Assembly (NCBI GenBank): GCA_024695235.1
Contig: JAILIP010000009.1
Coordinates: 55,647 to 119,646, forward strand
DNA: 64,000 nucleotides
Direction: 5' to 3'
Origin: Bacilli bacterium
GTDB lineage: Bacteria; Bacillota_I; Bacilli_A; RFN20; CAG-826
Part shown: positions 1 through 64,000 of the stretch, piece after piece
How the letters are laid out: each line of letters begins with the position of its first letter
How positions within the stretch are numbered: the stretch's first letter is position 1
Translations under genes and position numbers: made by a program
Notes under the pieces: model-generated
The model's database searches: none
Seen by the model: only the letters and a program-made list of their open reading frames with translations
What the model was told of the DNA's origin: nothing

Positions 1-1173
1 AACTTTTGGAACTTCAACAGGTTTAGGTTGCTCAATTGGTTTAACCTCAACTTTTGGTTGTTCAACAACAACTTTCTTTTCCTCAATCGGAGCTGTCTCA
101 TGCATTGTTGTGAGTCTAAGAATGATAACTTCGAACATTGTGCGGATATTTGAAACAGTCTTGTAGTCAATTTGAGCCTTCAAGAACGTTCCAATCATTT
201 CATTTAATGAACGAGTGTCGATTAACTTCGCAAGATCATCCGCCATTTCCTCACTTAAAACTGTGAGTTCGCTTTCATCTTTGGTTTTCTTGATGATGAG
301 AACATCTTTTAAGATTTCAAGTAAATCAGATGTGAGACGTTTAAGGTCAACACCACCTTCATAGAAGGCATTAATTTTCTTTAGACATGTTGCAAGGTCA
401 CCATTATAGATGGCTTTGATGAATGCAACTTTTTCTTCCAAAGAAGTTAAACCGAAAAGTGAATAGACATCTTCCTCTTTAAGTGATGAACCACTATAGG
501 CAAGGATTTGATCAAGAATTGATAAGGCATCTCTCATTCCACCATCAGCTAAAGCAATGACAGCTTTGACTGCATCATCGGTGTATGAGACACCTTCTTT
601 ATTAAGAATATCCACCATTCTTTGATAGATATCTGTATCACTCACTTTAGTGAAATCATATCTTTGACAACGAGAAAGAATCGTTGGAAGGATATTATGT
701 GGTTCAGTTGTAGCAAGGATGAAGATAACATGTGAAGGAGGTTCTTCAAGAGTTTTAAGCAAAGCATTAAAAGCATTTGCAGTCATCATATGAACTTCAT
801 CGATGATATATACTTTGTATCTTCCTTTAATTGGGAGGTAGTTGACTTTGTCAATTAAGTCACGAACCTGTTCGACACCATTATTTGATGCAGCGTCGAT
901 TTCAATTACATCAGGATGTGTACCTTCAATGACTTCTCTACAGTTAGAACATTCATTGCATTGACACCCAATTCCTTTTTCACAGTTAAGCGCTTTTGCA
1001 AATAGCTTTGCCATAGAGGTTTTTCCTGTTCCTCTAGGACCGCAGAAAAGGTAGGCGTGAGCAATCTTATTTGTTGCTAATGCATTCTTTAAAGTTCTAA
1101 CGATATGTTTTTGACCCGCTACTTCTTCAAAAGTTTGAGGGCGATATGTTCTGTATAATGCTTTATATGCCAT
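1..1173 (-). CDS. dnaX: DNA polymerase III subunit gamma/tau, N-terminal part (3' end runs off the left edge of the window)
   Basis: Reverse translation from ATG (CAT at 1171-1173) gives MAYKALYRTYRPQTFEEVAGQKHIVRTLKNALATNKIAHAYLFCGPRGTGKTSMAKLF... It has Walker A GPRGTGKTS, a Cys cluster CEKGIGCQCNECSNC and Walker B IIDEVHM. The distal part is P/K/E/V-rich and is still open at position 1. It is missing from the ORF track because no stop lies inside the window. Confidence 0.9.
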   Translation of the reverse strand, partial: MAYKALYRTYRPQTFEEVAGQKHIVRTLKNALATNKIAHAYLFCGPRGTGKTSMAKLFAKALNCEKGIGCQCNECSNCREVIEGTHPDVIEIDAASNNGVEQVRDLIDKVNYLPIKGRYKVYIIDEVHMMTANAFNALLKTLEEPPSHVIFILATTEPHNILPTILSRCQRYDFTKVSDTDIYQRMVDILNKEGVSYTDDAVKAVIALADGGMRDALSILDQILAYSGSSLKEEDVYSLFGLTSLEEKVAFIKAIYNGDLATCLKKINAFYEGGVDLKRLTSDLLEILKDVLIIKKTKDESELTVLSEEMADDLAKLIDTRSLNEMIGTFLKAQIDYKTVSNIRTMFEVIILRLTTMHETAPIEEKKVVVEQPKVEVKPIEQPKPVEVPKV

Positions 1174-1288
1174 ATTTAATTACCGTTTTTGATTATACTA
1201 TTTTTATGACCTACTTAAAAGAATAAAACACGACTTTTAATAATATTATTAATTTCGTGTTACTCCTCTTTATAGAAACTCAAAAATA

Positions 1289-1297
1289 TGATATAAT
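1289..1297 (+). promoter_or_regulatory. Extended -10 box TGaTATAAT upstream of prfA
   Basis: TG at 1289-1290 and TATAAT at 1292-1297 lie 11 nt before the prfA ATG (1309). No Shine-Dalgarno sequence lies between them, which implies a leader of only a few nucleotides. Confidence 0.4.
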
Positions 1298-1308
1298 TTG
1301 CCTCACTT

Positions 1309-2388
1309 ATGGATGCTAGTATGTTAAAAAGACTTGAAGCCACAAAAGAAAGGCTCCAAGAAATCGATGAAGAATTACTCAAAGAAGATGTCATGAAAGA
1401 CATGAAGAAATTTCGTGATCTTTCTAAAGAAAGAAGTAACCTTGCTCCTATCGTAGATAACTATGAAAAGTATCTTAAGATTACAAGTGATCTAAAAGAT
1501 GCTGAAGTAATGTCTCAAGATTCAGATCCAGAGATATCTCAATTCGGTAAAGACGAACATAAACGTCTTTTGGACGATGAAGAAAAACTTGTTGAAGAAA
1601 CAAAAATCCTTCTTTTGCCAAAAGATCCTAATGATGATAAAAACATCATTGTTGAAATTAGAGGTGCTGTTGGAGGAGATGAAGCAAATATCTTTGCTGG
1701 TGATCTATTCAGAATGTACGTTAGATATGCAGAGCATATGGGATATAAGATTCAAATGATTGATGAATACCCATGTGAAGCAGGAGGATATTCTCTTGTT
1801 TCCTTTATGATTAAAGGAGAAGGCGCATATTCAAGACTCAAATTCGAAAGTGGTTCTCATCGTGTCCAACGTGTTCCGAAGACTGAAGCAAGTGGAAGAA
1901 TCCATACTTCCACCGCCACAGTTCTTGTCATGCCTGAAGTTGAAGAAATAGAAGTTGAAATCAACATGAATGATGTTCAAGTTGATACTTATCACTCTCA
2001 AGGTGCAGGCGGACAAAACGTTAACAAAACAGAATCTGCAGTTAGAATGACTCATATTCCAACTGGTGTTGTTGTCGCATGTCAAACTGAGAAATCTCAA
2101 ATTCAAAATAGAGAAATTTGTCTTCAAATGTTAAGAGCGAAAATCTATGCTATGAGGCAAGAAGAACAAGAAGCAAAAATTGGTAACGAAAGAAGACTTA
2201 AAATCGGTACTGGTGAACGTAGCGAAAAAATAAGAACTTATAACTATCCTCAAAATAGAATTACTGATCACAGAATCGGTTTCACAGTTCAAAAACTTGA
2301 TCGCGTAATGGAAGGTGAATTAGATGAAATTTTAGATGCATTAATTCATTACGATCAAGAGATGAAAATGTTAGGTGAGCAAGAGTAA
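1309..2388 (+). CDS. prfA: Peptide chain release factor 1
   Basis: 359 aa with the GGQ motif ([12 protein letters not shown]) and an RF1-type PxT tripeptide (RVPKTEASGRIHTS). It is followed by prmC, the usual arrangement. Confidence 0.95.
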   Translation: MDASMLKRLEATKERLQEIDEELLKEDVMKDMKKFRDLSKERSNLAPIVDNYEKYLKITSDLKDAEVMSQDSDPEISQFGKDEHKRLLDDEEKLVEETKILLLPKDPNDDKNIIVEIRGAVGGDEANIFAGDLFRMYVRYAEHMGYKIQMIDEYPCEAGGYSLVSFMIKGEGAYSRLKFESGSHRVQRVPKTEASGRIHTSTATVLVMPEVEEIEVEINMNDVQVDTYHSQGAGGQNVNKTESAVRMTHIPTGVVVACQTEKSQIQNREICLQMLRAKIYAMRQEEQEAKIGNERRLKIGTGERSEKIRTYNYPQNRITDHRIGFTVQKLDRVMEGELDEILDALIHYDQEMKMLGEQE

Positions 2389-3245
2389 TGCCAACCTTAA
2401 TTGAAGTATATAAAAAAGCCACAAAAAAGCTTGAAAATATTAAAAGAGACGAAAGCGATATTCGTCTCCTTTTATGTGAAGTAAACCACCTCGAAAATAT
2501 GAGTGAATTTTATCTAAAAAAAGATGAAGAAATTTTAGATTTAGATAGATTCAATTCTCTACTTGAAAGATATCAAAAAAGAGAACCTGTCCAATATATT
2601 ATTGGAAAGTGCGATTTTTTTGGTTCTAAATTCAATGTCGATAGACGTGTCTTAATACCGCGAGTTGAGACCGAAGAAGTTGCCCTTTATGCACTTAGAA
2701 AAATCACCTCAGTTTTTGGCGATAAAAAAATCGTTTTAGCAGATGTTTGTTGTGGTTCTGGCTGCATTGGAATTTCTCTTGCAAAACACACCGAAATTTC
2801 TACCTTATTTTTAAGCGATATTTCGCGTGATGCTTGTGATGTTGCTGCCTCAAATTTAGCTTTCAACGAAATAAGTGGATTTGTACTTAATGGTGATGCT
2901 TTAAAACCTTTAATCAAACATAACATTAAGGTTGATGTTATTGTGGCTAATCCACCATATATTTTAAATAAGAACGATGTTCAAAAATCGGTCCTAGATT
3001 ATGAGCCACATAACGCTCTTTTTACCACCGATAATTTAGATGTTTATCGATCAATAATTATGGATGCACAAAAAGTAATGAACGACAAACTTTTAATGGT
3101 GTTTGAAATTGGATACGACTTAAGAAATAAACTAATTACACTTCTTCAAGAACTCAATATCCCGTGCACATTTACTTTTAGAAAAGATATGAATGGAAAT
3201 GACCGTATCTTTTCCATCCTTTTGGAGCGTACAATAGAAGCATGA
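2388..3245 (+). CDS. prmC: Release-factor glutamine methyltransferase (HemK/PrmC)
   Basis: It has the NPPY catalytic motif (VANPPYI) and a SAM-binding loop (DVCCGSGCIG). The TAATG start overlaps the prfA stop. The gene ends in TGA, overlapping the next ATG. Confidence 0.9.
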   Translation: MPTLIEVYKKATKKLENIKRDESDIRLLLCEVNHLENMSEFYLKKDEEILDLDRFNSLLERYQKREPVQYIIGKCDFFGSKFNVDRRVLIPRVETEEVALYALRKITSVFGDKKIVLADVCCGSGCIGISLAKHTEISTLFLSDISRDACDVAASNLAFNEISGFVLNGDALKPLIKHNIKVDVIVANPPYILNKNDVQKSVLDYEPHNALFTTDNLDVYRSIIMDAQKVMNDKLLMVFEIGYDLRNKLITLLQELNIPCTFTFRKDMNGNDRIFSILLERTIEA

Positions 3246-3847
3246 AAGAGTTTAGAATAGATCAATTATCTCAAGCTGCTAATATCCTTCGAAATGGAGG
3301 ATTAATTGCCTTTCCAACAGAAACAGTTTTTGGCTTAGGTGTTATCTATGATAACAAAGAGTCTTATGATAGACTCATCGATGTTAAAAGAAGACCTCCG
3401 GAAAAGCCATTCACATTAATGTGTTCGTCATCAAGCGATATTGAAAAGTATGCCTATCTAAACGATAAAGCCAAAAAATTAATTGCCGCTTTTGTTCCTG
3501 GTGAATTCACAATCATACTAAAAGCTAAAGAAAATTTACCTTCTTGGTGTGTATCTAAAGAAGGAATGGTTGGCATTAGAGTCCCTAACGACATAAACAT
3601 TCAAAAACTTATTAGTTTAGTCAAAAAACCACTTCTTGTTCCTAGTGCGAATAAATCAGGTGAGCCACCACTAACTAAAGATAAAGATGTATTAAATACA
3701 TTCTCTAACGAAATAGATGGTATAATTCTAGGGGAATCAAAGAGTAATGTTCCATCTACAATCGTTATAGTAAATGATGACGATGTTAGCATTGTTCGTT
3801 TAGGAAAAATATCAAAAGAAGATATTGAAAAAACATTGAAGGAGTAA
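3242..3847 (+). CDS. tsaC: L-threonylcarbamoyladenylate synthase, YrdC/YwlC-type (single domain)
   Basis: 201 aa with a YrdC-like N-terminus (LRNGGLIAFPTETVFGLG) and ...SANKSGEPP... It sits after prfA-prmC, as ywlC does in Bacillota. Confidence 0.8.
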   Translation: MKEFRIDQLSQAANILRNGGLIAFPTETVFGLGVIYDNKESYDRLIDVKRRPPEKPFTLMCSSSSDIEKYAYLNDKAKKLIAAFVPGEFTIILKAKENLPSWCVSKEGMVGIRVPNDINIQKLISLVKKPLLVPSANKSGEPPLTKDKDVLNTFSNEIDGIILGESKSNVPSTIVIVNDDDVSIVRLGKISKEDIEKTLKE

Positions 3848-3852
3848 ACAAT

Positions 3853-4278
3853 ATGAAATTAGCAATTGGAAGCGATCACGCTGGATATAATTACAAACAA
3901 GAAATCATTAAATATCTTTCAAGTAAAGGTCATGAAATGGTTGATTGTGGCACTAATTCACTTGAATCATGTGACTATCCTATTTTTGGTAGAGCAGTTG
4001 CTCAAAAAGTAGCTAACAAAGAAGTTGATTTTGGCATTGTTGTTTGCTCATCTGGTGAAGGAATCATGATGGCCGCTAACAAAGTTAAGGGTGTACGTGC
4101 AGGTCTTGCATATAATGATGATGTCGCACGTCTCATTAGACAACATAACAATGCAAATGTTATTGGCTTCGGTGCTAACTTCATGGAACTCAAAGATGTT
4201 TTAAAAAGAATAGACATATTCCTCTCCACTGACTTCGAAGGTGGACGTCACGAAAGACGTGTTAATGAAATAGAATAA
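3853..4278 (+). CDS. rpiB: Ribose-5-phosphate isomerase B (RpiB/LacAB family)
   Basis: 141 aa, beginning MKLAIGSDHAGY..., with CGTN...C.SGEG and GARFM-like motifs typical of RpiB. Confidence 0.85.
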   Translation: MKLAIGSDHAGYNYKQEIIKYLSSKGHEMVDCGTNSLESCDYPIFGRAVAQKVANKEVDFGIVVCSSGEGIMMAANKVKGVRAGLAYNDDVARLIRQHNNANVIGFGANFMELKDVLKRIDIFLSTDFEGGRHERRVNEIE

Positions 4279-4294
4279 AAATATTTTAAAAATT

Positions 4295-4319
4295 ATGGAA
4301 GCTGTGCTTCCATTTTTTT
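4295..4319 (+). terminator. Intrinsic terminator after rpiB
   Basis: An 8-bp stem ATGGAAGC/GCTTCCAT with loop TGT is followed by T7. Confidence 0.75.
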
Positions 4320-4377
4320 GACCTCTGACACACTTTTTGATTTTTAGACTAGATAAAGGGTAGGAGGATTTTTATGT

Positions 4378-5214
4378 ATGGAGAAAATAAAAGTGAAAGA
4401 GGTAGAAATCTCAATTACAGGGATTGCAGATGACGATTTCATTAATCTTACAGACATTGCAAAGATTGCTAATAGCGAATTCCCGTCATATGTAGTCAAA
4501 AATTGGCTGAGGTTAAGAAGTACAATTGAATTTTTAGGACTTTGGGAAAAAATAACTAATCCCAATTTTAATTTGGTCGAATTCGACCATTTTAAAAATG
4601 AATCTGGCACAAATTCTTTTGTGATGACAGCGACAAAATGGGTGAAGCAAACGAACTCTGTCGGATTCAAAACCTCTCGAGGAAAGTATAGTACAGGTAC
4701 GTATGCACACAAAGATATCGCTTTGGAATTTGCATCGTGGATTTCTCCGGAAGTAAGACTTTACATTATTAAAGAGTTTCAAAGATTGAAAAACAAAGAA
4801 TCTAACCAACTTGAATGGAATGGCAAAAGACTCTTAAGCAAATTGAATTACCTTATGCAAACAGAAGCAATTAAAGAAAAACTGATATTGGTCAACTTAA
4901 CCACAGAGCAAAAAAATTCTATCTATGCATCTGAAGCAGATCTTATAAACGTAGCTCTGTTTGGTACAACGGCTAGTCGATGGAGAGCCATGAACCCAGA
5001 ACGAACAGGCAATATCAGGGACTATATCTCAACAATTGAATTATCTATTTTAAGTAATCTTGAACTAATTAATTCAAAACTAATTGAACAAGGCTATTCT
5101 CAAAAAGAAAGGTTAATGATTCTTAATAGAGAAGCGAATAAAGAAAAAGAATTGTTCAAGAGTAAAAATCCAAAAGAAGTTAAGCTTATAGAAAGTGTTC
5201 AAAAAGGTTTATGA
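4378..5214 (+). CDS. KilA-N domain DNA-binding protein (orphan phage-type gene)
   Basis: The N-terminal approximately 130 aa resemble KilA-N/ORF6N domains (FINLTDIAK..., YAHKDIALEFASWISPEV). The C-terminal half is helical. It is wedged between rpiB and comFA, and its TGA stop overlaps the comFA start. Confidence 0.65.
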   Translation: MEKIKVKEVEISITGIADDDFINLTDIAKIANSEFPSYVVKNWLRLRSTIEFLGLWEKITNPNFNLVEFDHFKNESGTNSFVMTATKWVKQTNSVGFKTSRGKYSTGTYAHKDIALEFASWISPEVRLYIIKEFQRLKNKESNQLEWNGKRLLSKLNYLMQTEAIKEKLILVNLTTEQKNSIYASEADLINVALFGTTASRWRAMNPERTGNIRDYISTIELSILSNLELINSKLIEQGYSQKERLMILNREANKEKELFKSKNPKEVKLIESVQKGL

Positions 5215-6353
5215 CAGGCTATGTTTGTCCAAGATGTGGAAACAACGATATCAAATATATTGGATATAAAAATGGCAAACCATATTGTAGAAAATGCATA
5301 TCCTTAAAAGGAGAAGAGGCAAAGCCTTTTCACTATAGTGGTGCTAAACCAGTTTTACATCTTGATTACTCTTTGTCACCTGAACAAAAGAAAATATCAA
5401 ATCAGGTAATTTTGAATTATGTTCACGGCGTGGACACATTGATAAATGCCGTATGTGGAAGTGGTAAAACTGAGCTCATATACGGAGTGATTCAATATGC
5501 GTTAGTTCAAAAACATCCTGTTGCATTTGCTGTACCAAGAAGAGATGTTGCAATAGAACTTTTCTATAGAATCAAATCTGCTTTTCCAAATAATTCTGTC
5601 ACATGTGTTTATGGTGGACACACATCGAACTTGAATGCTGATATTGTTGTTTTAACTACACATCAACTATATAGATATCAAAATTATTTTAAGTTAATTG
5701 TTTTAGATGAAATTGATGCTTTTCCATATAACGGAAACGAACTTTTAACAGCCATGTTTTTAAGATCTTTGTCAGGTCATTCTGTTTTAATGAGCGCTAC
5801 CCCGTCAAAAGAAATTCTTGAATACTACAAAGGAAAAAACAAAGACATTTTAGAACTAAATACAAGGTTCCACCATCACCCATTGCCAGTACCTAAAATT
5901 GCAATTATGATAGGACCGATAAAACTGATGTATTTGATAAAGAAATTGAAAGAGTTTATCAAAGATAAAAAACCAGTATTTATATTTGCTCCAACAATTG
6001 AAATTGCGGAGTCACTTTTTAAGAAAATAGACCTTGTTTTAAAGGGTGGAAATCTTGTTCATTCTAAGAAAAAAGATAGACCAGAAATAATAGATGATTT
6101 TCGTAAAGGTAAATACTCGTTTTTGGTGACTACCGCTGTGCTTGAACGCGGAGTCACAATTAAAAATCTCCAAGTGATTATCTATGATGCTGATCATGAA
6201 CTATATAACGAATACAATCTTGTCCAAATTGCTGGACGAGTAGGAAGGAAATATGATGCTCCAGAAGGCGAAGTCATTTTTCTTGCGTCTAAAAACACAG
6301 ATGCAATGCAAAAAGCAAAAGACACAATCTTGTCCAAAAACAAATATTTGTAA
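5211..6353 (+). CDS. comFA: ComFA-like competence helicase/translocase
   Basis: It has an N-terminal 4-Cys zinc finger (CPRCG...CRKC), Walker A AVCGSGKTE, Walker B VLDEIDA and helicase C-terminal motifs (TTAVLERGVT, QIAGRVGR). Confidence 0.8.
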   Translation: MTGYVCPRCGNNDIKYIGYKNGKPYCRKCISLKGEEAKPFHYSGAKPVLHLDYSLSPEQKKISNQVILNYVHGVDTLINAVCGSGKTELIYGVIQYALVQKHPVAFAVPRRDVAIELFYRIKSAFPNNSVTCVYGGHTSNLNADIVVLTTHQLYRYQNYFKLIVLDEIDAFPYNGNELLTAMFLRSLSGHSVLMSATPSKEILEYYKGKNKDILELNTRFHHHPLPVPKIAIMIGPIKLMYLIKKLKEFIKDKKPVFIFAPTIEIAESLFKKIDLVLKGGNLVHSKKKDRPEIIDDFRKGKYSFLVTTAVLERGVTIKNLQVIIYDADHELYNEYNLVQIAGRVGRKYDAPEGEVIFLASKNTDAMQKAKDTILSKNKYL

Positions 6354-6957
6354 GATTTGCTTTGAACCAATCGAAGATAGTTCTTTGCACTCAGTTTTGT
6401 TTTCTGATGCATCTATTTGCCACAAGTGTTTCAACAAGTTCAAACCAGTTTTTAACAAATTTGATGTATGTGGAGTGAAAGCGATGAATATCTTTAATTA
6501 CGATGAAGTTGTTAAAGAAAAACTATATCAGTTAAAAGGTTGTTTTGATATTGAACTCGGAAGTGTTTTTCTTGAATACTTTCGACCATATCTAAAACTT
6601 AAATATTTAGGGTATCAAATTGTACCTGCTCCATCACATAAATCTCATGATGAAATTCGTGGCTTCAATCATGTTGAAACCATCTTCTCTTCATTAAAAA
6701 TGAAAATGATTAAATGTATTGAAAAAACAAGTGATGTTAAACAATCAGATTTATCTGCTAAAGAACGTGAAAAAATATCAAAGAATTTAATCATCAAAAA
6801 TGGTGAACAAATAACAGGCAAAAAGATACTTATTGTGGATGATGTTTTCACTACTGGATCCACTGTAAAAGCGATGATAAATTTGATCAAAAAATATCAC
6901 CCAAAAAAGATAAAAATATTACTGCTCAGCAAGACATTTTCTCTTTCTGAAAGGTAA
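6301..6957 (+). CDS. comFC: ComFC-like PRTase-fold competence protein
   Basis: It has N-terminal Cys pairs (CKICF...CHKCF) and a C-terminal phosphoribosyltransferase motif ILIVDDVFTTGST. The start is ambiguous. The ATG at 6301 is chosen, and the ORF is open from 6253 and overlaps the comFA end. Confidence 0.7.
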   Translation: MQCKKQKTQSCPKTNICKICFEPIEDSSLHSVLFSDASICHKCFNKFKPVFNKFDVCGVKAMNIFNYDEVVKEKLYQLKGCFDIELGSVFLEYFRPYLKLKYLGYQIVPAPSHKSHDEIRGFNHVETIFSSLKMKMIKCIEKTSDVKQSDLSAKEREKISKNLIIKNGEQITGKKILIVDDVFTTGSTVKAMINLIKKYHPKKIKILLLSKTFSLSER

Positions 6958-7021
6958 TATTTGTATAAGCATTTACTAAATGCTAAAATATTAAAGTTAC
7001 TGCGCTCAAGGAGTAAAATAT

Positions 7022-9439
7022 ATGGCCAATTTTATTGAAAAACTATTTAGGGTAGATCAACGAGTACTCAACAAATATTCTCGTGAAGCTGACAAAGTTC
7101 TCGCATATGAAGACACTATGCGTGCTTTAAGTGATGATGAACTTCGTGCTAAGACGGCAGAGTTTAAAGAAAGACTCGCTAACGGACAAACTCTTGATGA
7201 TATCAAATATGAAGCAATGGCCGTTGCTCGTGAAGCCGCATGGCGTACTCCTTTGCATCAATTCCCATATAAGGTGCAAGTTATTGGCGCTCTTGTTATG
7301 CATGATGGCGATGTAGCCGAAATGAAAACAGGTGAAGGTAAAACTCTTACTGCCACCATGGCAATTTACCTCAACGCTCTTGCAGGTAAAGGCGCATACG
7401 TTGTTACAGTTAACGAATACCTCGCTGCTCGTGACGCTGAATGGATGGGACAAATCTATCGTTTCTTAGGTTTAACCGTAGGTTGCAACCTTAGAGAACT
7501 CACCACTCAAGAAAAACAACAAGCTCACTTATGCGATATTTGTTACACAACAAACTCCGAACTTGGCTTTGACTATCTACGTGATAACATGGCCAAGTCT
7601 AAAAGTGGACGCGTCCTCCGTGGACTCAATTACGCTGTTATTGATGAAGCTGACTCAATCTTAATTGATGAATCAAGAACCCCTCTTATTATTTCTGGAG
7701 GAGCTAAAGCTACAGCTTCTCAATATACAGTTGCAGACCGCTTTGTTAAAACACTTAAAAAAGATAAAGACTTTGATGTCGATATCAAAGATAGAACTGC
7801 TAGCTTAACTGAAGAAGGTTCATTAAAGGCTGAAAGAATGTTTGGTATTCGTAATCTTTATGATCCAGAACATCAAGATCTTGTTCACCGTATTTATCAA
7901 GCTCTTAAAGCTAACTACATTATGACTAGAGACGTTGAATATATGGTTGACCAAGATCATCAAATTCAATTAATTGACCAATTCACAGGTCGTATCCTTA
8001 AAGGCCGTGAATATTCAGACGGTTTACAACAAGCTATTCAAGCTAAAGAAAACGTCGAAATCAAACAAGAGACAGTTACTCTTGCTACTATTACATATCA
8101 AAACTTCTTCCGTTTGTTTACAAAAATGTCCGGTATGACTGGTACTGCTAAAACAGAAGAAGAAGAATTCCAAAAAATTTACAACATGCGTGTTGTTACA
8201 ATTCCAACCAATAGACCAATTCAAAGAATTGACGCTATTGACTACATCTTCGCTCACAAGCAAGAAAAACTCGCTGCTTTAGTTAAAGAAGTTAAAGAAA
8301 GACACGAAAAAGGACAACCAATTCTTATTGGTACAGTTTCCGTTGAATCTTCTGAAGAAGTTTCTAATCTTCTCACAGCAGAAGGCTTAAAACACGAAGT
8401 GTTGAACGCAAAGAATCACGCTCGTGAAGCTGAGATTATTTCTCACGCAGGTGAAAAAGGCGCTATCACAATCGCTACTAACATGGCTGGTCGTGGTACC
8501 GATATTAAGATTGATGATGAGGTCAAGTCCCTTGGTGGACTCTGTGTCTTTGGCACAGAAAGACATGAATCTCGTCGTATTGATAACCAATTACGTGGTC
8601 GTAGTGGACGTCAAGGTGACCCAGGATTCTCTAGATTCTATATCTCCTTTGATGATGATCTCTTAAAGAGATTCGCTGCTGAAAGTGTTCAAAAGAGAAT
8701 TGAAACATTTGGTGAAGGACCGCTTGAATCAAAACTATTCAGCTCCGTTATAACAAATGCTCAAAAACAAATTGAAGGTCAAAACTTTGATATTCGCAAA
8801 AACTTACTTGATTACGATGATGTTATTTCTCGTCAAAGAAAAGCTATCTATGAGAAACGTGATGCGATCATGTTTGCAGATAGCATTGATGACTTAATTC
8901 AAGAGTTCTTTGCTACAACTGGCTTAGTTCTTGCTCATAAGGCTGTCCCAGAAGAAAGCAAAGATGGACTTATCAGTGGCGAAGCACTTCGCAAGTTACT
9001 TGAACCAAGATATATGCCAGAAGGTTCGTTCAAAGAATCAGCATATGATCTTTCTCCAGCTGAAGAAGCAGGTCAAGATTTAGGCGATATGCTTTACGAT
9101 ATTTACCAAATTCGTCGTAAACAATGGCCTGAAGAAGTCGCTAACCAAGTTGAAAGAGAAATCGCTCTTCAAACGATTGACCAAAACTGGACAAAACAAA
9201 TCGATACAATGGCTAGACTTCGTGAAGGTATTCACCTCCGTAGTTATGGTAACGTTAACCCACTTCAAGACTACGTTAATGAAGGCCAAGCCCTCTTTAG
9301 AGAATGTATTGAAAATATTTCTGTTGAAGCAGCATTTAAATTTTTAAATGTTGTCGTTCAAATTAGAAAACAAGCCGAAGCTCCAAAGGAAGAAACTAAA
9401 GGAGCGGTAGACGTTGAAAGTAAGGACAAAAAGGAATAA
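7022..9439 (+). CDS. secA: Preprotein translocase ATPase SecA
   Basis: 805 aa with MKTGEGKTL (Walker A), VIDEADSILIDE (DEAD box) and TNMAGRGTDI. Confidence 0.97.
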   Translation: MANFIEKLFRVDQRVLNKYSREADKVLAYEDTMRALSDDELRAKTAEFKERLANGQTLDDIKYEAMAVAREAAWRTPLHQFPYKVQVIGALVMHDGDVAEMKTGEGKTLTATMAIYLNALAGKGAYVVTVNEYLAARDAEWMGQIYRFLGLTVGCNLRELTTQEKQQAHLCDICYTTNSELGFDYLRDNMAKSKSGRVLRGLNYAVIDEADSILIDESRTPLIISGGAKATASQYTVADRFVKTLKKDKDFDVDIKDRTASLTEEGSLKAERMFGIRNLYDPEHQDLVHRIYQALKANYIMTRDVEYMVDQDHQIQLIDQFTGRILKGREYSDGLQQAIQAKENVEIKQETVTLATITYQNFFRLFTKMSGMTGTAKTEEEEFQKIYNMRVVTIPTNRPIQRIDAIDYIFAHKQEKLAALVKEVKERHEKGQPILIGTVSVESSEEVSNLLTAEGLKHEVLNAKNHAREAEIISHAGEKGAITIATNMAGRGTDIKIDDEVKSLGGLCVFGTERHESRRIDNQLRGRSGRQGDPGFSRFYISFDDDLLKRFAAESVQKRIETFGEGPLESKLFSSVITNAQKQIEGQNFDIRKNLLDYDDVISRQRKAIYEKRDAIMFADSIDDLIQEFFATTGLVLAHKAVPEESKDGLISGEALRKLLEPRYMPEGSFKESAYDLSPAEEAGQDLGDMLYDIYQIRRKQWPEEVANQVEREIALQTIDQNWTKQIDTMARLREGIHLRSYGNVNPLQDYVNEGQALFRECIENISVEAAFKFLNVVVQIRKQAEAPKEETKGAVDVESKDKKE

Positions 9440-10555
9440 TGAAAGAGCTACAAGAACTCAAATTAGCTTTAAACGAGTTAACTGAGCAAATCTATAGACT
9501 CGGTGACTCTCTTTGACCTTGCCTTCTTAAATGACAAAATTGAAAAACTAGAAAAAGAACAAAATCGTGATGACTTTTGGAACGATCAAAAAGCCGCATT
9601 AGCCATCATCGATGAATATAATGACGTTAAAGAAGAACGCGATACTTATCTCAAAATAGATAAGACTCACAAAGACATACAAGACCTCCTTTTAGCGTGC
9701 ACAAACGAAGATGAAGACACCAAAAATTTCATTGATGAAATGATTGATGATCTTGCTAAAACAGTTAAGGTATTTAGACAACGTCTCCTTTTTAAAGGAG
9801 AATTTGATAAAAACGATGTCATTTTAGAAGTTCATAGTGGCGCAGGTGGAACCGAAGCTCAAGACTGGGCGGACATGCTTGCAAGAATGTACGTTAGATG
9901 GTGTGAAAGACATCATATGAAGTTCCAAGTTGTGGATTCTCAACCAGGAGAAGAAGCTGGAATTAAATCGATGGTTCTTTCAATCAAAGGAAAGAATGCC
10001 TATGGTCTTCTTAAAAGCGAAAAAGGTGTCCATCGTTTGGTGAGAATTTCTCCTTTTGACGCGAACAAAAGAAGACATACATCATTTGCCTCAATCAACA
10101 TTGTTCCTCAATTTGAAGGTGACACGACAATCAAGATTGAAGACAAAGATTTAAAAGTTGATACATATCGTAGCGGTGGAGCAGGTGGACAAAACGTCAA
10201 CAAAGTTGAAACCGCTGTTAGAATTACACACATTCCAACTGGAATTGTGGTCTCATGTCAAGTCGAAAGAAGCCAACTCTCTAACCGTGAAATGGCGATG
10301 AATATGCTTAAGAGCAAACTCTATCAACTCGAAATCGAAAAGAAAGAAAAAGCCCTCAAAAACATTGTTGGAGAGCAAAAGGATATTGAATGGGGGAGCC
10401 AAATCCGTTCATACGTCTTTTGCCCATATACAATGGTGAAAGATAATCGCACAAATTATTCTGAAAGTGATGTTGACGCTGTCATGGATGGAAATCTTGA
10501 TGGTTTCATATATGCATATCTTGATATGCTTGCTAGAAACAAAGAATTAAAATAA
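9439..10555 (+). CDS. prfB: Peptide chain release factor 2 (needs a programmed +1 frameshift)
   Basis: Frame 0 starts at ATG 9439 (TAATG overlap with the secA stop) and reads [25 protein letters not shown], ending at the in-frame TGA 9514-9516. The +1 frame continues from GAC 9515 as [13 protein letters not shown]... It has an SPF motif ([15 protein letters not shown]) and GGQ ([12 protein letters not shown]). Confidence 0.9.
9508..9517 (+). promoter_or_regulatory. prfB +1 ribosomal frameshift site (tCT CTT TGA C)
   Basis: The CUU UGA C slippery/stop context at 9511-9517 is identical to the conserved RF2 autoregulatory site. The upstream GGTGA (9502-9506) is only a weak SD-like stimulator. 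Confidence 0.85.
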
Positions 10556-12534
10556 TGCCAGAACATCTATTTAAAATTGAATCGAAATATAAGCCTACTG
10601 GTGATCAACCTCAAGCCATAAAAGAGCTTGTTGATGGCATCAATGAAGGCAAGAAATTTCAGGTTCTTTTAGGCGCGACTGGTACAGGAAAAACATTCAC
10701 TGTTTCAAACATCATTGAAAAGGTTCAAAAACCAACTCTTGTTATTGTTCACAATAAAACATTAGCAGGACAACTATACGAAGAATTCAAACAATTATTC
10801 CCACATAACCGTGTTGAATACTTTGTTTCAAACTTTGATTTTTATCAACCAGAAGCTTACCTTCCAAAGTCAGATACATACATCGATAAGTCTGCAGTTA
10901 TGAATGAAGAAATTGAGATGCTCAGAACGTCTGCAATTAATTCAATCTTAGAAAGAAGAGACACAATTATTGTGGCATCTGTTGCCTCAATTTATGGTTT
11001 GACTGACCCAGATGAATACCGTAATTTAGCGTTTGATATTCGTGTTGGAGAAGAGATTGATAGAAAGGAATTTTTCGCCAAACTTGTGGACGCTCAATAT
11101 CAAAGAAATAGCCTTGATTTAGGCCCTGGTTCTTTTAGAGTTAGAGGAGACGTAATTGAGGTTGCTCCTCCTCACACTGATGATTTTATCATCAGAATTG
11201 ACACTTTTGGCGATGAAATCGAAACAATTTCGGAAGTAAATAGACTCACTGGCGAAGTTAAAAATCAATATAAGACATATCCGTTTTTCCCAGCCTATGA
11301 TCACGCTTCAACAAGAGCAAGAATTAAACGTGCTGTAACCACAATTGAAGAAGAGTTAATTGATAGACTCAAATTCTTCAAAGATAATGGCAAGCTTCTT
11401 GAAGCTGAACGTCTTGAAATGAGAACAAGACAAGATATGGATTCGCTCCTTGAATTCGGAATGTGTCCAGGTATTGAAAACTACTCTCGTCATATTGATG
11501 GAAGAGCACCTGGAAGTAGACCATTCTCTTTGATTGATTATTTCCCAAAAGATTTCTTAATGATCATTGACGAATCTCACGTTACACTTCCTCAATTACA
11601 TGGAATGTATAATGGTGATCGTTCTCGTAAAGAGACACTCGTGGAATATGGTTTTAGATTACCAAGTGCTCTAGATAATAGACCACTTCGTTTTGAAGAA
11701 TTTGAAAAGCTTATTCCACAGGTAATTTTCACATCTGCTACACCTGGAGATTATGAACTTGAAAAAACTAATGGAGTTGTTTCTGAACAAATCATTCGTC
11801 CAACCGGTTTAGTGGATCCAGAGATCGAAGTTAGAAGATCATTAGGTCAAATTGATGACCTCATTTATGAGATTAAAAAGAGAATTGAAAGCAATGAAAG
11901 AGTTATGGTGGTAACCATCACTATTCGTATGGCAGAAGACCTCACGGCTTTCTTAAAAGAAAGAGGCATCAAAGTAGCCTATCTTCATAACGAGACAAAA
12001 ACACTTGAAAGAAGTGAGATTATTTATCAACTTCGCAAAGGCAAATATGATGTTTTAGTAGGCATTAATCTTTTAAGAGAAGGCTTGGATATTCCTGAGG
12101 TTTCTTTGATTGCAATTTTAGATGCTGACAAGGAAGGATTCTTACGTTCAACACGTTCACTCATTCAAATTATTGGTAGAGCAGCCCGTAACAAAAACGG
12201 AAAAGTTATCATGTATGCAGATAATATGACCGATTCAATGAAGGCTGCCATTGATGAAACAAATAGAAGACGTTCCATTCAACAAAAATACAATGATGAC
12301 AACGGAATTATCCCTGAAACAATCATCAAAGAAGTGCGTCCACCAATCAAAAATATTCAAACTGAAAAAGATAAGATGGATAAACTTTCTAAAGTATCTT
12401 CACGTAGTGAAATAGAAAAAGAAATCAAACGTCTTGAAAAAGAAATGAAAGCCGCTGCAAAAGAATATGACTTTGAACGTGCTGCTGAAATACGTGATGT
12501 CATTATTGAGTATCGAACTTCACTTAATAAATAA
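10555..12534 (+). CDS. uvrB: Excinuclease ABC subunit B
   Basis: 659 aa with GATGTGKT (Walker A), IIDESHVT and a C-terminal UVR motif ([11 protein letters not shown]). Confidence 0.97.
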
Positions 12535-12598
12535 AGCGTTTGCTTTATGAATTAGTTTGTGCAATTATATTAAAGCAACTTGAAAGGAGGAAACAAAA

Positions 12599-12829
12599 AT
12601 GAAATGGTATGATGTTATCTTATTAATCGTCTCACTCATCATCATTGTTTTATCCTTGCTTCAAGGTGGTAAATCAGAAGGTGCCTCCGGTGCTATTACT
12701 GGTGGTGGAATGAACATCTTTGTTAAAACAAAAGAAAGAGGTTCAGAAAAAATCATTACATGGTTAACCTTCTCATTTGTTGTTGTATTCATGTTCTTCG
12801 CTATCTTCATTAGCGTATATCGTGGATAA
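12599..12829 (+). CDS. secG: Preprotein translocase subunit SecG
   Basis: 76 aa with two TM segments flanking a Gly-rich loop (GGKSEGASGAITGGG). A strong SD (AAGGAGG) lies upstream. Confidence 0.8.
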   Translation: MKWYDVILLIVSLIIIVLSLLQGGKSEGASGAITGGGMNIFVKTKERGSEKIITWLTFSFVVVFMFFAIFISVYRG

Positions 12830-12840
12830 GACAAACTAAG

Positions 12841-12864
12841 TACCGCATCAGGCGGTATTTTTTT
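12841..12864 (+). terminator. Intrinsic terminator after secG
   Basis: Stem TACCGC/GCGGTA with loop ATCAG, then T7. Confidence 0.75.
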
Positions 12865-12913
12865 ATGTTTGTCACATTTATAATGTGATACAATAGTTCG
12901 CGAGGTAGTTATT

Positions 12914-14143
12914 ATGAAAAAATCTGTATTAAAGAAATATGCAAAACTCATCGTTAGAGTAGGCGGCAATGTCCAAAAGGGACAAGATGTCGAATTATTA
13001 ATTGGAGTAGAGCAAGAATTACTCGCTACATACATTGTTGAAGAATGCTATAAAGTAGGCGCCCGCAAAGTCAATGTTCGTTGGCAAAGTGATAAGACTG
13101 CTAAAGTTGCCTATAAGAAAGCAACTGTTAAAGCTCTTTCAACTATGGAAAATTATGAGATTGAAAGACAAAGATATCTTTCAGAAAAGCTTCCAGTCAT
13201 GATTTACATCGAAAGTTCTGATCCAGACGCTATGAAAGGTGTCAATCAAGCCAAGATTGCTAAAGTCAGCCAAAACGTATATCCAATCATCAAGCCATTC
13301 CGCAAGATGAGAGAAAATAAATATCAATGGATTATTGCAGGTGCTGCATCACCTGAATGGGCTAAGAAAGTTTTCCCGGATCTTCCTAAAAAGAAAGCTG
13401 TTGAAGCTTTATGGGATGCAATCATTAAAACATCCAGATGTGACAACGATGATCCGATCAAAGCCTGGAAAGAACACAATGATGATTTAAAGAAGAGAAC
13501 TACAAAGTTAAATTCTTTGAATTTAGATTATCTCCATTACACATCTAAAAATGGTACAGATTTCAAAGTATGGTTACTTCCAAATGTTAATTGGTTGGCA
13601 GGTGGAGAAGAAGCTCTTGGTTCAAATATTTTCTATAATCCAAATATTCCTAGTGAAGAAGCATTTACTTCTCCTTGCAAAGGAAAAGCAGAAGGTATTG
13701 TTTATTCTACAAAACCACTTTCCTATATGGGTGAACTCATTGAAGACTTCTCAGTGAGATTTGAAAATGGCAAAGCAGTAGAGGTTAAAGCTAAAAAAGG
13801 TGAAGAACTTCTAAAACAAATGATTAAAATGGATGAAAATGCATGTTACTTAGGTGAATGTGCTCTTGTTCCATTTGATTCACCAATCAACAACACAGGT
13901 ATTCTTTTCTTCAATACTTTGTATGATGAAAACGCAGCCTGCCACTTAGCTCTTGGAAGAGGATTTACTAACTTAGTCAAAGACTATCATAAGTACACAG
14001 AAGAAGAACTCATCAAGATGGGTATCAATGATTCTCAAATTCACGTTGATTTTATGATCGGTTCAAAAGATTTATCAATTGTTGGATACACTCGTGATGG
14101 TAAAAAAGTCCAAATCTTTAAAGATGGAAACTGGGCATTTTAA
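12914..14143 (+). CDS. M29-family aminopeptidase (AmpS/PepS-like)
   Basis: 409 aa. The N-terminus, LKKYAKLIVRVGGNVQKGQDV...GARKVNVRWQSD, and the overall length match thermophilic-metalloprotease M29 aminopeptidases as recalled. Confidence 0.75.
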   Translation: MKKSVLKKYAKLIVRVGGNVQKGQDVELLIGVEQELLATYIVEECYKVGARKVNVRWQSDKTAKVAYKKATVKALSTMENYEIERQRYLSEKLPVMIYIESSDPDAMKGVNQAKIAKVSQNVYPIIKPFRKMRENKYQWIIAGAASPEWAKKVFPDLPKKKAVEALWDAIIKTSRCDNDDPIKAWKEHNDDLKKRTTKLNSLNLDYLHYTSKNGTDFKVWLLPNVNWLAGGEEALGSNIFYNPNIPSEEAFTSPCKGKAEGIVYSTKPLSYMGELIEDFSVRFENGKAVEVKAKKGEELLKQMIKMDENACYLGECALVPFDSPINNTGILFFNTLYDENAACHLALGRGFTNLVKDYHKYTEEELIKMGINDSQIHVDFMIGSKDLSIVGYTRDGKKVQIFKDGNWAF

Positions 14144-14160
14144 TTAAAAGAGGTAGAATT

Positions 14161-15060
14161 ATGCAATTAGTTATTTTGGCAGCAGGAATGGGAAGCCGCT
14201 TCGGTGGGCTTAAACAAATGGAGCCAATGGATGAAGCTGGTAACTTCCTATTAGATTATTCAGTATATGATGCTAAACAAGCAGGTTTTGATTCTGTTGT
14301 GTTCATCATCAAAAAAGATTTCTTTAAAGAATTCAAAGACAGTATTGGTAAAAGAGTTGAGAAACTCATTAAAGTCGATTATGCTTTCCAAGACTTAAAC
14401 GATTTACCAGCTGGATTTAAGTGTCCAGAAGGTAGGGAAAAACCTTGGGGTACCGCTCATGCGATATACGCGGCACGTGAATTCATCAAAGAAGATTTCA
14501 TTATCATTAACGGTGATGACTTCTATGGAAGAGATGCTTTCATGGTTGCTGCTAAATATATCAAATCATTACCAGCTAATTCCAAAGGAAAATACGCCAA
14601 TGTTGCCTTCAAAGTTTGTAACACAATGACTGAAAATGGTTCTGTTAAACGCGGCGTTTGCTTTGAAAAAGACGGCATGTTATCTCGTTTGGTTGAATCA
14701 TCAATTCAAAGAGATAAAGACGGCAAGATTATTTGTTCACCACTTGATGGAAGTGCTTCATTTGAAGTTAAAGAAGATCAACCTGTCTCAATGAACCTAT
14801 TTGTCTTCAACAAAGACTTGATGGATAAGTTAGAAGAAAGATTCCCAGCCTGGTTAAAAGATAATATTGGCGATCTTAAAGCCGAATTCCTTATTCCAAC
14901 AGTTGTAGATGAACTTGTCCACGAAGGAAAAGCCACACTTAAATTATTATCAACATCATCAGTCTGGTTCGGTGTCACATATCGTGAAGATAAACCAGGT
15001 GTTGTTAAAGCCTTAAAAGCCTTAGTTGATAAAGGCGAATACAAAGAAGGTTTGTATTAA
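14161..15060 (+). CDS. Sugar-phosphate nucleotidyltransferase family protein
   Basis: It has the N-terminal NTP_transferase signature VILAAGMGSRFGG.K, with ...WGTAHA and INGDDFY. Confidence 0.65.
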   Translation: MQLVILAAGMGSRFGGLKQMEPMDEAGNFLLDYSVYDAKQAGFDSVVFIIKKDFFKEFKDSIGKRVEKLIKVDYAFQDLNDLPAGFKCPEGREKPWGTAHAIYAAREFIKEDFIIINGDDFYGRDAFMVAAKYIKSLPANSKGKYANVAFKVCNTMTENGSVKRGVCFEKDGMLSRLVESSIQRDKDGKIICSPLDGSASFEVKEDQPVSMNLFVFNKDLMDKLEERFPAWLKDNIGDLKAEFLIPTVVDELVHEGKATLKLLSTSSVWFGVTYREDKPGVVKALKALVDKGEYKEGLY

Positions 15061-15063
15061 TAC

Positions 15064-15092
15064 AAAAAACGGATCATCGCGATCCGTTTTTA
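15064..15092. terminator. Bidirectional terminator between convergent genes
   Basis: AAAAAACGGATC-atcgc-GATCCGTTTTT: a hairpin flanked by an A-run and a T-run, between the ends of 14161..15060 (+) and 15099..16775 (-). Confidence 0.8.
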
Positions 15093-15098
15093 ATTTGC

Positions 15099-16775
15099 TT
15101 AGAAGAAGTTTTCACCCCACCAGAAGTCAAACCAATCATCCCAATCATCTGGTGCGTCATGGTAATGATCTTCATGTGGTCTATCATGGTGATACTCACC
15201 ATCTTTAGCGTGATCAATTACTTCACCAAACATGAAGTTAATTTCTTGATTGAACATGTGGAAGAATTCGCTTAATACATCAGCGTAATATTCAATTGTT
15301 CTAATAACTTCATCATATTCATCTATGTTATTTTCATCATTTATAATAAATGAAACCTTTCTTAATGAGGCTGCAAATTCTTTATAGTCTTCAATTGTTA
15401 ATTCCATGCCTCCTTCAGGACCTTCTGGGCCTGGACGAGTGAAACTACGATGATGTGGATGGTCATGACCATAGTCATCCCACCAATCCCATCTATCATC
15501 TTCAAGAGGTGGAAGCTTATCTGGCTTGTGTTGATGGAACTTCTCATTGAAGATTTTGGCTAATTCTTCGTATTTAATTGATAAGCTTTCATATAGTGAA
15601 ACAATATCATCTATAGCTTCTTGATATTCAACACAATCTTGAAGATCCTCAAGGAACATTTCTTTCATTTCTGCATCAGAAATCATTTCATCGATGAATC
15701 TAAGATATTCAAGGTAATCTTGCATTTCTTCTTTAGAAGCATCTTTGTATTTCTCGAGCCAATCTTCATAGTTTGTGGAGAAACAAAGAACTTTAACAGT
15801 CTTACCTTCTTTTGTGACAAATAAACGAGTGACATATTCATAAATTGTTCTAATAAGAATTTCTAATTCACTATCAATTTCAATGCTTTGTTCACTTTCA
15901 GAAATAGTAACTTCGTATTTAGCGATAACTCTATTGGCCTTAATGAATTCTTTAATCACGTTTTCTAATTCTGCTTTAGCAACATCGAAATATTCTTTGT
16001 CATTTTTATCAAATGTGAAGTTGATCGAAATGACATTTTCTTTAGAAGGATTTTGTCTTTCAATGTATCCGAGATTCAAAGCAGTAGATAAATATGTGCT
16101 TGTGAAATCTTTGATTGAGTAAGAAGAAGTGATTGCTCTTTTCACTCCAAAGTTAGAGATGATGTCATTTGATTCATCGTTAAGTGAAACGATTGAATTG
16201 TTATCAACATATCCATCATTTTTAACAGCATAGAAAACAGAAGGATTGAATGATTCACTTGCGGATTTAACATTCATTGAAATTGCGCTGCTAGAAGATA
16301 ATGTCGGAGTAGTACTTTCACTTGGCTCATCATCAATTTTGATTACCTTTTTGTTTCTTGAAAGTAATACTGTGGTGGTAGCAACAGCAGCCACTAAAGT
16401 AGTGGTGATTATTCCAAAAGGAATAGGTCTAAACAATTTGGTAAAGAAAGAAGGCTTTGGCTCTTCTTTGTCGATACCTTGGAAAACACCACTTTTTACA
16501 TTTGGAACAAAATCATTTCCTTCTTCTTTGATGTGGTCTTTTGCATAAACATCTTCACGTGGAGCGTTTGGTTCAACACCAATCATGGCATAGATGCGTT
16601 CGATTTTGTTTGGGGTGAACTTATTACCTTCGTTTTGAATCTTTTCTTCAACAGCTTTTGTTTCTGTCTTTTCAATATATGAAATGCCTAAAGATTCATA
16701 GATTTTGTCTATGTCGTTTTTGACGAAATTCTTGCTTTCGTTATTTAGAATATTCTGCAAGTTTTTTCTGCGCAT
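15099..16775 (-). CDS. Single-pass membrane protein, putative anti-sigma factor with His/Asp/Trp-rich extracytoplasmic motifs
   Basis: Its ATG (16775) overlaps the sigma gene end by 35 nt and is preceded by AAAGGGA. It has one TM segment (FGIITTTLVAAVATTTVLL), no recognisable catalytic domain, and H/D/W-rich segments at approximately 15444-15512 and 15102-15240. Confidence 0.5.
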   Translation of the reverse strand: MRRKNLQNILNNESKNFVKNDIDKIYESLGISYIEKTETKAVEEKIQNEGNKFTPNKIERIYAMIGVEPNAPREDVYAKDHIKEEGNDFVPNVKSGVFQGIDKEEPKPSFFTKLFRPIPFGIITTTLVAAVATTTVLLSRNKKVIKIDDEPSESTTPTLSSSSAISMNVKSASESFNPSVFYAVKNDGYVDNNSIVSLNDESNDIISNFGVKRAITSSYSIKDFTSTYLSTALNLGYIERQNPSKENVISINFTFDKNDKEYFDVAKAELENVIKEFIKANRVIAKYEVTISESEQSIEIDSELEILIRTIYEYVTRLFVTKEGKTVKVLCFSTNYEDWLEKYKDASKEEMQDYLEYLRFIDEMISDAEMKEMFLEDLQDCVEYQEAIDDIVSLYESLSIKYEELAKIFNEKFHQHKPDKLPPLEDDRWDWWDDYGHDHPHHRSFTRPGPEGPEGGMELTIEDYKEFAASLRKVSFIINDENNIDEYDEVIRTIEYYADVLSEFFHMFNQEINFMFGEVIDHAKDGEYHHDRPHEDHYHDAPDDWDDWFDFWWGENFF

Positions 16776-17307
16776 CCGATTCCCTTTTCTCTAGTTCTTT
16801 TCTAAGTTTTTCTAGGGCTACTTTATATTTCCAGGTAACGGTTCCAATCGGTAAGTTGAGAAGTTCTGCGATTTCACGATGTTTGTATTCACCAACGGTG
16901 AACATGATGAGAATCTTGAATTCGCTTTCAGTGAGAATCTCACTAGCGAGCCTGATTGTTGGAGTGTCAACACTTTGATCGATTGAATATAGTCCGTCTG
17001 GAACTACTTGATCTTCATCATAATCAAAGCCAACGATTTTCTTGCGCTTGTTGAACTCGTTAATAGCAAGGTTTTTCGCAATGGTTAAGATCCAGTTACG
17101 AACATTTGTTCCTTCTTGATAGTAGCTAGCTTTCTCATATAAAGCGATATATGTTTGTTGCATAACATCTTCTGCGGTAGCGTAGTCTTTAACTATCGGT
17201 AAGACAAATGTAAAAACCCCTTTGCTTGTCAGATTGTAAATCGTGGCAAGGCTATTAGTGTCGCCATTTTTTAGTGCGATTAAGGCTTTTTCAAGTTTCT
17301 CTTTCAT
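16741..17307 (-). CDS. ECF-type sigma-70 family sigma factor
   Basis: 188 aa with region 2 (DVMQQTYIALYEK...NWILTIAKN) and a region 4 HTH (EYKHREIAELLNLPIGTVTWKY). Confidence 0.85.
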   Translation of the reverse strand: MKEKLEKALIALKNGDTNSLATIYNLTSKGVFTFVLPIVKDYATAEDVMQQTYIALYEKASYYQEGTNVRNWILTIAKNLAINEFNKRKKIVGFDYDEDQVVPDGLYSIDQSVDTPTIRLASEILTESEFKILIMFTVGEYKHREIAELLNLPIGTVTWKYKVALEKLRKELEKRESDAQKKLAEYSK

Positions 17308-17335
17308 ACCTTTATATTATAAAGTATTTGCTTCA

Positions 17336-17373
17336 CAAAAGTGACGCGAATTATGTGTGGGTGTGTGCGTCAC
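17336..17373 (-). terminator. Possible terminator after the polymerase/YolD-like operon
   Basis: On the minus strand, GTGACGC-(19 nt GT/AC-rich loop)-GCGTCAC is followed by TTTT. The long loop lowers confidence. Confidence 0.4.
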
Positions 17374-17407
17374 CTATGGGAGTTATGAAAAACTCTACTA
17401 TATTAAC

Positions 17408-17743
17408 TTAAGCAAAATCAAAATTATTGGAAAAATACTCGCAGTCGATATCGATGATTTCATTAAGAGGTATTTCACCTTCATCTAAAACGAGATTTCT
17501 TTGATATTTATTTATATATTTGATGGTCGTTTTTATTTTATAAATGTAGCCATCATAGAAATATGTGATGGTGATTTCTTCACCTTTATAATTTGAAAGA
17601 ATCACATTAATTTTTTCTGCTCTTTCGTTGGAGATTTTTGGCTTTTCGATTTTATTTTTTTCAAAACGCATCTTCTCTAAACAGGTGGATTGCTCAATTA
17701 AAGATGAGAATGGTGCCCATTTTTTCATGCCGCGATCGCTCAT
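17408..17743 (-). CDS. YolD-like protein
   Basis: 111 aa with the N-terminal motif DRGMKKWAPFSSL typical of YolD/YqjX, encoded directly downstream of a Y-family polymerase. Confidence 0.75.
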   Translation of the reverse strand: MSDRGMKKWAPFSSLIEQSTCLEKMRFEKNKIEKPKISNERAEKINVILSNYKGEEITITYFYDGYIYKIKTTIKYINKYQRNLVLDEGEIPLNEIIDIDCEYFSNNFDFA

Positions 17744-18984
17744 CTTCTATGTCCTCCTATTTGATTATGTCTTTCTTTAGCAGTGCTCTTCTTTAATAGT
17801 GAAGAACCGCGAAGCACGCTATTTTGACCATATTTATTTTTGACTTCATCCATTACTTTTTGCAAAGCCTTTCTCTCGGCGGATGTTTTTTCATCTTCGA
17901 ACAAAGAAAGTTGGTCATATTTTGAGGAAGAAAGTTTTCCATACGAAATACTTATTCCGCGAGTGAGGCTCTTTCCAATATGTTGCCTAAACAAAAGAAG
18001 TAGTTCGTTATATAAAACCTCTGTGTCATCAGTTGGATAGTCTAGTTTGCTTTGATGAGCAAATCCTCCTGGATGATCATAATCATATCTAATCATTAGA
18101 CCAACGACTGAAGTTTTTTGACCATGACTTCTTAGACGTGATGATAAATCATCATTCATCTCTTGAATCAGCATTTCAGCTTCTTTTGGTGTGTAGTCTT
18201 CATGAAGCACTTGTCCAAGCGTAAAACTATTCTCTTGAGGAGTGTATTTATCACGAATATTTGTGTTATCAATTCCGTTAGCGTGTTCCCAAAGCTGTTC
18301 ACCCATAATTCCAAATTTCTCTTTTAAAAGAGTCTTAGGTGTTTGAGCAAGTTGACCCACAGTAAAAACACCTAGATTGTTTAATTTTTGTTCGTATCCA
18401 CGAGATATTCCCCACATCTTTGATAGAGGAGCTACTGGCCATAACTTAGTTGGAATATCTTCTTTTTTCCATTCAGAAATAAATGGTGGTTTTTTCTTAC
18501 CATCTAAATCTAAAGCAAGCTTCGCCATAAGCATGTTTTCACCAATACCAGCGGTGGCAACAAGCTTAGTTCTATCATAGATAGTTTTTTGGATTTTTCT
18601 TACAAGTTGTCTAGAGGTAAGTTTGCACGAATCCAAGTATGGACCAAGATTCACGAACATCTCATCAATTGAATAGACATGGATATCATCTTCTCCGACA
18701 AATTCCATGACAATTGAGACAATCTCAGCTGATTTTTCAACATACATTTCCATCCTCGGGGTGGCAAACACCATATCTTTGAGATTTGGTAACTCTCTTT
18801 TTCTGCATCTAGAAGGGACACCCATTTCTTTTAGAAAAGGTGATACAGAAAGAACAATCGTTCCTTCTCCTCTTGATGGATCTACAACTGCTAAAGGAGT
18901 GGTGAAAGGATTCAAACCACGATCAACACATTCTACGAACGAATAGAATGCTTTCATATCAATTACAGCAATAGATTTTTTCAT
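17740..18984 (-). CDS. Y-family translesion DNA polymerase (UmuC/UvrX-like)
   Basis: 414 aa with IAVIDMKAFYSFVECVDR... and SIDEMF motifs of the ImpB/MucB/SamB family. Confidence 0.85.
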   Translation of the reverse strand: MKKSIAVIDMKAFYSFVECVDRGLNPFTTPLAVVDPSRGEGTIVLSVSPFLKEMGVPSRCRKRELPNLKDMVFATPRMEMYVEKSAEIVSIVMEFVGEDDIHVYSIDEMFVNLGPYLDSCKLTSRQLVRKIQKTIYDRTKLVATAGIGENMLMAKLALDLDGKKKPPFISEWKKEDIPTKLWPVAPLSKMWGISRGYEQKLNNLGVFTVGQLAQTPKTLLKEKFGIMGEQLWEHANGIDNTNIRDKYTPQENSFTLGQVLHEDYTPKEAEMLIQEMNDDLSSRLRSHGQKTSVVGLMIRYDYDHPGGFAHQSKLDYPTDDTEVLYNELLLLFRQHIGKSLTRGISISYGKLSSSKYDQLSLFEDEKTSAERKALQKVMDEVKNKYGQNSVLRGSSLLKKSTAKERHNQIGGHRR

Positions 18985-19068
18985 GATTGATTTAATTTTA
19001 AAGTATCGAAGATGTATTTACATCTAAGAATTCATTTTTTGTTATTCGTATGATAGAATACATTTCAC

Positions 19069-19144
19069 GGGCCTATAGCTCAGCTGGGAGAGCGCCTCGT
19101 TCGCAACGAGGAGGTCGCCGGTTCAATCCCGGTTAGGTCCACCA
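19069..19144 (+). tRNA. tRNA-Ala (anticodon CGC), CCA encoded
   Basis: 76-nt cloverleaf. The acceptor is GGGCCTA/TAGGTCC with the G3:U70 alanine identity pair. D arm GCTC..GAGC, anticodon stem CCTCG/CGAGG with loop TTCGCAA, T arm GCCGG-TTCAATC-CCGGT, and a terminal ACCA. Confidence 0.9.
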
Positions 19145-19215
19145 TTTCTAAACAAGTGTCGTTGTCCAAAGTCACTTATTCAAAATTGGACAAAAAGACT
19201 TATCCAGCATAGTTT

Positions 19216-19240
19216 AGGCCTCTTCGGAGGTCTTTTCTTG
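19216..19240 (+). terminator. Terminator downstream of tRNA-Ala
   Basis: GGCCTC-TTCG-GAGGTC hairpin (UUCG tetraloop) followed by TTTTCTT. Confidence 0.6.
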
Positions 19241-19300
19241 TGTCTTGACTCTTTTTAAGTGCAAAATGCACTTTAAAGCATTTTATGATAATAATTTCCT

Positions 19301-19609
19301 ATGGAAAATAATTATACAAACCGCTACATATTGGAAACTGGCATTGGCCTTCAAGATGTCGATCATTTAAAGAATTCATCATATTTTCTTAGGGAATCCG
19401 AAAGATATTTAAAAGGCGAAATCTCGCTAGATGAATTAGACGACATCGTGGACTCCTATTACAAGAGCAAACCAGCCGTGGGAGATAGAAGCGAGGAAGC
19501 TGATAAAATCTCGATTAGAATAGCCAAAATAATCGGTGAAGATTATTTCACTTTTACCGTTGGGCAGCTACTTTCTATTCATCGAATTCTATTTGAAGGT
19601 ATTTCATAA
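19301..19609 (+). pseudogene. Truncated Fic/DOC-family gene (N-terminal fragment only)
   Basis: The 102-aa ORF ends at ...LLSIHRILFEGIS*, where a Fic core would begin, so the HPFxxGNGR motif is absent. Downstream, 19610-19890 contains only short out-of-frame remnants. Confidence 0.55.
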
Positions 19610-20050
19610 ACTCTTTAGTGATGGCAAACTACACAAACTCACAAAAAGGAATTCATGAAGATAGAACGTACCCCATTAAGTTTCTCAGAAATTTGTTATT
19701 AAACGAGGATAACCGGTTGGAAAACAAAGAATTGCTGTTGTAGCAGTCTTTGCATCTGTTATTGTTAACTTCTATAACGAAATGAATAAAAGAAGAGAAG
19801 ATAGAACTCTTAAAAAGATTCTTAATGAAGTTGAGGAAATAGAAACTGAAAAAGCAAAAGAAGAGTCTAAAGAAAATTCACCGACTTAATATAAATATTA
19901 AACAACAATTAAAGAACCATTGTTTAGTTACTCTATGAACATGATATTTCATGTATCATAAAGTTGTATTCATTTGCTATTATTGATATAGTATTGTCAC
20001 GTGATAGTAAACATCATGACGTTAACTTAAAAAGTATTAGGAGAACATAT

Positions 20051-21067
20051 ATGGCAAAATTCTTAGTTACTGGCGGAGCTGGTTTCATTGGTGGAAATTT
20101 CCTCCATATCATGGTTAATAAATATCCAAACGATAAATATGTTTGCATTGATGCATTAACATATGCAGGTAATATGGAAACATTAGCCCCCATTATGGAT
20201 AAACCAAATTTTAAATTTGTTCACGAAGATATCACAAATAGAAAAGCTGTTTTTGCCTTATTTGAAAAAGAACATTTTGATTTTGTCATTAACTTTGCTG
20301 CTGAGAGCCATGTTGATAGAAGTATTGAAAATCCTGAAATTTTCTTAAAGACAAACATCTTAGGAACACAAGTTTTAATGGATGCATGTAGAAAATATGG
20401 AATTAAAAGATATCATCAAGTTTCAACCGATGAAGTATATGGCGATTTACCACTCGATAGACCAGATTTGTTCTTCCACGAAGATACTCCTATACATACG
20501 TCTTCGCCATATAGTGCTTCGAAAGCTAGTGCTGATTTATTAGTGCTTGCTTATCATAGAACATTTGGCCTACCTGTAACGATCTCAAGATGTTCAAATA
20601 ACTATGGTCCATATCATTTCCCTGAAAAGTTAATTCCGTTAATGATTCAAAAGGCTCTTCGAAACGAACCACTTCCTGTTTATGGTAACGGTGAAAATGT
20701 TAGAGATTGGCTCTATGTTGGAGACCATTGTACCGCTATTGATTTAATTGTTAGAAATGGAAAAGACGGTGAAGTTTACAATATTGGTGGGCATAATGAA
20801 AGAACAAATCTTCAAGTTGTTAAGACAATTCTTAAGGCTTTAGGAAAACCAGAATCCCTCATCAAATATGTAAAAGATAGACCGGGCCATGATTTAAGAT
20901 ATGCAATGGATCCAACAAAAATTGAAACAGAATTAGGTTGGAAACCAGAACACAATTTTGATACTGGTATAGTTGCAACCATCAAGTGGAATCTAGATAA
21001 CCAAGAGTGGTTGAAACACGTTGAATCTGGTGAATATATGAACTGGATGAAAAGGCAATACAAATAG
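20051..21067 (+). CDS. rfbB: dTDP-glucose 4,6-dehydratase
   Basis: MAKFLVTGGAGFIGGNF (Rossmann), STDEVYG and YSASKA catalytic motifs. The start is set at ATG 20051, because the 29 codons upstream in the ORF track lack homology-like features. Confidence 0.93.
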   Translation: MAKFLVTGGAGFIGGNFLHIMVNKYPNDKYVCIDALTYAGNMETLAPIMDKPNFKFVHEDITNRKAVFALFEKEHFDFVINFAAESHVDRSIENPEIFLKTNILGTQVLMDACRKYGIKRYHQVSTDEVYGDLPLDRPDLFFHEDTPIHTSSPYSASKASADLLVLAYHRTFGLPVTISRCSNNYGPYHFPEKLIPLMIQKALRNEPLPVYGNGENVRDWLYVGDHCTAIDLIVRNGKDGEVYNIGGHNERTNLQVVKTILKALGKPESLIKYVKDRPGHDLRYAMDPTKIETELGWKPEHNFDTGIVATIKWNLDNQEWLKHVESGEYMNWMKRQYK

Positions 21068-21069
21068 AT

Positions 21070-21633
21070 ATGGAAAAAGTAATTGGCAATTTTAAATTTA
21101 TAGAAACAAACATCAAAGATGTATTTGTGATTGAACCTAAAAAATATGGTGATAATCGCGGATATTTTATGGAAACATATAAACAAACTGATTTTGAAGA
21201 AGCAGGAATCAAATATAATTTCATTCAAGATAATCAATCAAAATCAAAAAGAGGAGTTCTAAGAGGTCTTCATTTTCAAACGAAACATCCTCAAGCAAAA
21301 TTGGTTAGATGTCTTGAAGGTGAAGTCTTTGATGTGTGTGTTGATTTAAGAAAAAATAGTCCAACTTATGGAAAATGGTTTGGTTTAATTCTTTCTGCTG
21401 AAAAAGGTAATATGCTAATGATTCCTCGCGGTTTTGCACATGGTTTTGTTGTAGTAAGTGAAACCGCTACATTTTGTTATAAATGTGATGAAGTTTATCA
21501 CCCAGAAGATGATGGAGGTATCATTTATAATGATCCTCAAATCGACATTAAATGGCCAGATGTTGGAGAATTACTTTTATCGGAAAAAGATCAAAAACAT
21601 CCAACACTAAAAGAAGCAAATATTACATTCTGA
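21070..21633 (+). CDS. rfbC: dTDP-4-dehydrorhamnose 3,5-epimerase
   Basis: 187 aa cupin with DNRGYFMETY, RGLHFQ and VPRGFAHGF-like motifs. Confidence 0.93.
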   Translation: MEKVIGNFKFIETNIKDVFVIEPKKYGDNRGYFMETYKQTDFEEAGIKYNFIQDNQSKSKRGVLRGLHFQTKHPQAKLVRCLEGEVFDVCVDLRKNSPTYGKWFGLILSAEKGNMLMIPRGFAHGFVVVSETATFCYKCDEVYHPEDDGGIIYNDPQIDIKWPDVGELLLSEKDQKHPTLKEANITF

Positions 21634-21637
21634 AAAT

Positions 21638-22522
21638 ATGTTAAGTAAAGATTCGAAAATAATTGTAACTGGTATAAGAGGGCAGCTTGGCTTTGATTGT
21701 TTAAGAGTGCTTGCCAAACGCGGATACACAAATGTTCTTGGAATAGATAAAGAAGAACTTGATATTACTGATGAGCAAGCTGTCATTTCTTTTATCAAAA
21801 AGGAAAAACCTGTTGCACTTATTCATAATGCCGCGTGGTCTGCAGTAGATAAGGCTGAGGAATTTCCTGAACTTGTTAATAAAGTAAATGCTCTAGGTCC
21901 TAAATATCTTGCGCAAGGTTGTAAAATGGTTGGAGCTAAGATGGTTTATATATCCACTGATTATGTTTTTGATGGACTTGGCGATAAACCATTTGAAGTT
22001 GACGCTAAAAGAAAAGGCTTATCAGTGTATGGTAAATCAAAAGCCGATGGTGAAAAGTATGTTGAAGAAGTTTTAAAAGAACATTTTATTGTACGCACAT
22101 CTTGGGCTTTTGGAATTAACGGTAATAACTTTGTTAGAATCATGCTTAACTTAGCAGATAATGGTAAAAAAGAACTCAATGTCGTATGCGATCAAATTGG
22201 TTCAGTTACATATACATATGATTTAGCAGAACTTCTTACCGATTTAATTGAAACAGATAAATTTGGAATTTATCACGCGACAAATGAAGGTTATATTTCC
22301 TGGGCAGACTTTGCAGAAAAGATATTCGCTTTAGCAGGTAAAGACGTCAAAGTTAATAAAGTGACCACAAAAGAATACCTTGCCTTAAATCCTGTTCAGG
22401 CAATTAGACCGCTTAATAGCAGACTAAGCAAAAAAGCTCTTGATAAAAATGGTTTTAAGAGACTACCAAATTGGGAAGACGCTCTTAAGCGTTATTTGAA
22501 AGAATTGGGTCGTTTAGCCTAA
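21638..22522 (+). CDS. rfbD: dTDP-4-dehydrorhamnose reductase
   Basis: 294 aa with IIVTGIRGQLG, ISTDYVFDG and YGKSKADGE motifs. Confidence 0.9.
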   Translation: MLSKDSKIIVTGIRGQLGFDCLRVLAKRGYTNVLGIDKEELDITDEQAVISFIKKEKPVALIHNAAWSAVDKAEEFPELVNKVNALGPKYLAQGCKMVGAKMVYISTDYVFDGLGDKPFEVDAKRKGLSVYGKSKADGEKYVEEVLKEHFIVRTSWAFGINGNNFVRIMLNLADNGKKELNVVCDQIGSVTYTYDLAELLTDLIETDKFGIYHATNEGYISWADFAEKIFALAGKDVKVNKVTTKEYLALNPVQAIRPLNSRLSKKALDKNGFKRLPNWEDALKRYLKELGRLA

Positions 22523-22637
22523 TTGATATTAGCAAACAATGAGGATAGAAATGATTTTCTATTCTTTTTTTATGTCTTATAATAAGTTGTCAAATATTGG
22601 ACGAAATTAATTTGTAAATAATTAAACGGAGCAGAAT

Positions 22638-23522
22638 ATGAAAGGCATTATATTAGCAGGCGGATCGGGTACACGCCTATACCCATTAACTAAAGTTACC
22701 AGTAAACAATTACTACCAGTTTATGATAAGCCAATGATCTATTACCCATTAGCAATTCTTATGCTAGCAGGTATTAGAGACATTCTCATTATTTCAACAC
22801 AAGAAGACACACCAAGATTCAAAGAACTTCTAAAAGATGGTTCCGATTTTGGTGTTCGTTTCTCATATGTTGTTCAACCATCACCAGATGGTCTTGCTCA
22901 AGCCTTCCTTCTTGGAGAAGAATTCATCGGTGATGATTCATGCGCAATGATTCTTGGCGACAACATCTTCTATGGTGACGGAATTAAAAAGAAACTTAGA
23001 GATAGTGTAGCAGCAGCTGAAAAAGGCTTTTCAACTGTTTATGGTTATTACGTCAACGATCCAGAACGTTTTGGTGTCGTTGAATTTGATGAAAACAACA
23101 ACGCAAAATCAATTGAAGAAAAACCAGCCAATCCAAAGAGTAACTATGCAGTTACTGGTTTATACTTCTATCCAAAAGGTGTTTCCAACATGGCTAAGAA
23201 AGTTAAACCAAGTCCTAGAGGTGAACTTGAAATTACTGATTTAAATGTTCTTTACCTCAAAGAAAAGAAACTATGTGTTGAACTTCTTGGACGTGGAGTA
23301 ACATGGCTTGATACAGGAACACATGAGTCCCTTGTTGATGCTTCTTTGTTTGTTAAAACAGTTGAAGATAAGATGGGTTTGAAGATTTCCTGTCCAGAAG
23401 AAATTGCCTATAAGAATGGTTGGATCAGTAAAGAACAACTTCTTAAAGAAGGCGAAAGCATGTCAAAGAATCAATATGGCAAACACTTACTAAATGTTGC
23501 TAACGGAAAGATCATGTACTAA
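22638..23522 (+). CDS. rfbA: Glucose-1-phosphate thymidylyltransferase
   Basis: [18 protein letters not shown]... with [11 protein letters not shown] and LEITD motifs. Confidence 0.95.
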
Positions 23523-23538
23523 TTCAAGGGTGAATTAA

Positions 23539-24684
23539 ATGAAAAATGTATTTATTATCGGTTCCAAAGGAATCCCTGCTAAGTATGGGGGATATGAAAC
23601 ATTCGTTGAATATCTTACCGCAAGAAAGATAAACAAAGACATCAAATACCATGTCGCTTGTTTAGCAAAAGACAATAACGAATTTGAACATAACGGAGCA
23701 AGATGCTTTAACGTTAAGGTTCCTAATATCGGTGCTGCTAAAGCCGTCTATTATGATATCTATGCTTTAAAAAGCATCATCAAATATGTCAAAGAAAATG
23801 ATATCAAGGATGCAATTGTTTTAATTCTTGCATGCCGTATTGGTATTGTCTTTAGAAAATATGTTAGAAAACTTCACGCCTTAGGTGTTGAAGTTATTGT
23901 TAATCCAGATGGTCATGAATGGAAAAGAAGTAAATGGCCATGGATTATCAAAAAATACTGGAAATATTCTGAACGCAGAATGATTAAATACACTGATAGA
24001 ATTATCTGTGACTCAGTCAACATCGAAAAATATATCCATGAAGAATATGGAAAATATAATCCAAAGACATCTTTTGTGGCCTATGGTTCGGATGTTGTTG
24101 AATTAAAGAAAAACACCGAACTATTCAAATCATGGGCCGAGAAGTTTGATCTTAAGAGTGATGAATACTATCTAGTCGTTGGTAGATTCGTTCCAGAAAA
24201 TAACTATGAGATGATGATCAAAGGCTATATGGCGTCAAACACTAAAAAGCCACTTGTTCTCATCACAAATGTTGAAAAGAACAAATTCTATGAACGTCTA
24301 CTCAAGTCCACTCAATTTGATAAAGATCCACGAGTGAAATTCGTTGGAACGGTATATGATCAAGCGTTGCTTCAAGAAATTAGATACAATGCTTTTGCAT
24401 ATATTCATGGTCATTCTGTTGGAGGCACAAACCCAAGCCTACTTGAAGGTCTTGCCTGCACCGATTTATCAATGCTATTTGATGTATCATTCAATCGTGA
24501 AGTTGGAGGAGATACAGCCCTTTACTTTGACTCAGCTGAATCGTTTACAAAACTCATTGAAGATTCTGAAAAACTAAGCAAAGAAGAAATCGCCAAATAT
24601 GCGAAGGCCTCAAGCCAGAGAATTAAAGACAATTATTCTTGGGAATCAATATGTTCAAAATACGAAGAGAGATTTTATGAGTAA
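23539..24684 (+). CDS. Glycosyltransferase with DUF1972-type N-terminus (rhamnosyltransferase-like)
   Basis: The N-terminus IIGSKGIPAKYGGYETFVE is characteristic of DUF1972/GT4 enzymes of rhamnose-polysaccharide loci, as recalled. It sits directly after rfbA. Confidence 0.7.
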   Translation: MKNVFIIGSKGIPAKYGGYETFVEYLTARKINKDIKYHVACLAKDNNEFEHNGARCFNVKVPNIGAAKAVYYDIYALKSIIKYVKENDIKDAIVLILACRIGIVFRKYVRKLHALGVEVIVNPDGHEWKRSKWPWIIKKYWKYSERRMIKYTDRIICDSVNIEKYIHEEYGKYNPKTSFVAYGSDVVELKKNTELFKSWAEKFDLKSDEYYLVVGRFVPENNYEMMIKGYMASNTKKPLVLITNVEKNKFYERLLKSTQFDKDPRVKFVGTVYDQALLQEIRYNAFAYIHGHSVGGTNPSLLEGLACTDLSMLFDVSFNREVGGDTALYFDSAESFTKLIEDSEKLSKEEIAKYAKASSQRIKDNYSWESICSKYEERFYE

Positions 24685-25813
24685 GAAAGTAATCCTAGTC
24701 GATCAAATCGCTAAAATAAGCTATAAGTATACATTCTCACTAGCAGAATGTCTAATTAAGCAAGGTGTTGATGTTCATCTAGTTTTAGACTTAAAAAAGA
24801 ATGATGAAGTAAATTGTAAAACTGATAGCATCTTCCTTACCGATGAGAAAAATGTCTCAAAAGTTAAGAAGGTTTTTAATCTCTTTTCTTCTTATAGAAG
24901 AATAAGACAAATTATCAAGGAAGAAAACATTGATATTCTTCACATTCAATGGATCAATTTCTCACCAATTGAATATCACCTTTTGAAGCGTATTGCTAAG
25001 AAGACAAAAATTGTCATGACAGTCCATGACATCCTTCCATTTAATGAGAAGGGATATGACAAACGTTATTATCGTAAGATTTATCATCTTCCAAGCAAAA
25101 TCATTGTCCAAGCAGACACAAACTACGATAGATTCAAAGAACTATTCCCAGAAGACATTGATAAAGTCACAATCATTCCTCACGGAAACTCCTTGAAGTA
25201 TGCTGATTTACATTCTCAAGATGAATCACGTGAAAAGATTGGCATCAATAAAGACTACTTCACTTTCCTCTTCTTCGGACAAATCAAGCAAATCAAAGGT
25301 GTTGATATTCTTCTAGAAGCCTTTGAAAAATTCCATCAAAATCATCCTGAATCACAACTTGTTGTAGCAGGTAAACTATGGTATGCCGAAGAAGGTGTCT
25401 ATGAAAAGATATTCAATAGAGATGGATATCCAAAAGAATTCCTTAAATGGGATGAACGTTTCATCGGTGATGAAGAAATTGGATATTACTACTCAGCTTG
25501 TGATGTCACAGTCCTTCCGTACAAAGATTTATATCAAAGTGGAGTTATCCAGCTTGCTTATGCATATAAGAAAGTTCCAATTGTTTCAAATCTAAAACCA
25601 TTCTTAGAAGTAGTGGACGAGAATTCTGGTTACATATTCGAAAACGAGAATGTTGACTCTTTAGTTGAGGCAATGGAAAAAGCATTCCAAAACAAAAAGA
25701 ACGCTGATAAACTCGTTGAAAACGGTATCAAGACGATTAAAGCTAAATACAATTGGGAAGATATCGCCAAAAAGATCATCGATGAATGTTACGATGAAAA
25801 AATACCCGAGTAA
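24677..25813 (+). CDS. GT4-family glycosyltransferase
   Basis: Start at ATG 24677 (MSKKVILVDQ...), overlapping the upstream stop by 8 nt. Two-Rossmann GT-B layout with FFGQIKQIKGVDILLEAF... in the C-terminal half. Confidence 0.7.
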   Translation: MSKKVILVDQIAKISYKYTFSLAECLIKQGVDVHLVLDLKKNDEVNCKTDSIFLTDEKNVSKVKKVFNLFSSYRRIRQIIKEENIDILHIQWINFSPIEYHLLKRIAKKTKIVMTVHDILPFNEKGYDKRYYRKIYHLPSKIIVQADTNYDRFKELFPEDIDKVTIIPHGNSLKYADLHSQDESREKIGINKDYFTFLFFGQIKQIKGVDILLEAFEKFHQNHPESQLVVAGKLWYAEEGVYEKIFNRDGYPKEFLKWDERFIGDEEIGYYYSACDVTVLPYKDLYQSGVIQLAYAYKKVPIVSNLKPFLEVVDENSGYIFENENVDSLVEAMEKAFQNKKNADKLVENGIKTIKAKYNWEDIAKKIIDECYDEKIPE

Positions 25814-25830
25814 AAAACTCGGGTTTTCTT
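25804..25830 (+). terminator. Terminator at the end of the rfb/GT operon
   Basis: ACCCGAG-(7 nt, includes the stop codon)-CTCGGGT followed by TTTTCTT. Confidence 0.6.
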
Positions 25831-25850
25831 GTGCCTACACGTGGGCACAC

Positions 25851-25879
25851 TTGATAAATAAGACACTTGCTTATAAAAT
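25851..25879 (+). promoter_or_regulatory. Sigma-70-type promoter TTGATA-N17-TAAAAT for the GGDEF gene (leaderless candidate)
   Basis: -35 at 25851-25856 and -10 at 25874-25879, with the ATG 7 nt downstream (25887) and no SD. Confidence 0.5.
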
Positions 25880-25886
25880 ATGAACA

Positions 25887-27026
25887 ATGCAAAACTCAAA
25901 AGTTAAAAATGCTCTTCTTTATGGAGGAGTAAGCAAGGAAGAATACGAAAGAACAAAGCCTATTATCAATAGGACTAATCAAAAGATTTGGAAAATCTCA
26001 TCTGTTTTCTTTGAGATTCTCTTTTTAATTTTGTTCGTAGTTTCTTTAGTGACTCACCTTGCAATCGAAGACAAACCAGAGATATCAGAAATGTTCTTTG
26101 CCTACATGATTCCTTTTGGAGTCTTGTCATTTTACATGATAATCCTTGTCCTTGTTTTCCAAGGCGGATTCAAAAATAGTTCAAACGCATTACTTCCCCT
26201 TATTTATATTTCCATGGGAGTAATTCTAATATCGTTAGGTTCAATATCTATCTTTCTTGATGATGGTGTTAGTGGGGCAGCCTTTGTTGTCGCACTTATC
26301 ATTTTTCCGTTCTTTGTAACAGATAGACCTCTTAGATATATCATCTTTACCTTCTTAGCAGGAGTTATATATCTTTTACTTTCTTTATTTGTCAAAAAAG
26401 CATCTGTTGAATTAAAAATTAGAGATGTTATTTTAACAACGGCATCTATTCTTATTTCGATTTTCATCTCTATTGTTCTTAATATCACACGCGTTAGACG
26501 TAATGCGGATTTATACACACTTGAGTTACAAAGAGATACAGATGCCTTAACTTCTGTTAAAAACGTTAACGCTTATGACCGCAAAGTAGATGAACTTAAA
26601 GAAAAGATTCAAAACCATGCGGATGTTAGATTCGCAATCGTTATTTTTGATATCAACGATCTTAAATATATCAACGATAGTTATGGCCATCCTCAAGGTG
26701 ACCAACTCATCATTAGAACTGCAAAACTAATATGTGATGCTTTCAAGCATTCACCTGTCTATCGTATTGGTGGTGACGAGTTCGTCGCTATACTTGAAGG
26801 AATAGATTACTCAAATAGAGAAGTACTCATTCGTCAACTTCATGAAAGAATAGATCAAATTCACCAAGAAGCTAAAACAAGAAAAGATGATACATCAGTC
26901 GCCTTTGGTGTTGGAATATTTAATCCAAAGAACGACTTTGATTACATCACAGTGTTCTCACGTGCAGATGCAGAGATGTACGATAATAAGCGCATTGTGA
27001 AGGCCAGAAATGCTCAAAAGAAATAA
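25887..27026 (+). CDS. Membrane-bound diguanylate cyclase (GGDEF domain)
   Basis: The N-terminal half has approximately 5-6 TM segments. The C-terminal domain has FDINDLKYINDSYGHPQGD and an intact RIGGDEF active site. No RxxD I-site was seen upstream of GGDEF. Confidence 0.85.
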   Translation: MQNSKVKNALLYGGVSKEEYERTKPIINRTNQKIWKISSVFFEILFLILFVVSLVTHLAIEDKPEISEMFFAYMIPFGVLSFYMIILVLVFQGGFKNSSNALLPLIYISMGVILISLGSISIFLDDGVSGAAFVVALIIFPFFVTDRPLRYIIFTFLAGVIYLLLSLFVKKASVELKIRDVILTTASILISIFISIVLNITRVRRNADLYTLELQRDTDALTSVKNVNAYDRKVDELKEKIQNHADVRFAIVIFDINDLKYINDSYGHPQGDQLIIRTAKLICDAFKHSPVYRIGGDEFVAILEGIDYSNREVLIRQLHERIDQIHQEAKTRKDDTSVAFGVGIFNPKNDFDYITVFSRADAEMYDNKRIVKARNAQKK

Positions 27027-27031
27027 TTTAT

Positions 27032-27061
27032 TTGCAATAAATATAAACTTAGTTTTATAAT
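27032..27061 (+). promoter_or_regulatory. Strong sigma-70-type promoter TTGCAA-N18-TATAAT for the 27196 gene
   Basis: -35 at 27032-27037 and -10 at 27056-27061. This predicts a 5' UTR of approximately 128 nt. Confidence 0.55.
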
Positions 27062-27195
27062 TTATGTGTCCCAAAAATCATATCTAAATTGTCCCATATT
27101 AGATCTGATTAATAAGACATTTCCTATCATCCACTCAATTTAAGATAAACGTTGAGTGATTTTCTGCGTTTATCCCCTAGAAAGGAATTATTAAA

Positions 27196-27882
27196 ATGAA
27201 AAAATCAAAAATCGTCGTCCCAGCCGTTGCATTATTAGCTCTTGGTTTGGCCGCTTCTACAACTGCTACAGTTGCATGGTTCCAAGCAACATCAGCAGCT
27301 ACATTAACAGACAAATCAGCACCAGCAACAGTTAATGTTCAATCTTCTACTTATAGTGCAGGTGCATATTATGTTAAAGCAACTGCATCATTCTCACCAA
27401 GCGCAGCTCTTGATTATACTGATAAGAATGGCTCCACTTGGGTAATCGTTAATGGTTATTTAAGAACAGCCGCAGTTAAAAGTGCAAAATACGCATCAGT
27501 TACAATTGCAGTAAACTTCTATTCGAACGAAGCTTGTACACAAGCTGCTACTGTATCCGAACTCGCTGAAATTGGCGCCGCATTTAGTGGTTTAACAGTT
27601 ACAATCAACCCAGATGCAAACACAAGATTAACAACCAGTGATCCAAGTAGCAATTTTGCTACAGCTTTCGCTTCTAAATTGGATGTTAGTGATACGGTCA
27701 ATGTTACCTTAAGCTCTGCCGGCGCAGCTTCATATTCGAATAATACCCATTATGTCTCAGTTAATGGCGATGGTACAAGTGAAGTTGCAGATGCTCACGT
27801 TGATGGCGAAGCCGCCGCATCAGAATACACTACAGATGGCGGACTTACATTAACAATCGCTTCTACAGCAAGATCTGCTTAA
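27196..27882 (+). CDS. Small secreted Ala/Ser/Thr-rich protein with a SipW-cognate-like signal peptide; candidate major fibre subunit
   Basis: 228 aa. The sequence runs MKKSK, then a hydrophobic helix, then TATVAWFQATS. The mature part is A/S/T/V-rich with beta-strand-like alternation. SD AGAAAGGA lies upstream. The gene is monocistronic, with its own promoter and a strong terminator. Confidence 0.6.
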   Translation: MKKSKIVVPAVALLALGLAASTTATVAWFQATSAATLTDKSAPATVNVQSSTYSAGAYYVKATASFSPSAALDYTDKNGSTWVIVNGYLRTAAVKSAKYASVTIAVNFYSNEACTQAATVSELAEIGAAFSGLTVTINPDANTRLTTSDPSSNFATAFASKLDVSDTVNVTLSSAGAASYSNNTHYVSVNGDGTSEVADAHVDGEAAASEYTTDGGLTLTIASTARSA

Positions 27883-27906
27883 TTTATAATCTTTATAAAG
27901 ATTTAG

Positions 27907-27929
27907 GGCACACTATGTGTGCCTTTTTT
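27907..27929 (+). terminator. Intrinsic terminator after the 27196 gene
   Basis: GGCACAC-tat-GTGTGCC followed by T6. Confidence 0.8.
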
Positions 27930-28032
27930 AAAAGAAAGCAAATTATTTGGTTTCTACAATCTGACTTCGAGCAAAAACTTTTTGCATTTTCACACATATG
28001 TTACTATTATTAAAGGTGCGTATAGGTGGATT

Positions 28033-28407
28033 ATGAAACCATTAACAAAAAAGATTTTGATTTATAGTGGCCTTTCACTCGACATTATTGTCACTGTGTT
28101 TTTGTTTGTTTTATCAATCATAATGTTGGCCACAATGCCAGAAACATATCCTGGATTTGATATGAAAATGTATTATGAAAGCCATCCTGGTTTCATAACT
28201 TATTTGCAGGCAAATCCTACAGTATACTTATTAGCATGCGTCTTGCCTCTTGTTATTCTTTTGATTGGCAATATATTTTTACTTATTTTATTCATTAATA
28301 AAGCCGGAAAGAAAAAAGCGGCGTTGTCAGATTTATCAGAGGATCAAAAGGCTGCCCTTCGTGCTGAAATCCTTAAAGAAATGGATTCACCAGAAGAAAA
28401 GAAATAA
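28033..28407 (+). CDS. Small two-TM membrane protein with a charged C-terminal tail, unknown function
   Basis: Start at ATG 28033 (MKPLTKKILIYSG...), preceded by AGGTGG. It has two hydrophobic segments and the tail LSEDQKAALRAEILKEMDSPEEKK. Confidence 0.55.
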   Translation: MKPLTKKILIYSGLSLDIIVTVFLFVLSIIMLATMPETYPGFDMKMYYESHPGFITYLQANPTVYLLACVLPLVILLIGNIFLLILFINKAGKKKAALSDLSEDQKAALRAEILKEMDSPEEKK

Positions 28408-28426
28408 GTGTCTTAGTAGTTTGAAT

Positions 28427-28450
28427 GCGAGCTCATACGGGCTCGCTTTT
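28427..28450 (+). terminator. Intrinsic terminator after the 28033 gene
   Basis: GCGAGCTC-atac-GGGCTCGC (8 bp, one G:T pair) followed by TTTT. Confidence 0.7.
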
Positions 28451-28485
28451 AATTTTCATGAACTTTAGTTCATAAATATTGGTGT

Positions 28486-28515
28486 TTGAATACACGCATA
28501 TATACGTGATATATT
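28486..28515 (+). promoter_or_regulatory. Promoter TTGAAT-N18-(TGa)TATATT driving riboswitch 1 and operon 1
   Basis: -35 at 28486-28491 and an extended -10 TGATATATT at 28507-28515. The predicted start site lies at approximately 28522, at the 5' edge of the aptamer. Confidence 0.5.
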
Positions 28516-28521
28516 TAAATT

Positions 28522-28645
28522 AGCAAAAAGCAAAACCACAGTGATGTGGCGACGCAAAACTAAAGGGTCTTAATTAAGATAGCCAGTTGCCTAGAGGTTC
28601 TTATTGAACGCCACTAAATGGATGATAGGTAGCTGGCTTTTAAAA
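28522..28645 (+). promoter_or_regulatory. c-di-GMP-I (GEMM-I)-like riboswitch 1, aptamer plus terminator-type expression platform
   Basis: GCAAAACCACA-GUGA-UGUGGCGACGCAAAACUAAAGGGUCUUAAUUAAGAUAGCCAGUUGCC (28530-28591) has these features: a GNRA-capped hairpin, a GACGCAAA junction, a second hairpin with a CUAAAG/GAUAGCC receptor-like loop, and an AGCCAG-UUGCC closing. The 3' half (28581-28593) can instead pair with 28626-28638 in a 13-bp stem followed by UUUU. Confidence 0.7.
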
Positions 28646-28700
28646 AGAAATCTCATTGGGACAATAATAATCTAATACTAAACACTGGAAAGATTTTCTT

Positions 28701-29480
28701 ATGGTCGATTTAAGCTTTATTAGGAAACGTAAAGCTAAGAAAATCGTTGCACTAGTTGGCGGGTTATGTGGCGCTGCAGTAGTAGTTGTATCTGCTGTTG
28801 CCCTTTTGGGCCAAAGAGCCGCACCTTTAACTGTCAAGCTTACTAACAGTGGTGCATCATTAGCATTATTCAAGTCTGAATTCGAAAACGATCGTAAATC
28901 ATTCTTACTCGCTACTGATAGCAAACCATATACTGAAATAAGCGAACCCGCTTTACGCGCATATGAGAGCGTACTAGACGTGGATGATTCAAAACCTCTC
29001 CTCACATCGGATGAGCAATCACTCCAATTCTATCAATACACTTTCTATCTCACGAATAGTGGCGCAAGTGCAGCTGATTACACATTCAGCTTAAACATTT
29101 CCTATCCACACAGATCCAGCTTTGACTTAGCTGATGTTTTGCGTGTGCGCTTTTATGAGAATGACGGAAACGATAAGTTGACTCATAACTACAAGACTTA
29201 TGCCAAACACTCGGATATATATAATGCCGAAACAGGTGAATATGAACCTGAACGCATTTCTGGTAGTCAAAGTGAATTTGCTGAGAAGTTTGAAAATGCA
29301 AACACAGTTCTCACTCAAAACGTATCCGCTTTCCCTGCAGGAGCAGTCACACGTTACACAGTTGTCGTGTGGATTGAAGGTGAAGACCCACAAAGTAAAG
29401 GTCCAGCTCCAGTGGACTCTGGTATTGCTCTAGGAGTAAACATTAGTGCCCATGAAGCAGAGGAGACACCTCTCGAATAA
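28701..29480 (+). CDS. N-terminally TM-anchored or secreted beta-rich protein, TasA/camelysin-like candidate (paralogue group, WIEGEDP motif)
   Basis: 259 aa. A basic N-terminus is followed by the TM helix IVALVGGLCGAAVVVVSAVALLG, but with no AW[FY] motif. LTNSGAS occurs twice, like the N-G-S strand motif recalled from TasA. The C-terminal VVVWIEGEDP resembles VFVEGWDEH and QYIEGWDRD in the next two ORFs. Confidence 0.45.
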   Translation: MVDLSFIRKRKAKKIVALVGGLCGAAVVVVSAVALLGQRAAPLTVKLTNSGASLALFKSEFENDRKSFLLATDSKPYTEISEPALRAYESVLDVDDSKPLLTSDEQSLQFYQYTFYLTNSGASAADYTFSLNISYPHRSSFDLADVLRVRFYENDGNDKLTHNYKTYAKHSDIYNAETGEYEPERISGSQSEFAEKFENANTVLTQNVSAFPAGAVTRYTVVVWIEGEDPQSKGPAPVDSGIALGVNISAHEAEETPLE

Positions 29481-30495
29481 ATTATCTGCAACGCTTGCAG
29501 CGTCTATATTAGCCGTAGCACTCACAGGAGTTACCTGTGGGACTTTTGCTTGGTTTACGTACGAGACGCGCGCAAAGATTGAAGAATTTCAAGGAATTAC
29601 TATTGGAGTCGGTGATTTGCAAGTGGGTATTCTGTCAGAAGCATATTTAGATAGAGCTGAAGAATATGGTTTGATTAGAGATGAAAGTAATCCTAACGAA
29701 ACAATTTACTGGTTTGATGGTCATACCATGGAGAATGAAACAATTAACTATGTTTTAAGTTCAAACGGTTATGCCACAAATGCTTTGCATCCAGTAACTT
29801 CGCGTAAATATGTGACTGGTGATCCTCTCACCCTATATGCTGCTCCTGATTTTAAACCCGAAGAAGATGCCAAAGCATCAAAAGATGGTAGAATATTCTT
29901 GCCGTTAGTTTTTAAATACGAAGACATCATTGATGATAGTTTGATTTCAAATGAAAACATATTCCTGTCTGATGTAAAACTTTCAACGCCAAGCAGCGAT
30001 AGTTACATCCACAGGGCAGTTCGTGTTCATACGGATAACAAAAATAACAATCGTCATTTGATTAACCCAACAACAAGCGAAGATGGTTCTACTGGTGTTG
30101 GTGGTGTCTTAGATTTAAATAAAGACGGTTTTTATGATACCGAGGTTACAGGTAGCGACCTCCGAGAACATGTATATGGGCAAGCCGAGTTCCAATACAA
30201 AACTGAAGTAGAAACAGAGGACACTTTTGTTCCTATTGAACAAAGAACAACATTCAAAGCCGGGCATCTAGCAGGTGCCTATTCACTTGAATCGTGTACT
30301 CCTGAAAAAGCAGAGTATGAAGGTTTTTATGGCTTTAGGAATAAACGCAAATGGGTTGCAACTACAAATCCAGAGACGAACAACTATGCTTATCTAGACC
30401 TATCTGTATTTGTTGAAGGATGGGATGAACACGTCATCGATTCTGAACGAGATTTACCATTTTCCATGGAGTTGAAATTTGAAGTAGTATTCTAA
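29446..30495 (+). CDS. Secreted protein with a SipW-cognate-like signal peptide (paralogue A, DxNxDG loop, EGWD motif)
   Basis: The GTG at 29446 lies 9 nt after AGGAG; an alternative ATG is at 29452. The N-terminus is ...LAVALTGVTCGTFAWFTYETRA. It has GGVLDLNKDGFYD and ends with FVEGWDEH...SMELKFEVVF. Confidence 0.55.
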   Translation: MPMKQRRHLSNKLSATLAASILAVALTGVTCGTFAWFTYETRAKIEEFQGITIGVGDLQVGILSEAYLDRAEEYGLIRDESNPNETIYWFDGHTMENETINYVLSSNGYATNALHPVTSRKYVTGDPLTLYAAPDFKPEEDAKASKDGRIFLPLVFKYEDIIDDSLISNENIFLSDVKLSTPSSDSYIHRAVRVHTDNKNNNRHLINPTTSEDGSTGVGGVLDLNKDGFYDTEVTGSDLREHVYGQAEFQYKTEVETEDTFVPIEQRTTFKAGHLAGAYSLESCTPEKAEYEGFYGFRNKRKWVATTNPETNNYAYLDLSVFVEGWDEHVIDSERDLPFSMELKFEVVF

Positions 30496-30496
30496 A

Positions 30497-31561
30497 ATGA
30501 ATAAAAAACGTTTAGCAGCATTTGGAATAGCAATAACGGGTGTGATGTTAGTAGCATCTGTGGCTTTTACTGTTGCTTGGTACAATGGTTCATCTAATTT
30601 AGCAGTCTATAACTTCGACATTTCTCTAGGTGACAAGAAACTTACTATTTCCACAGATAATGTGAATTTCAAAGAAAACTTAACTAGAGATGATGTCAAA
30701 GACGCTATCCCGGAAAAATACAGGCCTGTTAGCAGTGCCTTCTCCAATGAATGGATAAGTCAAAAAGCAACCCTTCCGCAATTTACATCTGGTTACAACT
30801 ACATACCAGAAAAGGTGAATATGACATCAATTGATGATGTCAACAACGCTGATGATGGTGTATTCAGAAAAGTGTTATATCTCAAAAGTGATTCTTATGC
30901 AAAAGTATCTTTAGATGCAGAGAAAACTTACATTAACGCAGATAATGATTCAAATGAAAGCATTTCAGGAAAACTCAAAAAGGTATATCCAAACTTAACC
31001 AAAGAACAAATTGTGGAACAACTTAACAAAATTGAGAATTCACTTCGCTTCTCAATCCTTGTCTTAAATGATGATGGAAAAGAAGTTGATGATAGTGAAT
31101 ATCAATACACGATCGTGGATCCACATAAAAATGGAACCACAAAATTAGGTGGCATCTTGGATGCAGATGGCGACGGTTATTACGATAACGTCAATGGTAA
31201 AGAAGTCATTTATGGCGAAGTTAAAAACGCAAATGATGGAACCATCTCATATAAGAATGCTGAAGCAAACGATGTAGGGGAATCAGAGAATTGTTTTGAT
31301 TCCAAACATAAAGCCGGCGTCCAAGCCTTAGATTTTGAATCTTCAGAATCAAAAGGTATGGAAATAGTCGAAGAACACTCTTTATCCTTAGAGGAACTTA
31401 GTCAGTTCACCTTTACACTTCAGGCTGATGTCTCTAAGAAGATAGTGTTGTCCCAATATATTGAGGGTTGGGATAGAGATAGTGATAATTACACAATGTT
31501 TTCCCGTTTTGTCACTAGTATTTGTTTCAAACTAGCAGACGGGGGGAATGGAGGCAACTAA
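30497..31561 (+). CDS. Secreted protein with a SipW-cognate-like signal peptide (paralogue B, DxDxDG loop, EGWD motif)
   Basis: MNKKRLAAFGIAITGVMLVASVAFTVAWYNGSS, with GGILDADGDGYYD and YIEGWDRDSDNY...ICFKLAD. Its length and motif order match the 29446 ORF. Confidence 0.55.
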   Translation: MNKKRLAAFGIAITGVMLVASVAFTVAWYNGSSNLAVYNFDISLGDKKLTISTDNVNFKENLTRDDVKDAIPEKYRPVSSAFSNEWISQKATLPQFTSGYNYIPEKVNMTSIDDVNNADDGVFRKVLYLKSDSYAKVSLDAEKTYINADNDSNESISGKLKKVYPNLTKEQIVEQLNKIENSLRFSILVLNDDGKEVDDSEYQYTIVDPHKNGTTKLGGILDADGDGYYDNVNGKEVIYGEVKNANDGTISYKNAEANDVGESENCFDSKHKAGVQALDFESSESKGMEIVEEHSLSLEELSQFTFTLQADVSKKIVLSQYIEGWDRDSDNYTMFSRFVTSICFKLADGGNGGN

Positions 31562-31564
31562 AAT

Positions 31565-33091
31565 ATGTCAGCATATTTTCAATATTTAGGTGCAATGATT
31601 GTGGAATTTTTCAAAAACTTTGGAGGATTTTTTGCCGCAGGGTGGAAACTACTTCCAAGCCAATTTGAAAGATATAACGCAATATATAAAGCCTATTCAC
31701 CAGACTTTGGTGCTGGTGGATGGATAATGTGGGTTATTTTCCTCATTGTCTTTATAGGTGCAATTGGAGCACTCGGATTTGGAATTTATCTACTTCTCCG
31801 CAAATACATTAAATTTGCTAAGAAAGAAATTGAGAAGGATGAACTTCAAAGACAAATTGGTAGACTCAATTACGAGTTATATCAAATCATGCAAGAAAGA
31901 GATCGTATCTTAGATATGAAAGTTAAATCTCTTGGCATTGATAAAAAGATTGGACCAGAAGGAGAAGGTGGAGAGCCATCTGAAGATGAGCAAACAATCG
32001 AGGAACTTCAATCTAGATTCCCTAAATTAACTCACGTTGATAATCTCTATCGTGGAAAAGATAACGAAATTCCAGAAGTTGAAGGTCTCACATTAAAAGA
32101 TCTTTGTGAAAACTTCCGTAACTTCGCAGCATCTCAACTTGGTCTATACTATACCATCACAACTATCAGACAATTATTTGCTGGTATCGGTGCTGGTAAA
32201 CTCGTCATTCTCGAAGGTATTTCTGGTACAGGTAAAACTTCCTTACCATATGCTTTAGGTAAATTCTTTGCTCATGATGCTGAAATCTGTTCAGTTCAAC
32301 CTAACTGGAAAGATAGATCTGAACTTCTTGGTTACTACAACGAATTTACTAAGAAATTTAATGAATCCGAATTCTTACGCGCGCTATATACTACTTTATA
32401 TAGAAGAGATTTAAATATCATCGTCCTCGATGAAATGAACCTTGCCCGTGTTGAATATTACTTTGCTGAATTCTTATCCGTTTTGGAAATGCCTAATCCA
32501 AATGAATGGAACATTGAACTTATCGGTTCACATGATGAAAACGATCCAAAACAATTCAAGAATGGCAAAATCAAAATCCCTCAAAACGTTATCTTCTTTG
32601 GAACAGCCAATAACGATGACTCAACCTTTACAATCTCCGATAAGGTTTACGACCGTGCTATTTGCTTGTTCTTCGATAACAAAGGTATTCCATTTGAAGC
32701 TCCATTCCAAGCTCCAATGGTTGTACCATATACACAAATGCAAAGACTATTTGATGAAGCTGACGCCAAATATCCTTGCAGTGAAGATACATTAATGAAA
32801 TTTGCTGAACTAGACGACTTCGTTATTAAGAAATTCCGTCTTGCATTCGGTAACCGTATCTTAAAACAACTCAAGAAATTCGTTCCATGCTTTGTTGCCT
32901 GCGGTGGAACAGAACTTGACGCAATTGACTTTATCTTTACAAACAAGATTCTTAAGAAGTTTGAATCCCTTAACATCGGATTCTTGAAAGTAGAGCTCAA
33001 AGAGCTCAATGCTATGCTTGATAGACTTTTCGGAGCCGATAATTTCCCAATGGCTCACAAGTTTGTCAATAACTTAATTAGAATGGCTTAA
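31565..33091 (+). CDS. Membrane-anchored McrB-like AAA+ (AAA_5/dynein-related clade) NTPase
   Basis: It has one TM segment (WIMWVIFLIVFIGAIGALGFGIYLLL) followed by a basic stretch and a coiled coil. The NTPase core has Walker A GISGTGKTS, SVQPNWKDRSELLGYYN, Walker B plus signature IIVLDEMNLARVEYYFAEFLSVLE, and FFGTANNDDSTFTISDKVYDRA. SD GGAGG lies upstream. Confidence 0.65.
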   Translation: MSAYFQYLGAMIVEFFKNFGGFFAAGWKLLPSQFERYNAIYKAYSPDFGAGGWIMWVIFLIVFIGAIGALGFGIYLLLRKYIKFAKKEIEKDELQRQIGRLNYELYQIMQERDRILDMKVKSLGIDKKIGPEGEGGEPSEDEQTIEELQSRFPKLTHVDNLYRGKDNEIPEVEGLTLKDLCENFRNFAASQLGLYYTITTIRQLFAGIGAGKLVILEGISGTGKTSLPYALGKFFAHDAEICSVQPNWKDRSELLGYYNEFTKKFNESEFLRALYTTLYRRDLNIIVLDEMNLARVEYYFAEFLSVLEMPNPNEWNIELIGSHDENDPKQFKNGKIKIPQNVIFFGTANNDDSTFTISDKVYDRAICLFFDNKGIPFEAPFQAPMVVPYTQMQRLFDEADAKYPCSEDTLMKFAELDDFVIKKFRLAFGNRILKQLKKFVPCFVACGGTELDAIDFIFTNKILKKFESLNIGFLKVELKELNAMLDRLFGADNFPMAHKFVNNLIRMA

Positions 33092-33095
33092 TTAA

Positions 33096-35021
33096 ATGGC
33101 TAAACAATCATCAAGCAAATATCGAAAATTAGAAAGAAGCTATGCTTCAAAATCTAAAAAACTTTATTCATCAAATGATGGTAAAGAACTTTTAGATATC
33201 ATTTCTAGTGGTCGCAATAAGTATTTAAGATTAGATCGATTTGAATCATCCGCGATGGATATGACATGGATTAAACAAATCGAAGATTGTATTGATCCTT
33301 TAGGTGATATTGTTAATAACCCTAAAAAGACAATCCAAACTCTTACAGAGGTTGTACAAGTTGAGAAAGTCAAAAAGATTGGCATTGAAACAGTTCAACA
33401 TCTTTCAAGTCACACCCAATTTATTAAGACGATTGATGAAAATGGTGATGTCACTCCATCAAAACTTCTCAACGTCTACAATGATGACTTCTATGCGATT
33501 TATGAAAATAGATTCATTGCAACATTAATTCGCCATCTATTGATATTTGTTGAAAAACGTTATCAATTCGTTTTGCAAAACGCTACTCTATCTGACGTTG
33601 GAGTTCTTTATATGAAGAACCATACTGAACACGATGGAGCAGTCATCGATATTGAAACAAAAGTAAGATATTCACGTCCTGCTGAAGCAGTTGCTATTGA
33701 TAAACTAAAAGGATATCTCAAACGTATCGAAGATATTCGTAAATATCTAAAGTTCTATGCGAACACAGAATTTATGAAGATTCTCCGTCGTGAAAGAGAC
33801 GTCCGTAACCCAATCTTGCAGACAAACATTATTCGTAAGAACCCTAAGTATCATAAATGTTACTTACTCTGGCTATTTATCAATCGCTTTAAAGAAGCAG
33901 GAATTGAAGTTAAAGTCGAAGAAAACTATTCAGAACTTTCTGAAGAACAAATTCGTGAGATCAACGAAACTATGTGTTCATCGTTCCTCCTATTAAGAGG
34001 AAAAGACATGTCTCCTAGAACTGAAAAGTCCAAGAAGGCATATAAACCAGTCTTCATGAAGACATACGATGATGAAATCTATAAACCAATGGACTACAAA
34101 GGTCCAATTGAATATATCCGTGTTGATGATAAGTATCGCGAATACTCTGAATCTTTACATGTGGTTGAACCACACCCAACCAAGCAACGAAAAGCATACG
34201 ACAAAGAAAAATATGACGACAATAAAGCTCGTCGTGTTAAGAAAGCAGAGGTCGATGCTTTGCTAAAACGTAAAGAAAAAGAAAAAGCTATATATGAAGA
34301 GAACGAGAAACTTGCACTCGAACGCGAGATTGCGCGTGATAAATATGTAGAAGAAAAAGCAGAACAAGAAATCCGTGAAGAAGCTATTGCTAAAGTTGAA
34401 AAAGCACGTGAAAAACTTGTTGGTAAAGCTAATAAGGCTAAACCTGCTCCTAAGAAGAAAGTAGTAGAAAAGAAACAACCTAAGAAAGCTCCTGCCAAGA
34501 AGGCCGAACCTAAAAAGAAACCAGTCAAGAAGGCTGAGCCAAAGAAACAGCCTGTTGAAAAAGCAGAACCTAAGAAGGAAAAACCGGCTAAAAAAGTTGA
34601 GAAAAAAGTCGAAAAGAAGCCTGTTAAGAAGGTAGAGAAAAAGGTTGAACTAAAACCTGCTAAGAAGCCAGTTGTTCAAAAGAAAGAATCTAAACCAAAA
34701 GAGGCTCCTAAAAAAGCACCGGTAAAGAAGGAAACACCTAAAAAGGTGGCTAAACCAAAACCAGCGCCTAAAAAAGAAGAGCCAAAGAAGGTTGAAGAAC
34801 CAAAACCTAAGGTAGAAAAACCTGTTGAAGCTAAACCAGTTGAACCTGTCAAAGTGGTGGAACCTCCAAAAGAGGAAAAACCAGTTGAACAACCTAAACC
34901 GGTAGAAGCTCCGAAGGTTGAGCCAAAACCTGCTCCAAAGAAAGCTCCTAAACCAAAAGCGAAGAAAGAAAAACCTGAAACTTTCGCTAAGCTTTCATCA
35001 TTTAGAAGCAAGATTAAATAA
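33096..35021 (+). CDS. McrC/DUF2357-like partner protein lacking an obvious nuclease domain, with a coiled coil and a Lys/Pro-rich tail
   Basis: 641 aa with no TM segment. The central segment YAIYENRFIATLIRHLLIFVEKRY...NPKYHKCYLLWLFINRF resembles the ENRF-type core recalled from McrC-family partners of McrB-like NTPases. It is translationally coupled to the AAA+ gene (4-nt gap). The C-terminal approximately 230 aa are low complexity. Confidence 0.45.
   Translation: MAKQSSSKYRKLERSYASKSKKLYSSNDGKELLDIISSGRNKYLRLDRFESSAMDMTWIKQIEDCIDPLGDIVNNPKKTIQTLTEVVQVEKVKKIGIETVQHLSSHTQFIKTIDENGDVTPSKLLNVYNDDFYAIYENRFIATLIRHLLIFVEKRYQFVLQNATLSDVGVLYMKNHTEHDGAVIDIETKVRYSRPAEAVAIDKLKGYLKRIEDIRKYLKFYANTEFMKILRRERDVRNPILQTNIIRKNPKYHKCYLLWLFINRFKEAGIEVKVEENYSELSEEQIREINETMCSSFLLLRGKDMSPRTEKSKKAYKPVFMKTYDDEIYKPMDYKGPIEYIRVDDKYREYSESLHVVEPHPTKQRKAYDKEKYDDNKARRVKKAEVDALLKRKEKEKAIYEENEKLALEREIARDKYVEEKAEQEIREEAIAKVEKAREKLVGKANKAKPAPKKKVVEKKQPKKAPAKKAEPKKKPVKKAEPKKQPVEKAEPKKEKPAKKVEKKVEKKPVKKVEKKVELKPAKKPVVQKKESKPKEAPKKAPVKKETPKKVAKPKPAPKKEEPKKVEEPKPKVEKPVEAKPVEPVKVVEPPKEEKPVEQPKPVEAPKVEPKPAPKKAPKPKAKKEKPETFAKLSSFRSKIK
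34435..34980 (+). repeat. Lys/Pro/Glu/Val-rich low-complexity coding repeats (imperfect KKxEPKK / PKxxEKPVE units)
   Basis: The translated tail reads KPAPKKKVVEKKQPKKAPAKKAEPKKKPVKKAEPKKQPVEKAEPKKEKPAKKVEKKVEKKPVKKVEKKVELKPAKKP...EPKPKVEKPVEAKPVEPVKVVEPPKEEKPVEQPKPVEAPKVEPKPAPKKAPKPKAKK. The spurious antisense ORFs at 34094-35011 are by-products of this composition. Confidence 0.85.
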
Positions 35022-35026
35022 ATTAT

Positions 35027-35794
35027 ATGAGTGAGGAAAAATTAGAAGTAGTCGATAAACCAAAAAAAGACAAAAGCAAAGGTAAGAAGATTAAATCCAT
35101 TGTTGAATGGACCATTATTGGAATCTTCATTAGTGCTGCGTTAGTCTTGGTAGGTTTTAAGATTTACTCAAGCAAGACAAACAAGTCAATGTTTGGTTCA
35201 CAATATCCAGTCGTTCTTACTGACTCAATGGAACCAGACTACAAGGTTAAAGACGTATTGGTAGTAAAAGAAGTTGATCCCGCAGTACTTAAAGAAGGCG
35301 ATGATGTTACCTTCTATTGGGATTTAACTGGTAAAGGTGATGTTTATCCGATGACCCATAGGGTCAAGTCCATTGAATACTTCGCAAATGCCGAAGAAAA
35401 CGATGGATATCACTATACAATCATCACTCATGGTATCAATACCAAATCAAACCAATGTGGTAAGCCTGAAGGATGCGACATGACGTGGCAAACTCAAACA
35501 TTTCACGAAGATGCCCTCATTGGAAAAGTGGTTAGAAAAAGTTGGTTCTTGAAATTTGTTACTTCTGTTTGGGGATTGATTCTTTTAATTCTTCTGCCGT
35601 GTCTATACATCATGACTACAACTGTTGTAGATGCGTTCAAGAAGCTTGAAGAAGCCGATAAAGAAGCAGAACTTACTACTGTGGGCGTTGGAGAAAAACC
35701 AGATAATGATCCACTTGCAGGACTATCTGAAAATGATATTGAAGCCCTTAAGAAACAGATGCTTGATGAGATGTTAAATAAAGGAAAGAAATAG
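35027..35794 (+). CDS. SipW-like (archaeal/ER-type, S26B) signal peptidase I
   Basis: It has an N-terminal TM segment, the catalytic Ser box VVLTDSMEP, the His box PMTHRV, and a C-terminal TM segment (VWGLILLILLPCLYIMTTTVV). This is the same architecture as B. subtilis SipW as recalled (LSGSMEP/THRI), plus N- and C-terminal charged extensions. Confidence 0.75.
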   Translation: MSEEKLEVVDKPKKDKSKGKKIKSIVEWTIIGIFISAALVLVGFKIYSSKTNKSMFGSQYPVVLTDSMEPDYKVKDVLVVKEVDPAVLKEGDDVTFYWDLTGKGDVYPMTHRVKSIEYFANAEENDGYHYTIITHGINTKSNQCGKPEGCDMTWQTQTFHEDALIGKVVRKSWFLKFVTSVWGLILLILLPCLYIMTTTVVDAFKKLEEADKEAELTTVGVGEKPDNDPLAGLSENDIEALKKQMLDEMLNKGKK

Positions 35795-35795
35795 T

Positions 35796-37331
35796 ATGAA
35801 AAACAAATTGTATGCAAAACCTAAACAACTATTGGTGATTTCATCGATCGTTTTCGTGCTGGTTTTAGCAGCATCTGTTGTTTTATTCGTGCTTGGTTTC
35901 TTTACCGAACTCCCATTTATTGCATATATTTCCTTCGTGTTGTTACCACTCGCAGGTGCGTTCTTACTATTTTCAATTTTAAATTATGCGAAGAATGACA
36001 ATATGCTAAGAACACTTCAAATTGAAAACCAATATCAACTTGGCATCGGAAACTATTTCTTCAATTATCAAATGTTCTCTGAACGAGTAAAAAAATTACG
36101 TCGTAAACATGATCTTGATAAGACATATGTTATCGCATTCTCTGTATATAACATCCTCAGTAGTGGAACCATATCTTCATATCAAAGAAGATTGAATGGT
36201 TATATTGCATCATTTATTGGGGCAAAGGTTTTCCAAACCAAGATGGTAAACCCAAATGATATTGCTTTCTGTTTCCATAGAAACGTATTCATCGTGTATT
36301 CCTTTATGGATTTAGATAAGACTCGTGAATTAATCGAGATACTCCGTAAAGCAATATATGAAATCGTTAAAGAAAAGGAACTCAAAGTATTTGTTCAACC
36401 ACATTTTGGTGTTGCAGAAATTCTTCCTACAACAGACATTATCGTTGGAGTGGATAATGCCATCTTTGCTCGTAACGTAGATGAAAGAAACTTTGAAGAA
36501 TTGACATTCTACAAAGATGACTTCCGCGTCGAAACAAATAAAGATGAGATCGAAGAAATTAGAGATGCATTAAAGAACAATGAATTTGTTGTCTACTATC
36601 AACCAAAGTTTGATGTATCCAAAAAGAAATTTGTTGGCTTTGAAGCTCTTATTAGATGGAATTCACCTAGATATGGTTTACTCCTTCCGGGAAGATTTAT
36701 TGAAAAAGCTGAAATCGGTGGTCTAATCCATGAATTAGATATGTTCGTTCTTAGACAAGTTATTAAGGATTTAGAAAACCTTAAAGCAAGAAACATGAAT
36801 TTACTTCCTGTTTCTGTTAACTTCTCATTATATGAATTCTATTCCTCAGCATTTTTAACAGAATTAATTGAACTTATTGATAGATCTGCTTTAAAGCCAG
36901 AACTTATTGAAATTGAAATTACCGAAACTACAACCCAAGCCAATACATTCATGGCTACATCGATTCTTAATCGTCTCCGTAATCACGGACTCAAGATTTT
37001 AATGGATGATTTTGGAAGTGGATTCTCAAATCTTCTCCAACTTAATTCATTACCATTTGATGCAGTTAAGATTGATAAGTGCCTTATTGATGGAGTTGCC
37101 TCTGATCCTAAGACAAAAGAAATCGTTAAACTTGTTATTGGTTTATGCAAAGCCAATCAACTAGGCATTGTTGCAGAAGGTGTTGACTCCAAAGAAAAAG
37201 TCGATGTCTTAACCAAAATGGGTTGTGATGTCATCCAAGGATTCTACTATTCTGAACCTCTATCTCTATTAGAGGCCCTAGAATTTTTAGATGACAATCC
37301 GTTCACCAAGAAAGGAGGAAGTAAGAAATGA
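35796..37331 (+). CDS. Membrane-anchored c-di-GMP phosphodiesterase (degenerate GGDEF plus intact EAL)
   Basis: It has two N-terminal TM segments. The GGDEF-like domain has HRNVF in place of GGDEF. The EAL domain has all hallmark motifs: FEALIRW, VNFS, EIEITE, DDFGSGFS, KIDK, AEGVD and QGFYYS. Confidence 0.8.
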   Translation: MKNKLYAKPKQLLVISSIVFVLVLAASVVLFVLGFFTELPFIAYISFVLLPLAGAFLLFSILNYAKNDNMLRTLQIENQYQLGIGNYFFNYQMFSERVKKLRRKHDLDKTYVIAFSVYNILSSGTISSYQRRLNGYIASFIGAKVFQTKMVNPNDIAFCFHRNVFIVYSFMDLDKTRELIEILRKAIYEIVKEKELKVFVQPHFGVAEILPTTDIIVGVDNAIFARNVDERNFEELTFYKDDFRVETNKDEIEEIRDALKNNEFVVYYQPKFDVSKKKFVGFEALIRWNSPRYGLLLPGRFIEKAEIGGLIHELDMFVLRQVIKDLENLKARNMNLLPVSVNFSLYEFYSSAFLTELIELIDRSALKPELIEIEITETTTQANTFMATSILNRLRNHGLKILMDDFGSGFSNLLQLNSLPFDAVKIDKCLIDGVASDPKTKEIVKLVIGLCKANQLGIVAEGVDSKEKVDVLTKMGCDVIQGFYYSEPLSLLEALEFLDDNPFTKKGGSKK

Positions 37332-38077
37332 TTTTAATCATTGGAACAAATCATGATGATGTTCTTTACTATGAAAGCATTCTTTCATCTCCTAAAGAAG
37401 AAGTTATCCTAGATAAGTATCACGCACTCGTTGGAACAATCGCTTCTCAAGAAACAATGGTCCTTCAAGATGTGTATACATCATACTTATCAGGAATACT
37501 TGCAACATATATCATCAATCATTACTTCATTTCTTTAATCATCAATGTCGGTAGATGTGAAGCTATCTCTGATTCACTTAAAGTAGGGGATATAGTGCTC
37601 TCTGAATCTATTGTCTTTGGTGATGTCGATCAAATTGCCTCTTTGAAAGGTACGACCCTCGGTCAAATTCCTGGATATCCTCGTTCATTTGCGGTTCCAA
37701 ATAACCTAACTAGGAACTTATATACTTCTTTAGAGAAGATTGTTGATAAACGATTTGTTTTAGCAACATTTGTTTCCTCCTCGTTCTTTAGACAAAGCAA
37801 AGAAAGAGTAGGAGAAATTTCTAAGGATGAATATATTAACTCTCTAAATCAAAATATTGTCCTCGATGGAGAAAGTGCTGGCATCGCTTTAGTGAGTCAA
37901 CTCACACATGTTCCATTCATTGCTGTTAAAGTGGTGGAAGCTAAGGCTGGCAATTATACTTCCTTAGAAGATTACTTACTTGTTTTAGATGAGTATGCAC
38001 CTCTAGGCAAAGCTGTATCAAACTTCATTGGTGAGATTTCTCGTACTGATATTTTAAGAATAGGAGGTAAGTTCTAA
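37328..38077 (+). CDS. Divergent MTA/SAH-nucleosidase-fold (PNP_UDP_1) protein
   Basis: It is collinear with Pfs/MtnN (MILIIGTNHDDV, IINVG..., LKVGDIVLSE, GQIPGYP, LDGESAG, VPFIAVK), but several canonical residues are substituted: EME becomes DGE and RAISD becomes KVVEA. Confidence 0.55.
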   Translation: MILIIGTNHDDVLYYESILSSPKEEVILDKYHALVGTIASQETMVLQDVYTSYLSGILATYIINHYFISLIINVGRCEAISDSLKVGDIVLSESIVFGDVDQIASLKGTTLGQIPGYPRSFAVPNNLTRNLYTSLEKIVDKRFVLATFVSSSFFRQSKERVGEISKDEYINSLNQNIVLDGESAGIALVSQLTHVPFIAVKVVEAKAGNYTSLEDYLLVLDEYAPLGKAVSNFIGEISRTDILRIGGKF

Positions 38078-41000
38078 TGGCAAAAAAAGAAGTTATGTCT
38101 TTAAAGTCCTATTCTAAAAAGGCTTTACTAACCATTATCCTTTTATTCTTAATGGTGCTTATTCTTACCGGAGGAGTAATTGCTTCTATTTATCTAGTTT
38201 TAAACCAATTACTTCAAATTCTTATTTGTTCATTCCTAGTTTTAGGAATTCTTATTGCTCTTTTCTACATCGTCTTTATTGGTAAACGCTTATATGATCT
38301 TTTCTATAAGCAAGGAATTGAGATTACAACTCATAATATTCAAGCGTTATCAAATTTTGATAAGAGTTTTGACTATTATGAAGAAGATGAATATAAAGAA
38401 CTTAAAGATTTAAATACAACATTTAAAGATATTGCAAAAAACGTTGGGGGAAGAACAATTATCTCTCAAGGCCTTGCTCATCAAGAAGTGCCATTAAAGT
38501 ATGACGATGAGGCAAAACATTTTGTGAATGAATCATCTCTTATCAAGAATATGCATTCACTTATAATTGCTTCTGAATCATATCGAAATGCATTGATTGA
38601 TATTTCATATAACTTAGGCAAAGAGACAATTGAAGAAAAAAGTGTTTCTCGTATTTATAATACGATTAAAGAAAACCTTTCATATGAACATGTTCTAATT
38701 TCTTTTAAAGAAAACAAACAAGGATTTGTTGTATATGTTCCGGCATTTGATTCAATCAACCAATTAAAAGAAGAATTAGAATATATCATTAAAGATATTT
38801 CTCTAGTGAAAAAAGGCGGAACAACAAAACGTGCTGTAGTTGCGCACGTAAGTGTTGCTATTTATCCATATTCATCAATTGATAATCTTGTTAAAGACTT
38901 ATCTAAAGCTAGAAAAGAAAAGAAAGTTCTTAATATTTATATTCCAGAAAGAACATTTGAATTTAATAACAAATTGCTATTCTCTTCGATGAATATCAAT
39001 AACACAACTAAACTCATTGAAGATGTCTCATCAATTGTTCCAGATCCAAAACTATATGCATCTAATTTAACAAGAATTAAAAAGTGCATTGATAACACAT
39101 CTAACTATTATGGCTTTGATGCCGCAGGATATCTTGGATATGACAAAGATAACGAAAAATATATAAATGTATACTCATTCACATCTAAAGACGAAGTCAT
39201 ATTCAAAGATTCAGTCGATATATCTAAGAAATTTATCCAAACTCTTAACGCTGTTAAAGATAGCGATTCAAGTTACTACTTCTCAAGCAGAAAACATATT
39301 AATAACAGACTAGCGTTATATGTCGATCAATACCGCATCCGTTCAGGTTTATTTTACATCCTATCGCGTGATGATAAACCATTCGGTGTGTTATATTTCC
39401 TTAATCGTCATAAAGACTTATCCTTTGACGCATATATGAAGGAATCTTTGATTACTTCATGTCATGTCTTAGGTAGCGTTTTAGAAAAGATGGACGCAAG
39501 AAGAAATGTTAATGTTGCAGATAAGCGTCTCAGTGAGATATTAAAAATCTCTGGAATGACCCTATATTCGGTCAATAAGGCCAATTATGAGATTGTTAGG
39601 TATTCTCAATCACTTTTGCGTTTATTCCCGTCATTTGACCCTTCTATGCCTTGTTATAAGGCTCTATATGGTTTAAATAAACCTTGTAAGAACTGTCCAC
39701 TTAAGCAAAAACGTCATATGATAAGTGAAATTAATTCACATAAATATGAAGTATATCCTGTCTTTGCTAACAAGTATGATCCAACTGCTCACTTATTAAT
39801 TCAACCTCAAAAAGGTGATGATGTATCTGAAAGATTTGATGATGAAACATTACTTTCAAGCTTTGCTTCATTTAGAACGGATTTATCTAACCAATTGCTT
39901 TCTAACGTAAGTGGCAAGATTCTCCTACTTAAAGTCAAGAACATCAAAGATGTTATATCCTCAGTTAAAAACGGTGGATATGTCACACTTATCAAAGAGT
40001 TCTCTGATAGAGTATTAACTCATTATGTAGACTTTGCTGACGTATATCAATTTAATAGTTCAACGCTTGCGTTGATTCTTCATGATAAGAGCGATGAAGA
40101 CATCGTTTCTATCTGCCAAGAAATCTGTGATATTGTTCAATCAGAAAAGGTTGATGATACACATCTATCATTTATGTATTTAGTTAAGAACTACTCCGCT
40201 AATGATACAAATGACGCACTTCAAAAAACATTGCTTGATGCGCTTGATAAATACAAAGATGAAAATGAAGATGAAATCGTCTTTGTTGATACTGAATATA
40301 AGCGTAGTGCATCTTTAGACGGATACCTTCTTGAACAACTATTGTCCTCCTTTGGAGAAAAGACATATGATATGGAATTCACTCCATTATTATCAAACAA
40401 CACCCGTCTTGTTTATGGAGTTGAAATCACTCCTAATATTGTCGATAGAAATGTAAATAAACGATTAGATATTTCTAAGGCAATAGAAGTGGCACATAAT
40501 AAGGGCTTTGGAGACATCTATAGTGATGGAATGTTATTGTATTTAGATGATCTAATTAGTAGATATACGTATACCTTCTTTATGTCCACAGATATATCAT
40601 GTATGTCACTTAAAGTTGATCATAATTTCATCAATCAAGATCGCTTTATAGAGCATCTAAAAGAGATATATTCTAAGCATCAATTGCCTAAAGGATTTAT
40701 TGCCTTTGAGGTGAGTGAAGATGATGTCTACGAACACGAAAAAGAATACAAAGAAATCGTTAGAAAAGCTGCTCAAATTGGTGTTAATTTCATAGTCTAT
40801 GACTATGAAGGTAACAAATATACAGTTGCTTCATTAGGCGAACTTGGCTTTAAAGAAATTAAGTTCTCTAAGAAGATTTTGTCCTCTATTAATGATCGAG
40901 ATTCATATAACCAAACAACCTATATGTGGCTTGAAGCTATCAAGCAACAAATGAAGGTCAATTTCACTGGTGTTGAATCTCGTAAATCATCAGAAGCTAT

Positions 41001-41124
41001 CGTCTTTGAAGGTTACGATTGCGGAGTTCAAGGTGACTATTACTTCAAGCCAATGGATGAAGTAAAAGCCTTTGAAGTTATTAGAACTCGTAACATGAAA
41101 GACAAAGATAATCTTGATAACTAA
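38077..41124 (+). CDS. Large membrane-anchored protein with degenerate GGDEF and degenerate EAL domains (candidate c-di-GMP receptor)
   Basis: 1015 aa with two closely spaced N-terminal TM segments and a Cys motif PCYKALYGLNKPCKNCP. The GGDEF-like segment ILLLKVKNIKDV...VYQFNSSTLALILHD has no GGDEF. The EAL-like C-terminus has substituted motifs: GVEITPN for EAL, FEVSED, VYDYEGN for DDFGTG, IKFSK for KIDK, TGVES and QGDYYFKP. Confidence 0.55.
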   Translation: MAKKEVMSLKSYSKKALLTIILLFLMVLILTGGVIASIYLVLNQLLQILICSFLVLGILIALFYIVFIGKRLYDLFYKQGIEITTHNIQALSNFDKSFDYYEEDEYKELKDLNTTFKDIAKNVGGRTIISQGLAHQEVPLKYDDEAKHFVNESSLIKNMHSLIIASESYRNALIDISYNLGKETIEEKSVSRIYNTIKENLSYEHVLISFKENKQGFVVYVPAFDSINQLKEELEYIIKDISLVKKGGTTKRAVVAHVSVAIYPYSSIDNLVKDLSKARKEKKVLNIYIPERTFEFNNKLLFSSMNINNTTKLIEDVSSIVPDPKLYASNLTRIKKCIDNTSNYYGFDAAGYLGYDKDNEKYINVYSFTSKDEVIFKDSVDISKKFIQTLNAVKDSDSSYYFSSRKHINNRLALYVDQYRIRSGLFYILSRDDKPFGVLYFLNRHKDLSFDAYMKESLITSCHVLGSVLEKMDARRNVNVADKRLSEILKISGMTLYSVNKANYEIVRYSQSLLRLFPSFDPSMPCYKALYGLNKPCKNCPLKQKRHMISEINSHKYEVYPVFANKYDPTAHLLIQPQKGDDVSERFDDETLLSSFASFRTDLSNQLLSNVSGKILLLKVKNIKDVISSVKNGGYVTLIKEFSDRVLTHYVDFADVYQFNSSTLALILHDKSDEDIVSICQEICDIVQSEKVDDTHLSFMYLVKNYSANDTNDALQKTLLDALDKYKDENEDEIVFVDTEYKRSASLDGYLLEQLLSSFGEKTYDMEFTPLLSNNTRLVYGVEITPNIVDRNVNKRLDISKAIEVAHNKGFGDIYSDGMLLYLDDLISRYTYTFFMSTDISCMSLKVDHNFINQDRFIEHLKEIYSKHQLPKGFIAFEVSEDDVYEHEKEYKEIVRKAAQIGVNFIVYDYEGNKYTVASLGELGFKEIKFSKKILSSINDRDSYNQTTYMWLEAIKQQMKVNFTGVESRKSSEAIVFEGYDCGVQGDYYFKPMDEVKAFEVIRTRNMKDKDNLDN

Positions 41125-41144
41125 TTTAAATGATTATCTGAATG

Positions 41145-41167
41145 AGTAGGCTTATTGCCTACTTTTT
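41145..41167 (+). terminator. Intrinsic terminator ending operon 1
   Basis: AGTAGGC-ttatt-GCCTACT followed by TTTTT. Confidence 0.8.
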
Positions 41168-41279
41168 CGTATAAAGTTAATAATTTATCAAAAAGATATT
41201 TATTTAATTAAATTTCATAAATTAAATATATCAAAGATATATTTGAATGTGCATACATACTTATACGAGCAATATATAC

Positions 41280-41308
41280 TTGTATTGTGTGCGCATAGTA
41301 TATAAAAT
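41280..41308 (+). promoter_or_regulatory. Promoter TTGTAT-N17-TAAAAT driving riboswitch 2 and operon 2
   Basis: -35 at 41280-41285 and -10 at 41303-41308. The predicted start site lies approximately 10 nt upstream of the aptamer. Confidence 0.45.
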
Positions 41309-41324
41309 ATACTTGAACTTGATA

Positions 41325-41412
41325 AAGGCAAAACTACAGTGATGTAGTGACGCAAAGCTAAAGGGTCTTGATTAAGATAGCCAGTTGCCAATAATGGTGA
41401 CTGGCTTTTAAA
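41325..41412 (+). promoter_or_regulatory. c-di-GMP-I (GEMM-I)-like riboswitch 2, aptamer plus terminator-type expression platform
   Basis: GGCAAAACUACA-GUGA-UGUAGUGACGCAAAGCUAAAGGGUCUUGAUUAAGAUAGCCAGUUGCC (41327-41389). GGCAA/UUGCC closes P1. 57 of 63 positions are identical to copy 1, with one compensatory C-G to U-A change in the GNRA hairpin. 41379-41390 can alternatively pair with 41395-41406 (12 bp, loop AUAA) followed by UUUU. Confidence 0.75.
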
Positions 41413-41437
41413 AATATCAGTCAAGAAAGGTAAGCTA

Positions 41438-44400
41438 ATGAATCGTTTCCAAAAAAGAATAATGATCATCGCTGCAGCAATCTGCAATGTTTCGCTTACC
41501 CTTACAGCAGCTGGTGTTGCAACATATGCTTGGTTTAAAGCTAAAGCAAATCTTGTAGCCGTTTCAAATAATCTCTCAATCAGTGTTGCCGACCCTGATG
41601 AAAAATTTGAATATGACATTTATAAATATGATGATAACCTTAAGGCTGGCAAAAAATTTACTGATCCTAGTGATTTTACCTTGCCTGATTATGATACATA
41701 CATCACCGAGAAAAACGTTTACGCGAACTGCATCATACGCGCTGAAGTCACAGTCCCCTCATTAAATACATCCGATGAGTATTTCACCATTGATGTCACA
41801 AGACTTGCTTCAAACTACTTCATTACAAGTACAACAAAGGTTGATAAAAAGACATCTAATGTTATTCAATTAAAATCTGCTGTCTATTCTTTCTTAGAAA
41901 GTGGCGAAACCGATTTTACAGAAAACACTAATATGATTGGACACGGAGATATTGACGAAACCTCTCCTGCGACAATCTATTCAACTGTCAGTGACTATTT
42001 TGCCACTAAACAAACTCCAACAACATTCGTTCCTATTAGATATGATGATAATGGTAATCCTATTGTTAATCGTGGAGATGACGAGAACAAAAGAACCATT
42101 ACCCTTATTCCAGACTTACCTACAGGTTATACAATCACAAAGGTAATTATCTATCTCGAATGTTCTTATCACGAAGATTTAGTTGATAAGTATGTTGAGT
42201 CTAATTCTACAGATTCTGCTGCAACAAAATATGCACTTCAAGGCGATGTTTCGTCAATTGTTTTTTCACATAAAGAAAAAGTTGCAAAAACATCACAAGC
42301 AACTGGTAAATACATTAAGGTAGAATCTACTGCTGCTTTAGCTAACGGTCAGTATTTGCACGCGTACGAGACGGATGAATCCACAGGCGCCGCAAAACTT
42401 ATGAAGGGTAGTTTAGCAACCAGTGATAAAGCTGCTACCAACCCATCCGGAATCTTTGTAGCAGATAACATTAGAGATGCAACGATAAACTCACTACCAT
42501 CCAACGAGCCAAAATCAATTGACACCACCGACGCCATTGATAGTGATGCATTTGCTTACACTAAAAAGAGTGGTGAAAATTCTATAAATACATTTAAGTC
42601 AAAAGCTGGTTACTACATTGGTAACGATACCCAATCTAATGGTATTGCGACTAACGATGACTATGCCAATGGTTACAAACACCAAATTACTTTCAGTGGA
42701 GATCATGCAAACGTTGATGCTTATGGTACTGGCTCAAACAACATGAGATTAGGATACTATACATCTGGAAATGGCAGATTCTATTATCAAAAGGATTCTG
42801 GAAAACAAACAGACCTGTTTAGATATACCGAAAACGTTGCAGAAATGCCCACATTAACCGGTATAGAAATTACAACTGCAACAACTGCCACCTCATTCTA
42901 CACATCACAAAAATTTGCTATTACTAATTTAGTTGTAACAGCCACCTATTCCAATGACTCATCTGCAATAGTTACGAAGTCATGTACTTTCACTTCAGAT
43001 ACCGATCCAGCTACACTAGTGCCTGGCACTACTACTTTGAGCACTGTGACCCAATCAAAGAATATTTATGTCAGTTATTCTGAAGGCGGAGTAACGATTA
43101 ATGGTGAAGGTGTAGCTGCTTTAACATACACAATTAGTGTTGCTCAAGATGAACTAAATTCAATTTCTGCAACTGCTCCAACCAAATCTTATTATTTTGT
43201 CAATGAAGAGTTTTCATCAGCAGGCATGACTGTTACCGCTCATTATAAATCTGGCAATCCTGTCAACATTGAATTAAATAATCCTAATTTAACAATTACT
43301 GCTCCTAGCATGTCATCAGTTAGTGATCCATCTGTTAATGTCTCATATACTGATGGAGTTACAAAATCTACTACTGTTACAATTCACATTGTCGCAAGGT
43401 ACTTAAGCATCAATAAGAACAGTGCATCTGTTGCAGAGGGCGGAGATGTAACAATCACTGTAGATCATAATCAGGATGTCACAATCACAAATACTCCTGG
43501 AACTGGAACTGTTTCCTTAAATCCTAGTTCAATTGAGTACACAGGAACAAATAAGGCTAGAACAACCACTGATGTAACGGTTCATGGCGAGACAGCTGGC
43601 ACCGTAACTCTCACATTTTCTTCCAGTGGATGTTCACCTGTTTCATGCAATATTACTGTTACCGCTACACCTGCTGATGTGATTACTATGACCGCAGATG
43701 AAGTCATCACCGATTCGGGTTATAAGGCATATGCTACAAACATTTCAAAGGATTACAATGGTACAGGAAGTGAATCAAAAGGATGGCTTGTAACATTTGG
43801 CGGAAATAACTACACATTTGGTACAAATAATAATGCTACCAATTTTGATAATTGTAATTTGTCTTCGTATGACAAGTATGCTGTCAGTACAGTGGCAACT
43901 ACTTCAGAAACCGCTGCTGCGTTTGCAAATACGAGCGTGATGCACAAGATTAGGAATATCTCGTTCACATGTACTGGTGGTACAAATTTGAACACAACAA
44001 CCGCATATATAATCTATTCTGCTGATAATATTACTTTTTCAAAACCAACATTAGCTTCCGGTTCTACATCACAAGGTACTACTGTGACTTCTGGAACAAC
44101 GTATACCTTTAAATTTAATTCGGCATTGGCCGGATATTTTGCGATTGTATTTAAATCAAGTCTTTCTAGCGTTGGCAACTGGAAGATAGAGGGCCTATCT
44201 GTAACTTACAACCCTAAAGCTCTTGATCATATCGCTATCACTGGAGATGTTTCGAATAAATCTTACACAAGTGGACAATCGTTAAATATGTCAGGTTTAG
44301 TTGTTACAGCGTATTACACAGATAATACAAACGAAGTTGTAACAGGAAGTGCAACATTAACCTCTTCTGTAGATCCATTAACCACTGGTACTACATCAGT

Positions 44401-45220
44401 TACTGTTACTGCTTCTTACACATTCGGCAGCTCTACAGAGACGGCGACTAAGAGCGTTACTGGTTTAACAGTTACAGCACCGTCGACGCTAATAACTGCA
44501 ATTACTTTAACTGCTGCAAGTTCATCAATTGTAGCTGGGAATACTACAACAGTTACAATTGGAATTACACCAAGCAGCGCTTCGTCACAAAATATTACAG
44601 TCACTTTAACTGCTGGCGGCGGAACATATGGTAGATTTGATAATTCGACCGGCAGCACAACAACAAAAGATGTTCAATGTAGTAGTGGTTCTGGCTCGTT
44701 TACTGTTTATGGTGTTGCAGCTGGTTCATTCAAACTTCAAGCTGCAGCAAATGATGGATCTAGTATAACTTCCAATCAAATCACTATTACAGTTACCGCT
44801 CCATCCAGTATTACATTCACAACTAATAGATCTAATCTATCGCCAACTTGGTCTTCCTCTGGTACGTATACCGTTACTTCAAGCGGTGAGACTATAACGT
44901 TTAGTAATTTGACTGCATCCAGCAATAGTGATATTCAAATGGCAAAGAATTCCACAGCAACTAGTACTGAATTCTCAGGAAATATTTCTCAAATCATATT
45001 GTATGGTTGTGCACATACAGGTTCTAAGAGCGATGGTTCATTTACTGTTAGCGGTAGTGCGAATGGATCGTCGTGGACAGAGGTGTACTCAATTTCAAAT
45101 ATGAGTCCTTCTCAAGGAAACATCACTATTTCAGTTTCTTCGGGGTATAAGTATTTTAAAGTTACAGTTGGCAGCTCACGTGTCCTTAAGATTACTGGAA
45201 TTAAGGTTACATATTCATAA
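41438..45220 (+). CDS. Giant secreted adhesin-like protein with a SipW-cognate-like signal peptide, Ig-like repeats and two jelly-roll/CBM-like modules
   Basis: 1260 aa, N-terminus MNRFQKRIMIIAAAICNVSLTLTAAGVATYAWFKAKANL. It has repeated Ig-like units of the type L(T/D).I.(I/A)T...K.(Y/F)....(F/L)...G(L/M).VTA.Y and Big_2-like units (SASVAEGGDVTITV; IVAGNTTTVTIGITPSSAS). It has no LPXTG, no C-terminal TM segment and no lipobox. SD AAAGG lies upstream. Confidence 0.75.
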   Translation: MNRFQKRIMIIAAAICNVSLTLTAAGVATYAWFKAKANLVAVSNNLSISVADPDEKFEYDIYKYDDNLKAGKKFTDPSDFTLPDYDTYITEKNVYANCIIRAEVTVPSLNTSDEYFTIDVTRLASNYFITSTTKVDKKTSNVIQLKSAVYSFLESGETDFTENTNMIGHGDIDETSPATIYSTVSDYFATKQTPTTFVPIRYDDNGNPIVNRGDDENKRTITLIPDLPTGYTITKVIIYLECSYHEDLVDKYVESNSTDSAATKYALQGDVSSIVFSHKEKVAKTSQATGKYIKVESTAALANGQYLHAYETDESTGAAKLMKGSLATSDKAATNPSGIFVADNIRDATINSLPSNEPKSIDTTDAIDSDAFAYTKKSGENSINTFKSKAGYYIGNDTQSNGIATNDDYANGYKHQITFSGDHANVDAYGTGSNNMRLGYYTSGNGRFYYQKDSGKQTDLFRYTENVAEMPTLTGIEITTATTATSFYTSQKFAITNLVVTATYSNDSSAIVTKSCTFTSDTDPATLVPGTTTLSTVTQSKNIYVSYSEGGVTINGEGVAALTYTISVAQDELNSISATAPTKSYYFVNEEFSSAGMTVTAHYKSGNPVNIELNNPNLTITAPSMSSVSDPSVNVSYTDGVTKSTTVTIHIVARYLSINKNSASVAEGGDVTITVDHNQDVTITNTPGTGTVSLNPSSIEYTGTNKARTTTDVTVHGETAGTVTLTFSSSGCSPVSCNITVTATPADVITMTADEVITDSGYKAYATNISKDYNGTGSESKGWLVTFGGNNYTFGTNNNATNFDNCNLSSYDKYAVSTVATTSETAAAFANTSVMHKIRNISFTCTGGTNLNTTTAYIIYSADNITFSKPTLASGSTSQGTTVTSGTTYTFKFNSALAGYFAIVFKSSLSSVGNWKIEGLSVTYNPKALDHIAITGDVSNKSYTSGQSLNMSGLVVTAYYTDNTNEVVTGSATLTSSVDPLTTGTTSVTVTASYTFGSSTETATKSVTGLTVTAPSTLITAITLTAASSSIVAGNTTTVTIGITPSSASSQNITVTLTAGGGTYGRFDNSTGSTTTKDVQCSSGSGSFTVYGVAAGSFKLQAAANDGSSITSNQITITVTAPSSITFTTNRSNLSPTWSSSGTYTVTSSGETITFSNLTASSNSDIQMAKNSTATSTEFSGNISQIILYGCAHTGSKSDGSFTVSGSANGSSWTEVYSISNMSPSQGNITISVSSGYKYFKVTVGSSRVLKITGIKVTYS

Positions 45221-45231
45221 AAGGAGAAAAG

Positions 45232-48200
45232 ATGTTTAAGTTTTTGAAGCAACACAAATTCACAATCTTACTCACAGCATTAAATGCTCTCCTTTTAAGT
45301 GCGGCTGTTATCGGAACTGTCGCTTGGTATTCAATCAAAATGGAGATTGATCCACCTACTGGTACAACTCAAACAAGTGGTATTTTAAAATCATATTTTG
45401 ATTCTGGAAGTGGTACCCAGGGTGATCCTTATGTAATCACAAGGCCTATTCATTTTTATCACCTATCATATCTTCAAAATTCTGATTATTTCGGGGATAG
45501 CACAAAATATTTCCGTTTTGGGAAAAACATTGATGGCGACGCTAATGGAGAATATGAATTCTACAATTATGGTGATGATGGCAAACTTCTTGCTGGAACT
45601 TCAAAAGAATTAAATGTTAAGTATTACAGTGGCACAAATGCCTTATATCCAATCGGCACGCCTCAACATCCATTTAAATCAGTTATCTATGGAACAAACC
45701 TTACTGTTAAAAATGTACACATCAAAGGTGATGGTTTAGCAGATATAGGTGTCTTTGGATATGTTCACGAAGATGCTGAAATACATAACTTGTATTTTGA
45801 TACAGTATCTATTGATACAGGAACGCCTACATCATCTAATGGTACTCACTCCCACACAAGTGGAAAATACAACGTTGGCTACTTAGCCGGTCATATACAA
45901 TCTAGTGATTCTTTTGACAATGTCTATGTGAATAAATGCGAAATTTACAATAGTGGCATCCCTAACATCCAAGGTTTAACTGAATATGGATATTTTGGTA
46001 AATGCGATTCTATTGAGACACCTTTAACTACATCGAGTACAGATGAATATAGAATTGATCCAGCTACTGTCCAAGGATATTTCAAAGACAACTGGACATC
46101 TGGCAAGCAATTGTCTAGTAAGTCTGTCACCACAAGAAACACAGAGTATACTGTGAAAGGAACAGATTTCACATCTGTAGTTAATAGTAGCGATAATAAC
46201 CATAATGCAAGTACATCTTACACAATGAAAGGTACGGCATCGAGTGTTCCGCACAATTATTCATTATCTACTATTGGCCATCAGGGTGAAGAAACCAGTT
46301 ATGAGATTTCATACTCCAGCAGTCACTTGAATATGGACGTAAGTACCACCGTTATTCCGGATGGAGTAAATATTAATACTATTACAGAACCAGGTTCTTA
46401 CATGTATTGGGATACATCCGCTTCAAAATGGGTATATTATGTCATTTCTCCAGGTGGCTCAACATCTTCTAAAACCTTTAACGTTTTCTCATTGTCCTAT
46501 CAATATAACGGCAATACGTACTATGTTTATGTTAGTGGCAATGTTACTGAAAGCAATGGTGTAAAAAATTACTCAGGATTGTCACTTGCTGTTTCTTCTA
46601 CAGTGCCATCGATTAGCAATAGACGTTATTGGTTCTCTTTGAGATCGTCAAACACCGATTATGGTATAACATCAATTGCTACTAATTCTGGCGCTGAACG
46701 CTACTATTTATTCTGTCCAGATGTTGATGCTTATGCCTATATTACAAGCAACACAACAATTAATTTCGGCAATTATTCAACTGTGAAGGACTTATCGGGC
46801 ACAGGATCATCTAAGACATTCACTTTTGATGGTGTTGATACAAAGATTGAATGGGTCGGTTCTAGTAATACGAACTATGGTTTCCAAGCAACATCATCCT
46901 CTATTACAGCAATAAGACCTGTTAGTGGAAATGATGCAACTATTTTCGCACTTAATGGTACAGGTGCTCGCACTTCGGAAAGCTCATCTGATACAGATAA
47001 GTATCAATTGGTTACGGATACATCTCAGTTGAAGAATAATCAAGAATACTCTATCGGCTATGATGCTGGTGATTTGCACAGGTTGATTGGCGAGCAAAGA
47101 ACTAATAATAGAACCGCAGTTACAGTAACTGTCGATTCTGGAACAACTTTAAATTCTGCATCTGGTGTTAGAAAATTTACTTTGGGTGTCGATGATGAAA
47201 CAATAACTGGGTCAACTGTATATTCGTTCTTTGACCAAGCAGAATATACTGGTAATGGTGGCTATTTGTATGCGGCATCATCATCGCATAACTACTTAAG
47301 AACTCAACAAACAAACAATTTAAACGGATTATGGTCGATAACTTTTGGCAGTGGCGGAGCAGCAACAGTAACAGCACAAGGTAGTAACTCTCGAAACCTA
47401 CTTAGATACAATTCGTCAGATGATTTGTTTGCATCTTATGGTCAAGGTCAGAAACTAGTTAAAATCTATAAATATATTGCCGGGTCTGGAACTATCCAAA
47501 CCGCAAATCATGCGGAATTGATTGCAACCGTAGAAGATGGAACTGATGTCGATCCAGTACCGTATGATGCATTTTATGATGCTGATACAACCGGTGGAAC
47601 AAACTATCAATCCATTACTTTTACTCGTGAACGCATTACATGGGATTTTACAAATCATTTAATAACCATTTCCCCACAATCCAACCAACATTATGAAAGA
47701 ATAACATCAATTGACGATCTTTCAGATGGTGAATATTTAATTGTTACAGAATCAGGCGGGAAGGCTCTTAATGGTCAAGGAAGTGGTGGCGCGAGCGCAT
47801 CTGTCACAATAACCAACCATACTATTCCTTACAATGAAACAACAACAGGGTATGCTTTTACATTGGATTCTGAGAATGGAAGATTCCTGGCAAAAGACAG
47901 CTACTATATATATAGTGCTGGCAGTGGTACAAGCATGTCTTATACTCAAACAGAATCAGACCTAGTTAACCACTCGATTTCTTTTGATGGTAACAATGTT
48001 GTAATTAAATCGCCAAACAATAATAGAAAATTGGCTTACTATTCATCAGGACCTAATTTTAGATACTATGCTTCGATTGGCAGTGGCCAAGAAGTTCAAT
48101 TGTACAAACTTATTAGTGAAACAACCGAACCTGAATATATTGCTGATACAATAGCTACTTTGGATAACAAATATAATAAAGATAAAATTGATGCTGTTGG

Positions 48201-49122
48201 TACAGTAACCTATTCATCTTCATCGATGACATTTGCATCAAATCTTAGCAATATCAAAGCAGTTAGTAAATGGAATACAGAAAATAGTGAGCTTGGTATT
48301 GGTGCCAAATTCTATCAAACAAGATACTTATCTAATTCCTTAGTGTTATTTGTCCCTAACCAAGGTGCATTAGATTTCGGAACAATTCATTTGGAATCAA
48401 CTGGAACAGCCCCTGTATTTGTGAAAGGATCAGATAATGGCATAACTAATTTTGAACCATCAATTGGATTTACTGATGCGAGAATCGGCTGTACTGATGA
48501 TTTGGTGGGAGACAGCAACCATAGTTATACTTTAAGTCTTAACATGCATAATATATTCAACCTATGTTATGCAGCATTAGATTCGGATGGTAAAATACTT
48601 GCATCATATGATACTGATGGCGCTAAAGTGCTTCCTGCAACCGCAATCAATCCATCTAATATTGCAACATTTGTACTAGCAATAAGTGTTCCTTCTTCAT
48701 CAATGTCTGTTTCAGCAATCAACTTAAAGATTCGTCATCTTGAAGGCGAAATGGCGAACTTCAGTAATGTTGGTTATAGAAACGCAACGTACACTTCTGG
48801 TGCTACGATTGTTGATTCAATCGTAACAGACAATGTCAATACAACCACAAGTACTATCGCAAGAGAAGCTATTGATTTTAGAATTGATAGTGGTTCTAAT
48901 TCTAATAAGATCTTCTTTAGAATGATGTATAATGCTACGACGAAAACGTACGATATTACATTCAAATGCACGTCGAACACACACATACTAATCTTTAATT
49001 TTGATGCTGAAAGAGTAAAACTGTATTTGAACGATTCGCAATTAACTGAATCTTATCATGATGAAACTGTGTCAGGAACAGCTTGGACGTATCCAGTAGC
49101 ACTTCCGTCAAACTATAGTTAA
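45232..49122 (+). CDS. Giant secreted protein with a SipW-cognate-like signal peptide, a beta-helix/GLUG-like region and two copies of a recurrent approximately 160-aa module
   Basis: 1296 aa, N-terminus MFKFLKQHKFTILLTALNALLLSAAVIGTVAWYSIKME. It has IGVFGYVHEDAEIHNLYF (GLUG-like). It has no C-terminal anchor. A strong SD AAAGGAG lies upstream, 11 nt after the upstream stop. Confidence 0.75.
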   Translation: MFKFLKQHKFTILLTALNALLLSAAVIGTVAWYSIKMEIDPPTGTTQTSGILKSYFDSGSGTQGDPYVITRPIHFYHLSYLQNSDYFGDSTKYFRFGKNIDGDANGEYEFYNYGDDGKLLAGTSKELNVKYYSGTNALYPIGTPQHPFKSVIYGTNLTVKNVHIKGDGLADIGVFGYVHEDAEIHNLYFDTVSIDTGTPTSSNGTHSHTSGKYNVGYLAGHIQSSDSFDNVYVNKCEIYNSGIPNIQGLTEYGYFGKCDSIETPLTTSSTDEYRIDPATVQGYFKDNWTSGKQLSSKSVTTRNTEYTVKGTDFTSVVNSSDNNHNASTSYTMKGTASSVPHNYSLSTIGHQGEETSYEISYSSSHLNMDVSTTVIPDGVNINTITEPGSYMYWDTSASKWVYYVISPGGSTSSKTFNVFSLSYQYNGNTYYVYVSGNVTESNGVKNYSGLSLAVSSTVPSISNRRYWFSLRSSNTDYGITSIATNSGAERYYLFCPDVDAYAYITSNTTINFGNYSTVKDLSGTGSSKTFTFDGVDTKIEWVGSSNTNYGFQATSSSITAIRPVSGNDATIFALNGTGARTSESSSDTDKYQLVTDTSQLKNNQEYSIGYDAGDLHRLIGEQRTNNRTAVTVTVDSGTTLNSASGVRKFTLGVDDETITGSTVYSFFDQAEYTGNGGYLYAASSSHNYLRTQQTNNLNGLWSITFGSGGAATVTAQGSNSRNLLRYNSSDDLFASYGQGQKLVKIYKYIAGSGTIQTANHAELIATVEDGTDVDPVPYDAFYDADTTGGTNYQSITFTRERITWDFTNHLITISPQSNQHYERITSIDDLSDGEYLIVTESGGKALNGQGSGGASASVTITNHTIPYNETTTGYAFTLDSENGRFLAKDSYYIYSAGSGTSMSYTQTESDLVNHSISFDGNNVVIKSPNNNRKLAYYSSGPNFRYYASIGSGQEVQLYKLISETTEPEYIADTIATLDNKYNKDKIDAVGTVTYSSSSMTFASNLSNIKAVSKWNTENSELGIGAKFYQTRYLSNSLVLFVPNQGALDFGTIHLESTGTAPVFVKGSDNGITNFEPSIGFTDARIGCTDDLVGDSNHSYTLSLNMHNIFNLCYAALDSDGKILASYDTDGAKVLPATAINPSNIATFVLAISVPSSSMSVSAINLKIRHLEGEMANFSNVGYRNATYTSGATIVDSIVTDNVNTTTSTIAREAIDFRIDSGSNSNKIFFRMMYNATTKTYDITFKCTSNTHILIFNFDAERVKLYLNDSQLTESYHDETVSGTAWTYPVALPSNYS

Positions 49123-49128
49123 TAAAAT

Positions 49129-49154
49129 AGCACGTTCAAAATAACGTGCTTTTT
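49129..49154 (+). terminator. Intrinsic terminator ending operon 2
   Basis: AGCACGTT-caaaat-AACGTGCT followed by TTTT. Confidence 0.8.
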
Positions 49155-49265
49155 CATATGTGTTACACATGTATACACGCTTAAATTATTTTGATTATTA
49201 ATCTTATTAGCATATAATGAGAATGCATATTTAGTTTTAATGTAGACTTTTATAGGAGATTAGAT

Positions 49266-50696
49266 ATGGAAAAAGAAAATATAATCGAAGAAGAAAAGCC
49301 AAGTAAATGGACATTTGGTAAATACCTTAAAGGTATTGCTAAATATAAATGGTGGGTTGTTGGATCCACTGTCTTAGGTACAGTCTTAGGTTTTGTTGGG
49401 TTTAAATTCGTTTTAAATCCAATTCGTAAGAATCTAACTGCTCAATATTCATATAACTTAGCAGGAACATACGAAGATGAAGATACAATTCGCTTTGTCG
49501 ATGGTACAGTCTTTAACTCATATGACCTTACCAATATCGAAAACTTGAAGAAAGTTAAAGATAGCAAGGAAGAATATAGCAGAATCGATGTTGAAAAAAT
49601 CATCACCGACGGTGGTATCACAATCACAAAGGATATCATTGAAAAAGATACAAGTACTACAACCGTTAAAGATAAAACAACAGAGAATGTTTCTATTACA
49701 TACACTCTTGTTGCAAAAGCTAGATGCTTCCCAAATGATAAAGTTGGAAAAGAATTCTTATATGATTTAATTACTCTTCCAAAATCATTATCAAACGCTG
49801 CTATTAGTAACTACCATGTTGGTTCATATTTCTCACCAGTTTTTGAAACATTATCATTTGAAACTCAAGTTGAACAACTTGGTAAGCAATATGATGCCAA
49901 TATTGAAGTGTATACTGCATTATCAGAGAAGTTCTCAACATCTGCCGCTGTTGATAGTGATGGTACAAAACTCTATCAAGCATTGAATGCTTTCCAAAGT
50001 AAGTACTATTCAGCAGGTTCTCAAGTCTTCTATAAAGAACTTGAATCCTCATTAGCAGCTAATAAGTATGTTAAATACAATGCAGATGATATTGATCAAG
50101 CAATTGCAGATATTAAAGCTACTGCTAATTCAAACATTGAATCAGTTGATAGACTTAAAGATCAAATTGCTACATATGAATCAATTCTCACCCAATGGAC
50201 AAATATCAAAACATACATCACCGATGAATCAATCCTCCATGAAAAGATTATTGAACTCAGTGACAAGATTGCTGCCTTAAAAACAGAACTATTCAACGTC
50301 ATTAAAGAATTAAACAAATTTGGATATGAATGTGATAGTGATGGCAAATGGGAATATAAAGCAGCTTTAAAAGGTTCACGTTATTACCTTGAACAAATCA
50401 AAGCCGATCCAACAAGTGAAGAATCAGTTGCATTCGCAAACGGATGCAAAGCATTCACTAAACGTATTGCTGACTACCATGATGTTCTTGAAGATGATAG
50501 TGAAGTCACAACAAGTGTTCTTAGATACTGCTATGACTCATATCAAAACAGAGTCTCCATTCTTGGAACAGGTTATGTTGTTACAGCTAAAGGCATCTCT
50601 GACTTCATTGGTCTAGCAGCCGGATTAGTCCTTGGATTTGCAATCTCCTCATTAATCTGCGCTTCCATCTACATCAACAAAGAAGAAGAGAAATAA
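49266..50696 (+). CDS. Wzz/polysaccharide co-polymerase-like chain-length determinant (no kinase domain)
   Basis: 476 aa with PCP topology: an N-terminal TM segment (WWVVGSTVLGTVLGFVGF), a large coiled-coil-rich ectodomain, and a C-terminal TM segment (GLAAGLVLGFAISSLICASIYI). Confidence 0.5.
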   Translation: MEKENIIEEEKPSKWTFGKYLKGIAKYKWWVVGSTVLGTVLGFVGFKFVLNPIRKNLTAQYSYNLAGTYEDEDTIRFVDGTVFNSYDLTNIENLKKVKDSKEEYSRIDVEKIITDGGITITKDIIEKDTSTTTVKDKTTENVSITYTLVAKARCFPNDKVGKEFLYDLITLPKSLSNAAISNYHVGSYFSPVFETLSFETQVEQLGKQYDANIEVYTALSEKFSTSAAVDSDGTKLYQALNAFQSKYYSAGSQVFYKELESSLAANKYVKYNADDIDQAIADIKATANSNIESVDRLKDQIATYESILTQWTNIKTYITDESILHEKIIELSDKIAALKTELFNVIKELNKFGYECDSDGKWEYKAALKGSRYYLEQIKADPTSEESVAFANGCKAFTKRIADYHDVLEDDSEVTTSVLRYCYDSYQNRVSILGTGYVVTAKGISDFIGLAAGLVLGFAISSLICASIYINKEEEK

Positions 50697-50741
50697 TTAA
50701 CTAAAATAAAAATGGCATCATGCTGATGCCTTTTTTAATAC

Positions 50742-51401
50742 CTATTCTCCAGTATGATCTGTAATAACAAACCAGATAGCTTTGAAGATAATCTTTAGGT
50801 CTGTTTTAACTGATCTTGTTTGGATGTATTTAATATCTAGTTCAACCCATTCATCGAAACTCATTTGGTGTCTATTGTGGGTTATTTGCCATAAGCAGAT
50901 GACTCCACCTTTAACTTTGAGTCTATTCATTTGATATGGGGTGTATTCAGCAACTTCTTCTGGAAGTGGTGATCTAGGACCAACGATTGAAAGTCTCCCC
51001 ATTAAGATATCCCATATTTGTGGTAATTCATCTAATGATGTCTTTCTTAGGAATTTACCAAATTTGGTAATACGTGGGTCATCTTTCATCTTGAAGACAG
51101 GACCATCAGCTTCGTTTTTGCCTTGCTTGATGAGTTCTTCTTTCATTTGCTCGGCGTTTGGTTTCATAGAACGAATCTTATGGAACTTGATGATCTTTCC
51201 ATCTTTACCAACACGATCAGAAGCGTATATTGGGCGATGTCCATCTTCACAGAACTTAATGAACATCAATATCAATAGCACCCAACCAAATAGTAAAAAG
51301 AACATTATAGATGCAAAAATATCAAATGCTCTTTTAATAAAGAGATAGAATTTTCCACCGGCAGGTTGTATATCTTGATTTTTACTAATTTCGTTTGTCA
51401 T
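50742..51401 (-). CDS. Priming phosphoglycosyl transferase (bacterial sugar transferase family, WbaP/EpsL-like)
   Basis: 219 aa with KRAFDIFASI, then a TM segment, then KFHKIRSM, DDPRITKFGKFLRKTSLDELPQ and SIVGPRSP. Confidence 0.85.
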   Translation of the reverse strand: MTNEISKNQDIQPAGGKFYLFIKRAFDIFASIMFFLLFGWVLLILMFIKFCEDGHRPIYASDRVGKDGKIIKFHKIRSMKPNAEQMKEELIKQGKNEADGPVFKMKDDPRITKFGKFLRKTSLDELPQIWDILMGRLSIVGPRSPLPEEVAEYTPYQMNRLKVKGGVICLWQITHNRHQMSFDEWVELDIKYIQTRSVKTDLKIIFKAIWFVITDHTGE

Positions 51402-51538
51402 AAGTCTTGTATCAAACTACTATCGTATTTTATATATTCGTTATCTAAAATGCAAGGTGTTAGGGCATGTAATTTCTAATTACTGACCCTAAAGCATATA
51501 CGTGCTTATACATAAAAAGTGTATTATTATATTTAAGT

Positions 51539-52978
51539 ATGTTGACTGAACTATTCCCAAAACTTAAAGAAAACATAGTCATCAAGTACATAAATAAATT
51601 TCTGTACTCAAAGTTTTATATTGCACTTATTGCTTTATGCACATTGCTCTGCAACATCTTTGGTTTTGAAATTATTTACTATTATCCACTTGTCTTAGTA
51701 AGTGTCATTTTCCCATGCTTCTTCTCAGAAGATATGCTACCTATGGTAGCACCTCTAGGAATGACGTATGCTTCTGTGTCAATTAAGAGCAATGGAAACT
51801 ATGTTACAGGTCATTCTTTATTTGATGGTAGTTCTAAAATTAATTTGTTCATTCTTTTTGGATTAGCGATTGGATTTACTCTTGCTAGAGTTATGTATAA
51901 CTTTATCAAAAGAAAGGATCTTACAAGAAGAATGCCTTCATTATTATTTGGATATATAGGAATGGGGCTTGCCTTTATTCTTGCAGGACTATTTTCCATC
52001 TACTATGAAGCTAAGCACATCTTATACCCAGTAGTGGTATTCCTATCATTGTCATTCTGTTATTTTATCCTTCTATTTGTTATTGATTGGAAGAAGACAG
52101 AAAAGAGTTACTTTGCCTGGGTTATGACATTCTATGGATTAGTTATCTCATGTGAAGTTATCTATATTGTTATTTCCATTAAGATGGGCAACACAATATT
52201 CATCTCTAACCTTGGACAAATATTTACAGGCTGGGGCATGAGAAATAATATTGCCGGACAAATTAGCTTATGTGTTGCTGCTCCTATCTATCTCGCAATT
52301 AAATCTAAAAAGCCACTCATCTATTTATGGATGCCTTTATTCATGATTGTTAGCTGCTTCTTAGTTAACTCTCGTGGTGGAGCATTAACATCATGCTTAA
52401 TCTTTGTTATTGCTATTATCATTTACTTTGTAAAAGTTGATAAGATTGCTCGTATTAAAGGTATAGCAATGCTAGGTGCCGCTACACTGGCTGGTATCGT
52501 TTTATTCGTCGTTAAATTTAACGCTATTAAAGAGCTACTATCTCGTTTCTTTGCCTCTATTGGTGAGTCTGATATGTATGTCATCACTCAAGGAAGAAAT
52601 GAAACATGGATGCATGGCATGAGTAACTTCTTTGAGAACACCTTGTTCGGTGTTGGATTCTATCAATGTAAAGATTATATCTTCTATAATTTCACAACCG
52701 GATTTGTTCCTGCTAGATATCATAATATCTATATTCAATTCTTAGCATCTACTGGTCTATTTGGTATAGCAGCATATTTCTATCACCGCGCTCAAACATT
52801 ATTTATCACATTTAAAAAGCCTTCACTTGAGAAGACATTTATATACTTTACAGTGCTTGCACTTGTGATCTCTTCACTAACAGACAATCATTTCTTCAAT
52901 ATTGGTCCAGGGCTTAACTACTGTATGGCGCTCGCCTTTATTGAAGGCATGAATATATTAGAAGAAAAGGCTGTTTAA
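51539..52978 (+). CDS. O-antigen ligase/polymerase-like (Wzy_C family) integral membrane protein
   Basis: 479 aa with approximately 10-12 TM segments and NSRGGALTS and ARYHNIYIQFLASTGLFG motifs typical of Wzy_C proteins. Confidence 0.65.
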   Translation: MLTELFPKLKENIVIKYINKFLYSKFYIALIALCTLLCNIFGFEIIYYYPLVLVSVIFPCFFSEDMLPMVAPLGMTYASVSIKSNGNYVTGHSLFDGSSKINLFILFGLAIGFTLARVMYNFIKRKDLTRRMPSLLFGYIGMGLAFILAGLFSIYYEAKHILYPVVVFLSLSFCYFILLFVIDWKKTEKSYFAWVMTFYGLVISCEVIYIVISIKMGNTIFISNLGQIFTGWGMRNNIAGQISLCVAAPIYLAIKSKKPLIYLWMPLFMIVSCFLVNSRGGALTSCLIFVIAIIIYFVKVDKIARIKGIAMLGAATLAGIVLFVVKFNAIKELLSRFFASIGESDMYVITQGRNETWMHGMSNFFENTLFGVGFYQCKDYIFYNFTTGFVPARYHNIYIQFLASTGLFGIAAYFYHRAQTLFITFKKPSLEKTFIYFTVLALVISSLTDNHFFNIGPGLNYCMALAFIEGMNILEEKAV

Positions 52979-52990
52979 CAGCCTTCTTTT
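52967..52990. terminator. Shared palindromic terminator containing both convergent stop codons
   Basis: AAGGCTGT-tta-ACAGCCTT, with the TAA of the + gene at 52976-52978 and the TAA of the - gene (complement of 52975-52977) in the loop. A T-run lies on the + side and an A-rich run on the other. Confidence 0.6.
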
Positions 52991-53457
52991 CTTATCTTAA
53001 CAAATCCTTTGACTGAATAGACAATTCCTATTATTAACACAAAGAAGAGACAACCAAGGGAGTTAATCCCAACATCTTTCCAAGATCCTCCACGTCCTTC
53101 AACAAATAGTTGAATGAATTCAGATAATCCAGCGATAAGGATTCCAAAGAATAAACCTATCGGTAAAACAACTCCTCTATGAGGGAATTTATCTTTTGTG
53201 TAGAACATCAATGTCAAAGTTGCAAAGCAAGCATTAAGTCCATTAAGAAGAAAATGACCAATTGATTTTCTAACAATCGTGGCAAATGTATCTTTATCAG
53301 TAGATGGTTTTATGACATCCGAAATATCTTTTGCTAAGTTTTGAGACATAGCAGCAGAAATATTCTCTTTGATAAAAGCATTAACAATAATTGTGATTGT
53401 AGCCACAATAGTTAATCCAAGAAATATTAATGTTACAATCAGACGTGACTTTTTCAT
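52975..53457 (-). CDS. VanZ-like membrane protein
   Basis: 160 aa with 4 TM segments. The motif SEFIQLFVEGRGGSWKDVGINSLG matches the VanZ-family E..Q.F...R....D...N..G pattern. Confidence 0.65.
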   Translation of the reverse strand: MKKSRLIVTLIFLGLTIVATITIIVNAFIKENISAAMSQNLAKDISDVIKPSTDKDTFATIVRKSIGHFLLNGLNACFATLTLMFYTKDKFPHRGVVLPIGLFFGILIAGLSEFIQLFVEGRGGSWKDVGINSLGCLFFVLIIGIVYSVKGFVKIRKEGC

Positions 53458-53494
53458 CTTTTATATTGTATATCTTTTGTTTTAATAGAAATAA

Positions 53495-53520
53495 CTATAT
53501 TTTTTCTAGAAAAAGTATAG
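53495..53520. promoter_or_regulatory. 26-bp near-perfect palindrome upstream of fba (candidate operator)
   Basis: CTATATTTTTTCT|AGAAAAAGTATAG has 12 of 13 arm positions complementary. It overlaps a TAGAAT -10-like hexamer (53517-53522). Confidence 0.3.
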
Positions 53521-53555
53521 AATATTTATGTAACTAAAAATAAGGAGCAAATAAT

Positions 53556-54533
53556 ATGCCATTAGTAAATAGTAAAGAATTATTCAAAAAAGCATATGAT
53601 GGTGGATACGCTATCGGTGCTTTTAACTGCAATAACATGGAAATTGTTCAAGCTATCACTGAAGCCGCTCAAGAATGCAAATCACCAGTCATTCTTCAAG
53701 TCAGCGCAGGCGCTAGAAAATATGCAAAGCCATGTTATCTTAAACACTTAGTTGAAGCAGCATGTGAAGATACAGACATTCCAATCGTTCTTCACCTTGA
53801 CCATGGTGCAGACTTTGAAATTTGCAAAGACTGCATTGATGGAGGTTTTACCTCAGTCATGATTGATGCTTCAAGTAAATCCTTTGAAGAAAATATCGCT
53901 TTAACAAAGAAAGTCGTTGAATACGCTCATGCTCATAAGCCATATGTTACAGTTGAAGCTGAACTTGGTACATTAGCAGGTATTGAAGACGATGTTAAAG
54001 TTGAACATGGTGCTGAATCATACACCAAACCAGAAGACGTCGAAGAATTCGTTCGTAGAACCGGTTGTGATAGCCTCGCTATCGCCATTGGTACAAGCCA
54101 CGGTGCATATAAGTTCAGACCAGAACAATGTACAAGAGATCCTAAGACAGGCATCTTACTACCTCCTCCACTAAGATTTGATATCTTAGAAGAAGTTAGC
54201 AAACGTCTACCAGGATTCCCAATTGTTCTCCATGGTTCTAGCTCAGTTAACCAAGAATACGTTAAGATCATCAATGATCACGGTGGAAAACTTGTTGATG
54301 CTGTTGGTGTTCCTGAAAGCCAACTTCGTCAAGCTGCTAGACTCGCTGTTTGTAAGATCAACATCGATAGTGATCTTCGTTTAGCAATGACAGCTGGTAT
54401 CCGTGAACACATGGAAGCACATCCAGATCATTTCGACCCACGTCAATATGTTGGTGATGGCCGTAAATACGTCAAAGACCTTGTTAAACACAAAATTACT
54501 GAAGTTTTAGGTTCAGACGGAAAAGCTGAATAA
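53556..54533 (+). CDS. fba: Class II fructose-1,6-bisphosphate aldolase
   Basis: 325 aa with AFNCNNME, VILQVS, LHLDHG, GTSHGAYKF and LHGSS motifs. SD AAGGAG lies upstream. Confidence 0.93.
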   Translation: MPLVNSKELFKKAYDGGYAIGAFNCNNMEIVQAITEAAQECKSPVILQVSAGARKYAKPCYLKHLVEAACEDTDIPIVLHLDHGADFEICKDCIDGGFTSVMIDASSKSFEENIALTKKVVEYAHAHKPYVTVEAELGTLAGIEDDVKVEHGAESYTKPEDVEEFVRRTGCDSLAIAIGTSHGAYKFRPEQCTRDPKTGILLPPPLRFDILEEVSKRLPGFPIVLHGSSSVNQEYVKIINDHGGKLVDAVGVPESQLRQAARLAVCKINIDSDLRLAMTAGIREHMEAHPDHFDPRQYVGDGRKYVKDLVKHKITEVLGSDGKAE

Positions 54534-54544
54534 TTAATTGGATT

Positions 54545-54567
54545 AGCATCACATTTGTGGTGCTTTT
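54545..54567 (+). terminator. Terminator after fba
   Basis: AGCATCAC-attt-GTGGTGCT (one G:T pair) followed by TTT. Confidence 0.55.
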
Positions 54568-54582
54568 CTAGTGGAGGTTTAT

Positions 54583-57264
54583 ATGAAGAAAAGAATAATT
54601 GCTGCTTTAGTATCGCTTGCACTTCTTGGTGGTAGTGCACTTGTTTTAAGCCATAAAGAAGCAGTGGAAACTAAAGCTGCTGGTAGCTACTACACAAGAG
54701 TCACCAGTTTAAGCGAATTATCTGTTGGTGATGAAGTTGTTATTGCGTCTGCAACAAGCCAAGTCGCTAATGGTTCAGAAGTAGATAGCAAATATTTAAG
54801 TAAAGTCTCAGTTTCAATTACTGGAAACACATTATATGATTCAACATCATCTGCAGTTAGGTTAAGAGTTGAAAATGGTTCTTCTTCAGGAACATATTCT
54901 TTTAAGAATACAAACAACAATAAATATTTAGCGTCAAATAAAAATAGCGATCAATATCTCAGATATTTCAACACTACTAAAGCGGATTATTCATCATATA
55001 ACTTAACTATGGCAGGAGATAACTCATATATCTCCATGCAAGTTGTTGCAACTAACTCAAACAATTACCGTTATATTAAATACAATCCTGCAAGTGCCAC
55101 CCAACAATTTAGAACATACAAATCCAATTCTGGTGGCATGGAAGAAATTAACCTATATAAGTACACTGGTGCAGAAAAGAAAATCTCAATTGATCAAAAG
55201 ACATCTGATGATAATGTAGAAGTTGAGGTTGGTAACACAGTTAACCTCACAACAACAGCTGAGAACTTTACTCCAGTGTCATATTCATGGTCAGTCAATA
55301 GTGGCAATGAATCAAAAGTTCAAATTACTCCTGATAACGATAAAGTATCAGTGAAATTCTTATCTGAAGGCACTGATATTCAAATAACCGTTACTGCAAC
55401 AGATTCCTCATCAAATGAATATACTGCCTCAATTAAATATGATGCAGTCGTTTACTCATACACCTATCAATTCAATGATGGCAACTACTTTATCAATGTT
55501 AAAAATGAAGACGAGTTTATATTTGTTAATAATTCATTTGCCGAGAAAAATAATGACATTACATCAAATTACTTGATTGACGATAATGGTAAAGTGATAT
55601 TTGAACACGCAGCAAAAGGCAATAACACATATTATTTAAAGAATAGTAGTGGCAAGTATCTTGTTGCTGGTTCGAATGCAAGACTTAATATAAGCAATTC
55701 TCAACCAGATACATATTGGACCATTACTGAAAATTCAACACCTGGAACTTATAAGATTTCTGATCACGATACATCTAAAGTTCTTGTGTATTCTCCTAGA
55801 CAATCTAACTATGGAAAATTCATGTGTTTCTTAGAAAGTGGTGTTCAAACATATGATGGAGATATCATGTGGCTAAACATTTCAAAGCCATGGACATTCT
55901 CTAGTTTTGAACACACTGATATTATTCCTGATAAATTAACATATAAAATTGAAGAATCATTCGATCCTACAGGAATGATCCTTAAAGCTAATTTCACCGA
56001 CGAAGATTCGAATGTATATCCAATTGATGTCACAAACGAATATAGTTGGCCTGCATTTTCTGAAAATCAAACATCTATTACTGGTACATTCTCTATTGGT
56101 ACCAATAATGATTCTGTCACAGTTACAGGATTAAAAGTTCTCAGTTATGAGTTGCACTCAATTAGCGTTAATTATGCTGGAGCAAAAGTATCTTACATTG
56201 AAGGTCAAACAATTAAGAAAGATGATCTAATTGTTACCGCTACATATAAAGCTGATGGTGGAGACGATGAAATAGTCACATTGAACGCAAGTGACTACAC
56301 TGTCTATCCAACAAAAGCCGGTAGAAACACAACTGAAATCACAGTTGGATACGAAGGCAAGACTTCTACTTATCCAATCAGTGTCACTCCAAATCATTTC
56401 ATCCATTGCGATGATGATTCTAAAGTTAGACCAGGCCATAATGTCATCTTCACCGAAGAAGTTTATGGTGTGGAAATGAAAGCAGATTTCACTGCTCAAG
56501 ATTATGAGGAAATCCCAACTGCGGTAGGTCAATTTGAAGTTGAACAAGGTGCAAAACCACTTACAGTTTCATTTAAAAATAGTGGTGGAAAATACCTCGG
56601 AATTGATGGCACAAAAGTTGCATTATTAGACAGCAAAGTTGAGTTATCTTCTTGGACAGTTATCTTTGCTCACGATGAATGCTACATTGAAAATGTAGGA
56701 AAGACGAATTATTACCTCTGTTACAGCTATTCAGGCAAAAAATTCCAAGTCTATGAAAATGGCTCTGGTGGTAATGGTTTTGCAGTAATTTGGATTGACG
56801 AAAACTCAACTCCAGAAGAATTTATTGATCATCTTGAACTCGATACTTCATCAGTTAAGAAAACATTCGCAGTCAATGAAGCTTTCTCATATGACGGTTT
56901 AATCGTTAAAGCTGTTTATGAAAGTGGCTCAAAAGTAACACTTGATGATTATGTCGTAGTTGCTCCAAACATGTCTAGTGCTGGTAGTAAGACTGTCACA
57001 GTTAGATATATCAACATCTTTGAGGCAACATATCAAATCACTGTTAGTAACGGTGATACACCATCCGGAGGTGGAGATTCTAGCGGTGGAGGCTCATCAG
57101 GCGGCGGATCATCTACATCTGGCGATTCTGATGAAGGAGAAAAAGCCAAAGGAAAACTTAATTTTGGTGCAGTAATTGGTATATCCGTTGGTAGCTCCGT
57201 CCTTATCTTAGGTGGTGTCGGATTAGCGGTATTCCTAATCGTCACAAAGAAGAAAAAACAATAA
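54583..57264 (+). CDS. Tail-anchored surface protein with Ig-like repeats and recurrent approximately 160-aa modules
   Basis: ATG 54583 follows GGAGG. It has the signal peptide MKKRIIAALVSLALLGGSALVLS and the same Ig-like repeat type as the 41438 protein. The C-terminus has a Gly/Ser linker (GGDSSGGGSSGGGSSTSGDS), then the TM helix GAVIGISVGSSVLILGGVGLAVFLIV, then TKKKKQ. No LPXTG is present. Confidence 0.75.
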   Translation: MKKRIIAALVSLALLGGSALVLSHKEAVETKAAGSYYTRVTSLSELSVGDEVVIASATSQVANGSEVDSKYLSKVSVSITGNTLYDSTSSAVRLRVENGSSSGTYSFKNTNNNKYLASNKNSDQYLRYFNTTKADYSSYNLTMAGDNSYISMQVVATNSNNYRYIKYNPASATQQFRTYKSNSGGMEEINLYKYTGAEKKISIDQKTSDDNVEVEVGNTVNLTTTAENFTPVSYSWSVNSGNESKVQITPDNDKVSVKFLSEGTDIQITVTATDSSSNEYTASIKYDAVVYSYTYQFNDGNYFINVKNEDEFIFVNNSFAEKNNDITSNYLIDDNGKVIFEHAAKGNNTYYLKNSSGKYLVAGSNARLNISNSQPDTYWTITENSTPGTYKISDHDTSKVLVYSPRQSNYGKFMCFLESGVQTYDGDIMWLNISKPWTFSSFEHTDIIPDKLTYKIEESFDPTGMILKANFTDEDSNVYPIDVTNEYSWPAFSENQTSITGTFSIGTNNDSVTVTGLKVLSYELHSISVNYAGAKVSYIEGQTIKKDDLIVTATYKADGGDDEIVTLNASDYTVYPTKAGRNTTEITVGYEGKTSTYPISVTPNHFIHCDDDSKVRPGHNVIFTEEVYGVEMKADFTAQDYEEIPTAVGQFEVEQGAKPLTVSFKNSGGKYLGIDGTKVALLDSKVELSSWTVIFAHDECYIENVGKTNYYLCYSYSGKKFQVYENGSGGNGFAVIWIDENSTPEEFIDHLELDTSSVKKTFAVNEAFSYDGLIVKAVYESGSKVTLDDYVVVAPNMSSAGSKTVTVRYINIFEATYQITVSNGDTPSGGGDSSGGGSSGGGSSTSGDSDEGEKAKGKLNFGAVIGISVGSSVLILGGVGLAVFLIVTKKKKQ

Positions 57265-57276
57265 AAATTAAAAGGT

Positions 57277-57306
57277 GCTTATTCAAATTGAATAGGCATC
57301 TTTTTT
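57277..57306 (+). terminator. Intrinsic terminator
   Basis: GCTTATTC-aaatt-GAATAGGC, then T6 after 3 nt. Confidence 0.65.
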
Positions 57307-57483
57307 ATACAACTATTTTCGGTATGTCATTTTTGCATTTACTAACATAACCTTATATTTTATATAAAAGCAACTTGAGTCAAAATGTGAGCTCAAAGCT
57401 GCTTCCAAGAAATATACAAAGTATTTGCTTTTATAATTATGAAAGTGTTATGCTCTTTGCATAAACGAAAGGAGATTCCTTTT

Positions 57484-58905
57484 ATGAAAAAACGAATTCT
57501 ATTATTATCAACTGCAGCCTTATTATCGCTAGGTGCCTTAGGAGGCTGTAACAAAGATGACAAGAAGTCTTCTGATGAACCAACATCTGAAGCTCCAGTA
57601 GATCCTGAAGAAAACTGGCCAGTAAAAGAATGGTCATCCGAAGAAAAGGCAGTTATCGAATCAGTCCTTGGTAGTGGAAACACAATTCCTTTCTATTACA
57701 TCAAAGACCAAACTGTTAAAGCTGGTAAGAAGAGTGGAGTTATGACTCTTGTTATCTCTTCTACAAATACAGAAGCATTCTCAACTGATGATTTATCAGC
57801 ATATGTCAGAAAACTTTTAAGATTCGGTTATGAAGCTTGTGATGATTCTTCATCCAGCACATATCATTATCGTGTCAAATTATCTTCTGATTATGTTTTT
57901 GATCACTATATCGATGTCAAATTTGCCATCGTTAATAAGAAATCATGGACAATCAACGCAATCCTTGGTGATGAAGTTAGAAACCATAGCTTTGCTGGAA
58001 GAGATGCACCTTATGGAGCAAGTAAATTTGCTACATTAAATAGTGAGATTTCACAATACTTTGCTAGTAGCGGTATTAAGAATGCATTAGTCTTACCAAC
58101 TGCAATCGAAGATGAAACTGCTGCAGAAAAAGCAATCACATCATACGATTTCATTGATATGCGTTATAAAGCAATGGATGCCAAGAAACATCCAAGTAGC
58201 TCATCTGAAGATTTGCCAGTTTATTACTATGATAGTGGAGCACCTGCTGCTAGATTTGTCTTCACATCTACTGATGATAAAATAGCATTAGCGGAAGAAA
58301 GAGTTAACGCAGCTTATGCTTCAGCATTCAACAAGATCGTTCAAAACGATTCTAACTTCAAGATTGCTGGTGCATATCGTAGTGAAAGTGGATTTGAACT
58401 CTCAGTATCATCCTCTAAAGTTGATAAAGAAGAAGGTATCCCAGCTAAAGTAAATGCTGACTTTGCTTTCCAAGAAGTTCATGACTTCTCTGGTAAATAC
58501 CACAGAATCTTCGATAATGGTTCGGGCGATGAACTTGAACTTGGTATTGGTTCTCTTGTTGAAAGATACATCAATGCCGAAGTACCTTCTGAAGGCGTAG
58601 AGATTTCATTCCCTGTTATCGAAGTTGGAAGTAGCTTCACTGCTGTTGCAAAAGATGTCCGCTTCAGCAATTGGTCAAAGACAAAAATTGTTGGCAACGC
58701 ACAAATCGAAGCAACATTAGTTGGTGTTACAGATCCACTTGAAGGAGTAACACAATCAATCACCGTTGATGCAGGTTACACAGCTGTGGGTGAATCTGGT
58801 GGAGTATATACCTTCACAAAAGGTAATTGCACATTGACGATGAAATATACTGCTTCTGCACTTAACACAGTAGTATTAACATTCACATACGGTCTTCCTG
58901 ATTAA
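57484..58905 (+). CDS. Lipoprotein of unknown function
   Basis: ATG 57484 follows AAGGAG. It has the lipobox MKKRILLLSTAALLSLGALGGC|NKDD, and the mature part has no recognisable domain. Confidence 0.75.
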   Translation: MKKRILLLSTAALLSLGALGGCNKDDKKSSDEPTSEAPVDPEENWPVKEWSSEEKAVIESVLGSGNTIPFYYIKDQTVKAGKKSGVMTLVISSTNTEAFSTDDLSAYVRKLLRFGYEACDDSSSSTYHYRVKLSSDYVFDHYIDVKFAIVNKKSWTINAILGDEVRNHSFAGRDAPYGASKFATLNSEISQYFASSGIKNALVLPTAIEDETAAEKAITSYDFIDMRYKAMDAKKHPSSSSEDLPVYYYDSGAPAARFVFTSTDDKIALAEERVNAAYASAFNKIVQNDSNFKIAGAYRSESGFELSVSSSKVDKEEGIPAKVNADFAFQEVHDFSGKYHRIFDNGSGDELELGIGSLVERYINAEVPSEGVEISFPVIEVGSSFTAVAKDVRFSNWSKTKIVGNAQIEATLVGVTDPLEGVTQSITVDAGYTAVGESGGVYTFTKGNCTLTMKYTASALNTVVLTFTYGLPD

Positions 58906-58916
58906 ACAAAACGACT

Positions 58917-58940
58917 AACCGGATTTATATCCGGTTTTTT
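58917..58940 (+). terminator. Intrinsic terminator after the lipoprotein gene
   Basis: AACCGGA-tttata-TCCGGTT followed by TTTT. Confidence 0.75.
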
Positions 58941-58976
58941 GTTGAATGGATATATTATTTTATATAAAATATAAGT

Positions 58977-60212
58977 ATGAAAAAACCATTAGCAGATTCA
59001 TTACGTCCAGTATCACTTGATGAAGTTGTTGGTCAAAAACATCTTTTAGCAAAAGATGCTGTTTTCCGTAAGAGCGTCGATTCAGGCAAAATCTCTAATA
59101 TGATTTTCTACGGCCCTCCAGGTGTTGGTAAAACCACACTTGCTAATATCATCGCCAAAAAGGCCAATATGACCTTGTATAAACTTAATGGTACAAGTGC
59201 ATCCACAGATGATATTAAAAAGGTAATCGGCGATGTGAATTCTGTATTCACTCAAAACGGCATTCTTCTATATTTGGATGAAATACAATACCTCAACAAG
59301 AAGCAACAGCAATCTCTTTTAGAGTTCGTTGAAAGTGGAGATATCACTTTAATTGCATCTACAACTGAGAATCCATTCTTTTATGTATATCCAGCACTTC
59401 TATCTAGATGTTCTGTTTTTGAATTCAAAGCAATCTCAATCGATGATATCAAAGAAGGACTCAAAAACATTCTTAAAAAGATAGATGTTAAATGTGATGA
59501 AAATGCTTTAGAAAAACTCGCCATGTCTGCAAACGGTGACATGCGTAAAGCCATCAATAATTTAGAGTTCCTTGTATCAAGCAAAAAAGAAAATGAATCA
59601 ATATCTCTAAGTGATGTTGAAAACATGATTCCTAAAGCCAATATCTCTTATGATAGAGGTGAAGATCATCATTTTGATACATTATCAGCATTTATGAAAT
59701 CACTCCGTGGCTCTGATCCAGACGCTGCGATATTCTACTTAGCTAAGCTTCTTGAAGGAGGAGATTTAATCGCTGCCTCAAGAAGACTATTATGTTCTGT
59801 TAATGAAGATGTTGGTCTTGCATATCCTCAACTCATTCCAATTGTTAAGGCGTGTGTTGATTCTGCTCTTCAACTTGGTATGCCTGAGGCTAGATTGCCT
59901 TTGAGCAATGCGACAATTCTAATTGCAACAGCACCTAAATCTAATTCAAGCTATCTTGCATATGCCTCTGCTCAAAAAGACATTGAAAATGGCAAAGGAA
60001 CATCTACTCCTCGTCAACTTCAAAACACTCACTTCGATGGAAAAGATGCAAAAGTGAAAGGACAACATTATAAGTATCCTCATGATTATCCTCATCACTA
60101 TGTGAAACAACAATATCTACCAGATGATTTAAAAGATTCTAAATACTATATTCCTCAAGATAATAAAAACGAGAACGCTACTAAAGAATATTGGGATAAG
60201 ATTAAAAAATGA
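58977..60212 (+). CDS. rarA: Replication-associated recombination protein A (MgsA/RarA AAA+ ATPase)
   Basis: 411 aa with LRPVSLDEVVGQKHL, GPPGVGKTTLA, LDEIQ, and a C-terminal MgsA domain (YLAKLLEGGD..., HYKYPHDYPHHYV). Confidence 0.9.
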   Translation: MKKPLADSLRPVSLDEVVGQKHLLAKDAVFRKSVDSGKISNMIFYGPPGVGKTTLANIIAKKANMTLYKLNGTSASTDDIKKVIGDVNSVFTQNGILLYLDEIQYLNKKQQQSLLEFVESGDITLIASTTENPFFYVYPALLSRCSVFEFKAISIDDIKEGLKNILKKIDVKCDENALEKLAMSANGDMRKAINNLEFLVSSKKENESISLSDVENMIPKANISYDRGEDHHFDTLSAFMKSLRGSDPDAAIFYLAKLLEGGDLIAASRRLLCSVNEDVGLAYPQLIPIVKACVDSALQLGMPEARLPLSNATILIATAPKSNSSYLAYASAQKDIENGKGTSTPRQLQNTHFDGKDAKVKGQHYKYPHDYPHHYVKQQYLPDDLKDSKYYIPQDNKNENATKEYWDKIKK

Positions 60213-60895
60213 AAAAGAAAACGTTAGATCTTTTAGGAATAATCATTAACGCTTGTACAGCTCTTTTCTCTTTGGCTGGTATTCTTTGGTATTACATTTC
60301 CCAATTATGTATCAAGATGGAAGTTGAACCTGAAGTTCTTAATTTCTATTTCACAGTTAATTCAAATATTTTCTTAGTTATTTGTTCTATCATCGCATTG
60401 GTCTTTTACGTACTCGCGTATTTAAAAGATAAAGATATCCCGTATTGGGTATCAATTATGAAACTCACAGCTGTAACTGCTGTATCTTTAACATTCTTTA
60501 CAACAGTATTTTTCTTAACACCTGTATTTGGATCTCAAGACATTAATCTAATGATTTCTTTCTATACCAAAGCAAGTTTCTTTATGCATGTTCTTTCACC
60601 AATTACCGCAATGGTGGGATTTGCGTTATTTGAAATTCATAACGTTATCAAATTCAAACACATCTGGATTGCGATTGTCCCAATTATTATCTATGAAACC
60701 ATTTATATGTCTTTTGTGTTTGCTACTGGCAATCTCCATTACGATTTATATGGTTTTGCTCATAGTTACGAGGGTGATACCCTTCATGTAGGTAGAGCAA
60801 TCGTCTCAATTATTGCAACGCCTATTATTTCATTTGGCTTAGCCACTTTATGGTGGTATCTAAACAAACTATCTCGCAAGAGATTTATCAAATAA
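60209..60895 (+). CDS. Integral membrane protein (approximately 6 TM), unknown function
   Basis: 228 aa and highly hydrophobic. The ATGA start overlaps the rarA stop. Confidence 0.6.
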   Translation: MKKKTLDLLGIIINACTALFSLAGILWYYISQLCIKMEVEPEVLNFYFTVNSNIFLVICSIIALVFYVLAYLKDKDIPYWVSIMKLTAVTAVSLTFFTTVFFLTPVFGSQDINLMISFYTKASFFMHVLSPITAMVGFALFEIHNVIKFKHIWIAIVPIIIYETIYMSFVFATGNLHYDLYGFAHSYEGDTLHVGRAIVSIIATPIISFGLATLWWYLNKLSRKRFIK

Positions 60896-60899
60896 AAAA

Positions 60900-60925
60900 G
60901 ACCACATCTCTGTGGTCAATTTTTA
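60900..60925. terminator. Bidirectional terminator
   Basis: GACCACA-tctc-TGTGGTC flanked by AAAAAA and (aa)TTTTT, between convergent genes. Confidence 0.7.
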
Positions 60926-60937
60926 TATCAGGAAGAA

Positions 60938-61387
60938 TTACTTTTCTTCTTTTGCTTCTTCGGCTGGTTTTTCTTCTTTGTCTTTAGCAACTACATCTTT
61001 GACTTGTTGTTTAGAGATAGCTTGGATTTCTCCTGCATCTTCACCTCTAATGACTAAGATCAATGAGAGAATACCACCAACAAGGTAGCAAATGTTTCCG
61101 ATTGCACCAGCAACGATACACATGATGTGTGGAGCTTTGCTCTTGGAATCTTCTTTTTGTTTTCTGATGGCAACGCCAACAACGATCCAAATAGCAATCT
61201 CAACAAGTAAGTAAACGAAGCAGACGATTGCGCGAGCAACCCAATAAATGACGCCTTCTTCATTTGCTTGAACGGCATAGACAGCAATTGCAATGCCACA
61301 TCCGATAATGCCAAGGGCTAAAAGGATGACAGCAACTAATTGAAGCCATTTACCAACTGTGTAAAAGACATGAGCAGTTTTCTTCAT
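60938..61387 (-). CDS. Small membrane protein (4 TM) with a Lys/Glu-rich tail, unknown function
   Basis: Start at ATG 61387 (MKKTAHVFYTVGKW...), preceded by GGAGG. The 40 extra codons in the ORF track upstream lack an SD. Confidence 0.6.
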   Translation of the reverse strand: MKKTAHVFYTVGKWLQLVAVILLALGIIGCGIAIAVYAVQANEEGVIYWVARAIVCFVYLLVEIAIWIVVGVAIRKQKEDSKSKAPHIMCIVAGAIGNICYLVGGILSLILVIRGEDAGEIQAISKQQVKDVVAKDKEEKPAEEAKEEK

Positions 61388-61450
61388 AATTATTTCCTCC
61401 GTTAGATATGGTATCACTATACAAAGTAAAATCAATTGTCGATTCATAAA

Positions 61451-61459
61451 TGCTATAAT
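61451..61459 (+). promoter_or_regulatory. Extended -10 TGcTATAAT, 6 nt upstream of the nucleoside-hydrolase ATG (leaderless candidate)
   Basis: TG at 61451-61452, TATAAT at 61454-61459 and ATG at 61466, with no SD. Confidence 0.5.
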
Positions 61460-61465
61460 CCTTAT

Positions 61466-62398
61466 ATGGACAAAAGAAAAATCATTATCGATTGTGATCC
61501 AGGGCATGATGACGCTGTTGCTATTATGATGGCGGCGTCTGCGCCTAATTTAGAATTAATTGGAATCACAGTTGAAGCAGGTAACCAAACATTAGAAAAA
61601 ACAGGTAGAAACGCCTTAAATATGGTGCAATACCTTAATTTAGATATTCCTGTAGCATTAGGCGCTAATCATCCTTTAAAAAGGGAACCTCAAACATGTG
61701 CTGAAATTCATGGAGAAAGTGGACTAGATGGTTTTACATTTCCTCCATTAAAAATATCTTTTGATAAAAGAGACGCTGTTACATTATTGAAAGATTTACT
61801 TTTAGCAAATGACAAAGTCACATTAGTTCCAACAGGACCATTAACAAATATTGCATTATTACTTCAAAAGCATCCAGAAGTTAAATCTCATATTGAAGAG
61901 ATTGTATTAATGGGTGGCTCAATTGGATACGGAAATGTTTCTCCTGCAGCAGAATTCAACATTCTTTGTGATCCTGAAGCTGCAGAAGTTGTTTTTGAAA
62001 GTGGGCTTACTGTGAAGATGATGGGGTTAGATGTCACTAGACGTGTTCTTTTATATCCAGAGATTCTTGAAAGAATGAATAAGATTGGAAACAAGGTATC
62101 TGATTTGTTTTATGCCTTGATGAAAACATTCAACGCAAATCAAAAGAAAATATTTGGACACGAAGGTGCGCCTTTACATGACCCTGCTACAATTGTTTAT
62201 CTAATTAATCCAAATGTCATCACACTTAAAAAGATGAATGTTGAAATAGATGTTAGTGGTGGACCATCTTATGGTCGCACAAACTGTGATCAATTTGATT
62301 ATCTACATCGTCCACATAATGCCTACGTTGCAATTGATATTGATGTAGATGAATATTGGAATGTAATAGAAAAAGGCCTTAAGGCCTTCTCTAATTAA
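61466..62398 (+). CDS. Ribonucleoside hydrolase (IUNH/RihA-like)
   Basis: MDKRKIIIDCDPGHDDAVAIM carries the DxDxxxDD nucleoside-hydrolase fingerprint. The ATG at 61466 is preferred over the TTG at 61436. Confidence 0.85.
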   Translation: MDKRKIIIDCDPGHDDAVAIMMAASAPNLELIGITVEAGNQTLEKTGRNALNMVQYLNLDIPVALGANHPLKREPQTCAEIHGESGLDGFTFPPLKISFDKRDAVTLLKDLLLANDKVTLVPTGPLTNIALLLQKHPEVKSHIEEIVLMGGSIGYGNVSPAAEFNILCDPEAAEVVFESGLTVKMMGLDVTRRVLLYPEILERMNKIGNKVSDLFYALMKTFNANQKKIFGHEGAPLHDPATIVYLINPNVITLKKMNVEIDVSGGPSYGRTNCDQFDYLHRPHNAYVAIDIDVDEYWNVIEKGLKAFSN

Positions 62399-63363
62399 GC
62401 TTGAGGCTCTTCACTAGGAGCCTTTTTCTTTCTAAACAATAATAAGTAGTTAATTAGTGAACCAACTAATAATGTAGTTCCGAATCCAGCAGCTGTATCA
62501 CTTAAGAAGTGAGCGCCTGCATATACACGTGATAATCCTGCAAGGATGCACCAGAGCATTCCGACATAGAATAATGCAACCATAATTCTTCTATCATCTC
62601 TTACTTTTGGTGAGCAGCAAGCAATATATGGGAGCACGAACATTGCTGTGCCTGCATATACTGTATGTCCACTTGGGAATGATTTGAGATTGTTGGATTT
62701 AAATGATTTATCTTTGATTGAAGCAGTAATTGATTTAAATGGATCAAGTTTCCATAACGGATGGAATGCAGCCTCTGGGTCATCTAATGTGAAGATATAT
62801 CTTGGACGTGGTCTTGACCATAAGAATTTCATTCCGTTAGATACAATTGCACTTGCAGCAGCGATAATAATCATAGCGATTCCTAAGATAAACATATCGT
62901 GTTGATCAAATCCCCATTTAAATCTACCTAATGCTGCTAGTCCTACAAATAGACCTTCCATAATGAAAGCAAAGAAAACAGCAAGTATTTTAATAACTGA
63001 AGCGTGTTCTTGCATTCTAATGATATCTTTACTGATATCGTTGAATGTGTCATAGACAAAATAGTAACTGACTAGAATTGCTAATGCACCTATAACAATT
63101 GAGAATACTTCCCAAACTTTCTTTCCTTTATATCTACAGAAGATTAAAGAACCGCCTGCAAAGCCTAGTCCTAAACAAACTGGCAATTCTACAAGTGCTG
63201 CTCCAACGATGCCAAACCAGCTTTCATTTCCTGGAACATACACTGCACTTGTTAATTTGTAGTCAAAGATACCACCTAAAACAAGTATTGCTACTACAAT
63301 ACATGCAGCGATAATAATATCTCTTAATTTAATTGGATTTTTTGCATTAACACTAATTTTCAT
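62395..63363 (-). CDS. PAP2-family phosphatase (membrane)
   Basis: It has the tripartite PAP2 motif KFLWSRPRP ... PSGH ... SRVYAGAHFLSD, and several TM segments. Its stop overlaps the convergent hydrolase stop (TTAA at 62395-62398). Confidence 0.85.
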   Translation of the reverse strand: MKISVNAKNPIKLRDIIIAACIVVAILVLGGIFDYKLTSAVYVPGNESWFGIVGAALVELPVCLGLGFAGGSLIFCRYKGKKVWEVFSIVIGALAILVSYYFVYDTFNDISKDIIRMQEHASVIKILAVFFAFIMEGLFVGLAALGRFKWGFDQHDMFILGIAMIIIAAASAIVSNGMKFLWSRPRPRYIFTLDDPEAAFHPLWKLDPFKSITASIKDKSFKSNNLKSFPSGHTVYAGTAMFVLPYIACCSPKVRDDRRIMVALFYVGMLWCILAGLSRVYAGAHFLSDTAAGFGTTLLVGSLINYLLLFRKKKAPSEEPQA

Positions 63364-63372
63364 AACAATCTC

Positions 63373-63930
63373 CTAACGTGTTAGCCTTCTTGCATTGGAC
63401 ATAACAAGATTGCTTAATATTTTAACATTATCTTCAATTGAACCGGTATCATAAATGATCCATGATTTAACAACTCCGTATACACCCTGAACAATATAGT
63501 TGACTATTATTGTGTTTTTCTTTGTATCCTCGCAGTACGCTGATACTAGTTTACGAATATCTCTTAGTTTTCTTTCAATGTAACCACTTAAATTTTGATC
63601 AGTAAGGATGATTCTGTATAAATCCATTTCATCCGCTAAAGTTTCAAACATTGAAGTAAAGAACTTATCCACGATTCTTTTGCTAATTACTGTTTTTGGT
63701 ATTAAATCAATATCAATTTCATCAAACTTCTTTTGGAATGACTTGGCAACAATGGAAGTAATAATGTCTTCTTTAGTACCATATCTAATATAAATTGTAT
63801 TACGATTTACATTTGCTCTTTTAGCAATATCGACAAGGTGGATATTCGCATATCCTTTTTCTTCAATTAATTCTAAGAATGCTTGTTCAATTGCAACTTC
63901 TGTTTTTTCAATTCTTAAATCTTTACTCAT
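63373..63930 (-). CDS. TetR/AcrR-family transcriptional regulator
   Basis: MSKDLRIEKTEVAIEQAFLELIEEKGYANIHLVDIAKRANVNRNTIYIRYGTKEDI is a TetR N-terminal HTH. The gene lies 9 nt upstream of the PAP2 gene, which has its own AGGAG. Confidence 0.85.
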   Translation of the reverse strand: MSKDLRIEKTEVAIEQAFLELIEEKGYANIHLVDIAKRANVNRNTIYIRYGTKEDIITSIVAKSFQKKFDEIDIDLIPKTVISKRIVDKFFTSMFETLADEMDLYRIILTDQNLSGYIERKLRDIRKLVSAYCEDTKKNTIIVNYIVQGVYGVVKSWIIYDTGSIEDNVKILSNLVMSNARRLTR

Positions 63931-64000
63931 ATTTAGCATTTTACTATAAATGCACAATAATAGGCAAATGCAAAATTATGTCTATTGAAATATATTCAAT

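Follow-up and report, generated by a model that had tools for sequence, protein, structure and literature searches.

A two-gene unit behind a c-di-GMP-I riboswitch

The window, which is the whole 64-kb stretch of DNA that was analysed, derives from an Erysipelotrichaceae-like bacterium of the rumen or gut and contains two very long open reading frames on the forward strand, separated by 11 nt. The first, G1 (41438..45220, +), encodes a protein of 1260 amino acids and the second, G2 (45232..49122, +), one of 1296, as an earlier note on this DNA had described them. G1 is composed, in order, of a signal peptide, a family-specific N-terminal domain, a beta-trefoil, and Ig-like and beta-sandwich modules. 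G2 is a member of a conserved orphan family of ~1285-aa proteins, and all relatives of both proteins are annotated as hypothetical or are unnamed. The unit is bounded on its 5' side by a terminator-like hairpin (41144..41164, +; an 8-bp stem followed by a T-run) that ends the upstream gene for a 1015-aa EAL-type protein, and is closed by a bidirectional terminator-like hairpin at 49129..49150 that is assigned to neither strand. The lectin regions are the fastest-evolving parts of the pair, and the G1 N-domain and the termini of G2 are the most conserved; G1, with its changeable stalk of Ig-like and beta-sandwich units, is the variable partner and G2 the conserved one.

A c-di-GMP-I riboswitch aptamer of the GEMM-I clan (41318..41393, +) has its 3' end 44 nt upstream of the start of G1. 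It matches the full-length RF03167 model with 60.7 bits against a gathering score of 59 (E 3.8e-14). The GGC-variant model describes this copy best, by a narrow margin. Each of the seven related loci scanned has a c-di-GMP-I aptamer immediately 5' of its G1-like gene, and six of these aptamers match the canonical model, RF01051, instead. The expression platform (41379..41408, +) is a terminator with a 12-bp hairpin followed by UUUU (-19.1 kcal/mol, z -5.8). The sequence AGCCAGUUGCC forms the 5' arm of this terminator and the 3' arm of the aptamer at once, an overlap that all but one of 12 related riboswitch copies share. Since the two structures share this sequence, we infer that the riboswitch is probably an ON switch: at high c-di-GMP the aptamer would sequester AGCCAGUUGCC, the terminator would be blocked, and G1 and G2 would be transcribed. 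A second c-di-GMP-I riboswitch (28519..28594, +; RF01051, 57.7 bits) precedes the genes that run from 28701 to the SipW-like peptidase gene described below, which implies their co-regulation with G1-G2. It is conserved, with the same terminator overlap, in three related loci (L003, L048 and L050). GGDEF/EAL genes stand at the flanks of this cluster, both in the window and in relatives.

Adhesins controlled by c-di-GMP riboswitches are known from Bacillus thuringiensis and Clostridioides difficile (PMC4933901, PMC6447587). As at G1, a GEMM-type aptamer with a terminator platform lies in the 5' leader of the large surface-adhesin genes for B. thuringiensis Cap/CbpA and C. difficile CD2831, and expression of these proteins is tied to high c-di-GMP (PMC4933901, PMC7423583, PMC6447587). 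In contrast to these sortase-anchored LPXTG proteins with their collagen-binding domains, G1 and G2 lack a sorting signal and carry a SipW-type signal peptide.

SipW-type signals and a linked signal peptidase

G1 and G2 each have one hydrophobic segment, at the N-terminus, which closes with TYAWF in G1 and TVAWY in G2 (residues 29-33). The earlier note had drawn attention to the AW(F/Y) motif in both proteins, and its distribution bears this out. Among the 154 open reading frames of at least 60 aa in the window, [TS]xAW[FY] is restricted to five (27196, 29446, 30497, G1 and G2) and always falls within residues 25-37, so its occurrence is not due to chance. In the G1 family T-x-A-W-F/Y is near-universal and is found at position 29 in nearly all members. 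The same motif marks camelysin/TasA-type proteins: at one related locus (L032), proteins with GTTFAWFTD pass both TIGR04088 (cognate_SipW; 25.3 and 30.9 bits against a curated cutoff of 19) and Peptidase_M73, and a SipW gene adjoins. The N-termini of G1 and G2 did not match TIGR04088 even at E up to 10, the 27196 protein scored 12.4 bits, under the cutoff, and two of 34 G1-family members matched weakly (best E 0.018).

The cleavage site of G1 was placed by analogy with TasA, following the -3/-1 rule of signal peptidases. The predicted signal peptides span residues 1-31 in both proteins (G1, 41438..41530, +; G2, 45232..45324, +), with cleavage at T29-Y30-A31 / W32-F33 and T29-V30-A31 / W32-Y33, respectively. 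Most simply, then, the AW(F/Y) motif is a signal-peptidase cleavage site, with T at -3 and A at -1, and not "fibre-type" per se, as had been suggested. The presumed processing enzyme is encoded at 35027..35794 (+), a SipW/archaeal-type signal peptidase I that matches TIGR02228 (E 1.9e-11) and NF046067 (SipW; E 3.9e-11), both under the equivalog cutoffs, and retains the conserved LTDSME and MTHR motifs. Related peptidase genes were found at 43 loci, in many of them next to motif-bearing proteins. Sec would export both G1 and G2, and this peptidase would cut them after T-x-A (A31 / W32), as it would the small proteins.

These small proteins are encoded at 27196..31561 (+). Those at 27196, 29446 and 30497 have the same signal motif, and 28701 is a TM-anchored relative without it. 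Also encoded in the cluster is an AAA_5 ATPase that has TM segments. In each of the eight related loci with readable flanks, a G1-like gene stands next to a G2-like gene, and the pair is linked to the SipW cluster. In the window, L001, L003, L047 and L052 the pair is found downstream of this cluster; in L048-L050 it lies immediately upstream, and in L053 beside an inverted copy. In three loci the pair and the small-subunit genes are immediate neighbours. At the equivalent position, some relatives from the human gut (e.g. L005) encode an unrelated N_methyl (pilin-like) protein of 598 aa.

Scanning both sequences revealed no LPXTG-type sorting signal, lipobox, or second or C-terminal TM segment, in agreement with the earlier note, and no credible sorting signal occurs anywhere within the 64 kb. 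This lack of other anchors is one argument for an alternative that we regard as improbable, namely that the hydrophobic segment is left uncleaved and that G1 and G2 are type II (signal-anchor) membrane proteins held by residues 7-31. Uncleaved anchors have a place in this system, since the 28701-type proteins lack the motif but possess a TM segment, and BsaA oligomers of Clostridium perfringens are reported to be membrane-anchored (PMC11580942). AlphaFold2 also draws a continuous helix over G1 residues 3-41, across the motif, but it routinely draws signal peptides as helices. Against this alternative, T at -3 and A at -1 hardly vary and keep a constant spacing from the hydrophobic core, as is typical of a signal-peptidase site; the motif is also present on TasA/camelysin-type proteins, which are known SipW substrates, and the locus conserves a gene for a dedicated peptidase. 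On the favoured reading, retention on the cell would most likely be non-covalent. The conserved mature N-terminal segment or the N-domain may dock on co-regulated products of the SipW cluster, or lectin modules may bind the cell's own polysaccharide.

The N-terminal domain of G1

The N-terminal domain of G1 (residues 32-285; 41531..42292, +) belongs to an unannotated family, some members of which are small, stand-alone secreted proteins. A search of 1.84 billion representative proteins returned 109 relatives. The domain forms the N-terminus of ~45 proteins of 400-1725 aa, mostly >1000 aa, and ~50 stand-alone secreted proteins of 230-320 aa are its full-length homologues. The first ~285 residues of G1 are a self-contained, "subunit-sized" module. 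Scanning 34 family members identified no Pfam or NCBIfam family for it. The AlphaFold2 model (pLDDT 86.8, pTM 0.79) gave a best Foldseek E of 4.7e-3 against the PDB, with TM <0.25 and TasA absent among the top 50, and structure and profile searches of the PDB and BFVD yielded no relative by fold or by sequence. In the PDB the model thus matched neither a TasA-like jellyroll nor a pilin-like structure. Peptidase_M73 (PF12389) was unmatched by G1, G2, the window small proteins and the 34 family members, and the prepilin N_methyl motif (PF07963) is absent from G1 and G2.

How the domain relates to the small proteins bears on the earlier proposal that the giants are fibre-borne adhesins, which had pointed to a motif in G1 reminiscent of the small paralogues. 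The motif, IIYLECSYHEDL, is present and in the alignment proves to be a hallmark of the G1 N-domain family (YxEYxYxxxLxD); its likeness to the window small proteins, however, is statistically unsupported. What G1 and the small proteins have in common is limited to the signal and ~25 mature residues. Over this first stretch (columns 1-27) the G1 family aligns with each of the two small-protein families, at hhalign E-values of 0.002 and 0.02, and beyond it hhalign gave probabilities of 2-12% for the G1 N-domain against the window small proteins. The idea that this domain is akin to the small subunits is not supported by these comparisons.

A more specific version of the fibre proposal is that, after cleavage, the two giants become part of a putative fibre of 27196, 29446 and 30497, or cap it, through N-terminal strand complementation and serve there as tip or decorating adhesins. 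We consider this possible but doubtful. In its favour are the ~25 aligned residues and the finding that between species only the first ~61-63 residues of 27196-type proteins are conserved (the signal peptide plus ~34 mature residues). The shared N-terminal segment could, however, equally serve the peptidase as a longer recognition site. The G1 N-domain has the size of a subunit and has stand-alone versions, and at L045 a small N-domain-like protein is encoded immediately before a G2-like gene. The globular part of the G1 N-domain has no detectable relationship to the small proteins, and its model resembles neither TasA, pilins nor other donor-strand subunits in the PDB. G2 lacks a subunit-like domain altogether, and the small proteins themselves are unmatched by Peptidase_M73/TasA. 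On the other side stand the synteny and co-regulation of the giants with the small-protein cluster and the precedent of TapA, which has a fold unlike that of TasA and is proposed to join the SipW-dependent fibre by donating only its N-terminal strand to TasA (PMC9674648). The original proposal is partly supported, by the specific N-termini, the synteny, the subunit-sized G1 module, the TapA precedent and the adhesin-fitting modules described below.

Sugar-binding-type modules in G1 and G2

Residues 287-475 of G1 (42296..42862, +) have a predicted beta-trefoil fold, for which a lectin-like role is likewise predicted. The model is of good quality (pLDDT 88.5, pTM 0.86), and ~40 of the top 50 Foldseek matches are beta-trefoils, with lectins first. 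The best-ranked have a probability of 0.97-1.0 and target-normalised TM of 0.5-0.62, at marginal E-values of 9e-3 and weaker. In almost all long relatives the N-domain is followed by this module, often in several copies; two of 29 copies weakly matched RicinB_lectin_2 (E 0.015), and no sugar-binding motif was identified. G2 has two beta-trefoil-like modules, at residues 587-749 (46990..47478, +; jackhmmer domain E-value 2.7e-15) and 820-963 (47689..48120, +; 1.3e-20). The three trefoils, like the riboswitch directly upstream of G1, are new relative to the earlier note.

The Ig-like repeats that the note had listed are present in G1, where Big_3 passes the Pfam cutoff twice, at residues 580-648 (43175..43381, +; 23.8 bits against 21.2) and 939-993 (44252..44416, +; 30.4 and 25.2 bits). 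Big_2, which it had also named, is on record for G1 orthologues; in G1 itself Big_3 is what passes. Its C-terminal "jelly-roll" corresponds to a beta-sandwich core at residues 1182-1243 (44981..45166, +) with F5/8 type C (galactose-binding-like) matches under the Pfam cutoffs (E 0.0027 and 0.0099). The GLUG/beta-helix region proposed for G2 was not recovered by any tool: GLUG (PF07581) was unmatched in G2 and 11 relatives, and Pfam and PDB profile searches with the whole G2 family, which comprises 16 full-length, unnamed relatives at 28-51% identity, returned no relative. By eye, G2 contains GLUG-like GSGTxxDPYxI...PIG...PF...G...N motifs.

Lectin/CBM-like and Ig-like modules are also typical of polysaccharide-targeting proteins, and the relatives derive from rumen and gut metagenomes. 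G1 and G2 might then be freely released enzymes or substrate-binding scaffolds that target plant fibre or polysaccharide, are not retained by the cell and are unrelated to any fibre. We judge this very improbable, even though a fold could not be assigned to ~600 residues of G2 or to parts of G1. Scans of G1 and of 12 G2 relatives detected no catalytic family, and the pair is strictly tied both to c-di-GMP control and to the SipW cluster, a linkage that points to functions in sessility or the matrix, not in nutrition.

Discussion

The locus resembles B. subtilis tapA-sipW-tasA in several respects: the gene for a dedicated ER/archaeal-type signal peptidase neighbours those of its substrates, which have a common T-x-A / aromatic-F cleavage motif, and the context is one of biofilm formation. 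There too, an accessory protein of different fold has only an N-terminal segment in common with the main subunit (PMC9674648). The two systems differ in that no window protein matches Peptidase_M73/TasA and the G1 N-domain model is unlike TasA, in that the cluster here adds an AAA_5 ATPase that has TM segments, and in that control would be by c-di-GMP riboswitches here and is by SinR there. TapA is ~250 aa long; the accessory proteins here, multi-module proteins of 1260-1296 aa, are far larger.

The C. perfringens sipW-bsaA-bsaB-bsaC operon provides a parallel for size, as BsaC, a 70-kDa vWA-domain protein, is a larger adhesion-type signal-peptide protein encoded within a SipW operon beside matrix subunits (PMC11580942). 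BsaC differs by its vWA domain, where G1 and G2 have beta-trefoil and Ig-like modules, and BsaA/BsaB resemble TasA, which the small proteins here do not. Secretion of BsaC needs type IV pilus proteins, and such genes were not seen next to G1/G2. Fusions of a subunit-like module to a ligand-binding module offer another comparison.

FimH-type adhesins and the modular type IV pilins PilB/PilC of S. sanguinis have this architecture, and stand-alone versions of the subunit module exist there as they do for the G1 N-domain. G1 and G2 differ from them in lacking an N_methyl/prepilin motif and chaperone-usher genes and in having a subunit-like module of an unrelated, unannotated family; any polymerisation is hypothetical.

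The reading we favour, with somewhat better than even confidence, is that G1-G2 is a c-di-GMP-riboswitch-induced two-gene unit for SipW-type-exported, glycan-binding adhesin or matrix proteins. Outside the cell these would act as glycan-binding adhesins or as biofilm-matrix proteins, and the lectin-like beta-trefoils and Ig-like units fit the adhesin role. Given the sugar-binding-type modules, the SipW-type signal and the c-di-GMP riboswitch, G1 and G2 are probably biofilm or adhesion proteins, of the kind formed by SipW-dependent, c-di-GMP-induced matrix/adhesin proteins and here present as a variant.

Export signals of the giant proteins

The earlier note had described two giant anchorless proteins with AW(F/Y) N-termini, and this description held. 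Both G1 (1260 aa; 41438-45220, plus strand) and G2 (1296 aa; 45232-49122, plus strand) are encoded by real open reading frames, separated by 11 nt in a window with a G+C content of ~35%. Each protein has one hydrophobic segment (residues 7-35), and a scan of their sequences detected no second TM segment, lipobox or LPXTG-type sorting signal. Antisense ORFs within G1 (41215-41619 and 44416-44658, minus strand) were dismissed as mechanical ORFs. The motif [TS]xAW[FY] is confined to 5 of the 154 window ORFs of at least 60 aa, namely G1, G2 and three small proteins designated by their start coordinates (27196, 29446 and 30497), and each time closes the hydrophobic segment at the N-terminus.

The presumed processing enzyme is encoded at 35027-35794 (plus strand). 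This protein matches models of SipW/archaeal-type signal peptidase I (TIGR02228, E 1.9e-11) and of SipW itself (NF046067, E 3.9e-11), both below the equivalog cutoffs, and retains conserved LTDSME and MTHR motifs. A metagenome scan with this peptidase as anchor yielded 43 loci, in many of which 2-3 T-x-A-W-F/Y proteins adjoin the peptidase. In two classical cases (L032 and L033), proteins with GTTFAWFTD pass TIGR04088 (cognate_SipW; 25.3 and 30.9 bits) and Pfam Peptidase_M73/camelysin, indicating that T-x-A-W-F/Y marks a SipW-type cleavage region. The isolated N-termini of G1 and G2 scored below threshold with TIGR04088. The motif is common to accepted SipW substrates, the co-located small proteins, G1 and G2, and it has T at -3 and A at -1, as does the TasA site (GGGTWA|AF). 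The SipW-like enzyme would cleave between A31 and W32. Alternatively, the giants may be retained by an uncleaved signal anchor.

A c-di-GMP riboswitch precedes the G1-G2 unit

The G1 leader contains a c-di-GMP-I-clan aptamer at 41318-41393 (Rfam RF03167; score 60.7 bits, gathering score 59; E 3.8e-14), with 44 nt between its end and the G1 start codon. The 3' arm of this aptamer is also the 5' arm of a terminator hairpin at 41379-41404 (12 bp followed by UUUU; -19.1 kcal/mol, z -5.8), and therefore ligand binding should block termination, such that c-di-GMP would switch G1-G2 ON. A second c-di-GMP-I aptamer (28519-28594, plus strand; RF01051, 57.7 bits), with the same overlap between aptamer and terminator, lies between a small membrane-protein gene (27919-28407) and 28701, preceding the genes from 28701 to the SipW-like peptidase. 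All 7 related loci scanned have an aptamer directly upstream of the G1-like gene (6 of 7 match canonical RF01051), and three (L003, L048 and L050) have one upstream of the 28701-like gene as well; aptamer and terminator overlap in 11 of the 12 riboswitch copies. A mir-297 Rfam match was dismissed as chance. G1-G2 lies between terminator-like hairpins at 41144-41164 and 49129-49150 and constitutes a conserved unit of two genes preceded by a riboswitch.

The giant pair is linked to a conserved SipW cluster

The core cluster that recurs across loci comprises genes for a GGDEF protein, a small T-x-A-W-F protein, a small membrane protein, a TM-anchored 28701-type protein, two 29446/30497-type proteins, an AAA_5 ATPase with N-terminal TM segments, a protein of ~470-640 aa, the SipW-like peptidase, a GGDEF/EAL protein, a PNP_UDP-type protein and an EAL-type sensor of ~1015 aa. 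The pair is found downstream of the core in five cases (the window, L001, L003, L047 and L052), immediately precedes the 27196-type gene in L048-L050 and adjoins an inverted core in L053; it is absent from the human-gut loci. The G1 partner ranges from 631 to 1518 aa in related loci. In the nearest genome match, a rumen MAG of the uncultured Erysipelotrichaceae RUG14309, gene order is that of the window and the G1 N-domain (residues 32-285) is 59% identical. The locus combines a dedicated peptidase gene and the beta-trefoil lectin-like and Ig-like modules of the giants with strict linkage to a c-di-GMP-rich cluster.

In the window the cluster spans ~12 genes (27196-41124), including those for two GGDEF/EAL proteins, the AAA_5 ATPase (31565-33091) and a protein of 470-750 aa (33096-35021). 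It is kept in rumen and human-gut metagenomes (also L003, L005-L012, L019, L025, L028 and L048-L050) and appears uncharacterised; no Pfam family covers its small proteins. The 33096-35021 protein (plus strand, 641 aa) ends in an extreme K/P/E/A-rich low-complexity tail of ~200 residues with repeated PKK/KKP/EPK, and its orthologues in L001 (485 aa) and L003 (461 aa) have a shorter tail. In the human-gut relatives, the position that G1/G2 occupy in rumen relatives, downstream of a 1013-aa sensor gene, holds a 598-aa protein (L005, 16955-18751) that looks like a modular pilin: it contains the N_methyl motif of type IV pilins (PF07963, 28 bits) and gave a weak match to a hyaluronate-lyase beta-sheet model. 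Elsewhere in the window are rhamnose-synthesis genes (19964-23522), separated from a DinB-like gene by a tRNA gene (19069-19141, plus strand; Rfam, 64.9 bits), and, by eye, a sugar transferase-like ORF (50742-51401) and an O-antigen-ligase-like membrane ORF (51539-52978).

The G1 N-terminal domain defines an unannotated family

An exhaustive HMMER search with G1 residues 1-290 against 1.84 billion representative proteins returned 109 matches; a word-indexed protein database contained almost none of the family (1 match with the same region, 3 with the profile). Of the 109 relatives, ~45 are 400-1725 aa long (most exceed 1000 aa) and begin with the domain, and ~50 are stand-alone forms that span the entire domain in 230-320 aa; the rest are short and mainly fragments. 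Conserved in the alignment are TxAWF, YDxFIxxRN, ISNIIxFK, YxEYxYxxxLxD and a C-terminal IxFxxDI strand, immediately after which the stand-alone forms end. Neither Pfam nor NCBIfam has a model for the family.

An AlphaFold2 model built from the family alignment was confident (pLDDT 86.8, pTM 0.79) and has a helix at residues 3-41 followed by a beta-rich domain with three helices. Foldseek found no credible relative of this model in the PDB (best E 4.7e-3, TM <0.25; TasA absent from the top 50) or in a viral library, and the profile retrieved nothing meaningful from PDB sequences. A TasA-like or pilin-like fold is therefore unsupported by the two Foldseek searches, and the domain is possibly a novel or highly divergent beta-rich fold.

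The earlier note had held that the N-terminal region of G1 ends in a motif reminiscent of the small paralogues (IIYLECSYHEDL, the YxEYxYxxxLxD of the family). In HMM and hhalign tests, a link between the G1 N-domain and the small window proteins reached no significance beyond the signal peptide and ~25 residues. Matches of the family HMM to 29446 and 30497 were limited to the signal peptide and ~30 residues, and G2 was not matched. Similarly, hhalign against two small-protein families from related loci aligned only the first 25-27 mature residues (E 0.002 and 0.02; probability 2-12%). A greedy alignment was colinear, pairing WF at the start and Y-x-E with EGWD near the end, with a probability of only 2%, which is not significant. 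The G1 N-domain is thus subunit-sized and occurs alone, yet these comparisons did not reveal kinship to the small window proteins or to TasA.

No stand-alone homologue lies within 10 kb of the 43 SipW-anchored loci. L045 (574-4940) encodes a distant small relative (344-385 aa, VLAWF) directly upstream of a 1068-aa G2-like protein (TLSWF), which suggests that the pairing of an N-domain protein with G2 predates fusion of the domain to giant stalks.

The small proteins have features of their own. Those of the 27196 type (27196-27882; L048 14150-14842; L050 7173-7850) are Ala/Ser/Thr-rich and 225-230 aa long. Between species, 49% identity is retained across roughly the first 61-63 residues, beyond which BLAST gives no alignment; the closer pair from L048 and L050 is 65% identical over the full length; a conserved N-terminal segment with a fast-evolving body is a pattern also known in pilin-like subunits. 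The 28701 protein (28701-29480, plus strand; 259 aa) has an N-terminal TM segment and lacks T-x-A-W-F. Near its C-terminus, the 'WIEGEDP' region can be aligned to one of the two families of small secreted proteins (hhalign probability ~47%); by eye, an EGWD motif in the other family looks similar. The 28701 protein could serve as the membrane-anchored base of a structure formed by the secreted paralogues.

Lectin-like modules and the orphan G2 family

Ig-like and jelly-roll-like modules had been proposed for the stalks. Pfam identified Big_3 twice in G1, bearing out the Ig-like part, and gave only weak F5/8 type C (galactose-binding-like) matches in the last G1 module. The GLUG region proposed for G2 was confirmed by no tool, and Pfam found nothing in G2 or its relatives. 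G1 residues 287-475 resemble G2 residues 816-966 and part of the 54571 protein. In an iterative search this module directly followed the N-domain in nearly all long relatives, in 1-4 copies, and G2 has two trefoil-like copies (587-749 and 820-963). The AlphaFold model of the module (pLDDT 88.5, pTM 0.86) matched beta-trefoils almost exclusively in Foldseek (probability up to 1.0, target-normalised TM 0.5-0.62, with marginal E-values), and the top matches were lectins: PPL (a GalNAc-binding lectin), CCL2, SSA, MOA, BEL and RSA. Among 29 trefoil copies Pfam gave only two weak RicinB_lectin_2 matches, and searches of PDB sequences with G1, G2 and the trefoil and G2 profiles returned nothing meaningful. 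G1 and G2 are predicted glycan binders, and they may be retained through lectin binding to the cell's own polysaccharide.

The 16 full-length relatives of G2 (~1285 aa, 28-51% identity over 98-99% of the length) all lack a name or are annotated 'hypothetical', and Pfam domains are absent from every one; the family profile likewise found nothing in Pfam. These searches place G2 in an orphan family. Conservation between orthologues is highest in the G1 N-domain (51-59% identity) and at both ends of G2, and lowest in the lectin and stalk regions.

The 54571 protein (54571-57264, plus strand) is an 897-aa surface protein with an ordinary signal peptide, a C-terminal TM anchor, and the beta-trefoil-like module (aa 40-197) and Ig-like repeats common to G1 and G2. 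One genome thus presents the same binding modules with different anchoring modes.

Models for display of the giants

We infer that G1 and G2 are SipW-dependent, c-di-GMP-induced matrix or adhesin proteins, which would act in adhesion or in the matrix. In Firmicutes, the known adhesins under c-di-GMP riboswitch control are anchored by sortase (PMC4933901, PMC6447587), whereas G1 and G2 have no LPXTG-type sorting signal; known SipW operons include a larger accessory protein, BsaC (PMC11580942). The earlier note had put forward the hypothesis that the giants are incorporated into the fibre through a subunit-like N-terminal domain, as tip or decorating adhesins. Co-regulation and synteny with the small-protein cluster, the weakly shared mature N-terminus and the precedent of TapA, which is proposed to complement TasA through residues at its N-terminus (PMC9674648), lend this model some support; structure and homology do not, and G2 is left unexplained. 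The giants might alternatively be released.

The fibre-borne model can be extended. The G1 N-domain, which lacks both a Pfam family and a PDB relative and occurs alone as well as at the head of giants, may be a new class of fibre-subunit module that needs a SipW-type peptidase. G1-type proteins would then be modular subunits by which exchangeable lectin/Ig cargo is loaded onto a fibre induced by c-di-GMP; the conserved cluster would assemble this fibre, with G2 as obligatory conserved partner. We regard this extension as unlikely. The assemblers would be the small T-x-A-W-F/Y proteins, the TM-anchored base protein and the membrane AAA_5 ATPase. If true, a SipW/TasA-like pathway would for the first time be credited with a fibre-borne adhesin architecture, a Gram-positive counterpart of chaperone-usher tip adhesins, and giants on a SipW-dependent fibre would extend TasA-type donor-strand biology to adhesin display.

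Rumen and human-gut samples commonly contain Erysipelotrichaceae-like Bacilli, and to our knowledge almost nothing is known of how they attach to surfaces. The locus offers a testable unit of riboswitch, dedicated signal peptidase, small secreted proteins and two giant lectin-bearing proteins. Even without a fibre, the pair brings in two unannotated protein families, the G1 N-domain and G2, which gain a context of c-di-GMP control, a probable export route and lectin-like modules in which they can be named and studied.
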